IMG/VR virus record: IMGVR_UViG_3300023181_000026
Coordinates: 1 to 64,000 of that record
Length of the DNA: 64,000 nt
Source: a virus
Strand: one strand, 5' to 3'
Below the pieces are notes generated by a model. That model did no database searches and was not told the DNA's origin. It saw only the letters and a list, made by a program, of their open reading frames with translations. This document shows, piece by piece, positions 1-64,000 of the stretch (positions are counted from its first letter, which is position 1; the number at the start of each line of letters is the position of its first letter). The translations under genes were made by a program, and so were the position numbers.

Positions 1-206
1 AGATATGTCGGATATAAGATATTATTTATTCACAAGAAAAGACATTGCGCAAAAAAGATTAGAAACAAAGGATAAAGCTTTACAGAAAGAAATAGACACT
101 ACAATAGAATATATGAATAGTAGATTAAAAGAAATTATATTTTATGACGAGGTTTAAATACCCCTATAAAAGCCAACTTTAATTAAATGCACTAAAAACA
201 TCAATT

Positions 207-719
207 ATGACATATAAAGATACAGGAATGTTTAATATGCCTCATAGACGTGGATGCGATACCGTTAAGTTAGTGTTCTCCGCATATGAAATTACTAAGA
301 AGCCTATAAAGTATTGGGCTAACATAGGAACCGTCAATAAAAAAGGATCTTTCTACAAAATAATATCCTTAGTTAAAAAGATAACAGGAGATTTTACAGG
401 AAATGGAATTACATATTTGGCTTACTATGGAGGGTCTAGGCTTCTATTTCCCTTTCAATTAAATTATCATGGAAATAGCTTTGAATTATGTGTTTATAAT
501 TGTTTTGGGGAAAACCCTATAGTTATAAGCAGGAAAATAAAAAGTGATAATGAAAGACTTACTAAAGAAGATGAGGAACAAATAAATGACTTTTTGCGTT
601 TACAGTACCATATTGTTTGGGATGGTTTTAATTTCATAAAAGAATATGTAAAGGAAGCTAAAAACTATACTGACGTAAGGCTAAGAATAAAGGAATTAAA
701 AGAAAAGATAAATTCATGA
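207..719 (+). CDS. hypothetical phage protein (170 aa)
   Basis: ORF track; ATGA overlap with next gene. Confidence 0.7.
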   Translation: MTYKDTGMFNMPHRRGCDTVKLVFSAYEITKKPIKYWANIGTVNKKGSFYKIISLVKKITGDFTGNGITYLAYYGGSRLLFPFQLNYHGNSFELCVYNCFGENPIVISRKIKSDNERLTKEDEEQINDFLRLQYHIVWDGFNFIKEYVKEAKNYTDVRLRIKELKEKINS

Positions 720-1048
720 AATACGGAGTAAGCATAAATAAAGAGTCTGCGGAAGGAACTTCGTTTAAAAAATGGGCGAATAAAATGTTAGAAGAATATA
801 AACTAACAGATGAATATAAAGAAGAACAAAAGATATTCCAAAGAGAGTTTATAGATTACCACATCTTAGGTAAGCCTTTATATTGGTTAGATGGTGAAGT
901 TGTAGATGATTTATTAAAGTGGCCAAAAACAGCTTTATTTACAGAAGAAATGACTTTAGAGCAGATTATAGAAAAGTGGAATCCTTCTGAAGATACGATA
1001 GCTAAAATAAAAAATATACAAGATGGAAAATCAATTTATAAGCCATAA
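716..1048 (+). CDS. hypothetical phage protein (110 aa)
   Basis: ORF track; overlaps neighbours in a co-directional array. Confidence 0.7.
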   Translation: MKYGVSINKESAEGTSFKKWANKMLEEYKLTDEYKEEQKIFQREFIDYHILGKPLYWLDGEVVDDLLKWPKTALFTEEMTLEQIIEKWNPSEDTIAKIKNIQDGKSIYKP

Positions 1049-1259
1049 AGAAGCTTACGGGCTACATTATGAAAGAATCAAAGATTTCATAAATCATGAA
1101 ACAGGTTGGTGTAAAATAACTGAAGATACAACTCCAGGAATGTGTGGGCAGACAGCAGGAAGTTATTTAATAAATTCAAACATTTACGACAAAGGAAAAT
1201 ATATGGGCTGGTCTGAATGGATGCCTAAAGAGTTATATTACGAATTAAACAATATTTAG
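1023..1259 (+). CDS. hypothetical phage protein (78 aa)
   Basis: ORF track; co-directional array. Confidence 0.65.
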   Translation: MENQFISHKEAYGLHYERIKDFINHETGWCKITEDTTPGMCGQTAGSYLINSNIYDKGKYMGWSEWMPKELYYELNNI

Positions 1260-1501
1260 ACAGATGGAAAATGAAATCATAAAAATACTTAAAGAGTATG
1301 GTTTAAGTGATTATCCAAATGCTCAACTCTGTGCTTTAGAGATTGCAGAATTAATTAATAACAATACAAAATGAAAAAATATTTATACTTACACAAATTC
1401 TTTATAGAAGAATCAAAGAGTTACATGAAAGGTACAAATAAGATTGAGTATTATACTAAATTTCCTTTTGCTTACATTAAATTTATGTATTATTCTTTTA
1501 T

Positions 1502-1954
1502 ATGAATATACCTGAAGGAGAAGATGGAGTAACTCATATAAACATTTACAGTAAGGGTAAGACTTTTTTGGGTAGGTGGCTTACGAATTTCGCTCATACA
1601 GAATTTGAATATAAGGCTATAAAGTTTGCATCGTTAGAAGCTTTCTGGTATTGGAGTCTTTGTAACGATCCATCATTATGTAAATTATATGGACATCAAG
1701 CAAAAATCGCGGGAAAAGAAATATTAAAACAGAAAGGAATACCACAGTACTTTATAAATGAAGAACTAATAAAAGAAGCAATAGACATTAAACTGAAAAC
1801 TTATCCTGAAAAGATGAGAGAATTAGCTGAAAGTACTTTAAAATTTACGCACTATTACGAATATGGGGATAAAAGAGTTGAAGCGGGATATGAGTGGGTT
1901 ACAGAACATTTTGAATTGAGGCGAAAACAATTGAAAGAATATTATAATATATGA
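1502..1954 (+). CDS. NADAR-superfamily (YbiA / T4 gp30.3-like) protein, putative ADP-ribosyl hydrolase
   Basis: motifs HINIYSKG..LGRWLTNFAHT.F and F.SLEAFWY resemble NADAR 'LSNF' and 'F.SxExxxQ' elements; recalled, not searched. Confidence 0.55.
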   Translation: MNIPEGEDGVTHINIYSKGKTFLGRWLTNFAHTEFEYKAIKFASLEAFWYWSLCNDPSLCKLYGHQAKIAGKEILKQKGIPQYFINEELIKEAIDIKLKTYPEKMRELAESTLKFTHYYEYGDKRVEAGYEWVTEHFELRRKQLKEYYNI

Positions 1955-2157
1955 AAAAATTTATAAAAAAGATTTTAGAGGAAAATGTACTACTAGAAAA
2001 GGATCAAGAAGTTTTTGACAAAGATGGTGAGTTAAAGATAATAAAGCTATATTATAATCCTCAGACTTATGATTGGACTCCTATTAAAGATTTTGCACTA
2101 AAAGGCTTGGTATTTAGCAACATCAGTCCAATTATCGAAGATGTATTAAAAACTTAA
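1951..2157 (+). CDS. hypothetical phage protein (68 aa)
   Basis: ORF track; ATGA-type overlap. Confidence 0.6.
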   Translation: MKKFIKKILEENVLLEKDQEVFDKDGELKIIKLYYNPQTYDWTPIKDFALKGLVFSNISPIIEDVLKT

Positions 2158-2354
2158 AGATAAAATATGAACAAAGGACTATGGGCACCATTAAAAAGAC
2201 CTCTTAAATTTCATTACATGACCTATAGAGATTTAATAGAATTTCATTTAAGATGGTGTAACTATGAACAAGATGACGAATTTTTTGTAGAATATTTACA
2301 TTATAAACTTTTAAAGAGGTGGGGAATTAATAAAGGAAATTAAATATATAAAAC

Positions 2355-2534
2355 ATGCCGCCGAAAAAAATAATGATTGATGGGAAAGTAAAATGCACTA
2401 CCTGTAAAGATTTTAAGGTACCAGAAGAATTTTTCAAATGTAAAAATAAAACTTTTGGAATCGAATCTTCTTGTAAAGTATGCAATACCGCAAAAAAGAA
2501 AGCTAAAAATCCACCCAAAGAAGAGAAGAATTAA
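2355..2534 (+). CDS. 59-aa CxxC...CxxC zinc-finger ORF, possibly the detached N-terminus of the downstream homing endonuclease
   Basis: hand translation MPPKKIMIDGKVKCTTCKDFKVPEEFFKCKNKTFGIESSCKVCNTAKKK...; not in track. Confidence 0.55.
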   Translation: MPPKKIMIDGKVKCTTCKDFKVPEEFFKCKNKTFGIESSCKVCNTAKKKAKNPPKEEKN

Positions 2535-2656
2535 CTCAATTAGCTACAATAGAATATAAGAATATTATTGAAAACGATACTGATAGTGAAATTTGGAGAG
2601 ATATCCCTCATTATAATGGAAAGTATCAGGCTTCAAATTTAGGGAGGGTTAGATGT

Positions 2657-3499
2657 ATGCCGATGGTTTATACAACTAAAGGTAATAAGTTCTATAAAAC
2701 AAAATTTTACCACCCTGTTCAAGTAGATGTTAGGGGCTATAAACATATTCCTTTAACTGGATTTGACGGTGTCATAATTAACAGAGGTGTCCATAGATGG
2801 GTCATGTACGCATTTCATGGAGAATCAGAATTACAAGTAGATCACATAAATGGGATAAAAGACGATAACCGATTAGAAAACCTAAGGTATTGTACACCTA
2901 GGGAGAATAATCACTATGAAAAACAACTAAATGGTCACAAATACTCATCCCCTTTAGTTGGAGCTTATTGGCAAAAGACAGCTTGGAGTAGTTATATCTC
3001 AATAAATAAAATTGAGTATTATTTAGGGATGTATGATACCGATATAGAAGCTTCATCTAAATTCCATGAAGCTTTAAAAAATTGGGAAGAAAAGGGAGAA
3101 GTTCCTCAAAAATATATTAACCCTAATAGGACAAGTCAATATGAGGGCATCGATTTTCACGGAGCGAGTCAAAAATGGAGAGTTAGATTAAAAGATTCAG
3201 GACTATATATTGGTATTTTTAACACGGAACAAAGAGCTCTGAGAGTTTTAAACATTGTAAAATACCTTATAAGCAGAAATGTTGAGTTGAATAAAGACTT
3301 AATAAAAAAGATAAGAAGAAAATACGGAAAAGATAACAGGTTTAATAGGTTAATTTTAGATAAACAAACAGGTAAAATATTTTATGGATTAACAGAGGCT
3401 TCTGCATATACAGGGCTTCCCGTAACGACACTTTATAGTCAATTAGAAGGTGTTAGGTGTAAAAATAAATCAGGCTTAGAATATATAAACTATGATTAA
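2657..3499 (+). CDS. free-standing HNH homing endonuclease: NUMOD4 + HNH + two AP2 domains + C-terminal NUMOD1-like HTH
   Basis: HRWVMYAF..VDHINGIKDDNRLENLRYCT (HNH_3); two AP2-like segments; frame open upstream to 2507 and encodes NUMOD4 motif EIWRDIPHYNGKYQASNLGRVR, so true start is upstream of 2657. Confidence 0.85.
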   Translation: MPMVYTTKGNKFYKTKFYHPVQVDVRGYKHIPLTGFDGVIINRGVHRWVMYAFHGESELQVDHINGIKDDNRLENLRYCTPRENNHYEKQLNGHKYSSPLVGAYWQKTAWSSYISINKIEYYLGMYDTDIEASSKFHEALKNWEEKGEVPQKYINPNRTSQYEGIDFHGASQKWRVRLKDSGLYIGIFNTEQRALRVLNIVKYLISRNVELNKDLIKKIRRKYGKDNRFNRLILDKQTGKIFYGLTEASAYTGLPVTTLYSQLEGVRCKNKSGLEYINYD

Positions 3500-4613
3500 A
3501 AGTTCAAAAGAATCTACGAAAGAAAGTTTCAATAGAATAAAAGATGGGCAAACAGGTGCTTATAAACCTATTAAAACAAGATATGAGCACTTTAACACTC
3601 TATCTCACGGTGGTATAACGAAACAGAAAATATACTCTCTAGGAGCATTAAGTTCTTTTGGTAAAAGTCATATCTTAAGAAATATAGAAGAGGATATATT
3701 TAATGAACAATTAAATCCAAATTCCAAAGAAGAAGTTGTACTCTGTAAAGTGGACTGGGAGATGCAAAAAGAGGAAATGATTCTGGCAAGAGTACATTCT
3801 AAAACAGGGGTGGATTATTCAGAATTAATGTTTAGTACTCCTACCGAAGATGTCAAAAATGCATTTAATGAGGTCTATCTTGAATTGAATTCAGATCATA
3901 TTTATGAGACTTTTGACACATATAAGCCAGATAACTTTTATAATGATGTAAGAGAATTTACCGATCAACATCAAGATAAAAAACAGATAGTTCTGACAAT
4001 AGACAATATAAATTTAGTAGATACTGAAAATAGCGATGAGTCCACTGCCATAGCTAAACTTATTACCCACCTTATCCGACTGAAAAGAGAAGTTAAAAAT
4101 CTTAGTATAATAATATTATGTCAATTAAACAGGCAACTGAAAGAAAGAATTAATCCTAAAGAACATTTCCCAAGGACATCCGATTTCTACTTTTCCAGTA
4201 AAATAGAGCATGCATCAGATATTCAAATTGTAGTACATAACCCTTATTTGCTGGGGATTGATTCTTACGGTGCTGTTAATTATCAACGATACGAATATTT
4301 AAGTCAATATTTAGAGGAAAAGAACAAGTATGCTGTGTTCAGGACTAAAGGGCTTACCTTTTGGCATTATGTAAAAATAAGACTTAAGAACTCCCTTAAA
4401 GATTTTAGAGACCTATACATAGAAGAGGTTTTTGAAGTCGATAAAGATGATACTGAAATAAATAAAAATGTCTCAGCCGCTCCATCATTCCCCAACTTTA
4501 ATTCCACTAGCACAATTCCTGTATTTGAAGACACTCCTGTAAAAGTAACACCTTATAGTAATTTGAAGGATGCTTTTGATAGTCCTAATAAAGAAGATCA
4601 GGAGCCGTTTTGA
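3492..4613 (+). CDS. dnaB: DnaB-like (SF4) replicative helicase
   Basis: Walker A GALSSFGKS, Walker B LTIDNINL, H3 motif IILCQLNR, SKIEHASD. Confidence 0.85.
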   Translation: MIKSSKESTKESFNRIKDGQTGAYKPIKTRYEHFNTLSHGGITKQKIYSLGALSSFGKSHILRNIEEDIFNEQLNPNSKEEVVLCKVDWEMQKEEMILARVHSKTGVDYSELMFSTPTEDVKNAFNEVYLELNSDHIYETFDTYKPDNFYNDVREFTDQHQDKKQIVLTIDNINLVDTENSDESTAIAKLITHLIRLKREVKNLSIIILCQLNRQLKERINPKEHFPRTSDFYFSSKIEHASDIQIVVHNPYLLGIDSYGAVNYQRYEYLSQYLEEKNKYAVFRTKGLTFWHYVKIRLKNSLKDFRDLYIEEVFEVDKDDTEINKNVSAAPSFPNFNSTSTIPVFEDTPVKVTPYSNLKDAFDSPNKEDQEPF

Positions 4614-4829
4614 TAAAAAGCTCGTATATTATCTACTTTGATAGTTTTAAGATCTTTATGCCTAATATTTTATCTATTTTAAAGCATATTTTATTTAGCT
4701 TTTTAGTCGATTTTTAAATGAAATGTATAATATAATTAGCCGAAAAAGGATAGTCAGTAGTAGGCAAATAACAAACCAGTGACCCTAATCCCAAAGTTGT
4801 AATAATTAGAAAGCTGTTAGGTTATTTAT

Positions 4830-4868
4830 TTCCCTTTGATTAATTAATTTTATTCAAGGGGATTTTTG
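4830..4868 (+). terminator. putative intrinsic terminator after helicase
   Basis: CCCTTTGA...TCAAGGGG hairpin followed by ATTTTTG. Confidence 0.5.
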
Positions 4869-4943
4869 TTAAAATATAGTTAATGGATATTGTTTTTCAG
4901 TTTTTTATGCGGAAATTTGCTTTAAACAAATAAAGTAAAGATC

Positions 4944-5087
4944 ATGAATACAATACATCTCATTGATGGAACATCGGTTTTAGATGTTGTTAAAATTACA
5001 TTTGGAGACCACGAAATAACAGTTCGCTCATTAACAAGCAGTGAAGATATAATAATTGAGTATGCAGATATTAATTTTATACAATAA
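4944..5087 (+). CDS. 47-aa hypothetical protein
   Basis: hand translation MNTIHLIDGTSVLDVVKITFGDHEITVRSLTSSEDIIIEYADINFIQ; ends 3 nt before next ATG. Confidence 0.55.
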   Translation: MNTIHLIDGTSVLDVVKITFGDHEITVRSLTSSEDIIIEYADINFIQ

Positions 5088-5090
5088 AAT

Positions 5091-5336
5091 ATGGGATTTA
5101 ATTATAAATGGACTTGTCCTCAAATTGATAGAGCTATAGATTATATAAGAGGGCAATTAGGTGAGAACATATATAGTATGATAGAAAATTATATAGAGGA
5201 GATTAGAGAGAGTAATTCTCATATAAGGGATGCCGCCAATAAACAAATAGATGATTTGGAAGATGAATATACAAGACAGATTGAAGCCCTCAAAGAAGAA
5301 ATACAAGACTTAATAGATAAATTAGAAAACCAATAA
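5091..5336 (+). CDS. hypothetical coiled-coil protein (81 aa)
   Basis: ORF track; heptad-rich. Confidence 0.65.
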   Translation: MGFNYKWTCPQIDRAIDYIRGQLGENIYSMIENYIEEIRESNSHIRDAANKQIDDLEDEYTRQIEALKEEIQDLIDKLENQ

Positions 5337-5339
5337 ATT

Positions 5340-5543
5340 ATGGAATGGATAAGTATAAAAGATAAGTTGCCTGAATTTAGAGTTGAAGTTCTTTGCTTTA
5401 GTGATAGAGAGAATTATACAATATACAATGTAGACACTTTAAAGGAAATAACAACAGATGAGAGTGGTGTTATAGTAGAATTTTGGAACACATCCGACGT
5501 CAGCTATTGGATGCCATTACCCGAACGCCCAAAAAATAAATAA
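5340..5543 (+). CDS. DUF551-like phage protein
   Basis: MEWISIKDKLPE...VSYWMPLPERP signature. Confidence 0.8.
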   Translation: MEWISIKDKLPEFRVEVLCFSDRENYTIYNVDTLKEITTDESGVIVEFWNTSDVSYWMPLPERPKNK

Positions 5544-5634
5544 ATTATGACAGAAGTAGCACAAGCCTATTTGTTGGGTGTGATAGTAGGTATAATATTA
5601 TCTTGGATATTTAGAAATTTAATAAAACAAGGAA

Positions 5635-5892
5635 ATGAATAAGTTACCAGAAAGCATAGAAGAAATGTTTGAAAATACGCCAGAAAATTATCGTTATTTT
5701 TCTTATGAAAGTATGGACAATTTTTGGTCAATGGACTGGTTTATAAAGAACTTTGAATTGCAAGATTTTGTGTATATTAATGACGGAACTCAGATAATTC
5801 TAGAACATCCCGATTATGAATTTAAACTACAAGTTGATGCGGGAGGTCTAGGGGATTTTTATTCTCACAGTTTTAATACACAAAAAATATGA
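5635..5892 (+). CDS. hypothetical phage protein (85 aa)
   Basis: ORF track; array. Confidence 0.65.
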   Translation: MNKLPESIEEMFENTPENYRYFSYESMDNFWSMDWFIKNFELQDFVYINDGTQIILEHPDYEFKLQVDAGGLGDFYSHSFNTQKI

Positions 5893-6113
5893 AACATTTG
5901 GAAGTACGTGACATAATTCAAAGGGTATCAGTAAATATTCACACAGATAGAAAAGAAACTGTATTATATGAAAAAGTTATAGATAGAGTCACTAAGAGAT
6001 ATGCCTTTGCAGATAACTGGAAGTTTAAAAGAGAACCTTACATGGATGATTATGAAAGAATTGACAGTTATGATTCCCATTCTATCTTTTATAAATTAAA
6101 ATTAATAAAGTAA
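5889..6113 (+). CDS. hypothetical phage protein (74 aa)
   Basis: ORF track; ATGA-type overlap. Confidence 0.65.
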   Translation: MKHLEVRDIIQRVSVNIHTDRKETVLYEKVIDRVTKRYAFADNWKFKREPYMDDYERIDSYDSHSIFYKLKLIK

Positions 6114-6176
6114 TCTCAATAATCCCGCCCGCAAAAGATTTAAACGGAATATTCACTTCAGAATTATGGAAATAAA

Positions 6177-6452
6177 ATGGTAACAAAAGAAATTAAAGTA
6201 CAAATAAGTCTTTATGATTTTAAAGAAGAAGATATAGTGAGCTACGCTAAAAATGAGTTAGGAATGTTTTCAGATTTGACAGAACTTGAAACCTCAGATT
6301 TATTAGAAGAACTGTCTTTTAGAGGTATACAAAATTTTGATATTTATGACTCTAATATTCTTTATTCCGCCGCTCTAGGAAATATATTAGCTAATCTAGA
6401 AGATATTCCAGTTGAAGAGTTTCAGAATTTAATTAAGAAATATAATTTGTAA
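6177..6452 (+). CDS. hypothetical acidic protein (91 aa)
   Basis: ORF track; array. Confidence 0.65.
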   Translation: MVTKEIKVQISLYDFKEEDIVSYAKNELGMFSDLTELETSDLLEELSFRGIQNFDIYDSNILYSAALGNILANLEDIPVEEFQNLIKKYNL

Positions 6453-6466
6453 AAGAAAGGATTTTT

Positions 6467-6703
6467 ATGGAACAAACATTTAAAATTTACGGAGGCGAAG
6501 GAGAAGTTAAATATCAAACTTCAGAAGCTAATAATGAGCTTGTAGTGGAAGCTATAATAAAGTGGTGTGAGAAATATAATGTATGGGGAGCAGAAAAGAT
6601 TCATGGAAACGATGATTGTCTTATAGAAGCTCCTTCTCTAATATCCTATATAGTAGATAATATTTTAAAGTTTGAAACAGTTAATAATGAAGATGATTTT
6701 TAA
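6467..6703 (+). CDS. hypothetical phage protein (78 aa)
   Basis: ORF track; array. Confidence 0.65.
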   Translation: MEQTFKIYGGEGEVKYQTSEANNELVVEAIIKWCEKYNVWGAEKIHGNDDCLIEAPSLISYIVDNILKFETVNNEDDF

Positions 6704-6705
6704 TT

Positions 6706-7401
6706 ATGACAGTAGAACAGTTTAAAAAAGAATATCCTCAGTACTCAAACCTACATGGCCAACAGCTTTGGGATAAAATGTATAAAGAATTACATTCTTC
6801 AGGATATAAGTTTACAAGTGATGGCATTAAAGATAATTTTCATCAGTTTACTTTAACTCAGCGTAAGGGAATGGAACCTCGAGGTGATTTCGAAGAGCCT
6901 ATGACAGGTTTAGAATCATTGCGGCGAGAAGAATACATAAGACAAGCTCAGGAAGATGACACTTATGGAGATTTATATGACACTAAAATAGAAATAGAGC
7001 ACGATGATTCTTTGCCAACGAGGCCTTTAAACACAAATAAACCAACTGAAAGCTATTCTTTTGTAATTTGGGATGGAAATAAAGATAAGTTTAAACCAGA
7101 AATGAAAAAATACGAAATTTGGATTGGATTTGTGTCAGCGTGGGGGCAAGGAGACCATGATTCAACATCACCTACAAAATTAGGAGAAGTAGAAGCAACT
7201 TCATTTAAAATAGCTTGTTGTATCTATGAACATCAAAGTGCAATAGACAGCTTAAAAGCAAGGATGGAAAGAGGTGATACATATATTGAAGATACATGGT
7301 TTGGTAAATGGGGGTATAATCCAGAAGATAATAGCACTTTCTATCTAGGTAAATACTATGAAACAGAAGAAGAGGCTTGGTCAACATTTAACAAAAAATA
7401 A
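6706..7401 (+). CDS. hypothetical protein (231 aa), possibly a fusion of two small modules (second from MKKYEIWIG)
   Basis: ORF track; internal Met followed by a compact domain-like C-terminal half. Confidence 0.7.
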   Translation: MTVEQFKKEYPQYSNLHGQQLWDKMYKELHSSGYKFTSDGIKDNFHQFTLTQRKGMEPRGDFEEPMTGLESLRREEYIRQAQEDDTYGDLYDTKIEIEHDDSLPTRPLNTNKPTESYSFVIWDGNKDKFKPEMKKYEIWIGFVSAWGQGDHDSTSPTKLGEVEATSFKIACCIYEHQSAIDSLKARMERGDTYIEDTWFGKWGYNPEDNSTFYLGKYYETEEEAWSTFNKK

Positions 7402-7402
7402 A

Positions 7403-7642
7403 ATGACAAAATATTATAAAGAGGTATTAAGACCAAAAGGAGGAGAAATAGAAACTATGTACTGGAAAGTAGATGAAACTACAACTGTAAAATTATATAA
7501 CAGCTTATCAGAATTTGGATGGGAAGTATATAGAACTGATACGGAAGACTTTGATTGGGATGAAGTAAGTGAGATAACAGGAGATAAGTTTAAAATAGCT
7601 AATAAAGAAGTCTTAGACAGAATTAATAATTTTCGAGCATGA
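7403..7642 (+). CDS. hypothetical phage protein (start reassigned to MTKYYKE)
   Basis: track ORF 7358..7642; ATG at 7403 follows previous stop directly. Confidence 0.6.
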   Translation: MTKYYKEVLRPKGGEIETMYWKVDETTTVKLYNSLSEFGWEVYRTDTEDFDWDEVSEITGDKFKIANKEVLDRINNFRA

Positions 7643-7971
7643 AAATAGAAAGAGAGATTAACGTAAAACAGACTAAAGAGCTAGATTTACCACAAGGAGA
7701 GTATTATTATAAAATAAGTGAGAATCAATCTCCTGACGATAATTATTTTCATTTATTTGTTAATGATCAAGATGAAAGTTTCAGTTGGATTAAGGTTTCT
7801 ATGAGCTATGCAGAAACTGTAATATCTAGGCGTGAGGAAGTGTTTGAACCACATTATCTTATAACTTATCATTTGTTTGGAGTTCCTGCGGCAAAAGGAG
7901 AAAATATAACTAAAGAAGAATTTCAATCAAAGCTTAAAGAAGCTATAACTTTAATAAATGGTGAACTTTAA
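7639..7971 (+). CDS. hypothetical phage protein (110 aa)
   Basis: ORF track; ATGA overlap. Confidence 0.7.
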   Translation: MKIEREINVKQTKELDLPQGEYYYKISENQSPDDNYFHLFVNDQDESFSWIKVSMSYAETVISRREEVFEPHYLITYHLFGVPAAKGENITKEEFQSKLKEAITLINGEL

Positions 7972-8124
7972 TGGAATTAACAATAAAACAAATAATTTCT
8001 AAAGAGAATATAGAGGCTAGAAGAAAAGCTGAATTAATATATTACAATTTATTCGGCGCGCCAAAAACTCATAAAGAAGTGGCAGAAAGTTTCAATATAA
8101 TACATGACATTAAATGAATAATTT

Positions 8125-8427
8125 ATGGATAACTTAATAATCTTACACTTACAAGAGCACACTGTATCCATAAATGATAAACCTGTATTCAATCATATAT
8201 TCGAAGTTTTTGAAAATCTGGGAGACTTAAAAGCATTTAAGAAATCTTATATTCCGCCCCATAAAAGTGAATACAATAAACAAAAAGTTTATAAAGATGT
8301 TTTTAAACTAGGGAACTTTACTGTTGGAATTTCTATATGTAATGAAACAGAATGGAGATGGATAAGAGGATTGACAAATATAAAAGATTCTTTTGGTAAT
8401 TATGTTTATATAGATCAAGGGTATTAA
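8125..8427 (+). CDS. hypothetical phage protein (100 aa)
   Basis: ORF track. Confidence 0.65.
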   Translation: MDNLIILHLQEHTVSINDKPVFNHIFEVFENLGDLKAFKKSYIPPHKSEYNKQKVYKDVFKLGNFTVGISICNETEWRWIRGLTNIKDSFGNYVYIDQGY

Positions 8428-8485
8428 AATGAAATATATAAATTAGCTTTTAATGTTGTACTATTATTAGCTTATATCGCGCGAA

Positions 8486-8516
8486 AAAAGAAAGCGTCAG
8501 CAAGCTATAAAAACAG
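8486..8516 (+). repeat. copy 1 of 31-bp perfect inverted repeat (AAAAGAAAGCGTCAGCAAGCTATAAAAACAG)
   Basis: exact reverse complement of 24603-24633, checked base by base. Confidence 0.95.
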
Positions 8517-8543
8517 AAAGAAAAAACAAGCTAAATCATTGAT

Positions 8544-10634
8544 ATGAAAGCATTAGAAGAAACACATCAATCACCTATATTTATTACATATGATATAGAG
8601 ACTTTCTATTCGATCTTTTGTGTTGTATTCAAATATAAAGACAGATATAAAATATTTGAAATCAGTGAAAGAATAGACCAAGAAAAAGAATTAAAAGCTT
8701 TTCTCAGGGAGGCGATAGAAAAAGGATGGTTTCTTTGTGGATTTAATAACTGTAGATTTGATGGTCAAGTATTACAATGGATTTTGAATGGTAAAAATGG
8801 TTTATCTAAATTATCTGGCGTAGAAAAAGCAAAAGCTATAATGGAATTTGCATCTGGAGTAATTACTAAAATTAACAACAGAGAATTTCCACCTTATTCG
8901 GAAGATAAAATTCAGTTCAAACAACTAGATTTATTTCTTCAGAACCATTACAATAACGCCGCTCGTTTTTCGGGATTAAAATGGATTGAATATAGTATGA
9001 ATTTTGAGAAAATTCAAGATTTACCCTATAAATTTGATGAGTATTTAGAAAGTGATAAATTTGATGATGTAATAGATTATTGCAAAAACGATGTAAATGC
9101 AACAGAAACTTTCTTTTATAAATGTAAAGATTTATTACAACTACGATTTACTCAACAGTCGGAAAATCCACATTTATTATTACTGAATAAATCTGATAGT
9201 ACAATAGGTGAAATGCTATTTTTAGATATGATGGCTAATAAGTTGGCAGTAGATAAAAATATACTAAAGAAAAAGCAGACTCATCATAAATCCATAAAGT
9301 TAAAAGATGTTATTCTGCCTTATATAAAATTTGAAACGGCTGAGTTTAATAGCGTTTTAGAATTCTTCAAAGAGCAGGAAATAACTAGTACAAAAGATGT
9401 TTTCAAACACATGATGGTATATGATGGATTGGAATATTTCTATGGATTGGGTGGTCTACACGCTGCAAGAGGTAATTCTATAGTAAAATCAGATAATGAA
9501 AATATTGTATTGTCAATAGATTTTCAAAGTTTCTATCCTAATATTTCAATTAAGAATCGCTTTTATCCAAAACATTTATCGGAATCTTTCTGCGATCTTT
9601 ACGAAGAACTTTTTGAAAAAAGAAAATTAATACCTAAATCGAATCCTCAAAATACAGCAATTAAGCTACTTTTGAACGCAACATTTGGAAAAGGGGGTGA
9701 TATTTATAGCTTCCTTTACGATAAATTTTTTCAAATGTCTATTACTGTAAATGGTCAATTGATATTATCAATGTTATGTGAGCAATTATCACAGATAGAT
9801 GGTGTCAGAATGCATATGGTAAATACAGATGGGGCGGAGTTGATAGTACCAAGGAATAAAAAACGAGAGGTATACAACGTGTGTTTAGAAATTGAAAAAC
9901 TTACTCAGCTTACTTTAGAATACAGTGTGTATGATAAATTATTTACTAGAGACATTAATAATTATCTAGGAATTGATATAAAAGGTAAAATTAAAACAAA
10001 AGGTGCATTTGAAATAGACGTAGAATATCATAAGAACAGGTCTTCTCGTATCACTCAGATAGCTGTAAAGCGTTATTTTGTAGACGGAGTAGCTGTGGAA
10101 GATACTATAAAAAATCATCTCTCTGGAGCTCTATATGAAGGTATAGAAAATCAGGGTATATATGATTTTTGTATTGGTAAGAAGATTAAAAGTAATCAGA
10201 ATTATACTTTAGAAACAGAATCGGAAATTATTAAAAATATTGAAGATAAGGTTATCCGTTTTTATGTTTCCAATGATGGAGTATTCTTGTATAAGAATTA
10301 CAACGATGGAAGAAAAGAAGTTACTGTTGGTAATAATAAAGTAACAATGTTTATGGATTATTATGAAAGTGAAGATTACCATATAAATTATGATTATTAT
10401 ATAGAACAAGCGAATAGAATTATTTTTGAAGTTGACGGTACTAATGATAGATTGGCAGTAGAGGCAAAAGAAAAGCGAGAAAAAGAAAAACTACAGAAAG
10501 AGGAAGAGAATTATTTAAAATATTGTATAAATAAAATCCCGACGCAGCTTCAGTATGATCAATACTGGAGATCGCATTGTGAAGATAAATACGGTAAGCC
10601 ACAAGAAATAAAACCAAGTAAAGCAAAAGTATAA
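8544..10634 (+). CDS. polB: family B DNA polymerase with 3'-5' exonuclease
   Basis: ExoI YDIET, ExoII FNNCRFD, ExoIII YCKNDV; motif A DFQSFYP, motif B KLLLNATFG, motif C NTDG. Confidence 0.92.
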   Translation: MKALEETHQSPIFITYDIETFYSIFCVVFKYKDRYKIFEISERIDQEKELKAFLREAIEKGWFLCGFNNCRFDGQVLQWILNGKNGLSKLSGVEKAKAIMEFASGVITKINNREFPPYSEDKIQFKQLDLFLQNHYNNAARFSGLKWIEYSMNFEKIQDLPYKFDEYLESDKFDDVIDYCKNDVNATETFFYKCKDLLQLRFTQQSENPHLLLLNKSDSTIGEMLFLDMMANKLAVDKNILKKKQTHHKSIKLKDVILPYIKFETAEFNSVLEFFKEQEITSTKDVFKHMMVYDGLEYFYGLGGLHAARGNSIVKSDNENIVLSIDFQSFYPNISIKNRFYPKHLSESFCDLYEELFEKRKLIPKSNPQNTAIKLLLNATFGKGGDIYSFLYDKFFQMSITVNGQLILSMLCEQLSQIDGVRMHMVNTDGAELIVPRNKKREVYNVCLEIEKLTQLTLEYSVYDKLFTRDINNYLGIDIKGKIKTKGAFEIDVEYHKNRSSRITQIAVKRYFVDGVAVEDTIKNHLSGALYEGIENQGIYDFCIGKKIKSNQNYTLETESEIIKNIEDKVIRFYVSNDGVFLYKNYNDGRKEVTVGNNKVTMFMDYYESEDYHINYDYYIEQANRIIFEVDGTNDRLAVEAKEKREKEKLQKEEENYLKYCINKIPTQLQYDQYWRSHCEDKYGKPQEIKPSKAKV

Positions 10635-10650
10635 TAAATTCTATTATTTA

Positions 10651-10682
10651 TTTGTGAATGTCGATTATAATTCATAAGTTTG
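10651..10682 (+). promoter_or_regulatory. Bacteroidota sigma70-type promoter for GIY-YIG gene
   Basis: TTTG (10651-54), 20-nt spacer, TAAGTTTG (10675-82) matches TTTG-N19-21-TAnnTTTG. Confidence 0.75.
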
Positions 10683-10696
10683 CTGGGTAGTTGAAA

Positions 10697-10795
10697 GGTC
10701 AAGCTCAGTTACAATGAAAAATATATTTAAATATCGGAACTGTCCGTCTATAGATCTTGCTTGACCCAAGTGATATAGACGGCTTTTCTGTTTTT
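10697..10795 (+). promoter_or_regulatory. structured 5' leader / attenuator-like hairpin
   Basis: 9-bp stem CCGTCTATA/TATAGACGG followed by U-rich tract; alternative 8-bp pairing GGTCAAGC/GCTTGACC. Confidence 0.55.
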
Positions 10796-10808
10796 ACAAG
10801 CCATAGAC

Positions 10809-11672
10809 ATGCAAAACTTTAACACAGAAAAATTAAAAACACAAATTGGAGTTTATGAAATTAGGAATATTATAAATAATAAAGTTTACATAGGTTCCAC
10901 CATTATGTCATTTCATAGAAGATGGGATCATCATCGGTCTTTATTAAGAGCAAATACTCATAAAAATGTCCATCTCCAAAGAGCTTGGAATAAACATGGT
11001 GAAGAGAACTTTATTTTCAACGTACTAGAAATAGTTGCTGAGTGCTGTACATTAGATGTGGAACAAACTTATTTGGATACAATTTCTGAAAAATATAATA
11101 TAAATCCTCTTGCTTCTGGAACTCCAAACATGTCACAAGAGACTATTGATAAAAGAGCAGCCAGTTTTAAAATAACAACTTCTATTTCATTAAATTACTT
11201 GAAAAAAGTTAGAAGTGGAGAAATCAATATTGAAGATGTCCCTGATAAATATTTAAAGTTAGTTAGATATAGATTAGAATCGGTGCCTTGGAACAAAGGT
11301 CTAACTTTAGAAGATACAGATTACTCATATCTTAGGGTGCCGAAAACAACAACAGATAAATTAAAACAGGCACATAAAAATACATCTATAAGGCATAGAG
11401 AATCCGCTCCTGAAATATTTGTATACAATAAAGAAGGTTCGTTTTTAGGTAGTTGGAATTGTTCTCAGGATTTAGCAGATTGGTCTAAAACAGATGAAAA
11501 TAATCTGCCTATAGTTTCGAGATTTAAAGGTGATATGAGAATGGGAATTCCAGTTAAACATTTACTAGCATCTGGTATAAATAAATCTGCAAATACAGGA
11601 GAACCTTACAAAGGAATTTACTTTTCTTATACTCCTCTCTCTGTTAAATCTTTCTTAAAGACAGTGGATTAG
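10809..11672 (+). CDS. free-standing GIY-YIG (Seg-like) homing endonuclease
   Basis: GVYEIRNIINNKVYIGS...RRWDHH...HKNVHLQRAWNKHGEENF.F.VLE. Confidence 0.9.
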   Translation: MQNFNTEKLKTQIGVYEIRNIINNKVYIGSTIMSFHRRWDHHRSLLRANTHKNVHLQRAWNKHGEENFIFNVLEIVAECCTLDVEQTYLDTISEKYNINPLASGTPNMSQETIDKRAASFKITTSISLNYLKKVRSGEINIEDVPDKYLKLVRYRLESVPWNKGLTLEDTDYSYLRVPKTTTDKLKQAHKNTSIRHRESAPEIFVYNKEGSFLGSWNCSQDLADWSKTDENNLPIVSRFKGDMRMGIPVKHLLASGINKSANTGEPYKGIYFSYTPLSVKSFLKTVD

Positions 11673-11687
11673 TTTGTAATTATTCTG

Positions 11688-11695
11688 TATCTTTG
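11688..11695 (+). promoter_or_regulatory. putative Bacteroidota -7 promoter element for small-ORF array
   Basis: TATCTTTG in intergenic region 80 nt upstream of 11775. Confidence 0.55.
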
Positions 11696-11774
11696 TTAAT
11701 ATCAGTTCTTTAGAGACTTGTTATTTCTTTTTACGCGGCGATTTTAAAAACAAAACAATTAATAAAATATAGGT

Positions 11775-11966
11775 ATGAACAGATATATAATAACAAAACT
11801 TAAAAAAGACAGGACTGAAAGGTTTATTTTAGCATTAGATTTAAAAACATGGTTGCCATTATCTAAAAGTAAAAATGCAGCTTTCCTAAATATCAATGAA
11901 GCTCTTGATGTTATAAAGAAGTTAAATCCAGACGAAAATTATTATTATTTAAAAACTAACATATGA
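11775..11966 (+). CDS. hypothetical phage protein (63 aa)
   Basis: ORF track; array. Confidence 0.6.
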   Translation: MNRYIITKLKKDRTERFILALDLKTWLPLSKSKNAAFLNINEALDVIKKLNPDENYYYLKTNI

Positions 11967-12250
11967 ACGATTCGACACTAATTACAAAAGAAATATTACA
12001 AGAATACGGTTTTATCTGTGAAAGAGAAAGAAATACAGAAACAGAATTAGACGGAATATGGTATAATTGTTTTAATCTGTGTGAGGATTTTTATGATGGG
12101 GATTTTAATTTCGCCGTGTATGTCAGAGGATCAGGTTGCATGAAAAATGGGTATTCTATAAAAACAGTTGGGAGATTGAAAGAGTTATACAAAGGAATTA
12201 CGGGTAAAAACTTAGAGAAAGCTGTTATTGAAGTACCTAATAAATTATAG
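11963..12250 (+). CDS. hypothetical phage protein (95 aa)
   Basis: ORF track; ATGA overlap. Confidence 0.7.
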   Translation: MNDSTLITKEILQEYGFICERERNTETELDGIWYNCFNLCEDFYDGDFNFAVYVRGSGCMKNGYSIKTVGRLKELYKGITGKNLEKAVIEVPNKL

Positions 12251-12252
12251 TA

Positions 12253-12435
12253 ATGAATTACACATCAGTAAGAAACGAAAATGGGAGTTATTCTCTAATA
12301 AAAGACGGAGACTTCTATTATGATTTAGGTAGAGAATTTAGCTACCCATCTATAACTAAATTCCTCAAAATATTGAATGAAATAAAGGATGTTAAATTAC
12401 CTATAGTAGGAGAAATATATGAAGAAGAGATTTGA
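12253..12435 (+). CDS. hypothetical phage protein (60 aa)
   Basis: ORF track; array. Confidence 0.6.
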   Translation: MNYTSVRNENGSYSLIKDGDFYYDLGREFSYPSITKFLKILNEIKDVKLPIVGEIYEEEI

Positions 12436-12589
12436 ATATGTGAGCCGTTATTTTCGAGGTAATATTATGGATTTGGATGGTTATTTAAATGAATTAGGAA
12501 GGGATCAATGGGAATTAATATCATCTTTGAATATTGTTGAAGATAAAATAAACTTTTACCTTATTTTTAAACGGGAAATAAATATATGA
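12419..12589 (+). CDS. DUF4177-like small protein (56 aa)
   Basis: hand translation MKKRFEYVS...YLNELGRDQWELIS...YLIFKREINI matches the EY..LNELG..GWEL..FKR pattern; not in track. Confidence 0.6.
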   Translation: MKKRFEYVSRYFRGNIMDLDGYLNELGRDQWELISSLNIVEDKINFYLIFKREINI

Positions 12590-12727
12590 TACAGAATAGA
12601 ATATACCAAGTAAAAGGAACAAATAAATATTGGGTTTATATTCACGAATTATTTGGGTTTTATACTTTAGATGGCGCACCATGTTGGTGGGAAGGAAATA
12701 TAGAATTTATTGATACTGGCGTGAATT

Positions 12728-12946
12728 ATGGAAAATAAATTAAAATACATTATAAAAGATTATGAACAAATAGATTTTATACATGAATTATTATCGTATG
12801 AAGATGTAGGAGAGGAAACTATAAAGCTTTATAATGGGGGTTTATATTTAGGGAATATATTTGTACAGACAGAAATAGACGGCAGAGAATTTATATGGCT
12901 TAATCAAAGAGTTGAATGGCTAGATCATATAACAAAACAATTATAG
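12728..12946 (+). CDS. hypothetical phage protein (72 aa)
   Basis: ORF track; array. Confidence 0.6.
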   Translation: MENKLKYIIKDYEQIDFIHELLSYEDVGEETIKLYNGGLYLGNIFVQTEIDGREFIWLNQRVEWLDHITKQL

Positions 12947-13131
12947 TGAAAAATATAAATGTACGTCCTAATTTTTCAATTTATAGTGATATTGAAATAG
13001 GAGATGAGTATATAATAGTTTCGTACGATGATTTTACAAATGAAATTATGAATGTCGGCTTTACTTATTGCAGTTTTCGGGAAATTTGGAAAAAACATAA
13101 AAGTGTAATAGGGAGATGGAAAATAAAATGA
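12916..13131 (+). CDS. hypothetical phage protein (71 aa)
   Basis: ORF track; array. Confidence 0.55.
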   Translation: MARSYNKTIIVKNINVRPNFSIYSDIEIGDEYIIVSYDDFTNEIMNVGFTYCSFREIWKKHKSVIGRWKIK

Positions 13132-13328
13132 AAAAATCAATAGAGGATATATTTCCTATAGGTCAAAAAGTTTTCTTTCATAGTGGGAATTTTACAGGTT
13201 ATGAAGGAGTTGTTAAAAGTGTAGACTACCAAGATCCAGAAGCAATATTTGGTTTTATTATAAATGTTGAGCTGGAAAATGGGAGAATAGTTAAAGTAGA
13301 AAAATCAGAACATATCACTAAATTATGA
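13116..13328 (+). CDS. small KOW/SH3-like beta-barrel protein
   Basis: FPIGQKVFFHSGNFTGYEGVVKSV pattern. Confidence 0.5.
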   Translation: MENKMKKSIEDIFPIGQKVFFHSGNFTGYEGVVKSVDYQDPEAIFGFIINVELENGRIVKVEKSEHITKL

Positions 13329-13669
13329 GCAACAAATTAGATATTACAAAGGGAGAGTGGAAAAGCCACCAACAGAATAGCGGCGATATGTATATATCAA
13401 GTGAAGATTGGTTTAACTTTATTAAAGTATCATTTGTTCACGATGCAAATACAGAAAATCATAGAGAGCAGTGTTTAAATAATTCAAAGCTTATTTGTGA
13501 TGCAGGAAACACTTATAACCAAACACCATTATTACCTTCTGAGTTGCTTAGGCAGAGGAATGAGTTAATTGAGGTTTTAAACCATTTAGGTAGTTGCCTT
13601 TCAGGAACTATATATTATAAATTAAGTGAACTATGTTATGAAACGCTAACACAAATCGAAAATGAGTAA
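13325..13669 (+). CDS. hypothetical phage protein (114 aa)
   Basis: ORF track; TKGEW...N.KLI.DAG pattern common in phage small proteins. Confidence 0.7.
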   Translation: MSNKLDITKGEWKSHQQNSGDMYISSEDWFNFIKVSFVHDANTENHREQCLNNSKLICDAGNTYNQTPLLPSELLRQRNELIEVLNHLGSCLSGTIYYKLSELCYETLTQIENE

Positions 13670-14153
13670 ACTAACATTAGAGCACATTGCTCCATATTTA
13701 CCGTATGGGCTAAAGGTACACACTGGATTTGATATAAGAACTATGGTTGATGAAATTACTTCAGTTAATCAAGTTAATAATAGCCTACTTATTCAATTTG
13801 TAACTTCTAAACAATGTAAACCTATTTTAAGAAAAATGGATTTGGCTAAGACTATAACAATAGATGAGAAAGAGGTTACGCCAATTTTAGAACTTGCTAA
13901 CATTTGTTCTGGTTCATATGACTGGACTTTATTTTGTGGAAAAGCTGTAAGAGGAAGAGATGTAATATCTAAAGAGATTTTTAATTATGAAAATGGAGAC
14001 TTTTATTTTTATGATAAAATAGAACAATACCATGTTAATAACCAACTCGCTTTATTCAAATGGCTATACGCAAATAAATTCGATGTGGAAGGACTTATTG
14101 ACTCTGGTCTTGCTGTTGACGTGGAAACATTAGAAACTAATCCTTATGAATAA
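13662..14153 (+). CDS. conserved Bacteroidota-phage hypothetical protein (163 aa)
   Basis: APYLPYGLKV...KPILR...FDVEGLIDSGLAVD pattern recalled from Bacteroidota phages. Confidence 0.75.
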   Translation: MSKLTLEHIAPYLPYGLKVHTGFDIRTMVDEITSVNQVNNSLLIQFVTSKQCKPILRKMDLAKTITIDEKEVTPILELANICSGSYDWTLFCGKAVRGRDVISKEIFNYENGDFYFYDKIEQYHVNNQLALFKWLYANKFDVEGLIDSGLAVDVETLETNPYE

Positions 14154-14379
14154 AAATATCTCTTAAAATAAATTATCTCTACAAGAATTACTTTGTTTTT
14201 TACCAGAGTGGAAACTATTTAATATGTATGGTTTGGAACACATATATAACGATACTTATTATATTGAAAAGATTTATGATTATTTTATAATAGGGTATGA
14301 CCCCGGAGATAGGGTTTTTAAAATGATAGGTAGAGTGAATACTTTAACAGAATTATTATCAATAATAGAAAAATTATAA
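14146..14379 (+). pseudogene. small ORF interrupted by in-frame TAA at codon 7 (14164-66), or gene with a downstream alternative start
   Basis: MNKNIS*NKLSLQELLCFLPEWKLF...IIEKL; fills the gap between neighbours exactly. Confidence 0.4.
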
Positions 14380-14382
14380 AAA

Positions 14383-14646
14383 ATGGAATTAAGAAGCGAA
14401 CAAAAATTTAACGGAGAATTCAGAGTGCATGTTATACCTTATGAGGAAGAAGTGGTATCGGAATGTATATCTGTCTTTAATAGGGATACTGTAGATTATA
14501 CAGTTGAAGGAGATTTTAAGAAGAGTTTATTCACTGTTTTAAGAGATGTAGCTGATTTTGAACGTATTTCCTTAGCTGAATTGCTGTGTTCTTATTTATC
14601 CGCCGAGGAAAAAGAAGACTTGTTAGATGAATTAAATGTTATTTAG
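14383..14646 (+). CDS. hypothetical phage protein (87 aa)
   Basis: ORF track; array. Confidence 0.65.
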   Translation: MELRSEQKFNGEFRVHVIPYEEEVVSECISVFNRDTVDYTVEGDFKKSLFTVLRDVADFERISLAELLCSYLSAEEKEDLLDELNVI

Positions 14647-14798
14647 ATTATGGAAAAAGCAATTGAAATAGTACAGAGTAAATTAAGCCAAGTAGAATAT
14701 AATCTGTCTTTAACATTAGCAGATTCTGATTTTTATAAAACTATGTTTGCGAGAAAATTAGTATTAACGGATATCCTTAGAGATTTAAAGAAGGAGTT

Positions 14799-15122
14799 AT
14801 GATGATTTACATAACTAAGAAATACTGCGACTTTACAGAAAAATATAAACCTCATAAAGTTTGGGAGGTTGATTGCGCAGATGTAGAAAATGAGTATAAA
14901 TTATTTATGGTAAGTAGAGCTTATGAGTTAGGTCTTATTATTAGTATGAAACATTTAATTGTTGCAAATTATCCAGACCACCATGCCCATATGTTTAAAT
15001 CTGAATATATTGCCGCCGAAAAGAAATGGAATAAGATTTTAAAACAGTGGAATATAGATAGGTTTATTGCAGATATATTAAAAGGTAAGAAATTAGAATT
15101 TAAAGAGATTAATAGGATATGA
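14799..15122 (+). CDS. hypothetical phage protein (107 aa)
   Basis: ORF track; array. Confidence 0.65.
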   Translation: MMIYITKKYCDFTEKYKPHKVWEVDCADVENEYKLFMVSRAYELGLIISMKHLIVANYPDHHAHMFKSEYIAAEKKWNKILKQWNIDRFIADILKGKKLEFKEINRI

Positions 15123-15316
15123 AAACAATTAGAGAAGTCTTAGAAGAAAGTATATGGGATTCAGGAGATGATTATATACTAAAAACTGATGAAGAGATTA
15201 TTGATATCATATCTGATTTTGGAAATGGTTTATGCGAATTTCACACTTTAGATATAAATAGACTTGTAGTTGAGAACCAAAGAATGAAAAAATTACTAAA
15301 TATAAAAGATATATAA
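15119..15316 (+). CDS. hypothetical phage protein (65 aa)
   Basis: ORF track; ATGA overlap. Confidence 0.6.
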   Translation: MKTIREVLEESIWDSGDDYILKTDEEIIDIISDFGNGLCEFHTLDINRLVVENQRMKKLLNIKDI

Positions 15317-15546
15317 TGAGACCACAAGAAAAAGCTAATTATTTAGTTGACATATTCGCAGATATGGAGTCTACAGAAGTAGAATGCGGCAGTTATTGTC
15401 AAGGCGGTACAGTAAACAGGAAGAAATTAGGAATTGAAGCAGCTTTAATATGTGCAGAAGAGATACAAAATATAAAAAGTGTTGAAAAGGATATTGATCT
15501 TTATGATTATTGGGAAGAGGTTAAACTAGAATTGCAAAAGTTATAG
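15316..15546 (+). CDS. hypothetical phage protein (76 aa)
   Basis: ORF track; TAATG overlap; P.EKA..LV..F...ALIC.EEI...YWEEVK.EL pattern. Confidence 0.7.
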   Translation: MRPQEKANYLVDIFADMESTEVECGSYCQGGTVNRKKLGIEAALICAEEIQNIKSVEKDIDLYDYWEEVKLELQKL

Positions 15547-15547
15547 A

Positions 15548-15814
15548 ATGCGTATAAAATTGTGGCTGGAGCGTAAGTATCCTAAAGATTGTTCTAGATT
15601 GAGAGAGTTATTTACAGATGAACAGTTAGACTATTATTTGAAAATTAAAGAAGGAGATTTTGGTAATTTAGAATCTTTCGGTTTGTCTTTTTTGCGGCGA
15701 AAAAGGCGACTTAACAGATTTGAATATTTACTAAGAACAGGTGAAGTAATATTACTTAGTAAAGATAAAAATATTAACAATAGATTAACAGTAACTGATG
15801 AATTTAAATTGTAG
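15548..15814 (+). CDS. hypothetical phage protein (88 aa)
   Basis: ORF track; array. Confidence 0.6.
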   Translation: MRIKLWLERKYPKDCSRLRELFTDEQLDYYLKIKEGDFGNLESFGLSFLRRKRRLNRFEYLLRTGEVILLSKDKNINNRLTVTDEFKL

Positions 15815-15838
15815 ATTTGTCTTAGTAAAACATACTGT

Positions 15839-16147
15839 ATGAAAGACCAAGATAAAATAGATATTCTAACTAAAGGTTTATATAATATATTATTACAAGA
15901 AGATGTCAAATGTAAAAATATAGCTAATGAGGCTTTAAATAAAATTCAAGTAAAGAAAGTCTTAAGTAATAAATATGAAATTAACAAAATCTACATTACT
16001 AAATTACAAACAGGATGGGAGTTTCTACTAAAAGAGATAGTGTATAAAAATAATAAATCTAATATAGACCATTTTAAAGGTATTTGGATAGGTAGAGAAC
16101 ATTTAGGCATTTGTCCTTTAGGTGCTGATAGATTAATAAATGAATAA
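15839..16147 (+). CDS. hypothetical phage protein (102 aa)
   Basis: ORF track; array. Confidence 0.65.
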   Translation: MKDQDKIDILTKGLYNILLQEDVKCKNIANEALNKIQVKKVLSNKYEINKIYITKLQTGWEFLLKEIVYKNNKSNIDHFKGIWIGREHLGICPLGADRLINE

Positions 16148-16340
16148 AGACATGAACAAAATAAAACAAAGAAGAGATGTTGGGGCAATATGTCCTAAGT
16201 GTAAAAGCCCAGACTATAAATATAATGATAGAGCCAATTCAGAATTCACTGATGATGGTAAGCATCAATTTGAATGTAATTCATGTGGTAAGACTTGGCA
16301 ATATGGTAAGTCAGAATCTGTTTACACAAAATTTATTTAA
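16140..16340 (+). CDS. zinc-ribbon protein (66 aa)
   Basis: CPKC...FECNSCGKTW. Confidence 0.7.
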   Translation: MNKDMNKIKQRRDVGAICPKCKSPDYKYNDRANSEFTDDGKHQFECNSCGKTWQYGKSESVYTKFI

Positions 16341-16343
16341 TTT

Positions 16344-16781
16344 ATGATAAAAGAATATGTTTTAGGTTTTTGTTTTACGCGCGATAAAAAGAAGGTGGTT
16401 TTAATAAGTAAACTTCGCCCTGCGTGGCAAAATGGATCTCTGAATGGAATTGGCGGCAAGGTAGAAACTTATGATAACTCTCCTTTAGATGCTATGATAA
16501 GAGAATTTAAAGAAGAAACTGGAGTTGAGACTTTAATAGCAGATTGGGATTATTTTACTAAGATGATTTTCCCTAATGATATTATGGGCGGTGTGGCTGT
16601 AGTGCATTGTTATAGAATGTTTTCTAATTTGGCGTGGCAATGTAAAACAACTGAAGAGGAGGAGATTATCTTGGTAGATATTAATGAGTTAGATAAATTT
16701 GATAAAATTAGTAATCTTAATTTTCTTATTCCTTTAGCTTTAGATGAAAATGTAACTTTGGCTGAAATTGAAATAAAATAA
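16344..16781 (+). CDS. Nudix hydrolase
   Basis: Nudix box GGKVETYDNSPLDAMIREFKEETGV. Confidence 0.92.
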   Translation: MIKEYVLGFCFTRDKKKVVLISKLRPAWQNGSLNGIGGKVETYDNSPLDAMIREFKEETGVETLIADWDYFTKMIFPNDIMGGVAVVHCYRMFSNLAWQCKTTEEEEIILVDINELDKFDKISNLNFLIPLALDENVTLAEIEIK

Positions 16782-16783
16782 TT

Positions 16784-17002
16784 ATGGAAAATCAAATATT
16801 AGAAATAGATAGTTTACAAGTTAATATAGAAATTTTTGAAAAATTATTTATTCAACATACAGGGTTAACAACGGAAGATTTTAAAATAAATTCTGCAAGA
16901 AATCAAAGAACAAGCATATGTGGTTACTATGAACTACATAAAGTTAATGATTTTAGATTAAGGGAATATAGGCAAGGTGTAAAAATGCTTTTAAAAGTAT
17001 AA
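16784..17002 (+). CDS. hypothetical phage protein (72 aa)
   Basis: ORF track; array. Confidence 0.6.
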   Translation: MENQILEIDSLQVNIEIFEKLFIQHTGLTTEDFKINSARNQRTSICGYYELHKVNDFRLREYRQGVKMLLKV

Positions 17003-17008
17003 TTTATT

Positions 17009-17446
17009 ATGAGTGGTAGACCAAAACAAGAAATATATCTGTATGATTCAGATGGTAAATATCTGAGAAAGTTTGAGAGTTCCAGCGAGTTTTGTAGAAC
17101 TTTTCAGTTTGATGATAACCTTTTTTCGCGCCTTGATGGTGTATTTGAATTTGAAGACCTCAGAGTAGCTGCAACTTATAGAATCGGCAGAGAAGGTATA
17201 GAAGCTTGGAGAAGATACAAGAAAAGCGTTTATACAAAGAAATATGTAGGTAGAAAGATTGCTGAGACTGTACTCAATAATAATAAAATCGGTAATCCTT
17301 TAGAACTTATTAATCTAGACGGTGAAGTTATTGCAACATTTAAAAACTTCTATTTCGCCAAAAAACTTTTGAAAATGACAGACAGTTCTGTTCCAAATAC
17401 TAAGAACTTTAATGAAGACGGATTAAAATTTAGATATGTTAATTAG
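17009..17446 (+). CDS. NUMOD1-like DNA-binding repeat protein without nuclease domain
   Basis: two repeats IYLYDSDGKYLRKFES.SE and LELINLDGEVIATFKN. Confidence 0.65.
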   Translation: MSGRPKQEIYLYDSDGKYLRKFESSSEFCRTFQFDDNLFSRLDGVFEFEDLRVAATYRIGREGIEAWRRYKKSVYTKKYVGRKIAETVLNNNKIGNPLELINLDGEVIATFKNFYFAKKLLKMTDSSVPNTKNFNEDGLKFRYVN

Positions 17447-17642
17447 TGTAGATAATTGGAGTTTAAAATGGGAGCAAGATGGTAAGGTTTATTATATTGC
17501 TATACCTCCCGCCGCAAAGAATGAAAATAGAATTGATATAATAAGTCAACAACAGTTTGATAAGATGTCTAACTATCATTTAGATGTAGATTGTATAGTA
17601 ATAGAAATAAAAGACGGAAAAATTAAAAATATAATTTATTAA
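17436..17642 (+). CDS. hypothetical phage protein (68 aa)
   Basis: ORF track; array. Confidence 0.6.
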   Translation: MLISVDNWSLKWEQDGKVYYIAIPPAAKNENRIDIISQQQFDKMSNYHLDVDCIVIEIKDGKIKNIIY

Positions 17643-17643
17643 G

Positions 17644-18549
17644 ATGCACTACAATCAAATAAAATTCCCTTATTATCAAAATGGTATAAAAACTATAAAA
17701 CCGTCAGGGCTTATTTCTTTAGAACAGTTTATGAATTCTGTAAGGAAACCAAGGGCTGAGATGCAGGAAGCTTTTAAATTAATTGAGAAAGCATCTAAAG
17801 AAGGTAATAAAGCCGAGAAAGATAGATTAAAGACTGAGAAATTATTCTTCACTACCCCTTCTGTTATAGTTGATCCTATAAGAAATTACGATTCGATAAG
17901 GCAATTTCTACCCTTTGTTGTTGCGGAATACGATAATGTTGAATATGCGGAAGATCTAAGAGATTATATATTTGATAAATTCCCTAGTTGTATATTTGCT
18001 TTTACCTCTCCTAGTAAATCAGGTGCAAAATTTCTGTTTCATGTAGAACCTCCGACCAGTATAAATCATTATAAGGAATTGTTTTTTGGTTTGGCGGCAG
18101 ATTTAGATAAGTTTAAAGGACTAGATATGTCTAATGAAAGATGTACACAACCATTATTCAATAGTTGGGATGAGAATGCTAAATATAGAGACAATGCGAT
18201 ACCATCTACTAAGAGAGGCTTTAAAACTAATGCTTTCGATGCAGATAAAGAAATAGATTTTGATATGCCACAAGAAGTAGATGCAAAAATCGAAATAAAA
18301 GTGGTAGATTCTATAAAGTTTCTTATTGATAGGATTTTAGAATCAGCTCATCCTCAACTTTTAGGCTGCTCATTTTTGATTGGCGGCTGGGCAGCAGCAA
18401 ATTATATTCATCAGGATTTGGCGTTCGATACAATGATTGAAGCTATAGAAAATAATGACTATATGAGTAAAAATGTGAATGGTTATAAATTAACCGCGAA
18501 ACAAATGTTCGCAAAAGGATTAAATTTTCCAACAGAGTATAAATCATGA
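17644..18549 (+). CDS. VirE_N/BT4734-like primase-polymerase with C-terminal PriCT-like helical domain
   Basis: AEKDRLK.EKL.F.TPS, VVAEYD, FAFTSPSKSGAKFLF resemble VirE_N LP..TPS, LDID, F.SPSG.GLK. Confidence 0.7.
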   Translation: MHYNQIKFPYYQNGIKTIKPSGLISLEQFMNSVRKPRAEMQEAFKLIEKASKEGNKAEKDRLKTEKLFFTTPSVIVDPIRNYDSIRQFLPFVVAEYDNVEYAEDLRDYIFDKFPSCIFAFTSPSKSGAKFLFHVEPPTSINHYKELFFGLAADLDKFKGLDMSNERCTQPLFNSWDENAKYRDNAIPSTKRGFKTNAFDADKEIDFDMPQEVDAKIEIKVVDSIKFLIDRILESAHPQLLGCSFLIGGWAAANYIHQDLAFDTMIEAIENNDYMSKNVNGYKLTAKQMFAKGLNFPTEYKS

Positions 18550-18657
18550 CAACAGAAGAAAAATTAATTTCGATGCTTCAACCTAAAGACTATGTTTCCA
18601 AGGTAAAAAGTTATTGTAATAAATGTGAATATATAATTAATAAAACTAATAAGGAAA

Positions 18658-19083
18658 ATGAAAACATATAAAGGATTAATCACAGAACTGCCAAAAAACG
18701 GTATTTTCGTATTTGGATCAAATACACAAGGGAGACATTCTCTCGGAGCTGCAAAAACAGCAAGAGATAAGTTTGGGGCTCAGTACGCTAACCCTATGGG
18801 CAGACAAGGACAATCTTATGCTATAATAACTAAAGACCTTACTAAGAATATGCATCCTTCTATACCTAGAAGTTTTATAGAGAATCAGATTAGTGGGCTT
18901 TACAACTATGCTTTAAAGAATCCTGACTTAGATTTTTATGTAGCTTATAGTGGTGTTGGTAAGAATTTGAATGCTTATTCTAATCAAGAAATGGCGGATA
19001 TGTTCTCTCATATTCCAATAGTTGAAAATATAGTTTTTGAAGTTGAATTTAGTAAATTATTAAATAATGAATTATCCAGATAA
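18658..19083 (+). CDS. macrodomain-like phage protein (IFVFGSN...GAA family)
   Basis: IFVFGSNTQGRHSLGAAKTA...GRQGQSYAI.TK signature of A1S_2505-type phage proteins; macrodomain link is recalled/inferred. Confidence 0.6.
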   Translation: MKTYKGLITELPKNGIFVFGSNTQGRHSLGAAKTARDKFGAQYANPMGRQGQSYAIITKDLTKNMHPSIPRSFIENQISGLYNYALKNPDLDFYVAYSGVGKNLNAYSNQEMADMFSHIPIVENIVFEVEFSKLLNNELSR

Positions 19084-19348
19084 AATATATTTAAATACAG
19101 GATATGAAGCCGATAGTGTGGATTTTCATGAACTGTTTGAAGTCACTTGGTCTGAAAATAAAGTTCACAGTAATGATATAGCTTATATTTCTAAGGATTC
19201 TCTTCTGTCTTTTTTATGCTCGCGAATAAAAGAAATAGAACACGAAAAATCTACTATAAATACGAATACAATGGCAGGAGGAAACAAAATCAATCGTCTT
19301 AGAGGTATTCAAAAAGAACTTAAACAAATAATAGAAACTTTTAAATAA
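19067..19348 (+). CDS. hypothetical phage protein (93 aa)
   Basis: ORF track; PDKIYL...VTWSE..V..NDI.Y pattern. Confidence 0.7.
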   Translation: MNYPDKIYLNTGYEADSVDFHELFEVTWSENKVHSNDIAYISKDSLLSFLCSRIKEIEHEKSTINTNTMAGGNKINRLRGIQKELKQIIETFK

Positions 19349-19354
19349 AATTTT

Positions 19355-19729
19355 ATGGCACAAATAAAAGCAGGAGATAAAGTTAAATTTTTAGCTATAT
19401 CTTGGGACGAGCCTCATTGGGAATTTGACCACCCCACAGTTGTATTAAAACCTTTAATAAGATATTCACCTAATGGGGAAGGGTGTGAAGGATTAATAGA
19501 AGAATTAGCTATTGATATATGCGTAGAAGATGTAGAGGATGAGGATATTTCAGAAGAATTTGATTGGAGAAAATGGAAATTATCAACTTTAAATAAAGTA
19601 GCCAAAGAAAGGTTAGAAGGAAAAGACACATGGAAGTCTAAGATTATAGAAGTTGTAAAACAGACTTTAGAATTCTATGAAGGTGAAGATGGTTTAGAGT
19701 TTAGTGTGATAGAAACTGTAACTGTTTAA
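19355..19729 (+). CDS. hypothetical acidic protein (124 aa)
   Basis: ORF track; array. Confidence 0.7.
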   Translation: MAQIKAGDKVKFLAISWDEPHWEFDHPTVVLKPLIRYSPNGEGCEGLIEELAIDICVEDVEDEDISEEFDWRKWKLSTLNKVAKERLEGKDTWKSKIIEVVKQTLEFYEGEDGLEFSVIETVTV

Positions 19730-19734
19730 AAACT

Positions 19735-19923
19735 ATGGAACATCACAAATATGGAATATTTTTAATTGAACTAAAAAAAGATGGAGAAGTCATAGGAATA
19801 TATGAAAGTATGTCTACTATGGAATTTATTACAGAATTTGAAACATTACAAGAATGTAGAGAGTTTCAATCTGAATACTCTAATATTTATAGCTTGAAAA
19901 CTATTATAATACCTGTTTACTAA
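19735..19923 (+). CDS. hypothetical phage protein (62 aa)
   Basis: ORF track; array. Confidence 0.6.
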   Translation: MEHHKYGIFLIELKKDGEVIGIYESMSTMEFITEFETLQECREFQSEYSNIYSLKTIIIPVY

Positions 19924-19925
19924 AA

Positions 19926-20159
19926 ATGAACGACACTTTAATTATATGCATTACCTTAGTAATTTTATCAGTTTTGTTTATTATCTTTCATTTTATTTCG
20001 CGGCAAATAAATAATCCTTATACAGAGGAAATTATAGGTGAAAGACATGAGCACATTTATAGCCAATTAAACCCTAACAGGCAGGTATTAATTTATACTA
20101 TAAGACGATCATATAAAAACGGTAAAATAAAAGTATATACATCTACAATAGAGCATTAA
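19926..20159 (+). CDS. single-pass membrane protein (77 aa)
   Basis: N-terminal hydrophobic LIICITLVILSVLFIIFHFI. Confidence 0.65.
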   Translation: MNDTLIICITLVILSVLFIIFHFISRQINNPYTEEIIGERHEHIYSQLNPNRQVLIYTIRRSYKNGKIKVYTSTIEH

Positions 20160-20163
20160 TAAT

Positions 20164-20421
20164 ATGGAAATTAAATCAATAACTTACGGATCTACTTGTT
20201 TCGGTAATTTAATGCGAGTTAACGGAGTTGATTATGAAGATATGTCTGAACAGGAACAGATTGATATAATAATGCTTGCGACAAAAGAAGATTATGGTAG
20301 AAGTACTTTATTTATGGAGGCTTTAAAGATATTGTCTTCCGAATATGATGGCGAGTATTCAACACACTATTGTAGTCAATGCGGAACAACAGAAAATATA
20401 ATGAAAGTAAATTTAGAATAG
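20164..20421 (+). CDS. hypothetical phage protein (85 aa)
   Basis: ORF track; C-terminal CSQC. Confidence 0.65.
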   Translation: MEIKSITYGSTCFGNLMRVNGVDYEDMSEQEQIDIIMLATKEDYGRSTLFMEALKILSSEYDGEYSTHYCSQCGTTENIMKVNLE

Positions 20422-20892
20422 ATGATAACAGAAGATTCAAAAATATTAGCGGAATATTTAGATTGGAAATATATTCCTTTTAATGATTTGCAAAATTATC
20501 CTAAAGCAGGTTGGTGGAAAAAGTCAAAATCTTTAAATAAAAGAAGTTATTTTGTCAATGAGGGATATGCAGAGTATATAGTTAGAAAGCATTCAGAACT
20601 TAGATTCTATAATTCTTATGATTGGTTATTCAAAGTGATTAAAAAGCTTGAAAGTGAAGAGTTAGAAGATTATATGTACTCTTGGGAAGATGAAAGAGGA
20701 ATGAACTATAATTTTAATGGTATAAGGGTAGATAGAATGGGAGATTGGGATGTTTCTATACATCTAGAATTAGATCCTGCTATAGTAATTGGAGAGGCTA
20801 GACTTATTAAAGATGATAAAGAACAATTGTTTTCAGTTCTTGTTGCGGCGGTTAAAAAAGTGAATGAAATTAAAACAGAAAGTAGATTATGA
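20422..20892 (+). CDS. conserved Bacteroidota-phage hypothetical protein (156 aa)
   Basis: ILAEYL.W...L.FYNSYDWLF.VI.KLE pattern. Confidence 0.7.
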   Translation: MITEDSKILAEYLDWKYIPFNDLQNYPKAGWWKKSKSLNKRSYFVNEGYAEYIVRKHSELRFYNSYDWLFKVIKKLESEELEDYMYSWEDERGMNYNFNGIRVDRMGDWDVSIHLELDPAIVIGEARLIKDDKEQLFSVLVAAVKKVNEIKTESRL

Positions 20893-21233
20893 AATCATTT
20901 AAGTTAATAAAAGAATATCCAGGATGTAGTGAATTAGGAAGAATAGTCCACTTATTTGGAGATGTTTACAGGGAATCTAAAACTATTGGTGGATTTTTTG
21001 TGAAGAGTGATATAGAAACTTACCCTGAATTTTGGGAACAATTATAAAAATAAATTATGGAGGCACTAAAAGATTGGTCAGATTATCCTATAGGAACAAA
21101 AGCTCCTGCGATAATGGGAGGGTATTGGATTAAAAGAGTAAATGGCTGGCAATGGAATGAAACAGGTGGCACTTTTCCCAGACCTGGAGCTGATAATTCA
21201 GGAACAGTTATTTTACCACTTAATAAATAAGTA

Positions 21234-21536
21234 ATGACTTTAGAAGAAAAACTTATAGATCTCGGATTTATAAGGCGGGATAGTAAAATATTAGACAGTT
21301 ATATCCTAGACATTTCATATACACCGACCGAAATAAAAGAATTAAGCATAAGCACAGAATTAGGAAATCAATATGTTTATATAAGACAAGGTGATAAGGG
21401 TAAGGCTCATTGGGAAGTAGACTTAGTTTGCATTTATAATTCTGATTATATGGGAAATCTTACAGTAGAGTACATAGAAAAATTAGTTGAAGTAATTAAA
21501 CCAAAAATAAAGGAAAGCTTGAGATATGACAAATAA
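21234..21536 (+). CDS. hypothetical phage protein (100 aa)
   Basis: ORF track; array. Confidence 0.65.
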   Translation: MTLEEKLIDLGFIRRDSKILDSYILDISYTPTEIKELSISTELGNQYVYIRQGDKGKAHWEVDLVCIYNSDYMGNLTVEYIEKLVEVIKPKIKESLRYDK

Positions 21537-21656
21537 AACTCTAAAATCAATTATAATTGAAGAACTTGTGGCAAGTGAGTATCAGGATAATTATTCTTAT
21601 GAAGACATTGCAAATAGTATAATTTGGAAAATTCGCGCAAAATAAAATAAATAAGA

Positions 21657-21914
21657 ATGGCAAGAGAAGCAGTACACACATTAAGACTAACATGGATTCC
21701 TGAAAAAGGAAGTGTATGTCATATATCTAATTTTAAAAATAATCTTATAGTTGGTGAGGGGTTTGGTGCAACATTTTTAGACATTGCTGCTGATGGAAAA
21801 GACATAGTCTTTAGATTTTGTAAGGAAATAGCCGAGGAAGATATAAAAATGCGGCGGAAAAAAGAACTGACAGATCAAATAAATAAGCTACAAGAAGAAC
21901 TTAACTCACTATAA
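21657..21914 (+). CDS. hypothetical phage protein (85 aa)
   Basis: ORF track; array. Confidence 0.65.
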   Translation: MAREAVHTLRLTWIPEKGSVCHISNFKNNLIVGEGFGATFLDIAADGKDIVFRFCKEIAEEDIKMRRKKELTDQINKLQEELNSL

Positions 21915-21918
21915 AACA

Positions 21919-23508
21919 ATGACATATAAAGAACTATCTCCAGAACAAATAGAATATATAAGACATATTTATTATTCAGAAAGGAGTCATAAAGAAAAAA
22001 CAGATCTTCTAGGAGAAAAGTTTGGAATAGCTGAACGCACTGTAAGAAAATGGTGGGAGTATATGGATTTGAATAAAATATCATCCGATCTCCCTCTACA
22101 ACTGCAAAAAGCACAAAACAGAAATCTACATAAAGATACTAAAGTTGTTTTAGTTACTACAGCGCAAAATAAAACTTCAATAAATAGAGATTTCTTAAAC
22201 AATTTAAAAGCTTATCAGTCCTATATTGAAACTGTATTAGGTAAGAAAACAGAACTAATCATCATCCCGTCTCGTTACAGAAATCCCTCTTCTAACATAG
22301 AAACTGAGGCTACTAAAGCTCAGGATTGGTGGGAGGATGAAATAGAAGATTATTTATTTTATGGCAAGGTTGATTTCGGAGATGTTTTGATTTCAGCGGA
22401 CAGTAGAATAAGCCCAACAGCTAAGGAGCCAATCCTAGGGTATGAAATACTGGCAGATAATAAGCATTTGGTTTTAGGGCACAGTAAGACGCATTTTAAA
22501 ACTCTTCCTAGATTTAGAGGAGAAGATTTGAGAACTATAGCAACTACAGGGTATCTAACCACAAAAAACTACTCTCAGAGTAAGAGTGGAGAAATTGGTA
22601 GTAATAACCATTGTTATGGATTTGTTGTCCTAGAAAAAATTGATGAAAAACGTTGCTATATACCTAGAAATGTAAAAGTAAAAAAAGACGGAAGTTTTAC
22701 AGATCTTATACATTCAGTTGATAAAAAAGTATCTGTAATATCAGAATCTTTAGGTTTTATATGGGGCGACATACATACTAGAGTTGTAAATAGGGATTTT
22801 GTAAATGTAACTAAAGAGTTGCTTAAAAAATTAAAGCCTAAAAAGAACATTTTGCACGATATTTTTGATGGAAGTACTATAAACCCCCACGAGAGTAAAG
22901 ACATGTTCATACAGCGTCTAAAAATAGTACAGAACAAACATCTATTAGAGGATGAAGTTAATGAATGCTTAGACTTCATAGAAGAAATTAAAGGTTGCTG
23001 TGGAGAAGTTTATATTTCAGAGTCAAACCATGATGTATTTTTACCAAGGCACATTAATGGAGAAAACTGGAAACGAGACTTACATAATAGCCCTGCATAT
23101 TTGAAATATGCTCTAATTCAACAAACAGTTGACTTAACCCAATATGGAGACATACTAGGTTACCTTATACATCAACGATTTGGAGAAGACGTTACATATT
23201 TAAAAATGGGAGATTCTATGTATCTTGCTGATTATCAGGTGGCTAGCCATGGAGATTATTCTTCAAACGGCAGTCGAGGCGGCACAAGAGGATTTAGTAG
23301 ATTGAATTTAAAACTGATACATGGACACAGCCATTCTCCGATGTTGCATAATAACGTCTCATGTGTCGGAGTAACGTGTAACATACATCAGTTTTATAAT
23401 AGAAAAGGATTATCTTCATGGGCATATGGTCACTCTGTTGTACATAGCAATGGTAAAAATCAGTTACTAGTATTTACTGACGATTATAAACTATCAGGAT
23501 TAATTTAA
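21919..23508 (+). CDS. N-terminal HTH + calcineurin-like metallophosphoesterase/nuclease (T5 A1-like architecture)
   Basis: HTH LGEKFGIAERTVRKWW; motifs GDIH, HDIFDG, SNHD, SHGD, HGHSH. Confidence 0.75.
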   Translation: MTYKELSPEQIEYIRHIYYSERSHKEKTDLLGEKFGIAERTVRKWWEYMDLNKISSDLPLQLQKAQNRNLHKDTKVVLVTTAQNKTSINRDFLNNLKAYQSYIETVLGKKTELIIIPSRYRNPSSNIETEATKAQDWWEDEIEDYLFYGKVDFGDVLISADSRISPTAKEPILGYEILADNKHLVLGHSKTHFKTLPRFRGEDLRTIATTGYLTTKNYSQSKSGEIGSNNHCYGFVVLEKIDEKRCYIPRNVKVKKDGSFTDLIHSVDKKVSVISESLGFIWGDIHTRVVNRDFVNVTKELLKKLKPKKNILHDIFDGSTINPHESKDMFIQRLKIVQNKHLLEDEVNECLDFIEEIKGCCGEVYISESNHDVFLPRHINGENWKRDLHNSPAYLKYALIQQTVDLTQYGDILGYLIHQRFGEDVTYLKMGDSMYLADYQVASHGDYSSNGSRGGTRGFSRLNLKLIHGHSHSPMLHNNVSCVGVTCNIHQFYNRKGLSSWAYGHSVVHSNGKNQLLVFTDDYKLSGLI

Positions 23509-23510
23509 AA

Positions 23511-24128
23511 ATGGAAAGAATAGTACAAGATTTCACATTAGCTCCTTTGTTGTATATAAACGACGAGGGAGTTGAATGTGTAGAAAGATGGCTTCCTGTA
23601 AAAGGATTTGAAGATTATTATGAAGTAAGTGATTTAGGAAGATTTAAAGCCTTAGATAGAGTTATTACGCGCCATAATGGAGTAAAGGAATCAAAACCGT
23701 CCAGAATATTAAAAAACTTATATTATAGTAACGGGTACTGTCAATTAATGTTTTATGTGGATAAAGTTAGAAGTACTTTTATAGCACATAGGGTTGTGGC
23801 GGAACACTTTATTCCTAACCCTCATAATTTACCTATAGTTAATCATAAAGATTTGTCTAGGGATAATAATAAAGTTTCTAACCTAGAATGGATGAATCAC
23901 TCTCAAAATGCATTGCACGCTGTTAAGGGCGGAAAGAAACTAGGAGGTGCGTTACACGGAACAAACAATAAAAACGCAAAGGTCAATGATGATATTGTAA
24001 GAGAGATTAGAGCAAGCAAGGTAAAAGGGGTACACAATAAAGAACTTTTCAATAAATATTGCCACTTAATATCTAAAAGTACTTTCAGTAATATAGCTAA
24101 TGGTCAGGGATGGAGTCATGTAAAATAA
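23511..24128 (+). CDS. NUMOD4-HNH homing endonuclease
   Basis: ERWLPVKGFEDYYEVSDLGRFK (NUMOD4); AHRVVAEHFIPNPHNLPIVNHKDLSRDNNKVSNLEW (HNH_3). Confidence 0.92.
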   Translation: MERIVQDFTLAPLLYINDEGVECVERWLPVKGFEDYYEVSDLGRFKALDRVITRHNGVKESKPSRILKNLYYSNGYCQLMFYVDKVRSTFIAHRVVAEHFIPNPHNLPIVNHKDLSRDNNKVSNLEWMNHSQNALHAVKGGKKLGGALHGTNNKNAKVNDDIVREIRASKVKGVHNKELFNKYCHLISKSTFSNIANGQGWSHVK

Positions 24129-24502
24129 ACATTATGTCAAAAACAACAAAAATAAATAAAGATGCTATTGTCTCTGTAAGACATTGGAAAACTAAAAAGT
24201 CTGATATAAGATGGGTAGATTTACCTGTAGAAACTATATTTTTTGGTTTAATAAGAACTAAGAAACCCCGTTCAGGATATTTTAAAAAGTCAGCTTTTAG
24301 TAGAGAGTTTGATGTATTTTTAACTGAGAAACAATTAGAAGAGTATAATGTGTATTTATATAAAGGGGAACTTTACACTAAACCTGAAATATGTATTGCT
24401 ATGTCTAATAAAGAAGTTTTTAGAAAAGTCTTTGAAAGTGATGGAGAATGTGAAGAATGGCTATCTACTAATCTTGAAGGTGTAAACTTGATTGAAATGT
24501 AG
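24110..24502 (+). CDS. hypothetical phage protein (about 121-130 aa)
   Basis: ORF track; likely start at MSKTTK. Confidence 0.7.
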   Translation: MESCKINIMSKTTKINKDAIVSVRHWKTKKSDIRWVDLPVETIFFGLIRTKKPRSGYFKKSAFSREFDVFLTEKQLEEYNVYLYKGELYTKPEICIAMSNKEVFRKVFESDGECEEWLSTNLEGVNLIEM

Positions 24503-24525
24503 CTTTGTTAAATTTTAGTTAATAG

Positions 24526-24560
24526 ATGCCTCCTTAGTTGTGGGGCATTTTTATTTTTCT
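24526..24560 (+). terminator. intrinsic terminator
   Basis: ATGCCTC-loop-GGGGCAT followed by TTTTATTTTTCT. Confidence 0.7.
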
Positions 24561-24602
24561 TTACTTTGTATCTGTGGAAGAGAATTTTTCAGTTTTGGCT
24601 TC

Positions 24603-24633
24603 CTGTTTTTATAGCTTGCTGACGCTTTCTTTT
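24603..24633 (-). repeat. copy 2 of 31-bp perfect inverted repeat
   Basis: reverse complement of 8486-8516. Confidence 0.95.
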
Positions 24634-24665
24634 CCGCCGAAATTTAACAAAATTATTTTAAAAAT

Positions 24666-24902
24666 ATGTATAAACAACAAATATCATCTAGATCTCATGA
24701 AAAGGAATACTCTATAGATTTATTTATAGACTTTCTAAATAAAGAAAAGCAGAAAGGTGCAACACATTTTGAAGTCAAGTGGAGTGGAGACCCTGTTTGG
24801 TCTTTTCAATGGTTGAATACTTTTAGGATTAAGAGTAAAGATGAAGTTAAAGAAATTGAGATACAAAGACTGCAAAAAGAAATAGATAAATTAAAGAAAT
24901 AA
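24666..24902 (+). CDS. hypothetical phage protein (78 aa)
   Basis: ORF track. Confidence 0.65.
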   Translation: MYKQQISSRSHEKEYSIDLFIDFLNKEKQKGATHFEVKWSGDPVWSFQWLNTFRIKSKDEVKEIEIQRLQKEIDKLKK

Positions 24903-25055
24903 TGTACTATTTAAAACTTATTTTTATTCTTTTGGGCTTTTTGGTTCCGCCGCATTAAGTCTTGGTTTTTCATGGACTAATAGTTTTAAGAAGAATTTTA
25001 TCTGTCTTATTATATGTACAGTGTTTTTAGTAATCTTATGTAAATTTTTAAATTA

Positions 25056-25259
25056 ATGAATAAAATTAAATCTGTAAACTTATTATGGCTTTCAGTCGGT
25101 GTTATTTTTTATTTAGCACTTTCTTTTGTTTTCAGTTCTTTTTCTCCCGCCGATTTTCCTTTAGCTCCAAAGGCGTTCTTTACCTTTGTTTGGATTTTTG
25201 TATCTACTGTGGCTACAGCGATGATTTTAAATAATAAAAGAGATTATGACGGAGAATAG
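25056..25259 (+). CDS. two-TM membrane protein (67 aa)
   Basis: two hydrophobic segments. Confidence 0.65.
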   Translation: MNKIKSVNLLWLSVGVIFYLALSFVFSSFSPADFPLAPKAFFTFVWIFVSTVATAMILNNKRDYDGE

Positions 25260-25548
25260 AATAGTATTTATAGAAGATGCTCATGAGTATAATTACTTAA
25301 GAGAATATAACGACAATGAAGGTACTATAACGCATAGTTTAGTATACCCTATATCTTCTGAGTGGAGTGAGCATTTAAAAGGTACTGTAGCTTTATCTAT
25401 AGTTGAGAATACAGGAGATTTGTCTTTTACTTTTTGTTCGCGGCCAAATAAAAGAATAACTTACTCAGATGCGGAAGAACTTATGTTATTATTAAGGCTA
25501 GCTTTAGAAAAACGGGAAATAAAAATAGGAACATTAGAAGAATTATGA
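25246..25548 (+). CDS. hypothetical phage protein (100 aa)
   Basis: ORF track; array. Confidence 0.65.
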   Translation: MTENRIVFIEDAHEYNYLREYNDNEGTITHSLVYPISSEWSEHLKGTVALSIVENTGDLSFTFCSRPNKRITYSDAEELMLLLRLALEKREIKIGTLEEL

Positions 25549-25733
25549 TAAGAATAACAACTGCAAATGGATTAAAGCAAAAACCTAAAGATTTTGATTT
25601 TGCTATATTCCCTAATATTATATTTAGTCAACCTCCAGAATCGGTAGGAGTAATAGATCGCTCATGTAGTTTCGCTATAGCTTTTGAATGGGGTTATTGG
25701 GCATTAATATTTTGGTTCATAAAAACTAAATAA
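25545..25733 (+). CDS. hypothetical phage protein (62 aa)
   Basis: ORF track; ATGA overlap. Confidence 0.6.
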   Translation: MIRITTANGLKQKPKDFDFAIFPNIIFSQPPESVGVIDRSCSFAIAFEWGYWALIFWFIKTK

Positions 25734-25734
25734 T

Positions 25735-25962
25735 ATGAAAAAATTAGACAATCTATTAGACGTAATAATAGACAGAATTAAAAGAAATCTAGACTTTGAA
25801 GACGCTTTAGGATTTGATAGGAATATAGATGAGATATTAGCAAACTATAAAGACTCTCGTGCTATAAATGAAGGGGTTTTATTTTTATATGATAATCCAC
25901 AAATAGAATATAAAGATGTATTATTATCTTGCGGAAATAAATTAACAATAAGCTTATCATGA
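25735..25962 (+). CDS. hypothetical phage protein (75 aa)
   Basis: ORF track; array. Confidence 0.6.
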   Translation: MKKLDNLLDVIIDRIKRNLDFEDALGFDRNIDEILANYKDSRAINEGVLFLYDNPQIEYKDVLLSCGNKLTISLS

Positions 25963-26156
25963 AATTAACAGAAGAAAATAAAAGGAGAATTGACCACTAT
26001 TTTGATAACAATTCTATACTACAAAGAAGTTTAGAACTTAATAGGAAATTTGTAGATGATATATCAACAGCAGAATTAAATGGTTTAATGAAACCCTTTG
26101 ACGAATATGATATGGCTTCATTTAAGGCTACAGGAGAAAGAGTTAAGATTATCTAA
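25959..26156 (+). CDS. hypothetical phage protein (65 aa), last gene of + arm
   Basis: ORF track; ATGA overlap. Confidence 0.55.
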   Translation: MKLTEENKRRIDHYFDNNSILQRSLELNRKFVDDISTAELNGLMKPFDEYDMASFKATGERVKII

Positions 26157-26245
26157 AGGCAAACTAAGAGAGGTAGAGTAGAAGTGTCTTACAATCTAAT
26201 CCTGCTTCAGGATTTTGGGTTAATGAAAATGAGTTAGAATAAAGA

Positions 26246-26283
26246 ATTCCCCTTAGATTTCTCTTTGGGGATTTTGCTTTTTG
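26246..26283. terminator. putative terminator at convergence of the two arms
   Basis: TCCCC-TTAGATTTCTCTTT-GGGGA hairpin flanked by AAAGAA and TTTTGCTTTTT. Confidence 0.5.
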
Positions 26284-26361
26284 TAATTTCTAAACTCTGT
26301 TGCAGTTCTAAATAGGCTCTTTTATAAGATTGTGCTTCTTTTGTATATCGCTTGCCGTCAT

Positions 26362-26556
26362 CTATTTTATTTGATGTTTATTCATTACACTTTTTAGATC
26401 TTCTACTGTTATAAACTTACCTTGAGTTATCAGTATATCATTCTCTGTTATTATATAATTCTGTTGTATTAGATTGGCATGTAATTTTATTCTACCTTTT
26501 TGAAATATGTCTTTATCTTTTTTATCTCGGCGGACTTTTATATATTTCCACCCCAT
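26362..26556 (-). CDS. hypothetical phage protein (64 aa)
   Basis: ORF track; - strand array. Confidence 0.5.
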   Translation of the reverse strand: MGWKYIKVRRDKKDKDIFQKGRIKLHANLIQQNYIITENDILITQGKFITVEDLKSVMNKHQIK

Positions 26557-26576
26557 ATACTCTAGTTATCTTGCTG

Positions 26577-26777
26577 TCATAATCTCAATTTAACCCATTT
26601 ATTGTCTACAAATTCTTCTATACTTTCCTGACAGGGTAGATAAGATAAAAATCTATCATTCCTATCTCTAACTGTAATTAGATATTCGGAATCTTCTACA
26701 TCAAAATGTAATCCTCCTTCAATCCACTCTGTGTAGTCTGATGTGTCTCCTAATATTAGACCTCTAAATTTTCTCAT
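26577..26777 (-). CDS. YopX-like small protein
   Basis: MRKFRG...EWIEGGL...YLI N-terminal pattern of YopX family. Confidence 0.55.
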   Translation of the reverse strand: MRKFRGLILGDTSDYTEWIEGGLHFDVEDSEYLITVRDRNDRFLSYLPCQESIEEFVDNKWVKLRL

Positions 26778-26997
26778 ATAGCTTATTCTGTATTTCTTTT
26801 AATATTTGTATTTTTGCCTCTAGTTTTAAAACTTCCTCTGGATTAATTCTTTTGGCGAGTTTTGTTCTTGTAGCATCACTTAGTTTGCTCCTGTAACTAT
26901 TCAATAAATCTAGAATTAGTTTTTTATCTTCTTTTAGGCGCGCGAAATAGCCTAGTCCATATTCAGAAAGGTTTTCTGTAGAAGGTTTTTTAATCAT
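26764..26997 (-). CDS. hypothetical phage protein (77 aa)
   Basis: ORF track; overlaps neighbours. Confidence 0.6.
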   Translation of the reverse strand: MIKKPSTENLSEYGLGYFARLKEDKKLILDLLNSYRSKLSDATRTKLAKRINPEEVLKLEAKIQILKEIQNKLYEKI

Positions 26998-27340
26998 TAT
27001 TTTCTAATTTCGTTTCTAAATATTGAAATGCTTTCTGGAACATAATAAATTCTGCTTCTTCTCTTGTTTCTAAGCCATGTTTAGACCAAATATGAGTCTT
27101 AGTCTCTTCTAAAGATTTATCATCTATTACAGGTACATATTTGAAGTGACGATCAGTTCTTACAGCGCATATTAATTGTTGCGCGTCGAAGAAATCATAT
27201 AAATATATTGAGTATAGTCTGAAATTAGAAGCGGGTGTATAAATGTCAACCTCTCCTACCTCAATTACATATTCTAAAAATAATTTCTTTGCTTTATTCG
27301 AACCTTCTAGTAAAGCGTATAAACTGTAGTTGTTTTTCAT
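26990..27340 (-). CDS. hypothetical phage protein (116 aa)
   Basis: ORF track; ETREEAE....KAF..LE pattern. Confidence 0.7.
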   Translation of the reverse strand: MKNNYSLYALLEGSNKAKKLFLEYVIEVGEVDIYTPASNFRLYSIYLYDFFDAQQLICAVRTDRHFKYVPVIDDKSLEETKTHIWSKHGLETREEAEFIMFQKAFQYLETKLENND

Positions 27341-27669
27341 TATTTCAGTAATCTTTTTAGTTCGTGATATTTCCTAGCATCTTCTTTTATCTTATCCCAT
27401 TTCATAGTTTTCTCTTTTATACGATTATCTGTATATGAAGTTATTGCCGTTTTCACTTTTTCTCTGTTCTCTTTATTCCTTTTGTCCGCGCCTAAAACAT
27501 CTAAAATATGTAAAACACAGCCATCTATGGTTTGAATATTTAAACGTTTTGGTAAAATCTTCGCTTCTCCTGAATCAATAAGTTGTTGCATGTTTTTTAT
27601 TTGATTGCACGCACATTGCGTTATATTTCTGTTACATCCTGCACAAGTTCCTATAATTATATCTTTCAT
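27340..27669 (-). CDS. hypothetical protein with N-terminal Cx2Cx6CxC motif (109 aa)
   Basis: CAGCNRNITQCAC. Confidence 0.65.
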   Translation of the reverse strand: MKDIIIGTCAGCNRNITQCACNQIKNMQQLIDSGEAKILPKRLNIQTIDGCVLHILDVLGADKRNKENREKVKTAITSYTDNRIKEKTMKWDKIKEDARKYHELKRLLK

Positions 27670-27672
27670 ATT

Positions 27673-27888
27673 TTATTCTTCAAAAAATTCTAAGTCTGAC
27701 CAAATTCCCATATTCCTTTTAAGTAAATATGAGCATACTGAGCTCGTATCAAAGACAGAGTAATTAATTCCTCCTATAGCCTTATAAAAATAACCTTTAA
27801 ACTTTCTCCCATTTATAGACATATTTCTAGGATTTTCATTTATTAAAGATTCGGGTATCTCATTTATATCTTTTGTGTATATTTTCAT
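27673..27888 (-). CDS. hypothetical phage protein (71 aa)
   Basis: ORF track; array. Confidence 0.6.
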   Translation of the reverse strand: MKIYTKDINEIPESLINENPRNMSINGRKFKGYFYKAIGGINYSVFDTSSVCSYLLKRNMGIWSDLEFFEE

Positions 27889-28118
27889 TTCTTATTTAAA
27901 CTATTAAAATGATTTATAATATCTTCGGCTGTAATTTCAAAACCTTCAACACAATTCCTATTGTAAATATCTATTTCTAACTTTAGTATTTGTAACCTAT
28001 CTTTTAAGTCTTGATTAAGAATAATTTTTTCTTTTGGCAGGACATTAAATCTATTCCTAAACTGACAAATACAAGTGTTTATATAATTATCACACACTTC
28101 ACATTTTGCTGCTATCAT
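27885..28118 (-). CDS. hypothetical protein with N-terminal Cx2Cx6CxC motif (77 aa)
   Basis: CEVCDNYINTCIC. Confidence 0.65.
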   Translation of the reverse strand: MIAAKCEVCDNYINTCICQFRNRFNVLPKEKIILNQDLKDRLQILKLEIDIYNRNCVEGFEITAEDIINHFNSLNKK

Positions 28119-28393
28119 TTTTTATAAACTACTATTTTAGGAAATACTCCCTTGGTTGTTATTTCTAATCTATCCTCTGTTTGGTATATATCACACCTTG
28201 ATTTTACAGTTCTGTTTTTGTAGGCTTCTTTTATTGCGGCACATAAATTATCAAACTTGTCATCACTATTCTCAATTACACTCAACAACTGATGGATAAT
28301 TAAGCTGTCTTTAAAAGTTGCCCAGCTATATGCCTTAAAATAATCTCTTTCTATTTCTTTACTCGGTTGTCCTATTTCGTAAGTTATTTTCAT
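28115..28393 (-). CDS. hypothetical phage protein (92 aa)
   Basis: ORF track; ATGA overlap. Confidence 0.65.
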   Translation of the reverse strand: MKITYEIGQPSKEIERDYFKAYSWATFKDSLIIHQLLSVIENSDDKFDNLCAAIKEAYKNRTVKSRCDIYQTEDRLEITTKGVFPKIVVYKK

Positions 28394-28590
28394 ACTAATT
28401 TATTCTCTCTTAAAAATTTATAATGATTTATAGCTATAATAAGTTCTTTCTCACATACTATAACCCCATCTGTTCCTTTTATATTTTCTGTAATTATCAG
28501 TTGTTTTATCCACTGTTGTAATTCTTCTATTGTTACTCCTTCATTTAGATATTCAAGACAGAGTTTTATTATTTGTTTGCGGCTTTTCAT
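28390..28590 (-). CDS. hypothetical phage protein (66 aa)
   Basis: ORF track; ATGA overlap. Confidence 0.6.
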   Translation of the reverse strand: MKSRKQIIKLCLEYLNEGVTIEELQQWIKQLIITENIKGTDGVIVCEKELIIAINHYKFLRENKLV

Positions 28591-28895
28591 AACAGCCCTT
28601 TCTTAAACTCAAATTCTAAAATCTGCATGAATCTGTAATGATCTCTAAACTCATACACAGCGTCATTAATCTCTTTTCTGCAAGCATCGTATTTTAATAG
28701 CTCTTCTATGCTAAAGCTGGGGGCTTTCTCTTTTAAATTATCTTTGAAATATTTATAACGGTTAATAAAAGAATTATAGTCTCTGCCATCATTACCTATG
28801 TCATAATAATTAACTTCTCCATTTTTAGTTTCTATATCTAGTAGATCCTCTATAGAACTGCACTGACTTAGTATGTTGTTTCCTATTTTATTCAT
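28587..28895 (-). CDS. hypothetical phage protein (102 aa)
   Basis: ORF track; array. Confidence 0.65.
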   Translation of the reverse strand: MNKIGNNILSQCSSIEDLLDIETKNGEVNYYDIGNDGRDYNSFINRYKYFKDNLKEKAPSFSIEELLKYDACRKEINDAVYEFRDHYRFMQILEFEFKKGLL

Positions 28896-29127
28896 AAGTA
28901 TTACCTCCTGTTTTAATTAATAATCCATCTCTTTGCGCCATATTACAAATAAGTTTTCCGAATTTAGAAGTTGGAGTAACCTTTGCTTCATCATCTACAT
29001 ATAATCCCATAGCCGAGAAAAAAAGAATGTACAGAATACAAAAGCTCTTCTTCGGTCATGTGCTGTATATCTATAAACCTTTTAACTCCTCTTAGTATAA
29101 GTGCTAATATGATTACTAAAGTGATTT

Positions 29128-29352
29128 CTACCATAATTTAAAAATTTTACGAAATATAAATATTCCTAATAAAAAGAAAATTATTGCTGATAACATCACA
29201 ATCAGAACTACTTCCATAGTATGCTTCATGATATCTTTCTTATACAAATATTCTGAAATCCACTCGCAAAATATCGCCGATAAAACAATTCCCCATGAAA
29301 TGTATAATCCTAATAAGGAAATAACCATTGAAGTTTTTAGATTTAATTCCAT
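29128..29352 (-). CDS. two-TM membrane protein (74 aa)
   Basis: two hydrophobic segments. Confidence 0.65.
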   Translation of the reverse strand: MELNLKTSMVISLLGLYISWGIVLSAIFCEWISEYLYKKDIMKHTMEVVLIVMLSAIIFFLLGIFIFRKIFKLW

Positions 29353-29353
29353 T

Positions 29354-29662
29354 TTATAGTTTGTTTATAATTTTAATCCCGTCTAAATTTTTTATATATT
29401 TTACAGGGCTTGCTTTAAATAAATAAGTTAAAAATTTTAAAGCAGATGTAAATAATATATTATATCCTAACTCTTTTGACAGATAGAGTATTACATTTTC
29501 TGGTTTAGAGTAATTGTAAACTTTTATATTTTTTATGTGAGTATTATTTCCCGCAAATTCGGCGAAAGTGTCTACTGTTGAGTCTACAAAAAATAAAATA
29601 CCTTTACCATCTATGTATAAAGTACCATCTTCCTCTTTTTTAATAAAAATTTGTTTATTCAT
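29354..29662 (-). CDS. hypothetical phage protein (102 aa)
   Basis: ORF track; array. Confidence 0.65.
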   Translation of the reverse strand: MNKQIFIKKEEDGTLYIDGKGILFFVDSTVDTFAEFAGNNTHIKNIKVYNYSKPENVILYLSKELGYNILFTSALKFLTYLFKASPVKYIKNLDGIKIINKL

Positions 29663-29917
29663 TTACTGTTTTTGTTTTAATATTTCTGTTAAGGCATTTA
29701 ATTCGGCGATTTCGTAAGACAGGTATTTAGTAGATTCGTCCTTTTGTGTAGGTTTCCAAACTACTCCTTCCTTTGAAGTTACATAAACTCTATACCATTT
29801 TAATTCTTTTTCATAAACAGGAAATATGCATATGTGTAAATCATGTTTATCTCTATAATATTTTACCAAGTTTTCTTTCTTTGGCGGAAATAGTCTATTT
29901 TTTATATATTCTAGCAT
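29663..29917 (-). CDS. hypothetical phage protein (84 aa)
   Basis: ORF track; array. Confidence 0.65.
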   Translation of the reverse strand: MLEYIKNRLFPPKKENLVKYYRDKHDLHICIFPVYEKELKWYRVYVTSKEGVVWKPTQKDESTKYLSYEIAELNALTEILKQKQ

Positions 29918-30204
29918 GCCTTCTCTATTAAATATCCTGTTAATACTTTTTCTGGTTGTGTGAAATGGCTTATAGATATATCATTTCCATCTTCATAATA
30001 AACTGCTTCTAAATTAGGTGTTCTGTATTTTGGTTCTATAGATACTTTAATTCCTAAGCTAAGTAGAGTATTAGTATATCTTTTATAATCTATTTCTGCG
30101 CCGACATTAGAAGAACATCCTGCGACAAGAAAAACAGATTTTCCTAATTCCAAAGTAAGCTTTATAGCTTTACATTGTTCTAATGTTTTATTTAGTTGCC
30201 TCAT
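29911..30204 (-). CDS. hypothetical phage protein (97 aa)
   Basis: ORF track; array. Confidence 0.65.
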   Translation of the reverse strand: MRQLNKTLEQCKAIKLTLELGKSVFLVAGCSSNVGAEIDYKRYTNTLLSLGIKVSIEPKYRTPNLEAVYYEDGNDISISHFTQPEKVLTGYLIEKAC

Positions 30205-30712
30205 TTTTAATTATTGGTATTAAAGTTTCTTTTATAAAATTTTCAGGAAGACACTTATTTCTCTTTTGTTGATTGCAGTTGTTACATAAAGTCATTAGAT
30301 TGTAATAAGTATTATCTTTACTTCTAGAATATGGATTTATGTGATCTACTGTAAGATTTTCTTCCGATTGACAAAGAACACATTTATTACCATCTCTTTC
30401 TTTAATTATTTGACGTTTTTGTTTGTTATTTAGTTTACCAGTTCTCTTTGAAGAATTTGTTTCCATAGAAGGTCTTACTTCATTGTACCATACATAATAA
30501 TTTCTATCTTGGTGGAGATATTTGAATATTTCCTCATACTCTTTAAAATAATTTTCCAACATTTTAAATACATAAACGTATTGCTCTTCTGTGGTAGACT
30601 CTTTTATGAGATAATAATTTAATTTCTCACCACACTTAAGCATACAGTCTTGTAAATAATCTGGTCTTCTTATTTCTCTATATTTATTTAGAATATATTC
30701 TTTTACTTTCAT
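30188..30712 (-). CDS. HNH endonuclease (McrA/HNH_5-type, Zn-binding)
   Basis: KRQIIKERDGNKCVLC...LTVDHINPYSRSKDNTYYNLMTLCNNCNQQK. Confidence 0.88.
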   Translation of the reverse strand: MKVKEYILNKYREIRRPDYLQDCMLKCGEKLNYYLIKESTTEEQYVYVFKMLENYFKEYEEIFKYLHQDRNYYVWYNEVRPSMETNSSKRTGKLNNKQKRQIIKERDGNKCVLCQSEENLTVDHINPYSRSKDNTYYNLMTLCNNCNQQKRNKCLPENFIKETLIPIIKNEATK

Positions 30713-30738
30713 TTGGTCTAGAATAAAAAACTTAAAAA

Positions 30739-30767
30739 CAAATATACAACTTCACTTCTTAAAACAA
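30739..30767 (-). promoter_or_regulatory. Bacteroidota sigma70-type promoter for the - strand small-ORF block
   Basis: TTG, 18-nt spacer, TATATTTG on - strand. Confidence 0.7.
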
Positions 30768-30802
30768 TGTTAATAGACTGTTAAAATAGAATTTTATACA
30801 AT

Positions 30803-30822
30803 AAAAAAGAGCCCGAAGGCTC
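30803..30822 (-). terminator. intrinsic terminator with UUCG tetraloop
   Basis: - strand GAGCC-TTCG-GGCTC-TTTTTT. Confidence 0.9.
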
Positions 30823-30827
30823 CTAGA

Positions 30828-31175
30828 TTAATCTGCTAATGTGACGGTTGGTTTATCTATCTTAGCTTCATTTAGTTTATCCTGATGTAGTGCTACACCA
30901 TTATGGACATTATCTTCATGTACTTTATTTAAAGCTAATGTAACACTCAGAGCTAGTAATGCATGGCTAGAAAGTACTGGCTTTGCTTTATTCTCAGGTG
31001 AGAACGTTGCTTCGAGAGTTTCTTTCTGTTCAAATCCTACAGTAGATTCTTTTTGTCCTATATACTGGACTAGAGTGCACAACTTTTCATAGAGATCACT
31101 GTCTATTGTTATAGCAGTTCCTTTTTGGTATCCGTATTCTGCATAATTTACTGTGTCGTCTTTAACTACTTTCAT
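30828..31175 (-). CDS. hypothetical protein (115 aa), own promoter and terminator
   Basis: ORF track; monocistronic unit. Confidence 0.75.
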   Translation of the reverse strand: MKVVKDDTVNYAEYGYQKGTAITIDSDLYEKLCTLVQYIGQKESTVGFEQKETLEATFSPENKAKPVLSSHALLALSVTLALNKVHEDNVHNGVALHQDKLNEAKIDKPTVTLAD

Positions 31176-31202
31176 TTTTTATTTATTTTGATTTATTTAA
31201 GG

Positions 31203-31210
31203 CAAATATA
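31203..31210 (-). promoter_or_regulatory. -7 promoter element TATATTTG
   Basis: consensus TAnnTTTG 28 nt upstream of ATG. Confidence 0.6.
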
Positions 31211-31230
31211 GTTATAATAATTTTAAATTC

Positions 31231-34200
31231 CTAATTTTCTGGTTCAAAATATTCAAGAAATTCGTTAGTATTTTTTTCACTAGATAAATAATAAAGAGAC
31301 TCTGCATTAAATCCCCTATATGTATCTCTTGTTCCTCTTATATCCTGCATATTATAAATTTGCTTTAGTACAGTATTTTTCATCACTAATGAAGTCAATT
31401 TATTCGTCCCTTCGTATTTACCAGATTGAACTTCTTCAAAGAATCCCCCTTTATATAACTCTTTAAGCATCCCTATAGCAATTACAGGCTTATCAATCAC
31501 ATCCATAACTTGCCCTACAACTCCTGTGGCTGTTGATGCCTTAGTTTCAGAGGTTGTCCTCAATAATATGTAAGAAGCTAACGTATATAAATATGCGTCA
31601 TCCTCATCATCCCCCGCTAGTGTTAATGTAGTCACGGCTAACAGTGCAAGAAATAATCCAAACTCTGCCATAACTCTCTTCATATTTGTCTTACCCACAT
31701 CATCTAAAGATCCCCATTCAGTTTTTACTGCTGATATGAGGTTTGTAACTCCTCTATCATCAATCATTTTCTTAATTATATTATTTAGATATCTGAATCC
31801 CGTAATATAAGACCCCTCTACGTTTTCATTGCTTTGTAGGAGATTTTTTTTGCCTTGAAGTCTAGAATTTACTGCTAAAAATAAAAATGAACGCATTCCA
31901 GTTACGAACCTTAAAAGATAATCTCTACTTGCTAAAGACTTCTCTTCTGTCGTAGTTTGCCCATCTATAATAGCAGATGTTTGAGCTGCCTTTTGTAAAG
32001 TGTTTTGATATATTCTGTCTAGTTCTTCTTGTCCGTATTGGTCTACGATTGATCGTCTAAATTTTATAGGCTCTGTCCCTTCATTCTCTAAGATATTCCA
32101 AAGAGAATTATCTCTAAATTCATTCCACTTATTTTTTATTTCAGTTTTTGTAAGCCCTGAGTTCTCTGGTCTTAGTTTATATTGATTATAAGTCATAAAC
32201 CCTACACCCTCAACTGCTCTGATATCATCAAAAGTAGCTATGAATACTTTAGATTTAATAATCTGATCCGTAATTAAAAATCCCTCATAACCTAAATTGT
32301 TAAAAGCAACTGCAACCCTGCCTAGTCCTGAGTTTTGAAGTCTATTCCTGAAATCTATTACTCCTCCCGCTTCCAAAACTTTATATATTTTAGAGCTCCT
32401 GTTTATTTTTCCCGTTTCTTTTAGTAGGTTAGGTGCTTCTTTAAGGTCAAATTCCTTCTCAGCATATAAGTTAGAATCTGCCTGAATGAACTGTCCTAAT
32501 CGCGCCTCAATAAAGTTTCTATTTACTGAACCTGTTAAAAAGTTGGTTAGAGTTACAGGAACTGAGAATGCTAAGCTTGAATATTGTACAAAACGGTGAA
32601 TTACTAAGGCAAGCCTACTTACGTCAACTTTATATCTATTTAACAGGTTTATTTCTAATTTCTTAGATTGAGTTTTTCCATAGATATTAAAGTCTATAAA
32701 AGAATCTGCCATTTGTAAAGCATTTGAAGCATCTCCTGTTTTACCATTAGTGAATTTTTGTTCTTCTACCTGTTGTCTTAAAGCCATCACAGAGGCTAAA
32801 CTATTCTTTTTTTCTCTGTAAAGATTTGATTCATAGAGAAGTTCGGCGAAAGTCATTCCTAAACTTAAACTTACATCTCCTCTTTCTTCAAGGTCATAAA
32901 TATATTTCATTGGAATTATATTCTGAGAATCATTTTCATCTCTAACCCCATAATCTAAATCATCTACCCTGTTTAAAAATGTATCCTTATAGCTTCTTTT
33001 TATTGTTTCACCGATTCCAACTCTATAAGCATCTGATAACTTTTCAACTTTAGATTTAGATAATTGCGGTAATTTGTTTATATCTGTAATTATTCCGTAG
33101 TTAGCTGATACTTTCCTATTTGCTTCATGCATTAAAGTAAGCAACTGAAAATCTTCTAAATTTTGAGTTGGGTTACCTTGACCGTCGAAATTAAATCGGT
33201 TATAATAATTTTCATTTCTGTACTTACTCTGTTTTGGTTGATACTGACCACCTTCCCAATTTGCATCAAAATTTTCATTTCGTTCATTTTCTGTAGTATT
33301 TTCATTCCAAGTATAATTAGGAGTAATTTCTACATACTGAGTTACGGGATATTCTTCCTGTAAAGCTTGTCTATCGTTAACTAATCTACTAGGATTTATA
33401 TCTCCGTTATTCAAAGCTTTTACAAATTCGGAATAACCTTTTGGCGCAAATCTTTTATAATAAGAATACAATTTTGTTCTTCCATAAGCTATTTCAAGTT
33501 TTGCAGTATTTTTAAATTCGGGAGAGTTTAATCTGTCTACTACTTCATCATAAAATTCATCTTCTGAAAGTTCTTCACTTAAACCAAAATAAGATTGAAA
33601 GAATCTTGCATATTTAGGCTCTATATTATCTGTAGTGCCACTTTGTAAGTCTTCTATCTTGCGAATAAATTTAGTTACATTTACTTGGTCGTCAGAAGAT
33701 ATATTCTTATAAAGAAAGTCGGCTTCTTTTATAGTACCTATCTCAGACTGTTTAATACCTGAATCTAATAAATCATCAAAATAAGATTGATTAACTGTAT
33801 TCTCAGTCTCTACTTGTGCTTCCTGTACTTCTTCAACTCCGTTACGCCTTAATATCTGATTGGCTTGTTGAAAACCTTTCTGTATCTCTGTGTCTAATTC
33901 TTGTACTCTTTGTTTTGCGGCAAGGCTCATTACAGGTACATCTGTCTCTGCTGGATTTCCTAATTTCTGATATTTCCTTAAAATGTCTGAACGCTCATTT
34001 AAAGCATTTTCTAACTGAAAAGCTATTTCATCAACTACATACGAATCCTCTTCTGAAACTTCTGCGTCTCTTAACCTTCTTATAATTTTAGGCTCTTTTT
34101 TAGCGTCTGTATCTTCCGACTTATTACCTAAAGCGTCATAAAACTCCTTAGAAAACCTTATTCCACCATTAGTCTGAACCCATTTTAAAGCCTCCTTATT

Positions 34201-37014
34201 TCCACTGGCTTGTTCTATAGCTTGTAAAGTCTGAGTAAACTCCTCTCTCAGCTTAAATATCTTATCTTTATTTCTTTCTGCAAAGTTAGCATCTGCCTGA
34301 ATTAAATCCTGAGCAATCTGCCATGCTATAGTACCGTCTTCTTTTGGATTACCATTCTCATCAGTTAAAGCTTTTGCAAATTTTCTTTCTCTTGCTAGAG
34401 CTTCCAGTTCTATACGATCCGCATCTGACATTATGTCTTGCGGGCTGTATTTCTTAGTTATTCTATATCTTTGAGAAGATAGATTTCTTAGAAAGTTTTT
34501 TGTTTCTGTATTCATCCAAGCAGTATCACTTTCTCTCTGTTCATAGTAAGCTTCTGTAAAAGGTCTTTCTATATTTTCATTTTTCCATGCATTTACTTCT
34601 TGCTCATACTGTTGCCTTTGAGCTTCTGTTAATGTTGGAATTCTTTTTAATAATTCTTTTCCGCCCTCTACATTTAGGATAGATTTTAAAATATTTATCT
34701 GAGTATTTTGCAAATCTTGGAGAAATTGCCCCATATTGATTCCAGAAATAAGGCTACCTGTATGATTTCCATCACTATCAGTTTCTACTATATTTCTAAA
34801 CTTTCCTATATTATATCCATTATCTTCTATAAAATTTAATAAGCCTGTTACATCTGTTTGAGTTTCAATATTGGCTTTCGTTCTATTATCGGAGAATATC
34901 TTACCTAAAAGGTTTAAAAATATATTATTTGAAAGTCTTAATTGACCAAAAGTTCTTCCAAACCACGTTATATCTTTTGTTTCCTGAGTAATTTTTGTTC
35001 TTACTATGTCAGCATCGGCTTGGGACAATCCAGTTTTTGCAATTACAGCTTCTACTACACTATTAGCCCCTTCAGAATTAAGAAGTCTTTCATTTCCTTC
35101 TAATCTGTTTATATCTTCTATCTTCTGCCTTAAATCGGAAAGTATATCTTGTCTGTTAATCCCTTCAGAGTCTTTAATTACATTATTTTCTATAATAGAA
35201 ATCATATCCTGAATTGACGATTTCACGTCTGAAAAACTTGCTATAGCCGTAATAGTCTCTGCATTCAAGTATAATTTATTCTGATTAGGGTCTCCCTCCT
35301 GAAATCTTTTTAGAGCAGCTTCTACCTTTCTTACAGTTGTGTTTAAAGGCTCTCTTAATCCTGCGTTTAATTGCTGAATAGCTATCCAAGCTTCTGCATT
35401 ATTAAGCTGCTGAGTATTTTCTAGAAGTCCTTTAACACTTGATAAAGGTGCATCAATATTTGTACTTCTTTGCTTTTTTAAATTCGTATTAATCTTCTGT
35501 AAACTATTATAATAAGATTGGAGACGACTTGAAACTTTTTTATCAGCTAAAGAGTAAAATAAAAACTCACTTTTATCTAAAGTGCTTTCACTAAATACAT
35601 CATCAAAATTATTATTTAATACATTATTTGCTACAGCATCTGTAAATGCATCAAGTTCTTGTCGAATAGAGGGTGTAATAAGGGCTCTGAAACGAGAAAT
35701 TAAGTTATTCCATAGTTCTTGTAATAGATTTGTAAATCCTGCTTCTACGGGCGTATTTTGAGTTTCTACAAAATTCTCCTGAAACTTACGACCCAATATC
35801 TTTCCTAATATCTCTTTTCTTACAATTTCATCTAATTGTGCCCCTGAATAATTTTTAGAATAGATTTCTGTGTATCTTTGAGCGTCTTGTCTCCATTCAT
35901 TAGTTAAATGGACATTTGTTAGCATTCTATTCAAAGTTTCTACATCCTGAAAAGCTTCAATAGCAAAATGCGCCACCTCTTCTGATAGATTTTCTACTGT
36001 ATATTGACCATCTGCAAAAGCTACTACTCTATTTGATATGTCGGCTAAAGCTTCTGCTGTTGGCTCTACTCCGTTCTTTTCTGAATATCTTAGAATATAG
36101 TCATCTATAGAAGTTACATTTACTCCTATTTTACTTAGAAAAGATTTTAAACTATTCTTAAGTTGTTCTTCGGTTAAAGTCTGGATAGGTTCTGTAGTTA
36201 CTTTACCATCTCTAAATAAGCTGTTCTTCTCTCTGTAAATATTATAAGCTGATTCCACTACAGCGACTTTACCCATTCGAGATTCAAGGGTTGGCTGTTT
36301 GCCTGATTTTAAATCTTTTATGAATTGTTCCTTGTTTATAGTTCCGCCATCAAACTCTATAGTATTCAGATTGTTAGGATTTATTTTGATTGCACTATTC
36401 GCATATCTCAAAACATTATCGTTTCCAAATTGCTTTATAGCATCCTGATAAACTGCTTCTGAATTAAGTCTCACCAAACCTTCGGAATGACCTGCTCCTT
36501 GTAGTTGATATTGCCCGTCTAATAAAACTTTGCTTTCGTTTAGATTTCCAAGTCTTATTTGTTTATTTATAAACCCTTCAACAGTATCTGGATTGCTATT
36601 TGAGTTTATAGAAAATAAAGTCTGAAAAGCTTCTTCATTATTAAGATTTATAGTATTCTCTACTATAACTAAATCTGATTTAGAGTCTGGATTATATGAT
36701 ACTTCATTTGAAGTAAATACACCTGCTTGTATATCTCCTGTTTGTGTTGCATCTAGTGCTTCTTTATAGGATTGAAATAAATTCGCTGCGGGTGTTTTAT
36801 AGTATAGTGTGGGCTCTGCATTTTCATCTAATAAAGCAGGATGATTACTAAAAGTAAAATTAGGAGTAAAAATATTTTTATAAGAATCTAACGCTTGCTC
36901 TGTATTGATTAAAGCATTAGAAGCAATTGAATTAAATAATATAGAAGGTTGCCCATTTTCTGCCAGAACAGTTTCTATTTGATTTTGTGAATTTCTTACT
37001 ATTGAACAAGCCAT
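31231..37014 (-). CDS. giant virion cargo/ejection protein (1927 aa) with MAC N-terminal domain, degenerate zincin-like motif and C-terminal TM helix
   Basis: size and position after tail genes as in crAss-like phages; LSEEVAHF...VRKEILGK; FGLFLALLAVTTLTLAG. Confidence 0.75.
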   Translation of the reverse strand: MACSIVRNSQNQIETVLAENGQPSILFNSIASNALINTEQALDSYKNIFTPNFTFSNHPALLDENAEPTLYYKTPAANLFQSYKEALDATQTGDIQAGVFTSNEVSYNPDSKSDLVIVENTINLNNEEAFQTLFSINSNSNPDTVEGFINKQIRLGNLNESKVLLDGQYQLQGAGHSEGLVRLNSEAVYQDAIKQFGNDNVLRYANSAIKINPNNLNTIEFDGGTINKEQFIKDLKSGKQPTLESRMGKVAVVESAYNIYREKNSLFRDGKVTTEPIQTLTEEQLKNSLKSFLSKIGVNVTSIDDYILRYSEKNGVEPTAEALADISNRVVAFADGQYTVENLSEEVAHFAIEAFQDVETLNRMLTNVHLTNEWRQDAQRYTEIYSKNYSGAQLDEIVRKEILGKILGRKFQENFVETQNTPVEAGFTNLLQELWNNLISRFRALITPSIRQELDAFTDAVANNVLNNNFDDVFSESTLDKSEFLFYSLADKKVSSRLQSYYNSLQKINTNLKKQRSTNIDAPLSSVKGLLENTQQLNNAEAWIAIQQLNAGLREPLNTTVRKVEAALKRFQEGDPNQNKLYLNAETITAIASFSDVKSSIQDMISIIENNVIKDSEGINRQDILSDLRQKIEDINRLEGNERLLNSEGANSVVEAVIAKTGLSQADADIVRTKITQETKDITWFGRTFGQLRLSNNIFLNLLGKIFSDNRTKANIETQTDVTGLLNFIEDNGYNIGKFRNIVETDSDGNHTGSLISGINMGQFLQDLQNTQINILKSILNVEGGKELLKRIPTLTEAQRQQYEQEVNAWKNENIERPFTEAYYEQRESDTAWMNTETKNFLRNLSSQRYRITKKYSPQDIMSDADRIELEALARERKFAKALTDENGNPKEDGTIAWQIAQDLIQADANFAERNKDKIFKLREEFTQTLQAIEQASGNKEALKWVQTNGGIRFSKEFYDALGNKSEDTDAKKEPKIIRRLRDAEVSEEDSYVVDEIAFQLENALNERSDILRKYQKLGNPAETDVPVMSLAAKQRVQELDTEIQKGFQQANQILRRNGVEEVQEAQVETENTVNQSYFDDLLDSGIKQSEIGTIKEADFLYKNISSDDQVNVTKFIRKIEDLQSGTTDNIEPKYARFFQSYFGLSEELSEDEFYDEVVDRLNSPEFKNTAKLEIAYGRTKLYSYYKRFAPKGYSEFVKALNNGDINPSRLVNDRQALQEEYPVTQYVEITPNYTWNENTTENERNENFDANWEGGQYQPKQSKYRNENYYNRFNFDGQGNPTQNLEDFQLLTLMHEANRKVSANYGIITDINKLPQLSKSKVEKLSDAYRVGIGETIKRSYKDTFLNRVDDLDYGVRDENDSQNIIPMKYIYDLEERGDVSLSLGMTFAELLYESNLYREKKNSLASVMALRQQVEEQKFTNGKTGDASNALQMADSFIDFNIYGKTQSKKLEINLLNRYKVDVSRLALVIHRFVQYSSLAFSVPVTLTNFLTGSVNRNFIEARLGQFIQADSNLYAEKEFDLKEAPNLLKETGKINRSSKIYKVLEAGGVIDFRNRLQNSGLGRVAVAFNNLGYEGFLITDQIIKSKVFIATFDDIRAVEGVGFMTYNQYKLRPENSGLTKTEIKNKWNEFRDNSLWNILENEGTEPIKFRRSIVDQYGQEELDRIYQNTLQKAAQTSAIIDGQTTTEEKSLASRDYLLRFVTGMRSFLFLAVNSRLQGKKNLLQSNENVEGSYITGFRYLNNIIKKMIDDRGVTNLISAVKTEWGSLDDVGKTNMKRVMAEFGLFLALLAVTTLTLAGDDEDDAYLYTLASYILLRTTSETKASTATGVVGQVMDVIDKPVIAIGMLKELYKGGFFEEVQSGKYEGTNKLTSLVMKNTVLKQIYNMQDIRGTRDTYRGFNAESLYYLSSEKNTNEFLEYFEPEN

Positions 37015-37015
37015 A

Positions 37016-37306
37016 TTACTTTGTATATCCTACATCTTGTATACCTGTAGGTCGGGTTAGTATTTTTATTTTGGTTTTCTCTTTTAAAATCTCTTTGTCT
37101 ATTTCTGACAAATCTAGATCGCATCTTTTGATTTTTATTTCATAGGTGGCGTATCCTGTAGTTTTTATTTGTTGCACTACCTTATAAGCAGATCCTGTTT
37201 TTGAAGTGTAGAATATCGTCCCCTCAGAAAAGGCATTACTTATGGTTAAATATCCATACATTGCCTTTATTTCTAAGCCCTTAATAATCTTAGCTTGTAC
37301 TAACAT
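37016..37306 (-). CDS. small hypothetical protein (96 aa) at cargo-gene junction
   Basis: ORF track; overlaps end of 747-aa gene, ends 1 nt before next ATG. Confidence 0.6.
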   Translation of the reverse strand: MLVQAKIIKGLEIKAMYGYLTISNAFSEGTIFYTSKTGSAYKVVQQIKTTGYATYEIKIKRCDLDLSEIDKEILKEKTKIKILTRPTGIQDVGYTK

Positions 37307-39543
37307 TCTTTCTCCGAATTTATTTGTTCCAATTGTTTTTGAGTGTAAAGTCTTTCTATAGAAGATATATTTTCTAAAGTTTGAACTAATCCTTCAAATT
37401 GTTGAGGATTTACTGAAGTATTTATATTAACTTCTATATTATATTGACTAAACAAAGGATTATATATTTGAGGTAGCTTTTGATATATCGTTAAATTTTT
37501 ATAATTTCTTGCCTTTTCCCATACTTCTCCGTTTACATTAATATAATTATCTTCAAGATTCTGGGTTGCTAGATATTCTCCATCTTCTGAAAGTTCTATT
37601 TGTACAGTTTTTTGTGAGAGCTGTTCTGGGTTATTTAAATAGAATTCTCTAACTAATTTTTCTTCTATAGGTTGTTCTTGGGTTTCTGCCGTAGTAAATA
37701 AAGTGTTTAGTTCAAAATCTTTGCTTATAATTGCATAATCTCTCAACGGGTGACTTTCAGGTGTAAAAAGATTAATTTCCTGTTTCGAATAAGGGTCAGA
37801 GTCTTTTAAAACTATACCTCTCTCATTAAACTTAAAATGATTATAAACCTTACTGAAAAGTTCACTATCTTCTATTTTCTGTTGTAAATATTCTCTGGAA
37901 AAGTCTGAAATAAAATCCCCTGTTAAATACTCATAACTTCTATTTACAGAATTGATTTTATTAAGCTCAACTTGTAAATCCTTTTGAACTGTGGAGAAAT
38001 TTATAGCATGTCCAAAAGCTATTTTATATAAGGTTAAGTCTTCACTATATCCTTGTTGTTGGACATATCTTACAATATCTTCTCTTATAGATTCTCTATT
38101 ATTTATATCTACTGCCTTTCTAAATAAAAATTTATTATTAGAATAAGCTGAAGGAAAAAGAGCTTGTTTATCTATTATATTAGGATTAAACTGTACCAAA
38201 TCTGTTACATAATCATATAGCCCTTCCAAATCTTCTTGCCTATTCACTCTCTGATAGACTCCTTCATTATTTACTTTAACTAAAGAATTTTCATCGAATA
38301 ATTGCTGCTCTGATTTTATAGAATCAACTAAAACTAGACTTTTACCTCTATTCGAAGGATTCATTTTTATAGCAGTGTATTCGGGCTGTAAGTTTTGGTT
38401 GAATATAAGATTGTAATTATTAGAAAAATCTTCTATCATAGCTTGTTCTACAGTGCCGTATTGAGCATTATAAGCTAAATTAGCAACTGAGTTAAGATAA
38501 TTTTGAATATCTTCAAAAGAATAGCTTTGATTTGTTATTCCTACAGTATCTATGCCTAATTCAGATGATAAATCCTCTATTCTAAGTAATAAGTCTTCTA
38601 TCTCCACTCCATTATCTTCCCAGACTGTTCTTGGAGTACTTTGTAATAAGTCTATGGCGTTAAGTAAGTCTGTTGCACTTTCTCCTATTATTAAAGACTG
38701 TTCTGTAAATTTTCTTATATTATTTGGGTAACTATACTCAAGACCTCCAAATCCACTGTCTTCTAGAATTTGCATTCTTTCCATAGAAGAGTAAGTTTCA
38801 AATATTTTATTTGCAAACTCATCATTAGTGAAGTACTGATCTACTATAGCTTCATTGGCTCCATCTAATAGGTTTTCAAATTGTTCTCTATTTTTAATAC
38901 CACCAACTCTTTGCCTTAAATCTTTATCTATTAAAAAAGGATTAATTTGAGTAAATTTTCCTAGTCCTATGATGTTAGTAGTATCTTGTACGGAGAGTAA
39001 ATCAGGAGTCTCATATGTTGCCATATTTTGATTAATCTGTCTTAAATCGATTTCATTTAAAGATACTTCGGCAATTATTTTATCTGCTGTTTCTTTTATA
39101 TTTCTATGTAGTGAGCTATCTGCTAATAAAGCTTCTATTTCTGTTTCTGTGTATAATTCACTTTTTGTCAGTGTTGCCCTATTCACAGTAAATATACCTT
39201 GTGGGTATAAAGATGTGACTTTAGTGTACATCTCTTCTATTGAATTAAAAGGTATAGATAAAGTGTTATTTCTTAAATTATCAATGTCCTGTTTAGTTAA
39301 AGATTTATTCTGATTATTATTTCTTGATATAAAAGTCATCACTTCACTAAGAGTAGGATCTGTTGCTGTCACCCCATTAATATCTTGATACTGTTGAGTG
39401 TAGGGTACATAAGCTATTTCTAAAGCTTGTTGTTCATTGCCCACTACTTGTAAAGCTTGACTGTACAACTGTGATATTTCTCCTTGTGGATTCTCAACTC
39501 TCTCAATATTACCTTCACTATCTCTAATTATTCTACAAGCCAT
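37300..39543 (-). CDS. virion cargo protein (747 aa) with MAC N-terminal domain and C-terminal Cys
   Basis: N-terminus paralogous to 1927-aa protein; ends KEC. Confidence 0.75.
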   Translation of the reverse strand: MACRIIRDSEGNIERVENPQGEISQLYSQALQVVGNEQQALEIAYVPYTQQYQDINGVTATDPTLSEVMTFISRNNNQNKSLTKQDIDNLRNNTLSIPFNSIEEMYTKVTSLYPQGIFTVNRATLTKSELYTETEIEALLADSSLHRNIKETADKIIAEVSLNEIDLRQINQNMATYETPDLLSVQDTTNIIGLGKFTQINPFLIDKDLRQRVGGIKNREQFENLLDGANEAIVDQYFTNDEFANKIFETYSSMERMQILEDSGFGGLEYSYPNNIRKFTEQSLIIGESATDLLNAIDLLQSTPRTVWEDNGVEIEDLLLRIEDLSSELGIDTVGITNQSYSFEDIQNYLNSVANLAYNAQYGTVEQAMIEDFSNNYNLIFNQNLQPEYTAIKMNPSNRGKSLVLVDSIKSEQQLFDENSLVKVNNEGVYQRVNRQEDLEGLYDYVTDLVQFNPNIIDKQALFPSAYSNNKFLFRKAVDINNRESIREDIVRYVQQQGYSEDLTLYKIAFGHAINFSTVQKDLQVELNKINSVNRSYEYLTGDFISDFSREYLQQKIEDSELFSKVYNHFKFNERGIVLKDSDPYSKQEINLFTPESHPLRDYAIISKDFELNTLFTTAETQEQPIEEKLVREFYLNNPEQLSQKTVQIELSEDGEYLATQNLEDNYINVNGEVWEKARNYKNLTIYQKLPQIYNPLFSQYNIEVNINTSVNPQQFEGLVQTLENISSIERLYTQKQLEQINSEKEC

Positions 39544-39761
39544 TAATTGGGATTTTTTACTATATTATATAAAGTCTCTCTAAAGAAATCTTTCTCTCTT
39601 CTGAATTTTTCTTGTAATAATTCTTGATGCCTGTCCATTAGTTCACGAACCAGCAAAGTATAAGGTTTAGAAATATCCAACCCCCACATATCCATTATAG
39701 CCATTTGTCGATTTATTTCTTCCATACTCTGCAAAGTTAATAAAATTATTTTTATGCGCAA
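39543..39761 (-). CDS. small hypothetical protein (up to 72 aa) at cargo-gene junction
   Basis: ORF track (TTG start; MEEINRQ alternative); TAATG coupling to 747-aa gene. Confidence 0.55.
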   Translation of the reverse strand: MRIKIILLTLQSMEEINRQMAIMDMWGLDISKPYTLLVRELMDRHQELLQEKFRREKDFFRETLYNIVKNPN

Positions 39762-42700
39762 GTATTATCTTGAATTTCTTTTTGAGCCATGTTTGTAGTC
39801 TCTTCCACTATCGTATTAGTTGGATTAGCTGTCTGTCCTATTATAACTCTCTCTTTTAATTTTAAAGCAAGTTTTGGACTATGAAAAGGCTTATCAGTGA
39901 TGTCAATATTTATTGATGCTTGCTGTTGTAATAATTGTTTTGCGGTTTCTATTGTGGACTCATTCACCCAATCTTCAAAATTATTATAAGAGCTTTGGGA
40001 TGATAGTTGATCTCTTATAGAGTCTAAATGGTCAGGGTCATTAAGATTAGTCTGCCCTGAAATATAATAAAATCCATTTTCCAGATTATTACTGTCTATA
40101 TTATTTTCAGAAAGGTATTGATTAAGTCCTTTTACTTTTTCATTTATAGGCAGGTCAGCATTTAATAAATTATCAAATTCTCCAACTTTATCTATTTCAA
40201 TCTCATTCATTGAAACTGGATAGGCTACTTTACTTCCATTATAATTAAAGACTACTATAGGAAATTTTCTACCTCTTGACATTCTCTTGACAAATGTAGT
40301 GTTTACCCCTTTTTCATTGACTTTTAGAGTTAACTTTTCATTTGATATATAACCTACATCAACTATCTTTTCTAAAGCTTTATTCGATATTGGTAGTAAT
40401 TCAGTTGCTAATATCCCTGTTGATTTATCTAAGATAAGATTGAAATTAGGTTTTCCAAAATAAGAACTATTCCTGTCTATTGGGACAGATATTTGAACAT
40501 CTATTAAATCATTCTCTAAATTTGATTCCAAAGCTCTTTGGGTAGCAATCTTTCTTATTTGTGACAACTCTAAATAATTCCCATCTTCAAATATTTCTCT
40601 AGGTACAGATTTTAAAACTCCTCCTACTTCTCCTTCCTCAGACATTACATAAATGGAAATATTATTTTGCAGCTCTTGCATTGAAATAGCTCCTGCTCGG
40701 AACTTCTGAATTAAATCTTTATTAAATTCATTTCTGTTAGAAACAAACAGAGAAGTTTCTGTGTCATCAGGTTTATTGGTAAAATCAGTGAATGTGAGTC
40801 CTGGCTCTAGTTCAAAATTAGAATTATTAATTTCCAAAGGAGTTACAGTAGCATTTCTGTTAAGCTCTATTAAAAGTGGTTGATAGTTAGTGCCTAAGTT
40901 TGTCGAAGGAATAGCTTTAAACCTTGTACTTTCATTTAGTATACTTATTCCCGCCGCATTTATTTCTAAACCTTTTGTTTGCCCAATTGTAACATTAATT
41001 TCTGTACCATCTTCAAACTGAATTATAAATCTGTCTCCAACATTATAATTTTCTCCTGTTAGTAATCCTGAAACTTGTTTTCTATTATTCCTCTTATTAG
41101 GTTTGTTGTTTAAAATGCCTACTAAATTATCTTTAGCTACAATATCAACTAGTCCTTGAAGATTAATACCTGTTATACTGTAAGTACCGTTCTCCAATAC
41201 TCTAAATTCGGATTTTTCCCAATATTGCGTTTTATTGGCAGTATCTCTTCTGCCGCCTGCCAGAGTAAGGGAAGCTTGTATTTCCTCAGTATTAGTGTTA
41301 TTTACAGGTAAAGACTCTGTTTGATTGTTGTTAACCTCGTCTAAGGTGGCAATTTGTTCTAAAATATCTGCCAAAACAACTCCGCCTTCAACTGTACCTA
41401 CCGCTCTGCCATAAGTATTAAGTCTATCTTTTAACTGGTTAAATCTTTGACTATCTTTTTCTCTCAGTCCATTAACACTTCTACGGTTTCTGTCATAAAG
41501 CTTTTTATACTCATCCATCTCCTGCTGAGACGGTCTTTTAAGTGGAGTTGATAGTTCCTCTACGTCCCTTCTGTTTTGTAATATATCATCTACTATAGAC
41601 TGAAGTCTTTCTCTTAAAGTTTGAGGAGTGTTTAAAGTTATGCCGCTATTTTGAAACAATTCTTCATCTCTTTGTTGTTCTAAAGCATTTAATTGCTGTA
41701 TATGCCTTTCTTGAATTTGTGCATATTCTTCAGAATTTTCTAAAAGTCCTTCTGTCTGAGTTAGTTCTATTTGTTGCTGAGATAGTAATTCTTCTCTTCT
41801 TGTGTTATAAGTTTCTTCTATTTCCGCTGTTAATTCTGTAGGAACTTGTTGTTCTATAGGTGGTAAACTGTCCCCCTCTTCAGCTAAGTTTATTTTGGCT
41901 TGTGGAGACTGAATCTCAGTGTTTGCATTATCAACGATAACTTTGAATTCATTATATTGATTTCTTAATTGTTGATAAATTTCTTGTTCCGCTTTTTGAT
42001 AGTCCGAAATATCCGCGCCTTTCTTTTTAAATTTATTAAGAATAGGTGAAAATATAGTTTTTATCTCGGCTTTTCTTAAAGCTGGATTTGATAATTTATT
42101 AAATGTTTCATTAGCGTTGACAAAAGCTTTTTGAGCTTTATCATATTGATCTATCATATAACCAACACCCTCGGCAGACGACTCTTGTCCATTTCTGCGC
42201 CACGCATCTAAAGTCTCAGACAAACTTCTAAGATTATTTGTAGCCTCTACTAATTTTTCAGCATTTACAGATTCGTCATCAAATATATTGGCAAACTCTT
42301 GATTTGCTATCCTTTTTGCCTTCCTTACTTGATTTATATCTTGAGCTATAGCCTCTAGCTCTGAGTTTATTTCATTTCTTCTTTTACTGTCTCTTTCTTC
42401 TGCTAAAAGTAATTCCTGCCTTCTATTTTCAAACGCTTGTAGTCTTGCATCACCTTGTTCTGTTCTCGGTCTGGAAGCTATTCTTATTAGTTCTTCATTT
42501 CGGCTATTTAAATCTCTATCAAGTATTTCTAATTGCCTAGTTAAGCTCTTAACTTCTTTGCTTTTATTAACTTCTTTTGCTTGTAAACTGTTTTCTAAAG
42601 AAAGTGCTGAGGCTGCTCCTTCATTACCTATTATGTCTGAAATACCTTTAGCGTAAGATCTTGCAAGTCTATCTGAATTTCTACCCATGTAAATATTTAA

Positions 42701-44653
42701 AGCTAAGACAGATTGAGCGTCTACATTAGGAATTATAGCTGTTGCTCCGTCAATATTTAGGGTTTGATTTTCAGGCATTAAGGCTTCTGCATACCTTTGA
42801 GCTTCTTTATAGTCTTTCAAAGCTGACGTATGAGCATCTAAAGCTTCCTGTTTTATTTGAGTAGCCTCTTCTACACTTACATTTAACTGTTCCGATAATT
42901 CATTAATATCTAATTCATTTATAGATGATATAAAGTTTTCAGATGAGTTATCTAAAAGCCCCATTTTATCATCTAATTGTAATTTAGAGAATACAGCTAG
43001 ATTCAATTCCTGATTTGCTATTACCCCATCTTGTATACTATTAGCTATTTTTCCTCTAGCTGCTTTTTGTACATTTGCAGTTTTAAACTTTTCTAGTAAG
43101 TTATAATTTGAGTTTGTAGTTTGCCAAGTGGCTATGTCGGACTGAGCATCTACAGCTTTTTGATAATCTCTTATTCCAAAACCGCTTTTAACATTCGATA
43201 GTCCTCCTATAAGTGAGCCAATAAGAACTTCTTCTAGTCCTTCTTTAGTTCCATAAGTTTGTGCTAAAGATTTTTGTAAAGCGTCCATAGTAGAAAAACT
43301 ATCCTGCACAGCATTTGCATCATACTTTGATTCTAAATACCTTTGTCCAAAATTACCTAAAACAGATTGTCCTCCCTCTTCTATTACACCTTCTCTAATT
43401 GGAGATTTTAAGACATTTAAACTTGTTCCTAGTATTCTCTGCACTCTTGTAGGATTTATTGCTCTATAAGTATCTACAACACCCTCTAAAACCCTTTCTG
43501 TACCTATGCCCAAAGTTCTATTAAACCCTCTTTGTAATCCTCTGGTAGACAAAAATGACCCTACTCCAAAGAGATTTCCAAACTGAGCAATATTTGATCC
43601 TCCCACTAAAGCTACATTCGCAGCAAATAAAGTATTTGAACTTACTGTTGCTTCATCTCTGAATCTTGCCATTTCTTCTCCTGAAGGTGTCCCTCCAAAA
43701 GTATTTGAATAATAATCTAAATAATTTTTTTCAGCTTCTTTAAGAAAATGTCTTGCTTCTACTCCTGCTTCATAACCTGCTGAAGTATATAAGAACCTTG
43801 CGTTGTTAAACGCTTTAAGAGCTCTACTTGTAGGAACAGTTCTTTGGTAGGCATTCATCATCGAAGTTATAGAATGAAGAACTTTATTTTCATTTCTTAT
43901 GGCCGAAGCCCCTCCTCTCAAAAGTGCTCTTGATCCTGCTGTAGCTAAAGATGTACCTCCTGTAGCTGCTGCCCATATTCCTTCTGAGATTAAAGTACCT
44001 GTTACAAAAGACATACCCCCTAAGACTTTATCAGCCCAAAAGTTAGTTGTAGCTAAATTTGAAATTAAAGAGTTATTTTTTTCTTGTTCTGAATAGTAGT
44101 TAGGTAAATCTATGTCTAACTTAGTATTTACGTCATCTATCCATTTAGCAAAATCATTATTGTATATTGCATTGAACGTTCCTGTACTTATCCCCTCTAA
44201 TAGTCCGTTAACTGTACCTACAGTAGCATCTAATACATTAACTCCTGTTTTGGTTACAAATTTACCTACGCCGTTCAAAAGTTTCTCTCCTGCTCCTTGT
44301 TGTAATGCTAATCTATTTTCATTATTAACTCCTGACATATAATTCTCAAATCGGGCTTTATAAGTACCGTCATTAAGCTGTACATAGGCTTGGTCAATAT
44401 TTCTATCCCAAACTTCTAAAGCTGGTTTTTTAGTTGTGGTTGTATCCCACATACTTCCAGAGTCTGTAGAGAGAAGAGATTTTGATAAATCAATCTTATT
44501 TGGATTATACTTTCTTTGAATATCTTGCGCCACTCTTAAAGACCCATCGCCTAAAGGTGAGGCAATAGTGGCAGGTTCCACAGGATTTGTATTGAACTGA
44601 GTAGGAAAGTCGAAAGCAGGTATTCCTGCATTTAAGTTTTGGATTTCGTCCAT
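39752..44653 (-). CDS. giant virion cargo/ejection protein (1633 aa) with Gly/Ala-rich membrane-spanning region and coiled coils
   Basis: GMSFVTGTLISEGIWAAATGGTSLATAG, LIGSLIGGL; long heptad stretches; ends TCA. Confidence 0.75.
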   Translation of the reverse strand: MDEIQNLNAGIPAFDFPTQFNTNPVEPATIASPLGDGSLRVAQDIQRKYNPNKIDLSKSLLSTDSGSMWDTTTTKKPALEVWDRNIDQAYVQLNDGTYKARFENYMSGVNNENRLALQQGAGEKLLNGVGKFVTKTGVNVLDATVGTVNGLLEGISTGTFNAIYNNDFAKWIDDVNTKLDIDLPNYYSEQEKNNSLISNLATTNFWADKVLGGMSFVTGTLISEGIWAAATGGTSLATAGSRALLRGGASAIRNENKVLHSITSMMNAYQRTVPTSRALKAFNNARFLYTSAGYEAGVEARHFLKEAEKNYLDYYSNTFGGTPSGEEMARFRDEATVSSNTLFAANVALVGGSNIAQFGNLFGVGSFLSTRGLQRGFNRTLGIGTERVLEGVVDTYRAINPTRVQRILGTSLNVLKSPIREGVIEEGGQSVLGNFGQRYLESKYDANAVQDSFSTMDALQKSLAQTYGTKEGLEEVLIGSLIGGLSNVKSGFGIRDYQKAVDAQSDIATWQTTNSNYNLLEKFKTANVQKAARGKIANSIQDGVIANQELNLAVFSKLQLDDKMGLLDNSSENFISSINELDINELSEQLNVSVEEATQIKQEALDAHTSALKDYKEAQRYAEALMPENQTLNIDGATAIIPNVDAQSVLALNIYMGRNSDRLARSYAKGISDIIGNEGAASALSLENSLQAKEVNKSKEVKSLTRQLEILDRDLNSRNEELIRIASRPRTEQGDARLQAFENRRQELLLAEERDSKRRNEINSELEAIAQDINQVRKAKRIANQEFANIFDDESVNAEKLVEATNNLRSLSETLDAWRRNGQESSAEGVGYMIDQYDKAQKAFVNANETFNKLSNPALRKAEIKTIFSPILNKFKKKGADISDYQKAEQEIYQQLRNQYNEFKVIVDNANTEIQSPQAKINLAEEGDSLPPIEQQVPTELTAEIEETYNTRREELLSQQQIELTQTEGLLENSEEYAQIQERHIQQLNALEQQRDEELFQNSGITLNTPQTLRERLQSIVDDILQNRRDVEELSTPLKRPSQQEMDEYKKLYDRNRRSVNGLREKDSQRFNQLKDRLNTYGRAVGTVEGGVVLADILEQIATLDEVNNNQTESLPVNNTNTEEIQASLTLAGGRRDTANKTQYWEKSEFRVLENGTYSITGINLQGLVDIVAKDNLVGILNNKPNKRNNRKQVSGLLTGENYNVGDRFIIQFEDGTEINVTIGQTKGLEINAAGISILNESTRFKAIPSTNLGTNYQPLLIELNRNATVTPLEINNSNFELEPGLTFTDFTNKPDDTETSLFVSNRNEFNKDLIQKFRAGAISMQELQNNISIYVMSEEGEVGGVLKSVPREIFEDGNYLELSQIRKIATQRALESNLENDLIDVQISVPIDRNSSYFGKPNFNLILDKSTGILATELLPISNKALEKIVDVGYISNEKLTLKVNEKGVNTTFVKRMSRGRKFPIVVFNYNGSKVAYPVSMNEIEIDKVGEFDNLLNADLPINEKVKGLNQYLSENNIDSNNLENGFYYISGQTNLNDPDHLDSIRDQLSSQSSYNNFEDWVNESTIETAKQLLQQQASINIDITDKPFHSPKLALKLKERVIIGQTANPTNTIVEETTNMAQKEIQDNTCA

Positions 44654-44655
44654 AT

Positions 44656-47289
44656 TTATTCTTGTAATGTGCTTAAAACATTATCTATTTGGTTTGGATT
44701 CTGTGACAAATACCTTAACATAGCATCGCTGGCAGTAATCTGAGGGAATTGTTTAACATATAAATTGACTTGTTCGTTGTTTTCTTCTGTTCCCCCATCA
44801 TTTCGGTAAAGTTGTGTTTTACCTACCCCATTAAGATTTACAGCTACTTTCCATCTTCCTTTTTCTACATCTGCTCTCACTTCAATCTTATCTCCATTGG
44901 CTTCCATAAGATCAACTAATTGATTTATCTTTTGCGGAGCCACTCTTCCCTGTAATGCTGTATTGAAAATTTGTTTTGTAGTGGAGGTATTCAAATAATT
45001 AACTGGGTTAACTCCTGAGGTTAGAGGTGTTCCTCCTGTTCTTTGTTGTATATATTGAGCAGAATTTGTTAATATATCTGAGGAAGTTTCATCTATATAC
45101 TCTATACCATTACTCTTAATAGTAGGTGTATCTGCGCTTAATGGACTTCTCCTTGCTGCCGCTAAATCTAATTTTCCTGCTATGTATCTATAAGCGTCTG
45201 AATCTGTTGAGATATCCACATATCTAGGAGCCCCTGCAAATATACCGCCTTCTTTTCTCCCCTCTGTTGCTTGAGTAACTCTTAGGCTTCCATCACTATT
45301 CTTATTAATAGTTATTGGATTTTTAGGGGTAAACACAAAACCTCCTGTATCTTGTGGTATCATACTCACAAAAGCTTCTCTTTCTTTTTCATTAGTTAGA
45401 TTAGCTGAGTATGTTCTATTAAATCCTGCATACCCCCTATTCTTAAGATTTTGTTGTATAGTTGCCTGAGTATCTTCATACGGACTTCTTACAGTAGTTA
45501 TTCCATTTCTGAAATCGAAATTTCTTCTTCTTCCTGTATTTATGTCAAAATTAATTAACCCTCTCTCTTCTTCTGATTCTCCTGCGAAATTAAATAGGTC
45601 GATATTTCTTGTTACAGTTGAATACTTTTGAAGTAAATCTGCGGCTCTTCTTTTAATTGCTATACTTGTGCCTGGACTTGCAAGGCTTTCAGGAGATATT
45701 TTATTGTTAGTAAGGAAAGTTCTAACATCTGGTTCATTTCTTAAAGAGTCTAATCCTCTATAATATTGGGATGCATTAGAGGCGAACGCTCCTGTTATTG
45801 CTTCATCTTTTGATTTCTGAATGTTGACAGCTATATTATCTTTTTCAGTTCTTAGGTTTTCTATTGTTCCTGCCTCTTGTGGGTTAGACTGTTTAAATAT
45901 TTTATTGAATGCGAGATAATTTGCATTGGATTCCGTTTGACCTTGTTGTTTGTATTTAGCTTTTTCTGCATCAAATAATTGTCTTTGATCATCATTAGCT
46001 TGTCTATAAACTGCCGTTACAGTTTGATTAAGTCCTTGGGCTAAAGTATTGTACTCATTTGTTGCATCTGCTACAGGGTCTATTTCCTGAGCTATTGCCC
46101 CTACTGCTGGATTAACTGCTATTCCTAAAGTGGGGTCTGGATTAAGTTCAGATTGCATTTTAGCAATTTCAAGTTGTGTCTTAACCATTCCTAATTCGGA
46201 CTCTCTTTGCTGTCTTGCTTCTCTACTATAGTCTAGCTCTAGATTTTTTTGCGCATAGAAGGCTGTATCTGTTTCATATTCTACACTCTCTCTCGCACCC
46301 GCTATCTGAGAGAAATTATTCATCCATCTATTGGTTTCTATAAATCCTCCTAAAGAAGCAGTATCATTAACATTTATTTGAGTTATCTCCGAATTGAAAG
46401 ATTCTTTTTGATTCAATAAAGCTTGTTTTTGTCTGGAATACATTGCTCTTTGTTTTTTAGAAAGACCCGAAGTGCCTTCTCCTATAGTTGCTGTTTGTAT
46501 TCCTCTGTCTAAGGCATTATTCCTATCTGTAACATAGGTGTCAAATACTGTTTGAGCTGTGGTTAATCCACCTTGTCCTTGATATTGCCCCCACCCATCT
46601 ATTTGAAGTTGTTGTTTTACTTCTGTAGGTACTAAATTAGGTAAATAAGCTTGTATTTCTTCTGAAGTAAGTCCTTTTATACTTCTACGTTGTATTCTTC
46701 TGTTTCCTTGTGCGTCTGTTACAGGCACTTCTATTACTTGGTCTCCTTTAGTTTCCTTAAGATCTTTTACAATAGCTAACATAGCTTTGTTTTTATCAAC
46801 ATATGGTGTGTAAACTCCTCCTTGATATCCAACACCTGCATTTGGATTTGAAAGCCATTGTTGAGCTCCTCTTAAAGCAAATGCCTCATTTAAAGGATTA
46901 TACTTATCAATCTCTTTTGTTCTGAAGTAGTCTATATTTGATTGCAGCTTTCTGAAGTTTTGGGTTGATGCTGCTGCTGTAATAACTTTATCGTCTATAG
47001 CTCTTTTGATATTACCCTGAATAAGCCCTGTAATATTTTGAGAAGAGTAGTCGGCACCTTCTAAAGAATTTATTTGATTAACCATATTAGTTAGATTATT
47101 AGCTAAATGTTCTTTATCAACATCTTTAGCCAAGTCTATCTGTGCGTACTGGTCTATTTGATTTTGTAATTTCTCTACGTTTTGATTTATTGCTCCTTGT
47201 TTAAATTCTAAAGCCTTAGAGACTAACTCAAAATTATAAGTCGGTAAGGGGTTTTGGTAGGTTAATGGAGTACTCAGATAATTTGCCAT
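44656..47289 (-). CDS. virion cargo protein (about 877 aa; start reassigned to MANYLST)
   Basis: track start 47322 lies inside a promoter; ATG at 47289 preferred. Confidence 0.75.
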   Translation of the reverse strand: MANYLSTPLTYQNPLPTYNFELVSKALEFKQGAINQNVEKLQNQIDQYAQIDLAKDVDKEHLANNLTNMVNQINSLEGADYSSQNITGLIQGNIKRAIDDKVITAAASTQNFRKLQSNIDYFRTKEIDKYNPLNEAFALRGAQQWLSNPNAGVGYQGGVYTPYVDKNKAMLAIVKDLKETKGDQVIEVPVTDAQGNRRIQRRSIKGLTSEEIQAYLPNLVPTEVKQQLQIDGWGQYQGQGGLTTAQTVFDTYVTDRNNALDRGIQTATIGEGTSGLSKKQRAMYSRQKQALLNQKESFNSEITQINVNDTASLGGFIETNRWMNNFSQIAGARESVEYETDTAFYAQKNLELDYSREARQQRESELGMVKTQLEIAKMQSELNPDPTLGIAVNPAVGAIAQEIDPVADATNEYNTLAQGLNQTVTAVYRQANDDQRQLFDAEKAKYKQQGQTESNANYLAFNKIFKQSNPQEAGTIENLRTEKDNIAVNIQKSKDEAITGAFASNASQYYRGLDSLRNEPDVRTFLTNNKISPESLASPGTSIAIKRRAADLLQKYSTVTRNIDLFNFAGESEEERGLINFDINTGRRRNFDFRNGITTVRSPYEDTQATIQQNLKNRGYAGFNRTYSANLTNEKEREAFVSMIPQDTGGFVFTPKNPITINKNSDGSLRVTQATEGRKEGGIFAGAPRYVDISTDSDAYRYIAGKLDLAAARRSPLSADTPTIKSNGIEYIDETSSDILTNSAQYIQQRTGGTPLTSGVNPVNYLNTSTTKQIFNTALQGRVAPQKINQLVDLMEANGDKIEVRADVEKGRWKVAVNLNGVGKTQLYRNDGGTEENNEQVNLYVKQFPQITASDAMLRYLSQNPNQIDNVLSTLQE

Positions 47290-47319
47290 AGTTGTAATAA
47301 AAGATAAAACCTTCTCATA

Positions 47320-47327
47320 CAAAAGTA
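47320..47327 (-). promoter_or_regulatory. -7 promoter element TACTTTTG
   Basis: consensus TAnnTTTG 31 nt upstream of ATG 47289. Confidence 0.65.
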
Positions 47328-47437
47328 CAAAAAGGTTTTAAGTAATTAAAATAGTTAAGAATAGGTATTAATTAAGGTAACTATATAAATATTATTTTAA
47401 TATGCCAAATAAAAAGCGTCTAAATTTTAAAATTTAA

Positions 47438-50400
47438 CTATCTTTTAGCATCTGCTTTTCCTCTCGCTTGAGCATAAGACTTGTTATATGTACTTGCTTG
47501 AGTCGGAGCTACAGTGTTTGGTATTATTCCGTTTTGAACAAGTAACTGTGGGGTTACCCCATTAAGTACTACCTGACCATTTGAATCCAAAGTTACATTT
47601 TGAAATAGGCTTGATAGCGTTCTAGCCTGATTGTTTTGTTGAGTATTTAAAGCATTCACTTGATTATTATATTGATACCAATTATTTAAGCTTTGCTCTT
47701 GATTATTCAAGGCTTGAAATGCTCGTTGTTCGTACAAATCTCTTTCTTGATTATCTATAATACCATATTGATTGAACAATTGTGTATTCATATTTGAAGT
47801 CCTTGCTAATTCTTGTTGATTTTGAACATTTGTTTGTCCTATAACTTGCCCTACATTATCCTGAACAGAGGCTGATATTTGAGTTAAAGCTGCTGCTCTT
47901 TGTGCAGGAGAAAGCCCATTTAGTTGATTAACTGCGGCTGTTTCTTGATTGTATAAAGCTTGAACTTGTGACTCATATCCTAATAAAGTTGCTTCATAAT
48001 TTCTATATTGTGCATCGGGCATTCTATTAGGTTGAAGGGGACTTGGAGCAGGAAGTGTCTGATCTATTAAGTCCAAACCTGCAAATTGATTAGTTGGTGT
48101 TCTAGGGATGTTTATTTGTGTATTATTAGCTTCTTCAGTTGTCTGATTTTGTCCTATGGCTGTAGTTGGCACCGCGCCTAAATAAAAATCACCTTTCAAA
48201 TTATTACTTTCTACATATTTTTTATAAAGTTCTGGATTCTGAGCTCTTAATTGACTTGAAGTGTTTATACCTTGCTGTCTTAATCTTTGTAGCTCGTCTT
48301 GAGGGATTATATCCACAGAGAAGTTAGGTCTTGACAAAGTAAAGTTACCAGCTTTAGAGTCATACCCCCTTATAGTATCTCCTTCTACAAACATTTGATT
48401 TCTCACTTGTGAAGATAAATTTTGATATTCAGGAGAAGTTTCTCCATATAATTGAGCGTAGTTACTCAAAATATTTGCATAATTATCATTAACTGCTCTT
48501 TGATAGTCCGCCCAAGTTTTTCCTTCCCGAAGTTGTCCGTTAGAATCAAATATTTGAGCATAAATTTCAGGATGTAAATTTTGTATTTCAGCTACTCTTT
48601 CTCCATAATTAGCTGAACTCACATTTCCGTAGAGTCCTGGAGTAGTTTGAGGCTGGTTACCATACTCAGGAAGTCCGTATTGACTTGGGATTATACCTCC
48701 ATCGGCATATTCTTTTAAGGAAGTTATAATTTCACTGGCTTGTTCCTCTGTAAGATTATGTTTCTTAGCTAAATCTTTTAGTTGATTTCCTGTGTATGTA
48801 CCTCCATTTTCAAATTGAAGCTCTGTAGTATTCCCTTTAAGCTCCTCTTGTTTTTGGAAAAGTTCGTCTGTAAAAGATGCTAATTGTTCATTAAGAGGGT
48901 CTTTAGCTAATTCTGTCTCTTGTATTTGAGTTGCTAAATATTGCTCATTTATAGCATTGGTTTGCTGATCTTCAAGCCCTGTTTTATCTTCTAGTTTTTT
49001 AAATAGCCCTTCTTGTTCTTTGTCTAATTTATTAAGTCCTATTTTATTTTTGTATTTATCTATAGCATCAGCAAAAGTATTATTTGCTTTAACTTCTATA
49101 CCAAACTGTCTTTTTATCTCTCTTGCGTTTTTTCCTCCCAGTTTAAGATTATCTGAAATAACTTTACTTCCCTGTTCTAATGCTAAATCCACTCCTCCTT
49201 GTTTGTGAGAGTCTCCTATAACTTGTTGAACATTACCTTGTGGAGATTGCACGTACTCTCCTCCTTCAACTTCTGCTGTAGGTCTTCCCTGAGATTGATT
49301 TTCTCCGATATAGCTGCCTGTTAAATATTGTTCTTGTGGGATAACTCCCCCATCTTCCATGAATACGTAATCTTCCCCTTCTTTTAAATTATTATAACTA
49401 TCATTCCATACAGCATATCTTCCTGAGTTTTGCCTATTTATTCCTAAAGTGGCAGGATCTTTCAAAAATATCATTTGAACATCTTTATTCCATTCGGGAT
49501 TGTTTCTGCGCTCATCTGTTGAAGTTATATTACCTTGTGCTCTTGCTATATTCTGAAATCTGTCTGTGCCAAATGTTTGAAAATCTGAACTTGGGTATTG
49601 ATTTATTATATTAGATTGAGGTATACCCGAAGATTGTATTAAAGGTTGAGATATTAAATTAGTTGCTGTAACAGGTGGGGTTGTGTCTAAAACAACCCTT
49701 TGATTAGGTTTGGCATATACATTTACAGATTGTCTATCTATTCCAAAATAAGCCCCTATTGGTTTGACTCTTTGATCATTGGAAAAAACTCCAGAAATAT
49801 ATTCCCCTTTTCCTGTGGTGTTTATATACCTCTTAGCGTTTATTACATCTTTGGCTGTACTATTATATGCATTTAAGCTGTCTTGGTAGGCTCTATATCT
49901 TGGGTCGTTTCTGTCCGTCACTGTTATAACTGGGGGATCTATTTCTCCTCCATTTTCGAAAGAACTTAAAGGTACAAAGTCTTGTTGATTTTGACGGTTG
50001 AAATAATTTGTCATAGAATCATTCTGAACATTTTGATAAGCTGCTCCTTGTAAACCTGTTCTTAAAAGAGATGCTAAGGTTGCTCCACCTGCGGCTATTC
50101 CTCTAACAGTATTTGCATTTCTACTTTGTTGACTAGCGTAAGGATTGTTATTATTAAATGCTATAGACTGACCTAACTTAAAAGTTGAGGTTTCTGTACT
50201 CACTGGAGCAAAGGCTCTGCTAAATGCATTTAAGTAGCTCAGAGTATTATTATTGTTTGATTGCTGAGGATTAAACAAACTTGCATCAAAATTAACAACT
50301 TGTCCTGTTTGTGCATCACTATACATACCTGCGTTTTCAGGTATTTGAGACATGCTATTTTGTAAAGGATCCTGTTGTGGAGAATAAGAAAAGTCCTCAG

Positions 50401-50554
50401 AATTATTCCATTGATTTTGTTCAGGTGCTCGCCAAACTTGTTGAGTGAAAGGTTGCATCTGGTTATTAGGTAGAGTCGTATTAGTATTTATATTAAAAGG
50501 CTGATTTTGTTGCTGTTGCCACTGATATAGCATTTGAAGAAATTGTTCATTCAT
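47438..50554 (-). CDS. virion cargo protein (1038 aa), Gln/Asn-rich, with repeated [FYM]xxGG motifs
   Basis: AEVEGGEY...G.SHKQGG....G.KVISDNL block recalled from crAss-like cargo proteins; FENGG, MEDGG, FENGG, YADGG. Confidence 0.75.
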   Translation of the reverse strand: MNEQFLQMLYQWQQQQNQPFNINTNTTLPNNQMQPFTQQVWRAPEQNQWNNSEDFSYSPQQDPLQNSMSQIPENAGMYSDAQTGQVVNFDASLFNPQQSNNNNTLSYLNAFSRAFAPVSTETSTFKLGQSIAFNNNNPYASQQSRNANTVRGIAAGGATLASLLRTGLQGAAYQNVQNDSMTNYFNRQNQQDFVPLSSFENGGEIDPPVITVTDRNDPRYRAYQDSLNAYNSTAKDVINAKRYINTTGKGEYISGVFSNDQRVKPIGAYFGIDRQSVNVYAKPNQRVVLDTTPPVTATNLISQPLIQSSGIPQSNIINQYPSSDFQTFGTDRFQNIARAQGNITSTDERRNNPEWNKDVQMIFLKDPATLGINRQNSGRYAVWNDSYNNLKEGEDYVFMEDGGVIPQEQYLTGSYIGENQSQGRPTAEVEGGEYVQSPQGNVQQVIGDSHKQGGVDLALEQGSKVISDNLKLGGKNAREIKRQFGIEVKANNTFADAIDKYKNKIGLNKLDKEQEGLFKKLEDKTGLEDQQTNAINEQYLATQIQETELAKDPLNEQLASFTDELFQKQEELKGNTTELQFENGGTYTGNQLKDLAKKHNLTEEQASEIITSLKEYADGGIIPSQYGLPEYGNQPQTTPGLYGNVSSANYGERVAEIQNLHPEIYAQIFDSNGQLREGKTWADYQRAVNDNYANILSNYAQLYGETSPEYQNLSSQVRNQMFVEGDTIRGYDSKAGNFTLSRPNFSVDIIPQDELQRLRQQGINTSSQLRAQNPELYKKYVESNNLKGDFYLGAVPTTAIGQNQTTEEANNTQINIPRTPTNQFAGLDLIDQTLPAPSPLQPNRMPDAQYRNYEATLLGYESQVQALYNQETAAVNQLNGLSPAQRAAALTQISASVQDNVGQVIGQTNVQNQQELARTSNMNTQLFNQYGIIDNQERDLYEQRAFQALNNQEQSLNNWYQYNNQVNALNTQQNNQARTLSSLFQNVTLDSNGQVVLNGVTPQLLVQNGIIPNTVAPTQASTYNKSYAQARGKADAKR
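49935..49961 (+). repeat. 27-bp direct repeat copy 1 (encodes FENGGEIDP on - strand)
   Basis: GGATCTATTTCTCCTCCATTTTCGAAA identical to 51137-51163. Confidence 0.95.
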
Positions 50555-50556
50555 TT

Positions 50557-51309
50557 TTAAGTGTAGTTAATGTTTACTGGTAAACTTGTGTAAACCATTT
50601 TATTTAATATTTGTTCTAGTCCTCTATCATCAAATAATTCTATTAATTCGTCAATTTGAGGCTCTTTTCCATTATACTTCTCTAAATAGTTTTCAATATC
50701 TTCAGGTGTTACTTTCTGATTAGGCTTAAATCCTGCATCTCTTCTTAAAACTTGAAGACGTGAATGTACTTCATCGGGGTTGCTTAAGTAATTATAACTT
50801 TTTTGATAGTTTTCGGGTAAAAATTCTTTCTTTATGATATTATCCCTGACTACTTTGGAGTGTATTTTATTTATGTCTTCATTAAAATTCTGCAACTTGT
50901 GATTTGCTTCATGTAAATATATGTTAGGAGTGTCATTAATCATTAGTATCTCTCCTGTGTTTTTGTTATATCCTCCTCTTGCTCTTGGATTACCCGATAT
51001 ATCTTTCACCATAACAGGATCAGGCAGATTATTGGCAATTTTTACTATATTTTCTCTATCTATGTCATATTTGTCATTAACTTGCCTATTGACATACCAA
51101 TTTCTTAACCATTCTTTTTCCGCTTTATACTTCGGTGGATCTATTTCTCCTCCATTTTCGAAATTAGGTAATAGCTCATTTATAAAATTGTACTTATTGA
51201 TTTTTTCTTTAAGAGATTGAACAATTAAATCATCGCTGTAATCTATTTCTTTGTCTTTTATCTGATTTGCCATAAAAGGCTTTCCATTTTTAAAATCTTT
51301 ATATCTCAC
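50557..51309 (-). CDS. zincin-like metallopeptidase (250 aa)
   Basis: YLHEANHKLQ (HExxH) and downstream PDEVHSR. Confidence 0.75.
   Translation of the reverse strand: MRYKDFKNGKPFMANQIKDKEIDYSDDLIVQSLKEKINKYNFINELLPNFENGGEIDPPKYKAEKEWLRNWYVNRQVNDKYDIDRENIVKIANNLPDPVMVKDISGNPRARGGYNKNTGEILMINDTPNIYLHEANHKLQNFNEDINKIHSKVVRDNIIKKEFLPENYQKSYNYLSNPDEVHSRLQVLRRDAGFKPNQKVTPEDIENYLEKYNGKEPQIDELIELFDDRGLEQILNKMVYTSLPVNINYT
51137..51163 (+). repeat. 27-bp direct repeat copy 2
   Basis: identical to 49935-49961. Confidence 0.95.
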
Positions 51310-51314
51310 GTTTA

Positions 51315-51345
51315 CAAATTTAATGATTTGTTATATAGCCTCAAA
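51315..51345 (-). promoter_or_regulatory. Bacteroidota sigma70-type promoter for zincin/cargo genes
   Basis: TTTG, 19-nt spacer, TAAATTTG on - strand. Confidence 0.7.
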
Positions 51346-51362
51346 AAAGTTAATAGTGTGTG

Positions 51363-54300
51363 TTATGGATATAACCTTTCATTATTTTTAGTAAATTTCA
51401 TTACAGATTTTATTTGAGTATTTCCAGTTTTGTAGAACCTAACTAAAAACCAATTTCCTTTCATTCGTTCTGGTAGAGGTGATTTGTAGGTTATGTTTTC
51501 TATATTGACTTCTTTTTCTACGTCTACGTTATCTTTTAACCAGTTTACTATATTATTATTCTCAGAGTTTACTCTGTTATAAATATAATTTACATTGAAT
51601 ATATCATCATACTTTGTTACTAATATTTCTTGATTGTCGATATTAGTTTTTGGGTACTGTAGTTTCTGGTAAATGTTGTTTTTCTCTTCTTCTACAAGTT
51701 TTAATACTCCTGAGTTATTTGTCGCATTGTAAACAACCATAGAAGTAAATCCTATTTTTGGCAGAGGTGCACTGTCATACTCATTGTGATATCTTTCAGA
51801 ATCTAAAATGAATTGGACATTCTCTAAAGTTTTTTTATCAAGACTAGGTTTTGTAGGTAATTCTATTGTCCAATCAAACGCATCTCCATAGAAAACTCTA
51901 TATGACCTATTGGTTAATAGGTGTGACCAGATACCTTTATTGTCCCCATAATTTAACCCTGATTGAAAATAATCCTGATGTGCCACATAATAGTTAGGCT
52001 TAAAGCTATAGTAGCTTATCCATGATTCTGTCAGAGGTGAATACGCCATAGTCCAAGAAGCTTCCTCGAAATATTCTGTATCTGATAAGTCAACTGGAGT
52101 AAGTATGTCCTGCTGACTAGGCTCTACAGATATCGTACAAGTGCACAGTCCATTTTGAATACCACAATCTCCTATGCAAGGGAAAGGCGTAGTGCTCTCT
52201 ACACAATTACATGTTAATTCTCCATTGTCATTTTCTAAATAACAAGGTTGCTCACATTGTTCACACTTAGGCGCATTCTGAACTGAAAGTATAATATTAT
52301 TTATGTTAGGGTTTGTAAAAGCTACAGGAAAACCATTAACATCTGTCAAAGCTATATAAGGTATTGAATTTCCTGAGTAGCCTGTAAAGTTACCTCCTAT
52401 TAAAATTTCACCTTCTTGGTCAGTATCAAAATCAAATATTGTCCTGTCTACAATTGAACTTCCTCCTGTTATTACTTTATTGTTATTGAAAGAACTGTCT
52501 AAACTTCCGTCTGGGTTAAGCCTTACTATTCCTACGGCTGGTTGACCTTTGTAAGTTTCAAATCTTCCTGCTGCTAGTATCTTATCTCCTTGCATCTGAA
52601 CTCTATACAAGAAGAAATTAAATTCATCTTGTCCTGGGTAACCAAATCCTTCTCCAACATTAAAAGTTGTATCTAATTCTCCATTAGGAAAAAGCCTGAC
52701 TATCTTTTTAGATACTATGCCATTATACTGAACATTTCTATTTCCTATTATGTATCTCCCCTGAGAATCCACTTCTATTGATTCGCATCTTTGAGAGCCA
52801 TTAACCGTAGCTGCAAATCTAGTTCCTCCTCCAAAAGACGGATCGATCTGCCCATTAGGTAATAGCTTAAATAAACCTTTAGTGGGCTGTCCATTATATA
52901 GAGCATTTACAGTAGCTACTAATATTTTTTCATTCTCCACTATCCTTATGTCATAAGCTCCTTGAGATGAAAATCCCACTGTAGAGTCAAATGTAGCATC
53001 ATAATCTCCATTAGACGTTAACCTAACTATACCGTTTGCTGTATTTCCATTATACGAAGTGAATTGTCCTCCTACCATAATCCTACCGTCTTCATAAATA
53101 TCTATAGCATTTACAGACATTGAAGATATTGTATTTGAAAAACCTAATCCTATATCAAAAGTATTATCTATAGTTCCGTTGTAATTTATTCTAAACAGTC
53201 CATTTATAGTGTTTCCAGCTACTGTAGTGAAGTTACCTCCTATTAAGATTCTTCCTAGGCTATCTCTTTTAAAAGTGAGTATGCTGCCATTATTAACTGC
53301 GGGTGTTGCTACTTCTGAGTTAAACAATCTTTGATTTGGTGAAGTAAATACACCTCCTGCAAAATAACCCAAACTAGGTGGGCACGGTGCTATAGGTGTT
53401 GAATTTATTCTTTGGCAAACATTTAAGGCAGCGTTAAAAATATAACCTTCGGGACACACTTGAGTGGTTATTTCTTTCTCACACATTTGAGAAGTAGGGT
53501 TATAAATATAGCCTTCAGGACAAGTTATGATAGGTTCCGCTCCACATAAAGTTTCATTTTTAACATATCCTAACTCTTCATCATATTGTATGCAAGGTGT
53601 GGGAATATAGTCTTTTTTAGTTAAGAATACTCTTTTATACTTAGAATCCCAAACCATTGCCAAGCCAATTCCATTGCTTGCATTGTCTATTTCCGAATTT
53701 GGAATAGATTTTAACATTTTAAATGGAAGTTGTTCTTTAAACCATCTTGTTTTACCTTCTGTTATATCTTTTAATTGTTCTCCATTTTGATCTAGTTGAA
53801 ATACCTGCCCTCTCTTAGCGTCTGCCCAAAAATGACCGAATTCACTGCTTACCATTGATACATGTTGTGTACCTGAATACCCTAATCCTGTTCTTTTAAA
53901 TTCTATAGGTCTCTTAGCAAATATACCTCCCGTTCCTAACTCAACTGTTTCGGGGGTAATTCTTTCCGCTAAAACATCAATTGAATTATATCTTAACATT
54001 CCATTTTCAAACCTACCTATAATTTGAGCTGATTCTATATCTGCTAAATCTACTAAGCGTCCTAATTCTGCTTTGAAATTATAAAAATCTAAAGGTCTGT
54101 ATCCCAGCCAAGGTTCAAATCTATCAATATCTGAATTGTCAGGGAGTGACCAAAATGTATTATTGGGTTGATAGGTTATTTTTCTGAAATAATCTGTATC
54201 ATAATCTACGGGTAGGCTTCTGTTACCTATTTGAGTTGTTTTTTTAGAATATATAAAATTATAGAAAAATGTGTTATCTTGTCTTATGGGTACATTTTTT

Positions 54301-57300
54301 TCTTGTGTCCAGTTTATAAAATCTTCTGTATTAGGGTAGAAGTTATTTTCTTGCCCTTCTCTTGCATATCTATAATTATTATTTATCTCTGACTCTACTA
54401 GAAAATAAGGTATTCCATAATAAGCTGTATAAAACTTAGAAGGGTTTTTTACATATGTTTTATTAGATCCTGTTAAACAATCAAAATTATAATCTGTATT
54501 TATATTTGGAAACAATGCTGCACCTATCCCTCCTCCATCTCTTGTAGCATAAAAATCAGCATAAAATCTGGGTACACCTACATTAGCTTCTATACTATAA
54601 TTAAATGGGGTTCTGTCAGCTAATCCTATAGCTGTTGTTTTAAATATAGGGTGTTTTATCTTTTTGGCAAACCTACTTATGAAAATATCTCCGCCAAATA
54701 TTTGAGGGAATGATTTAGGAGAAGTTAAGTCTCCTGTGTATCCTGTATTTATCCACTTTACATCATTTATTCCGCCATATTGATCTACTATGTAATTCTT
54801 TATAGAAAAATAAGCACTTGCTATCTGTCTCTCTAAAGTTGAGGATACGTTTACATTTTCACAGCCGACTGATTCAGAGGCAATAGTTCTACTATTATCA
54901 AACTGAGAAAAATAAGAAGGATAAATTACAGGATAGTCTTCCCCTGTTGAAATAAACACTGATGATTCTCTATCTCTATTATTTATCTTTACAGTTTCAC
55001 CTGTTGTTTCTTCTGTAAATTGGTAATTAGCTGGTTTTAAATACTTACTTGTTTTTATTGCCCGCATACTTTGACCTACCACTGTATTAGCAATAGCGTA
55101 GTTATACTTTCCAACAGATGTAAGATAAGACGCAAAGTTTTTAGGTTGTCCTAGACCATCTATAATGTCAAGCCATTGCTTTCTATATTGCCCCACAGTT
55201 AGAAATCCATTTAAAGCTGTAGCTGCTCCAAAAGCTACTGCTGCTAGAGTAGATGCACCTGCGGCATTATTTGTTCCTCCTCCTGTTGCTGTTCCTCCTA
55301 TTACTATTACAAACTGATTACCTGCTGCTAAAATAAAATCAGATACTTTCAGAGCTGTTTCTAAAGCGACTTCTGCTAGGGCTAAAGTTGTAGCTAAAGT
55401 GTAAGCATCATCTCCTAACACAACCTCTTTAACATGGTCTTCTACGTTTACAAAATTTCCTTGCATATGCCCAAATTGATAAGCTTCTATTTTAAGCTCT
55501 GTTGGTAAAGTAGGTTTTGTAAAACTTGTCTCTGGAGAATGAAAAGTATAGTTATTATTAGAGGTTCCCTGATTAGGATGTTGAATAAAAGAATTCCTAT
55601 TTATATCCGTATAAAGAAGTATATTCTCATGGTTATCATTATAAGGGAAATTAGGAAATAGCACAGGAGATGGATTAGTGGCTCCTGGTTCTGTATAAGA
55701 GAACATGTCATTAGCCAATCCCTTTGCTATAATAGACTTATTTAAAGTTCTATCACCTGCTTTTATTTTATAGCCTACAACCAAGTCTCTTTGCTGTTGT
55801 GTCATTAATCCGCTATCTACAGCAACATTTAAAAAATACTGTATAAGCTCTTCATCTAAACTTACACCTATAGGGTATATAATAGAATCCGAAAACGGGG
55901 TTAATTGTTCTGTACTCATAAAAGGGGATACAGAAAAATCAGGAAATTTATAATGTCTTATAGGTTGACATACAAAATTTGCACTTAATTGTCCATCACT
56001 TATATAATATTCTCTAAATTCATTTCTGTATTGCACAGGAATTTCACTCTCATTTATTATAAGAGAATTAGAGTTATATAGTTGTGGATTATCAGGATAT
56101 GTTCTACTGGATTCTGTATAACCAAATTTTCCGTATTTATAAGGAAGTGGGTCACAATTGTTATTTATAGGCACTCTATATTCACATGTTGCTATAAAAT
56201 CTTCTCTCTTAGAAAACACTGCATTTGTAATTTCTACTGTTTTTGACGCACAGTTATAGTTTCTAGCTGTAACAGAAAAACAACCACAAGGAGGTGATAT
56301 AATATATCTAGTACCCTCTACGGTCACTTTAGTTTTTAAAGGGCTGTCAATGGCTATATAGGCTGTTCCTGACGGGTAGTCTGCTTTATCTAATTCCACT
56401 ATCATACCCATAGCTAAATTTACTACGCCACTTTGAATATATGCGGTATCCGAACAAGAATTAAAAGTTGTGAATCTAACTCCATCGTTACTTGAAATAT
56501 CATCATTGGCATCACACTCTGATTTCCCAGTTACTTCGAATGCCATTTTATCTTGATCTCCAAAAAGTACTTTATACCACAATGATCTAGTATGTATAAA
56601 TGAAGTAAAGTCGCCTGATGCTAGAGACGTTTTATTTGTTTGAAGTTCTGCTACTGTTAATGCACCATCATACTGAAGAAATATTGAAGGATTTGGTAAG
56701 CCTTCTACGTAAGTTGTAGTAAGAGCATATTGACATAATGTATTAGAAGTAGTATCATTTCTCTTATAAACTTGTTCTCCAACAGGCATGTAAGCTTCTT
56801 CAAAAGCAGTGTCATTTTCATAGCCATCTTCATTTGTACCTGCTTTGTACATGTTACATAGGCTAGGTGGAGGGGTTGGCTCTAAAGAGCTTGTTTCCTC
56901 ATATTCTACTTCTATAAGTTCTGCTTCTACTGAATCTAAATATACCTCCGTAGACCCATCAATAAGAGTAGGTGTTCCACAATTTTCTTCAAATAATGCC
57001 TCTACATCACAATTTTGTCCAGAATATGTATCTGAAAGTATAGTACATAATTCTGAATTGTAAAGTATGCTTTGGCTATTACATATTTCATCTCTATTAT
57101 TTGCTATGTAATTAAAAAAATTGGTATAAGTGAAATCACACGGTAGAGTTAAAGTTAAGTTAGATAAATTTTCAACGGATTCAACTACACAACTTCTTTT
57201 TGTTTCTCTTTCTACAGTATTGTAATTATCTAGTTCTTCTGAGCCCCAAAATCCTAAGTCTTGCGCAGTGTTATAATATTGAAATCTTTTGGTTCTGTCT

Positions 57301-58697
57301 GCATCTGAGCAATTACTGCCGTAAGTATTTATAGATTGCGTATCTGTGTTATTTACTTCTTCTAGTTCAAAGCTGGTAGGCGGCCTATTTATAAGAGGAA
57401 AATCTGCGGATGTACCTCCATTACTGTAAAGAAGTTGTATTGAAAAAGGGTATACTTCGTCTCTTAAATAAGATTTATAAATAGAACTATTAACTCCATC
57501 TTTATATAAATCCTCTTTTGCTTCAACTGTAATCCATCTTAAAAATCCACCTAAAAGATTAGCACATGGTTGGAAATTTATCTCTTCCTGTTCTTTTGTT
57601 CCGTGCCAATAAAGTAAACCATTTGAAGATGTTAAGCCATCTGCTCTATCATATACTTTTTTGTATATTGAAAGTTTCTGTAGGCTTATAGCTCTTAGGT
57701 TATTAAGACTAGTGATTATAATTTCATTATCTGAGGTAGGCCTTACCTCACCTTCATAGTAGTTAACCCCACTAATACCTCCAGAATATATTATAGCTAT
57801 TTTATAATAAGGATAATCCCTATCTAGATTTTCTATATTTAATTTTATACCAAAATTAGTCTCATATTCAAGTTCAGGTTGTGAAATTATAGTATTATTT
57901 TCGTCAAATATAGCTATAGGATTCGTATTATTATAATAAGAACTTAATTCATTTCCATTTATATCTGAATAAGCTATTAGTACTTCATATTCTCCTGCTT
58001 TTAATCTTCCGCCTTGTTGAATAGAAGTTGGTATAACTATAGGTTGATTAAAGTCCTTTGACACTTTTAACTTTTCGCAATCTAAGCAAGTTGGAGTAGT
58101 ATTATCTTCTCCACAAGAATCTAAACCTGTTACTTTGTATTGGTCTAGTTCATCAACTTGTAAATAACGCATTGTATTTCTCCCATCAGTCCACCATAAT
58201 GTGGTTCCACTAAATTCATACTTTACGATTATTTTTCTTATCGGATATTGTGTGGAAAAGTTTAAACAAAGATTGCAGCTATCATTAAGTAGTGTTGTGT
58301 AAGTACAAGTTGGAGTCTGCACTTGCCCTTCTAATGGTTCAGCTAATAAATTCTTAATATTGCAATTACATTCAGATTCTATATCATCGGCATTGATAAC
58401 ATTATTTATATTATCAATATATCCTATCTCAGAAACTTTTGTAAGAGGGTTAGTTAGAAAAAAATAAGTTCTATTGGAATTAACTTCATATTTTTCTCCT
58501 ATAATAACAAATCCCTGCGGAAAATTGTTACAAAGAATATTTGAAGGTTCGTCCTGTAATAAAAACGTATCTCCCACATCAGAAGCTATATTACTGTTGA
58601 GGGAGAAAGTATATTCTGTCTCAGTTAAATCTATTGGAGACTTGTCAGTGTTCATACCTTTTCTTGGTGAAGAGATACTAATATTTTTTTCAGGCAT
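51363..58697 (-). CDS. crAss-like tail stabilisation/muzzle protein (2444 aa) with inserted Cys-rich repeats and delta-60 beta-propeller
   Basis: N-term KGMNTD.S.., GGRLKAGEYEVLIAYSD, FSRFAKK, SEFGHFWADAKRG, W.SYYSFKPNYY; follows tubular gene. Confidence 0.8.
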   Translation of the reverse strand: MPEKNISISSPRKGMNTDKSPIDLTETEYTFSLNSNIASDVGDTFLLQDEPSNILCNNFPQGFVIIGEKYEVNSNRTYFFLTNPLTKVSEIGYIDNINNVINADDIESECNCNIKNLLAEPLEGQVQTPTCTYTTLLNDSCNLCLNFSTQYPIRKIIVKYEFSGTTLWWTDGRNTMRYLQVDELDQYKVTGLDSCGEDNTTPTCLDCEKLKVSKDFNQPIVIPTSIQQGGRLKAGEYEVLIAYSDINGNELSSYYNNTNPIAIFDENNTIISQPELEYETNFGIKLNIENLDRDYPYYKIAIIYSGGISGVNYYEGEVRPTSDNEIIITSLNNLRAISLQKLSIYKKVYDRADGLTSSNGLLYWHGTKEQEEINFQPCANLLGGFLRWITVEAKEDLYKDGVNSSIYKSYLRDEVYPFSIQLLYSNGGTSADFPLINRPPTSFELEEVNNTDTQSINTYGSNCSDADRTKRFQYYNTAQDLGFWGSEELDNYNTVERETKRSCVVESVENLSNLTLTLPCDFTYTNFFNYIANNRDEICNSQSILYNSELCTILSDTYSGQNCDVEALFEENCGTPTLIDGSTEVYLDSVEAELIEVEYEETSSLEPTPPPSLCNMYKAGTNEDGYENDTAFEEAYMPVGEQVYKRNDTTSNTLCQYALTTTYVEGLPNPSIFLQYDGALTVAELQTNKTSLASGDFTSFIHTRSLWYKVLFGDQDKMAFEVTGKSECDANDDISSNDGVRFTTFNSCSDTAYIQSGVVNLAMGMIVELDKADYPSGTAYIAIDSPLKTKVTVEGTRYIISPPCGCFSVTARNYNCASKTVEITNAVFSKREDFIATCEYRVPINNNCDPLPYKYGKFGYTESSRTYPDNPQLYNSNSLIINESEIPVQYRNEFREYYISDGQLSANFVCQPIRHYKFPDFSVSPFMSTEQLTPFSDSIIYPIGVSLDEELIQYFLNVAVDSGLMTQQQRDLVVGYKIKAGDRTLNKSIIAKGLANDMFSYTEPGATNPSPVLFPNFPYNDNHENILLYTDINRNSFIQHPNQGTSNNNYTFHSPETSFTKPTLPTELKIEAYQFGHMQGNFVNVEDHVKEVVLGDDAYTLATTLALAEVALETALKVSDFILAAGNQFVIVIGGTATGGGTNNAAGASTLAAVAFGAATALNGFLTVGQYRKQWLDIIDGLGQPKNFASYLTSVGKYNYAIANTVVGQSMRAIKTSKYLKPANYQFTEETTGETVKINNRDRESSVFISTGEDYPVIYPSYFSQFDNSRTIASESVGCENVNVSSTLERQIASAYFSIKNYIVDQYGGINDVKWINTGYTGDLTSPKSFPQIFGGDIFISRFAKKIKHPIFKTTAIGLADRTPFNYSIEANVGVPRFYADFYATRDGGGIGAALFPNINTDYNFDCLTGSNKTYVKNPSKFYTAYYGIPYFLVESEINNNYRYAREGQENNFYPNTEDFINWTQEKNVPIRQDNTFFYNFIYSKKTTQIGNRSLPVDYDTDYFRKITYQPNNTFWSLPDNSDIDRFEPWLGYRPLDFYNFKAELGRLVDLADIESAQIIGRFENGMLRYNSIDVLAERITPETVELGTGGIFAKRPIEFKRTGLGYSGTQHVSMVSSEFGHFWADAKRGQVFQLDQNGEQLKDITEGKTRWFKEQLPFKMLKSIPNSEIDNASNGIGLAMVWDSKYKRVFLTKKDYIPTPCIQYDEELGYVKNETLCGAEPIITCPEGYIYNPTSQMCEKEITTQVCPEGYIFNAALNVCQRINSTPIAPCPPSLGYFAGGVFTSPNQRLFNSEVATPAVNNGSILTFKRDSLGRILIGGNFTTVAGNTINGLFRINYNGTIDNTFDIGLGFSNTISSMSVNAIDIYEDGRIMVGGQFTSYNGNTANGIVRLTSNGDYDATFDSTVGFSSQGAYDIRIVENEKILVATVNALYNGQPTKGLFKLLPNGQIDPSFGGGTRFAATVNGSQRCESIEVDSQGRYIIGNRNVQYNGIVSKKIVRLFPNGELDTTFNVGEGFGYPGQDEFNFFLYRVQMQGDKILAAGRFETYKGQPAVGIVRLNPDGSLDSSFNNNKVITGGSSIVDRTIFDFDTDQEGEILIGGNFTGYSGNSIPYIALTDVNGFPVAFTNPNINNIILSVQNAPKCEQCEQPCYLENDNGELTCNCVESTTPFPCIGDCGIQNGLCTCTISVEPSQQDILTPVDLSDTEYFEEASWTMAYSPLTESWISYYSFKPNYYVAHQDYFQSGLNYGDNKGIWSHLLTNRSYRVFYGDAFDWTIELPTKPSLDKKTLENVQFILDSERYHNEYDSAPLPKIGFTSMVVYNATNNSGVLKLVEEEKNNIYQKLQYPKTNIDNQEILVTKYDDIFNVNYIYNRVNSENNNIVNWLKDNVDVEKEVNIENITYKSPLPERMKGNWFLVRFYKTGNTQIKSVMKFTKNNERLYP

Positions 58698-59560
58698 TAT
58701 AGCATAGGTATTTCAAAGACTCTTGTTCTTCTCTTGTTAAGTCTCTCTATATTTTTGAATCCTCCTAAAGTAAGAGTAGAGGCTTTTATATCAGTTAAAG
58801 CTAAAGAAAATTCGGCGTTTTCCTGATTTAAAGTATATTGGATTTTGTTTTGTAAATTTTCATCATCACCATTAAGCCACGCGTCTTCTAATATCTTTCT
58901 TTTAACATGATAGGTTAAGTATGTCTCTAATCTTTCTTGTGGGCTTTCTGGTATGTATAGCTTACCTTCTTCATCCGTTTCGAATCCATAATATCTTATG
59001 AATATTTCGCCATCTGGAAAATTTTGAGAGGTATGAAGGATATTACCTTGTATACTTATTTCATAAGGACTTTCAGCATAGATGTTTTTACAATTTCTTG
59101 TATAACTGTCTTTTGAAGTATGTCGTTTTAGTTTTAATATTGTGGGGTTTTTATAATGTAGATTTACAGTTCTGTCACTATAATATATTTTTTCAACTAT
59201 TGTTTTTTCAGAATACTCTTTTTCACAATCTGCGCAAACATTCCAACTATCTATTTTTTCAACTCTTTCTTTCCAAAATAAAGCTTTCTGTAGAACATCG
59301 GTGGACAAATCTGTATGTATATGTGATTTATCTACTTTTATTGCTAAATCTAAGCTGTCAAAATTTCTTGGTAGCCACGCTCTTCCATTCTCTACTGTAA
59401 TAAGTGTTTCTTGTTTGGTAGTTATTAGATTTCCAAATCTTCTCAAAGCTTTATAAACCCAATCTGTTATAGAGGTATCATCTATAAGAGCTGCTGTATC
59501 GTATTGTTTAAAACTACTCTTTATCTCTGCTATAAAGCTGTCTATATGGATTGATTTCAT
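58697..59560 (-). CDS. crAss-like tail tubular/ring protein (287 aa)
   Basis: position before muzzle gene; GNILHTS.NF..GEIFIRYYG..TDEEG..YIPE...LETYL.Y.VK.KI pattern. Confidence 0.7.
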   Translation of the reverse strand: MKSIHIDSFIAEIKSSFKQYDTAALIDDTSITDWVYKALRRFGNLITTKQETLITVENGRAWLPRNFDSLDLAIKVDKSHIHTDLSTDVLQKALFWKERVEKIDSWNVCADCEKEYSEKTIVEKIYYSDRTVNLHYKNPTILKLKRHTSKDSYTRNCKNIYAESPYEISIQGNILHTSQNFPDGEIFIRYYGFETDEEGKLYIPESPQERLETYLTYHVKRKILEDAWLNGDDENLQNKIQYTLNQENAEFSLALTDIKASTLTLGGFKNIERLNKRRTRVFEIPML

Positions 59561-60054
59561 TTGTAAATATTTTTGACTTCTTTATAGTATAGCTTTTTAC
59601 CTCTTCTATTCAATCTAAAATCTTCTGTTATAGGTCTGTAAAAGCTTCTATCCATGTACCAGCCTTTTAATTTATTTTGTGCAAAAATATCAGTAAACAT
59701 AAAAGGATAGAAATTATAATACTCTGTTTCATGGAAGGGTCTTATTATGTTATCGGGAGTTCTTATGATTTCATTAAACCTTCTAAACATTGGCATATAA
59801 AAAGCAAAATAACCTATTCCCTCTAAGACCACTCCTCCATCTCTTTCTATTAATAACTTTCCCGCAACTTCAAATATCTTATTAACTGCTTCCTGAATTT
59901 CAGGTACAGTTTTTATTATATGTAGTTTTGTTTTCCTTTTTATCCAAGCTTTATAAGAATTATTAAAAGCAGTATTATTGAAATTTTTAGGTGTTACTAA
60001 TTTTCTGCAAGTAGGTTTTATATCTTCTACTTTACTTTTTACTTTATAAATCAT
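59557..60054 (-). CDS. IHF/HU-like DNA-binding protein
   Basis: helix then GGVVLEGIGYF resembles HU/IHF G..V.L.GFG.F; same position as IHF-like genes in crAss-like tail clusters. Confidence 0.6.
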   Translation of the reverse strand: MIYKVKSKVEDIKPTCRKLVTPKNFNNTAFNNSYKAWIKRKTKLHIIKTVPEIQEAVNKIFEVAGKLLIERDGGVVLEGIGYFAFYMPMFRRFNEIIRTPDNIIRPFHETEYYNFYPFMFTDIFAQNKLKGWYMDRSFYRPITEDFRLNRRGKKLYYKEVKNIYK

Positions 60055-60752
60055 TGAATAGTAGCAGATTTTTGATTTGAATCTTTATTTGGGTTTTCAT
60101 CTGTAGGTATAGTAATTACCGTTCCTGCTAACTCTTGTATTACCTCTCTCACTGCATATTCGGCAAGTTTATCACTATTTACTAATGGATAATCCCAATA
60201 ACTTTTACAGCACTCTTCTTTTGAACAAGTTGATATGTCTTTTATCTTCTCAACTTCTAAAGTTAGCAAGTCTACATTTATTGCATAAACTTCATGATCA
60301 GGAATATATAACTTATTACCTCTTCTATAGTATTTAAGAGGACTAAGATGAGCATATCTTCTTTTTGAATTTAATATATAATCTCTTGTGGACATTGGAG
60401 TGAAAAGCTGTTGTCCATCTATAGAGGTTACATTTAATATATTATTGAAGAATTTTGAATCAACTGTTGATGGTAATTCTTCTTTTGTCACCATTAAAGT
60501 TTTACAGGTTCTGAATTCAACTATGTCGCATTTCACAGATTCAATCTTTTCTAATTCTAAACATGGAATGTGACTGAACAGCTCATTCTCCCTATAAAGT
60601 GAGTTGCGCTCCCCTAATTTTTGAGATAATAGAAATTTAACTTTATCTTCTAAAATTCCAAGTATAGCTCTTCTACTATAATAAGAGTCTTTATTTAAAA
60701 ACTTTAATTCATTGCTAACTCTTGAAACTTCTCTGGCTCTAGTATTCTCCAT
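60051..60752 (-). CDS. crAss-like tail ring protein (233 aa)
   Basis: IPCLELEKI..V.C....CKTL.VTK.ELP and Y..GNKLYI, Y.L...KLAEY....I.QEL patterns. Confidence 0.65.
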   Translation of the reverse strand: MENTRAREVSRVSNELKFLNKDSYYSRRAILGILEDKVKFLLSQKLGERNSLYRENELFSHIPCLELEKIESVKCDIVEFRTCKTLMVTKEELPSTVDSKFFNNILNVTSIDGQQLFTPMSTRDYILNSKRRYAHLSPLKYYRRGNKLYIPDHEVYAINVDLLTLEVEKIKDISTCSKEECCKSYWDYPLVNSDKLAEYAVREVIQELAGTVITIPTDENPNKDSNQKSATIQ

Positions 60753-60756
60753 GATA

Positions 60757-60788
60757 CAAAAGTATGTATTATAATATTATTTATCAAA
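60757..60788 (-). promoter_or_regulatory. Bacteroidota sigma70-type promoter for tail operon
   Basis: TTTG, 20-nt spacer, TACTTTTG, 4 nt before ATG (near-leaderless). Confidence 0.75.
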
Positions 60789-60810
60789 AAGTTAAGAATG
60801 GATATTATTA

Positions 60811-60837
60811 AAAAAGGCGGAAGATTGCTCAACCGCC
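60811..60837 (-). terminator. intrinsic terminator
   Basis: - strand GGCGG-loop-CCGCC-TTTTTT. Confidence 0.75.
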
Positions 60838-60870
60838 AATTCAAAGAAAAATAAGGGAAACCAAAAACCC

Positions 60871-62301
60871 TTAAGTTGCTGCTGGTATAAATACTAGAGT
60901 ACCCATAGAAGCTGTTATTTCATTGCTGGCTGCACTTGTACCTAAAAGCGATATAGTCATATTATTATTAAAATTCACTCCTGCACTATAAGTAGCTACA
61001 TAGACATTTGATTGAGCTCCTGCATTAAAGGTCATCATAATTTTTGCAAATACTTGATCTGTTCTTATGATTTGACCGCTTATAGCAAAGCTACCATTAT
61101 TTGAAGTACTAAAAGTAAAACTACTACTTCCAAATTGTACTCCTATCTGTTTGGTTACTCCTGGTGATTGTATTGAACCTGCAAATTTAAATTCCATTTT
61201 ATCACCGTTAGTTATAGCTGTTAAAGCTGGTATAACCATCTGATAAAGTGTAGTCTGAGTAGAGCCGCTATTTGAAGCATCTATAAAATTTTCTTGAAGT
61301 GCTCTTGCACCTCCTCCGCTTGCTGCTGCTGTTACTCTTCCTTTACTGTCAACTGTAATATTAGCACTTATATAACTTCCTGCTGTAACCGCTGTATTTG
61401 ATAAGGTAGTGGCGTTTCCTACAGAAGTTATGTCTCCTGTTAGATTAGGAATTGTTGTAACTGTTGCAGAATTTCCTGTAGTGTCTTGATTTAAGGTGGG
61501 AAAATCAGTTAAACTCGCTGCACTTCCTGTCGGGGTAAGATAATCTGTCCCTGCAATAGCTGCTGTTAAATCTCCTGACCCATTGGCTTTTAAGATGCTA
61601 TTTATAACTGAACTCTGCCTTATTATTCCATTTACATCTAAAGGTCTTATAGGTTGATTAACACCTATTCCTATATTTCCTGTCCTGTGTATACTAACTG
61701 TTTTATTACCTCCTGCATCTGTATTTGAGTTTGACAAGAAGAATGGTGTCGTAGAAGGAGAAATATATGTTACATAAGCTGTTCCATTCCAAACCCAAAG
61801 AGAGTTATTAACTACACTGGTATAAACTATATCGTCATCTTGAGGAGTATTTGGAGTAAACACCGTTCCTCCTGTGTTAGGGTTGGCAGTGTTGAAAGTT
61901 ACTATTGTCTGATTAGTCTCTGTAAATATTCTTTGTGCTAGCCAATCTTCGTCAACAGTAAAACCTAAACTTGTAGAAGTGCTGGAGACATTTATAGAAT
62001 CAGTGTCTACTAAGCTCTTAATCTGTTTTTGTCCTATATTATTGTCTCCCGCATAAATAATTTCTCCTGCTCCTACATTTACAAGGCTAGAAGAACTTCC
62101 CCCTGAACCTGACTGATTTTTTAATTCGCATACTACATCGTCAATAGCTTCCAAAGTTTGAGTTAAAGGTGTATTTGAATTTACAGAGATACAATTTAAA
62201 TCTATTCCGTCATAAACTATATTATCAGTGCTTACATCTCTGAAACAGTTAGATTTCTTTTTACAAGAACATTCTATTGGTTGGTTACATTTATTACACA
62301 T
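60871..62301 (-). CDS. tail/head fibre protein (476 aa) with Cys-rich N-terminal module
   Basis: MCNKC..CSC..C..VSTD.IVYDG..L.C; GNIGIG...P..PLDVNG; TAVTAGSY..ANITVDSKGRVTAAASG fibre repeats. Confidence 0.75.
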   Translation of the reverse strand: MCNKCNQPIECSCKKKSNCFRDVSTDNIVYDGIDLNCISVNSNTPLTQTLEAIDDVVCELKNQSGSGGSSSSLVNVGAGEIIYAGDNNIGQKQIKSLVDTDSINVSSTSTSLGFTVDEDWLAQRIFTETNQTIVTFNTANPNTGGTVFTPNTPQDDDIVYTSVVNNSLWVWNGTAYVTYISPSTTPFFLSNSNTDAGGNKTVSIHRTGNIGIGVNQPIRPLDVNGIIRQSSVINSILKANGSGDLTAAIAGTDYLTPTGSAASLTDFPTLNQDTTGNSATVTTIPNLTGDITSVGNATTLSNTAVTAGSYISANITVDSKGRVTAAASGGGARALQENFIDASNSGSTQTTLYQMVIPALTAITNGDKMEFKFAGSIQSPGVTKQIGVQFGSSSFTFSTSNNGSFAISGQIIRTDQVFAKIMMTFNAGAQSNVYVATYSAGVNFNNNMTISLLGTSAASNEITASMGTLVFIPAAT

Positions 62302-62303
62302 AA

Positions 62304-62858
62304 TTAAGATGTTTCGTTAAATAAATCCCCTGTTGCTGAATATGTTGTAGTCGTCACTCTTCTTATATTTACTCTCCCCCAAGTTTGAATAGCATCATTA
62401 GTATCTGTATTAACAGTTGGTACTACAAATAAAGGGGCTGTATCATACTCTTGTTCTATTTTAATTGTTTCCGCCATTTCTCCATTTACAAATAAATTAC
62501 ATTCAAAATTAGAAGGTAAGGCAGAGTTTATAGCAATTCTTGGAACATTTACAGCAGAGTTAATTATTATATTCTTTCTATTATCAATGGTTTGTAAATT
62601 ATAAGTCCCATCAATATCTAAAGTCTTATCTGTGAATGCTTGTCCTGCTGCTTCTAAAGCTATTATTCTACTATTTTTATTTATTAAATCTAAAGTAATC
62701 GCTGAGTTAACTTCAGTTTGTGTAGATTCTGCTGACAAAGATAGGTATACTATAGCCGTAGGAGTTGATATGCAGTCTGTAGAAAAGTACATTCCATCAC
62801 AAGGATCAGGAGTGTTATTTACTACTACGTTGGTGTTTTTTGGGCAGTCTATGGGCAT
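62304..62858 (-). CDS. virion protein (184 aa) with Cys-rich N-terminal module
   Basis: DPCDGMYFSTDCI similar to neighbours. Confidence 0.65.
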   Translation of the reverse strand: MPIDCPKNTNVVVNNTPDPCDGMYFSTDCISTPTAIVYLSLSAESTQTEVNSAITLDLINKNSRIIALEAAGQAFTDKTLDIDGTYNLQTIDNRKNIIINSAVNVPRIAINSALPSNFECNLFVNGEMAETIKIEQEYDTAPLFVVPTVNTDTNDAIQTWGRVNIRRVTTTTYSATGDLFNETS

Positions 62859-63205
62859 TGATTCTCTTGTAATTGTTGAACTTGTGATTCTAAAATTGAT
62901 ACTCTTTCAGTTAGAGCTTCTATAGTAGTTTGCTGAGTGCAAATAAATGTCTGTATATTTTCCAGAGCTGTATTTACTTTTATTTCGCCCGAAGCGTAAG
63001 TTATACATCCGTCTCTTAAATTTTCTAAATCAGAATCTTCTTTTATTTCTTCTATTAAGGAATAAATATCTTCTGTTATCTCTTGCATATCTAAGCAATC
63101 ATCTTCTGATAGACTTGATATTTCTGGTATTGTTCCTTGGTATTCTACACATGTTGCGTAGTTTTTAGAACAAGTATTTTTTGGTTTAAATTTACCTACG
63201 CACAT
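62849..63205 (-). CDS. virion protein (118 aa) with Cys-rich module and C-terminal coiled coil
   Basis: TCVEYQG..P; IEALTERVSILESQVQQLQ. Confidence 0.65.
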   Translation of the reverse strand: MCVGKFKPKNTCSKNYATCVEYQGTIPEISSLSEDDCLDMQEITEDIYSLIEEIKEDSDLENLRDGCITYASGEIKVNTALENIQTFICTQQTTIEALTERVSILESQVQQLQENQCP

Positions 63206-63231
63206 CTTTTCTTTTTTATTATTTTTAATTT

Positions 63232-63260
63232 AAGGAGGGCATATTTCAACCCTCCTTTTT
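63232..63260. terminator. intrinsic terminator (bidirectional-looking)
   Basis: AAGGAGGG-loop-CCCTCCTT-TTT. Confidence 0.7.
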
Positions 63261-63275
63261 ATAAATATTTGATTA

Positions 63276-63512
63276 TTAAGCTTTTGGCTTCCTGGGTTTT
63301 GGTTTTGGTATACCAACTTCTAAAATAGCCTCCTGAGTAAAAGGTGTCCAATCTACCTCTTCAAAGTCAAGTGGATCAAGTTTGGTTATAGCATCATCTA
63401 AATTAGCAAGCCATTCTCCTGCTGGATTTTTCTTGATATCATAATCAAAATCTTTGTCTTGTAGTAAAGAACACGCTGTGTCTTCTGAAATTTTTGCAAC
63501 TCTTTCTGCCAT
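63276..63512 (-). CDS. hypothetical protein (78 aa)
   Basis: ORF track; basic C-terminal tail. Confidence 0.7.
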   Translation of the reverse strand: MAERVAKISEDTACSLLQDKDFDYDIKKNPAGEWLANLDDAITKLDPLDFEEVDWTPFTQEAILEVGIPKPKPRKPKA

Positions 63513-63538
63513 TTTTTATTTATTTGTGATTTAAATTA

Positions 63539-64000
63539 TTAGTATTGTATTTCTTGTCCAACTGTAAATGCTGCACTTCCAGCACCACTAGTAACAGCCC
63601 TTAGTCTAACATACCATCCTGCTTGTACTTCCCCTTGAACATTGTTGGTAGAAGTTTTATTAAGAGCTACTGCAACTGCTACGGCATCTGAAAATCCTGC
63701 TTGACTTATACTTGTCCAAGTTGAGTTATTAGGACTAACTTCTAGGTATACCATTGAACTTCCTGACGATAAAAGTAATGTAAGAGCTATAGTGTGAGTT
63801 ATTGTATAACTAACTCTAGTATTTCTAGTAGTTGATATCTGCACTCCTGCTGCATTAATAGTTTTTACAGCAGTATTGTTAAAACTAGGCGAACTTACTG
63901 TATAATTAGGAATATTTATGTTTCCTGTACTATTGTCATAAGTTGCCGCTCCTGAAGTGCCTGTAGTTGTTAAACTTATAGCTGCTCTAACTCCTGCTTG
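63539..64000 (-). CDS. tail-fibre-like protein, 5' end beyond window
   Basis: frame open to window edge: QAGVRAAISLTTTGTSGAATYDNSTGNINIPNY...; track start at 63844 is internal. Confidence 0.7.
   Translation of the reverse strand, partial: QAGVRAAISLTTTGTSGAATYDNSTGNINIPNYTVSSPSFNNTAVKTINAAGVQISTTRNTRVSYTITHTIALTLLLSSGSSMVYLEVSPNNSTWTSISQAGFSDAVAVAVALNKTSTNNVQGEVQAGWYVRLRAVTSGAGSAAFTVGQEIQY

Follow-up and report, generated by a model that had tools for sequence, protein, structure and literature searches.

Gene content and identity of the locus

The window analysed here comprises 64,000 nt (positions 1–64,000 of the IMG/VR virus record IMGVR_UViG_3300023181_000026), and the genome used for comparisons measures 131.6 kb. 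Along the minus strand, genes for terminase, a GroEL-like protein, portal and capsid are followed further on by those for a 2444-aa muzzle-like protein (E = 2e-4 against gp44), for proteins of 250, 1038 and 877 aa and for a trio of 1633, 747 and 1927 aa, subsequently named starter, middle and terminator (Table 1). The three genes of the trio are not directly adjacent: each gap holds one small conserved ORF. The ORF between starter and middle encodes ~60 aa if read from an ATG or 72 aa if read from a TTG, and is free of cysteine. For the gene initially annotated with 888 codons, ATG 47289 is the most likely start, giving 877 aa, since its homologues begin with MANY.

Table 1. Positions of the cargo genes, interleaved ORFs and terminal segments in the window
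Feature	Position	Strand	Basis or remark
Cys-free ORF upstream, 250 aa	50557..51309		translation
Cys-free cargo-like protein, 1038 aa	47438..50554	-	phi17:2 gp041 homologue
Cys-free cargo-like protein, 877 aa (888 aa from TTG)	44656..47289	-	phi17:2 gp040 homologue
'Starter' cargo protein, 1633 aa	39752..44653	-	crAss001 gp47 / phi17:2 gp039 homologue
Starter disordered C-terminal tail, residues 1604–1633, ending NTCA	39755..39844	-	AF2
Small conserved ORF between starter and middle genes	39543..39725	-	homologues of 59–63 aa, L003–L007
'Middle' cargo protein, 747 aa, ending KEC	37300..39543	-	Cys only C3 and C747
Middle N-head domain, residues 1–56	39376..39543	-	AF2, motif profile, HMM
Middle C-terminal tail, residues 723–747	37303..37377	-	AF2
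Small conserved ORF between middle and terminator, 96 aa	37016..37306	-	one Cys, C62, RCD motif
'Terminator' cargo protein, 1927 aa	31231..37014	-	crAss001 gp49 / phi17:2 gp036 homologue
Terminator N-head domain, residues 1–45	36880..37014	-	paralogous to middle N-head

The position of the block, behind the head, tail, muzzle and Cys-free cargo genes, matches that of the RNA-polymerase-associated Crassvirales cargo block. In blastp searches the starter matched crAss001 gp47 (E = 3e-25) and phi17:2 gp039 (1e-94), and tblastn placed it on genes annotated as 'putative RNA-polymerase subunit' in many crAss phages; the terminator matched crAss001 gp49 in two collinear segments (E = 8e-19 and 1e-7) and phi17:2 gp036 (3e-108). 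Judged by this similarity, starter and terminator are orthologues of gp47 and gp49, respectively, and the phage is related to the epsilon crAss-like phages and to the Cellulophaga Lightbulbvirus. All five large proteins have collinear homologues in phi17:2 and phi4:1 (Lightbulbvirus) and in crAssE-Sib (OR575929; PMC11054128), although identity is only 23–31%; those of phi17:2 are annotated as virion structural. The phi17:2 trio is gp039-gp038-gp036, with a shorter middle protein of 517 aa; in the crAssE-Sib record a frameshift splits the terminator gene, which is located at a distance of 8 kb. As crAss001 gp47, gp49 and gp50 (by MS) and phi14:2 g065–g067 (by MS/MS) are virion proteins (PMC10172136; bioRxiv 10.1101/2020.03.07.982082), we infer from these homologues that the 1633-, 747- and 1927-aa proteins are probably internal cargo (ejection) proteins, packed in the head and injected. 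CrAss-like phages are the most abundant gut viruses. The region itself gave no megablast match among phage records, and neither the 747-aa protein nor P0012 had a match when scanned against IMG/VR.

Besides orthologous starter and terminator proteins and the position of the block, the terminal-cysteine logic described below is shared with the Crassvirales cargo block. Two differences stand out: two small conserved ORFs are interleaved in the trio of this phage, and the 747-aa middle protein has neither the catalytic DxDxD motif of two-barrel RNA polymerases nor a sequence match to the phi14:2 polymerase. The motif D[FYLIVM]DxD is in fact absent from all five proteins, none of which has a domain match in Pfam. 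We rejected the middle protein as an RNA polymerase, as it lacks the motif and the profile of its alignment (A1) found no match among PDB sequences; the best Foldseek match of its model, 6vr4, is too weak to count (E = 0.011, TM 0.21, VIA Z 6.3, rmsd 12 Å). At the sequence level, phmmer searches of all PDB sequences with the 1633- and 1927-aa proteins yielded no match either. A classification as polyvalent proteins (Iyer et al. 2017, PMC5512222) was discarded as well, the five window proteins being without Pfam effector domains. Kinase-PolyVal, LPD23 and ART-PolyVal inserts do occur in the homologues at loci L008, L010 and L011.

Cysteines are restricted to the facing ends of the trio

According to the initial annotation, the five cargo proteins contain only four cysteines, all of them terminal, and the outer ends of the trio contain none. 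Translation and a codon check bear this out: the starter has a single cysteine at its penultimate residue (C1632, TGC, 39758–39760), the middle protein has C3 (39535–39537) and C747 (37303–37305) only, and the terminator has C3 alone (37006–37008). The 1038- and 888-aa proteins have none when their minus-strand ORFs are translated. The starter N-terminus and the terminator C-terminus are devoid of cysteine, as they are in all genomes checked that have the starter-middle-terminator layout.

With four cysteines against ~85 expected in six proteins of together 6,460 aa (Poisson P = 3e-31), the block has a cysteine frequency of 0.062%, compared with a background of 1.31% in the remaining 202 ORFs genome-wide; such near absence relative to the rest of the proteome is shared with ejection proteins of the Schitoviridae type. 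Histidine is depleted ~4-fold. The chance that four randomly placed cysteines would all fall at most 3 residues from the four facing ends is ~1e-12.

The interleaved small ORFs were dismissed as cysteine partners because their cysteines are not conserved in distant loci: C62 of the 96-aa ORF is absent from that alignment column in the L008, L010 and L011 homologues, and in homologues of the other ORF (L003–L007) a cysteine, where present, is not conserved. A split intein with trans-splicing would find no room for its lobes, as the cysteines lie 0–1 residues from the C-terminus or at residue 3, and Pfam shows no intein. Ligation of the intein or sortase type was rejected: neither kind of domain is present, and the cysteine is not preceded by a conserved motif.

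The terminal cysteines are conserved in distant relatives

We then considered positional conservation. The set of middle homologues comprises 157 sequences (163,309 aa; 540–3072 aa long; identity down to ~21%): a C-terminal cysteine is present in 155/157 and an N-terminal one in 146/157, and only 21 of the 322 cysteines in the set are internal. The exceptions include gene fragments, two fusions, one replaced N-terminal region and three others. Two apparent exceptions do not contradict the rule: P0121 is cut by the contig end, and P0010, on a 3-kb contig, has a different N-terminal region. In the alignment A1 (44 sequences) no column other than C3, S24, L26 and C747 is invariant. In all starter homologues (10/10) the single cysteine lies at −1 to −3, and the N-terminus has none; all terminator homologues (16/16) have the N-terminal cysteine and lack a C-terminal one.

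The genomic context of the relatives was taken from exact-protein look-ups. The three-part logic recurs at loci L003–L005, L007, L010 and L012 and in phi17:2, crAssE-Sib, crAss001 (gp47/gp50/gp49, with gp47 on the other strand) and phi14:2 (g067/g066/g065); the cultured phages that follow the rule are phi17:2, phi14:2, crAss001 and FpV4. In the phi17:2 trio, for example, the only cysteines are residue 1957 of the 1957-aa starter, residues 4 and 516 of the 517-aa middle protein and residue 3 of the 1914-aa terminator. The rule is followed less strictly in crAss001 gp50, where the C-terminal cysteine stands 9 residues from the end and one further cysteine is internal, and in CrAssphage LMMB, which has several internal ones. 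Wherever we checked a genome with the three-part layout, cysteine-bearing heads and cysteine-bearing tails were equal in number; between the offset of the cysteine in a tail and that in the next head, no link was visible in the genomes compared. A nucleotide-level cause such as overlapping starts and stops was rejected, as the junction stop codons vary and the rule persists where the genes are 8 kb from each other or lie on different strands. The retention of the rule in ~180 distant relatives suggests an end-to-end tether, probably a disulfide.

Loss of cysteine as such is known from the Schitoviridae, whose giant ejection proteins (N4 gp50 virion RNA polymerase; DEV gp71, gp72 and gp73), which leave the particle by a short tail, show the same near-total depletion, attributed there to passage through the periplasm (PMC11445570). 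Those proteins have essentially no cysteine and their cargo is one polypeptide, whereas here the cargo is divided over several genes with one cysteine per cut end. No sequence similarity between the two sets emerged from the phmmer searches of PDB sequences. Given that cysteine suppression is established for ejection proteins (PMC11445570), and that the two upstream cargo proteins of this phage lack the residue entirely, unfolded passage through an oxidising periplasm might be the sole cause, with the terminal cysteines as tolerated leftovers or as a means of closing the middle protein into a ring. We consider this very unlikely: leftovers would not form invariant columns at ~21% identity, nor would 155 of 157 homologues retain them, and if the middle protein formed a ring, the single cysteines of starter and terminator would have no explanation.

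Heads and tails differ in structure

The AF2 model of the middle protein (pLDDT 88.8) places Cys3 in an N-terminal head domain (N-head) consisting of a β-hairpin and three helices (E4–7, E13–17, H25–56; pLDDT 82–91). An HMM of this conserved, folded domain of ~55 aa matches only two ORFs genome-wide, namely middle and terminator (E = 3e-13 for the latter), and it also matches residues 1–54 of crAss001 gp49 (E = 2e-6). The N-heads of middle and terminator share 42% identity over 43 aa. Where relatives have large insertions, these follow the head or lie within it, and the cysteine hairpin stays at the extreme N-terminus. The C-terminal cysteines, according to the models, are carried on disordered or low-confidence tails. 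The last 420 aa of the starter are folded up to about residue 385 of the model and show no secondary structure beyond (pLDDT ~35 for the last 30 residues); in the middle protein a linker with pLDDT <50 (residues 723–731) precedes a helix (735–744) with a pLDDT of ~64.

The N-head, as a conserved folded domain, could in principle dock on a partner other than a tail. Each end cysteine might then act independently and unpaired, as an anchor to portal, inner capsid or muzzle, as a packaging signal or as a modification site. The lone penultimate cysteine of an 861-aa protein in CrAssphage LMMB, an extra C-terminal cysteine with no obvious N-terminal partner, and the non-adjacent chain genes of crAssE-Sib and crAss001 would fit such a role. 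We regard it as improbable, as it does not explain why starters never have an N-terminal and terminators never a C-terminal cysteine, why heads and tails match in number in each three-part genome checked, or why gene fusion removes exactly one tail and one head cysteine (see below).

Natural fusions lack the junction cysteines

Relatives in which two of the proteins form one ORF were found at two loci: the 2482-aa protein of L008 and the 2173-aa protein of L011 are starter-middle fusions, each with a single, C-terminal cysteine, and both are without exactly the cysteine pair of the junction. The stretch equivalent to the starter's disordered tail is either absent from the fusions or replaced. 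In the tree the two fusions fall into different, supported clades, nested among split forms. Ring closure of the middle protein predicts that fusion strands two unpaired cysteines; instead, precisely one facing pair survives in the fused forms. In the Flavobacterium phage FpV4, gp32 (4287 aa) contains one cysteine at residue 4286 and the next protein starts with MAC.

For the cysteine-bridged junctions proposed in the initial annotation, the restriction of cysteines to facing ends and the loss of the junction pair in two independent fusions are both favourable. The suggestion that the chain rebuilds an ancestral giant protein did not hold in its direction: it is unsupported because the starter-middle fusions, to judge from their place in the tree, look derived. 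FpV4 gp32 and the fused crAss cargo 'polyprotein' forms carry the same modules in one frame; for the latter, proteolytic cleavage has been proposed, and the presence of a cysteine pair at splits and its absence in fused forms passed unremarked (10.1101/2020.03.07.982082).

A possible head-to-tail tether of the cargo proteins

From these observations we infer pairing, disulfide chemistry, ordered ejection and reductive release as follows. Each protein would contribute a flexible C-terminal tail tipped by one cysteine, or an N-head, i.e. a small folded domain with cysteine at its second or third residue, or both. In the particle, the tail cysteine of one protein would link to the head cysteine of the next, most probably as a disulfide, giving a linear, unbranched thread of N-to-C polarity (1633-S-S-747-S-S-1927, ~4,300 aa). 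This thread would traverse the tail channel protein after protein, each pulling in the next, and the links would be reopened in the reducing host cytoplasm. Internal cysteines would have been purged because they would give rise to loops, branches or wrong pairings. We judge it somewhat better than an even chance that the trio is joined tail cysteine to head cysteine, probably by disulfides, into a single ~4,300-aa thread that would pass the tail in order. Since heads and tails seem generic, nothing visible enforces the order 1633-747-1927; the 747-aa protein could in principle polymerise or be skipped.

With respect to chemistry, crAss001 virions contain disulfides in the tail hub, the ring proteins and gp57; that study used reduced and non-reduced samples and reported no cross-link of the kind proposed here, and does not state whether one was searched for (PMC10172136). 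It speaks against a disulfide tether that the particles are assembled in a reducing cytoplasm and that the anaerobic gut is the habitat of some relatives. No CxxC of the thioredoxin, glutaredoxin or DsbA type was found in the small, Cys-poor ORFs of the genome, only zinc-ribbon-like pairs. The facing cysteines could be paired by a bridging metal ion, a thioether or a thioester instead: the comparative evidence for pairing is silent on chemistry, a non-redox link would sidestep thiol oxidation in anaerobic hosts, and the acidic residue that often precedes the C-terminal cysteine of middle homologues (DEC, DNC, KEC) could help to bind a metal. A metal would, however, find only two thiolate ligands with one cysteine per partner, no conserved second ligand beside either cysteine and few histidines, depleted as these are in the block; no enzyme that forms thioether or thioester links was seen, and disulfides are documented in crAss001 virions (PMC10172136). 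We take these other chemistries to be improbable and retain the disulfide as the preferred link.

The literature searched contains no description of a terminal-cysteine tether of phage cargo, in keeping with the initial claim that no precedent had been described; cysteine suppression and fused polyprotein forms were already known. Cysteines go unmentioned in the Crassvirales cargo papers (PMC10172136; bioRxiv 10.1101/2020.03.07.982082). In crAss-like phages, ~0.5–1 MDa of folded protein has to pass a channel that is narrower than the proteins themselves (PMC10172136), and one cysteine per cut end leads to the concrete and inexpensive hypothesis that the cargo proteins, though separate, act as a single thread. 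It is a more tentative proposition, which we place slightly below an even chance, that phages of the crAss assemblage (here Crassvirales, epsilon crAss-like phages, Lightbulbvirus and Fipvunavirus) string megadalton cargo covalently head to tail via single terminal disulfides and let the host cytoplasm cut the thread.

Single intermolecular disulfides that hold a translocated or packaged partner and are opened in a reducing compartment occur in AB toxins and in the adenovirus pVIc-protease pair, where the cysteine of the pVIc peptide lies next to its C-terminus. These proteins are unrelated to the present ones, and none of them is known to form a head-to-tail chain of several giant proteins. 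If true, the tether would amount to redox-gated protein delivery with one continuous thread injected, which is undescribed for any virus, and would explain why internal cysteines are not tolerated in the cargo proteins and why the genes for the cargo have been joined and split freely during evolution. The terminal-cysteine signature also offers a simple annotation guide to the members of the chain and their order.

Cysteine content of the cargo genes

The source phage genome comprises 131.6 kb (G+C ~30%), and its first 64 kb make up the window. Five large cargo ORFs (1038, 888, 1633, 747 and 1927 aa) belong to the late module on the minus strand of the window; homologue starts make ATG 47289 the probable start of the '888-aa' gene, giving 877 aa. 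Four of these ORFs carry the PHROGs label 'virion structural protein', and a Pfam search of all five gave no match. Cellulophaga phage phi17:2 encodes collinear homologues of all five, gp041 to gp036, which carry a virion structural annotation; the epsilon crAss-like phage crAssE-Sib has homologues of four. By blastp, the 1633-aa and 1927-aa proteins correspond to crAss001 gp47 and gp49, cargo proteins detected in virions by mass spectrometry (PMC10172136).

Together with the 250-aa ORF, this block contains 4 Cys in 6,460 residues, versus ~85 expected from the 1.31% Cys in the genome's other 202 ORFs (P = 3e-31). Translation and codon checks placed the Cys of the 1633-aa (starter), 747-aa (middle) and 1927-aa (terminator) proteins exactly where the initial annotation had: one at each facing end. 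For four random Cys the chance of this arrangement is ~1e-12. The block is also poor in His, at 0.39% versus 1.52% elsewhere in the genome (~4-fold depletion), as well as in Trp and Met (~2-fold). Two small conserved ORFs (~60 and 96 aa) are interleaved among the three genes; we regard them as outside the pattern because their occasional Cys are not conserved in distant relatives.

Some neighboring genes deserve mention. The 250-aa ORF bears an HExxH motif (HEANH, residues 133–137) and may be a candidate zincin-like protease. The 2444-aa virion protein contains DUF5122 beta-propeller repeats, gives a chitin-binding CBM14 match and has 46 Cys, a richness in sharp contrast with the adjoining Cys-free block. 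The GroEL-like chaperonin might serve as a folding helper for the giant proteins.

Coordinates of the features discussed (window positions unless stated otherwise)
Feature	Coordinates	Strand	Remarks
Cargo block with 250-aa ORF	31231-51309	-	
Terminator, 1927 aa	31231-37014	-	only C3
Middle, 747 aa	37300-39543	-	C3, C747
Starter, 1633 aa	39752-44653	-	only C1632
250-aa ORF	50557-51309	-	directly upstream of cargo genes; Cys-free; weak similarity to phi17:2 gp042 'tail protein'
2444-aa virion protein	51363-58697	-	weak similarity to crAss001 muzzle protein gp44
Terminase, portal, major capsid protein	past the window's end	-	late module
GroEL-like chaperonin	L014:335-1921 = genome 82335-83921 (outside window)	-	late module, between terminase and portal; PHROG 5725, E = 2.5e-117
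crAssE-Sib (OR575929) terminator pieces	L001:24430-25275 and 25175-30097		annotated as two ORFs; N-terminal Cys domain on first
L012 (relative) junctions	1909-1914; 8386-8394		TCK-TAG-MNC; DCQ-TAG-AAT-MSC
LMMB (MT006214) 861-aa protein	L019:1576-4161		upstream, cargo-like

Conservation of the terminal cysteines

The initial annotation had proposed that the terminal Cys link the three proteins into one ejection chain via disulfide or metal bridges, naming conservation in homologues and fused relatives as checks. With the 747-aa protein as query, an exhaustive HMMER search yielded 381 relatives, of which 157 were analysed: 149 listed representatives (the query's own cluster left out) plus eight close homologues, 175–3072 aa long and totalling 163,309 residues. 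Conservation was borne out: Cys occurs within the last four residues in 155/157 and within the first eight in 146/157, and only 21 of 322 Cys are internal. Exactly two terminal Cys and none other are present in 134, one of them having 3072 aa with Cys at 5 and 3070. Of the 13 homologues without one terminal Cys, some are gene fragments, two are the starter–middle fusions described below and one has had its N-terminal region replaced. In a 44-sequence alignment (down to ~21% identity) only C3, S24, L26 and C747 are invariant. The outer partners are asymmetric: in all ten starter homologues the N-terminus lacks Cys and a single one lies at -1 to -3, and all 16 terminator homologues (two with over-long start calls) have an N-terminal and no C-terminal Cys. 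This asymmetry is what the chain idea requires.

Cysteine layout in individual genomes
Genome	Starter	Middle	Terminator	Remarks
L003, L004, L005, L007 (relatives)	C-terminal only	both ends	N-terminal only	50–60% identity
phi17:2	1957 of 1957	4 and 516 of 517	3 of 1914	
phi14:2	g067, C1797 of 1797	g066, C3 and C2179 of 2180	g065, only C3	
crAss001	gp47, only C2339	gp50, C5, C1334, C2404	gp49, only C5	gp47 on opposite strand
crAssE-Sib	2208 aa	752 aa	frameshift-split, first piece starts MTSTC	terminator 8 kb distant
L010 (relative)	1525 aa	3072 aa	1949 aa	terminal-Cys layout
L012	partial	2158 aa	1901 aa	terminal-Cys layout

As genes lie on opposite strands or 8 kb apart in some genomes, the Cys rule is independent of gene adjacency and nucleotide context; junction stop codons also vary. 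The crAssE-Sib frameshift may stem from a sequencing error, or else be genuine or programmed.

Paired loss of cysteines in fusions

Fused relatives were indeed found, as two metagenomic starter–middle fusions. In the 2482-aa fusion of L008, residues 1285–1697 correspond to the starter and 1720–2482 to middle-protein residues 12 onward: at the join the starter tail has lost its last ~20 residues and the head its first ~11, and with them both Cys. In the 2173-aa fusion of L011 the middle portion starts at middle residue 205. Each fusion has one Cys, C-terminal, and the terminator after it opens with MAC or MNC. In a tree of the shared core the fusions do not group together: one is paired with a split form (support 0.996) and the other falls in a different split-form clade (support 1.0), which makes them two independent contrasts. 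On this tree the split state looks older than the fused in this family, which lends no support to the suggestion that separate genes rebuild an ancestral giant protein. The cultured phage FpV4 encodes a 4287-aa gp32 with one Cys, at 4286, followed by a MAC... protein; in CrAssphage LMMB, a 1957-aa protein ending ...SCM precedes a 4070-aa MSC... fusion.

Structure of the protein termini

AF2 modelled the 747-aa protein with confidence (pLDDT 88.8, pTM 0.82). Cys3 starts a beta-hairpin (4–7, 13–17) followed by three helices to residue 56. The 1927-aa protein begins with a related head (42% identity); the head HMM matches only these two ORFs in the genome and, outside it, phi17:2 gp036 and crAss001 gp49. 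The C-terminal Cys lie on flexible tails: the starter's last 30 residues have pLDDT ~35 and no secondary structure, and the 747-aa protein ends in a linker (pLDDT <50) and a weak helix.

A putative link between facing ends

The one-sided Cys of the outer families, the equal counts of Cys heads and Cys tails, and their joint disappearance in fusions would find their simplest explanation in a link from the C-terminal Cys of one protein to the N-terminal Cys of the next, topologically almost equivalent to the peptide bond of the fused forms. Its most probable chemistry is a disulfide, given one thiol per partner, the scarcity of His and the disulfides demonstrably contained in crAss001 virions (PMC10172136). 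However, assembly conditions are reducing, and a CxxC scan of the genome's small Cys-poor ORFs revealed no phage oxidoreductase. Nor did we see a feature enforcing the order 1633-747-1927, and crAss001 gp50 and LMMB show looser Cys patterns. The only Cys of the LMMB 861-aa protein, at 860, lacks an obvious N-terminal Cys to pair with, an unbalanced end unexplained by the simple chain rule.

Linkage through terminal side chains would give an unbranched chain able to pass a narrow channel. Internal Cys would yield loops or wrong pairs and would thus be purged, which would account for the depletion beyond the periplasm argument published for Cys loss in N4-like phages (PMC11445570). By analogy with AB toxins, the chain would be released by cytoplasmic reduction.

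Cys suppression in ejected proteins (PMC11445570) and fused polyprotein forms, thought to be cleaved (10.1101/2020.03.07.982082), are already known. Cys loss is common to our block and the Schitoviridae ejection proteins, but terminal Cys are not described there, nor in the papers on crAss001, the phi14:2 polymerase and polyvalent proteins, the latter three lacking the word 'cysteine'; further literature searches returned nothing on a terminal-Cys link.

In L012 all three chain genes share one frame, separated by TAG alone, whereas TAA terminates the locus's other 10 genes; ribosomes may occasionally read through to give a single polyprotein. The chain appears to act as a scaffold on which effector domains ('polyvalent proteins') are injected. 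Where relatives have large inserts such as ART-PolyVal, placed behind the head or within it, the Cys hairpin is kept at the extreme N-terminus. Inserts in 747-/1927-aa homologues of L008, L010 and L011 comprise Kinase-PolyVal, DUF3293, LPD23 and ART-PolyVal; among insert-bearing members only the 3089-aa protein of L008 has gained internal Cys (four).
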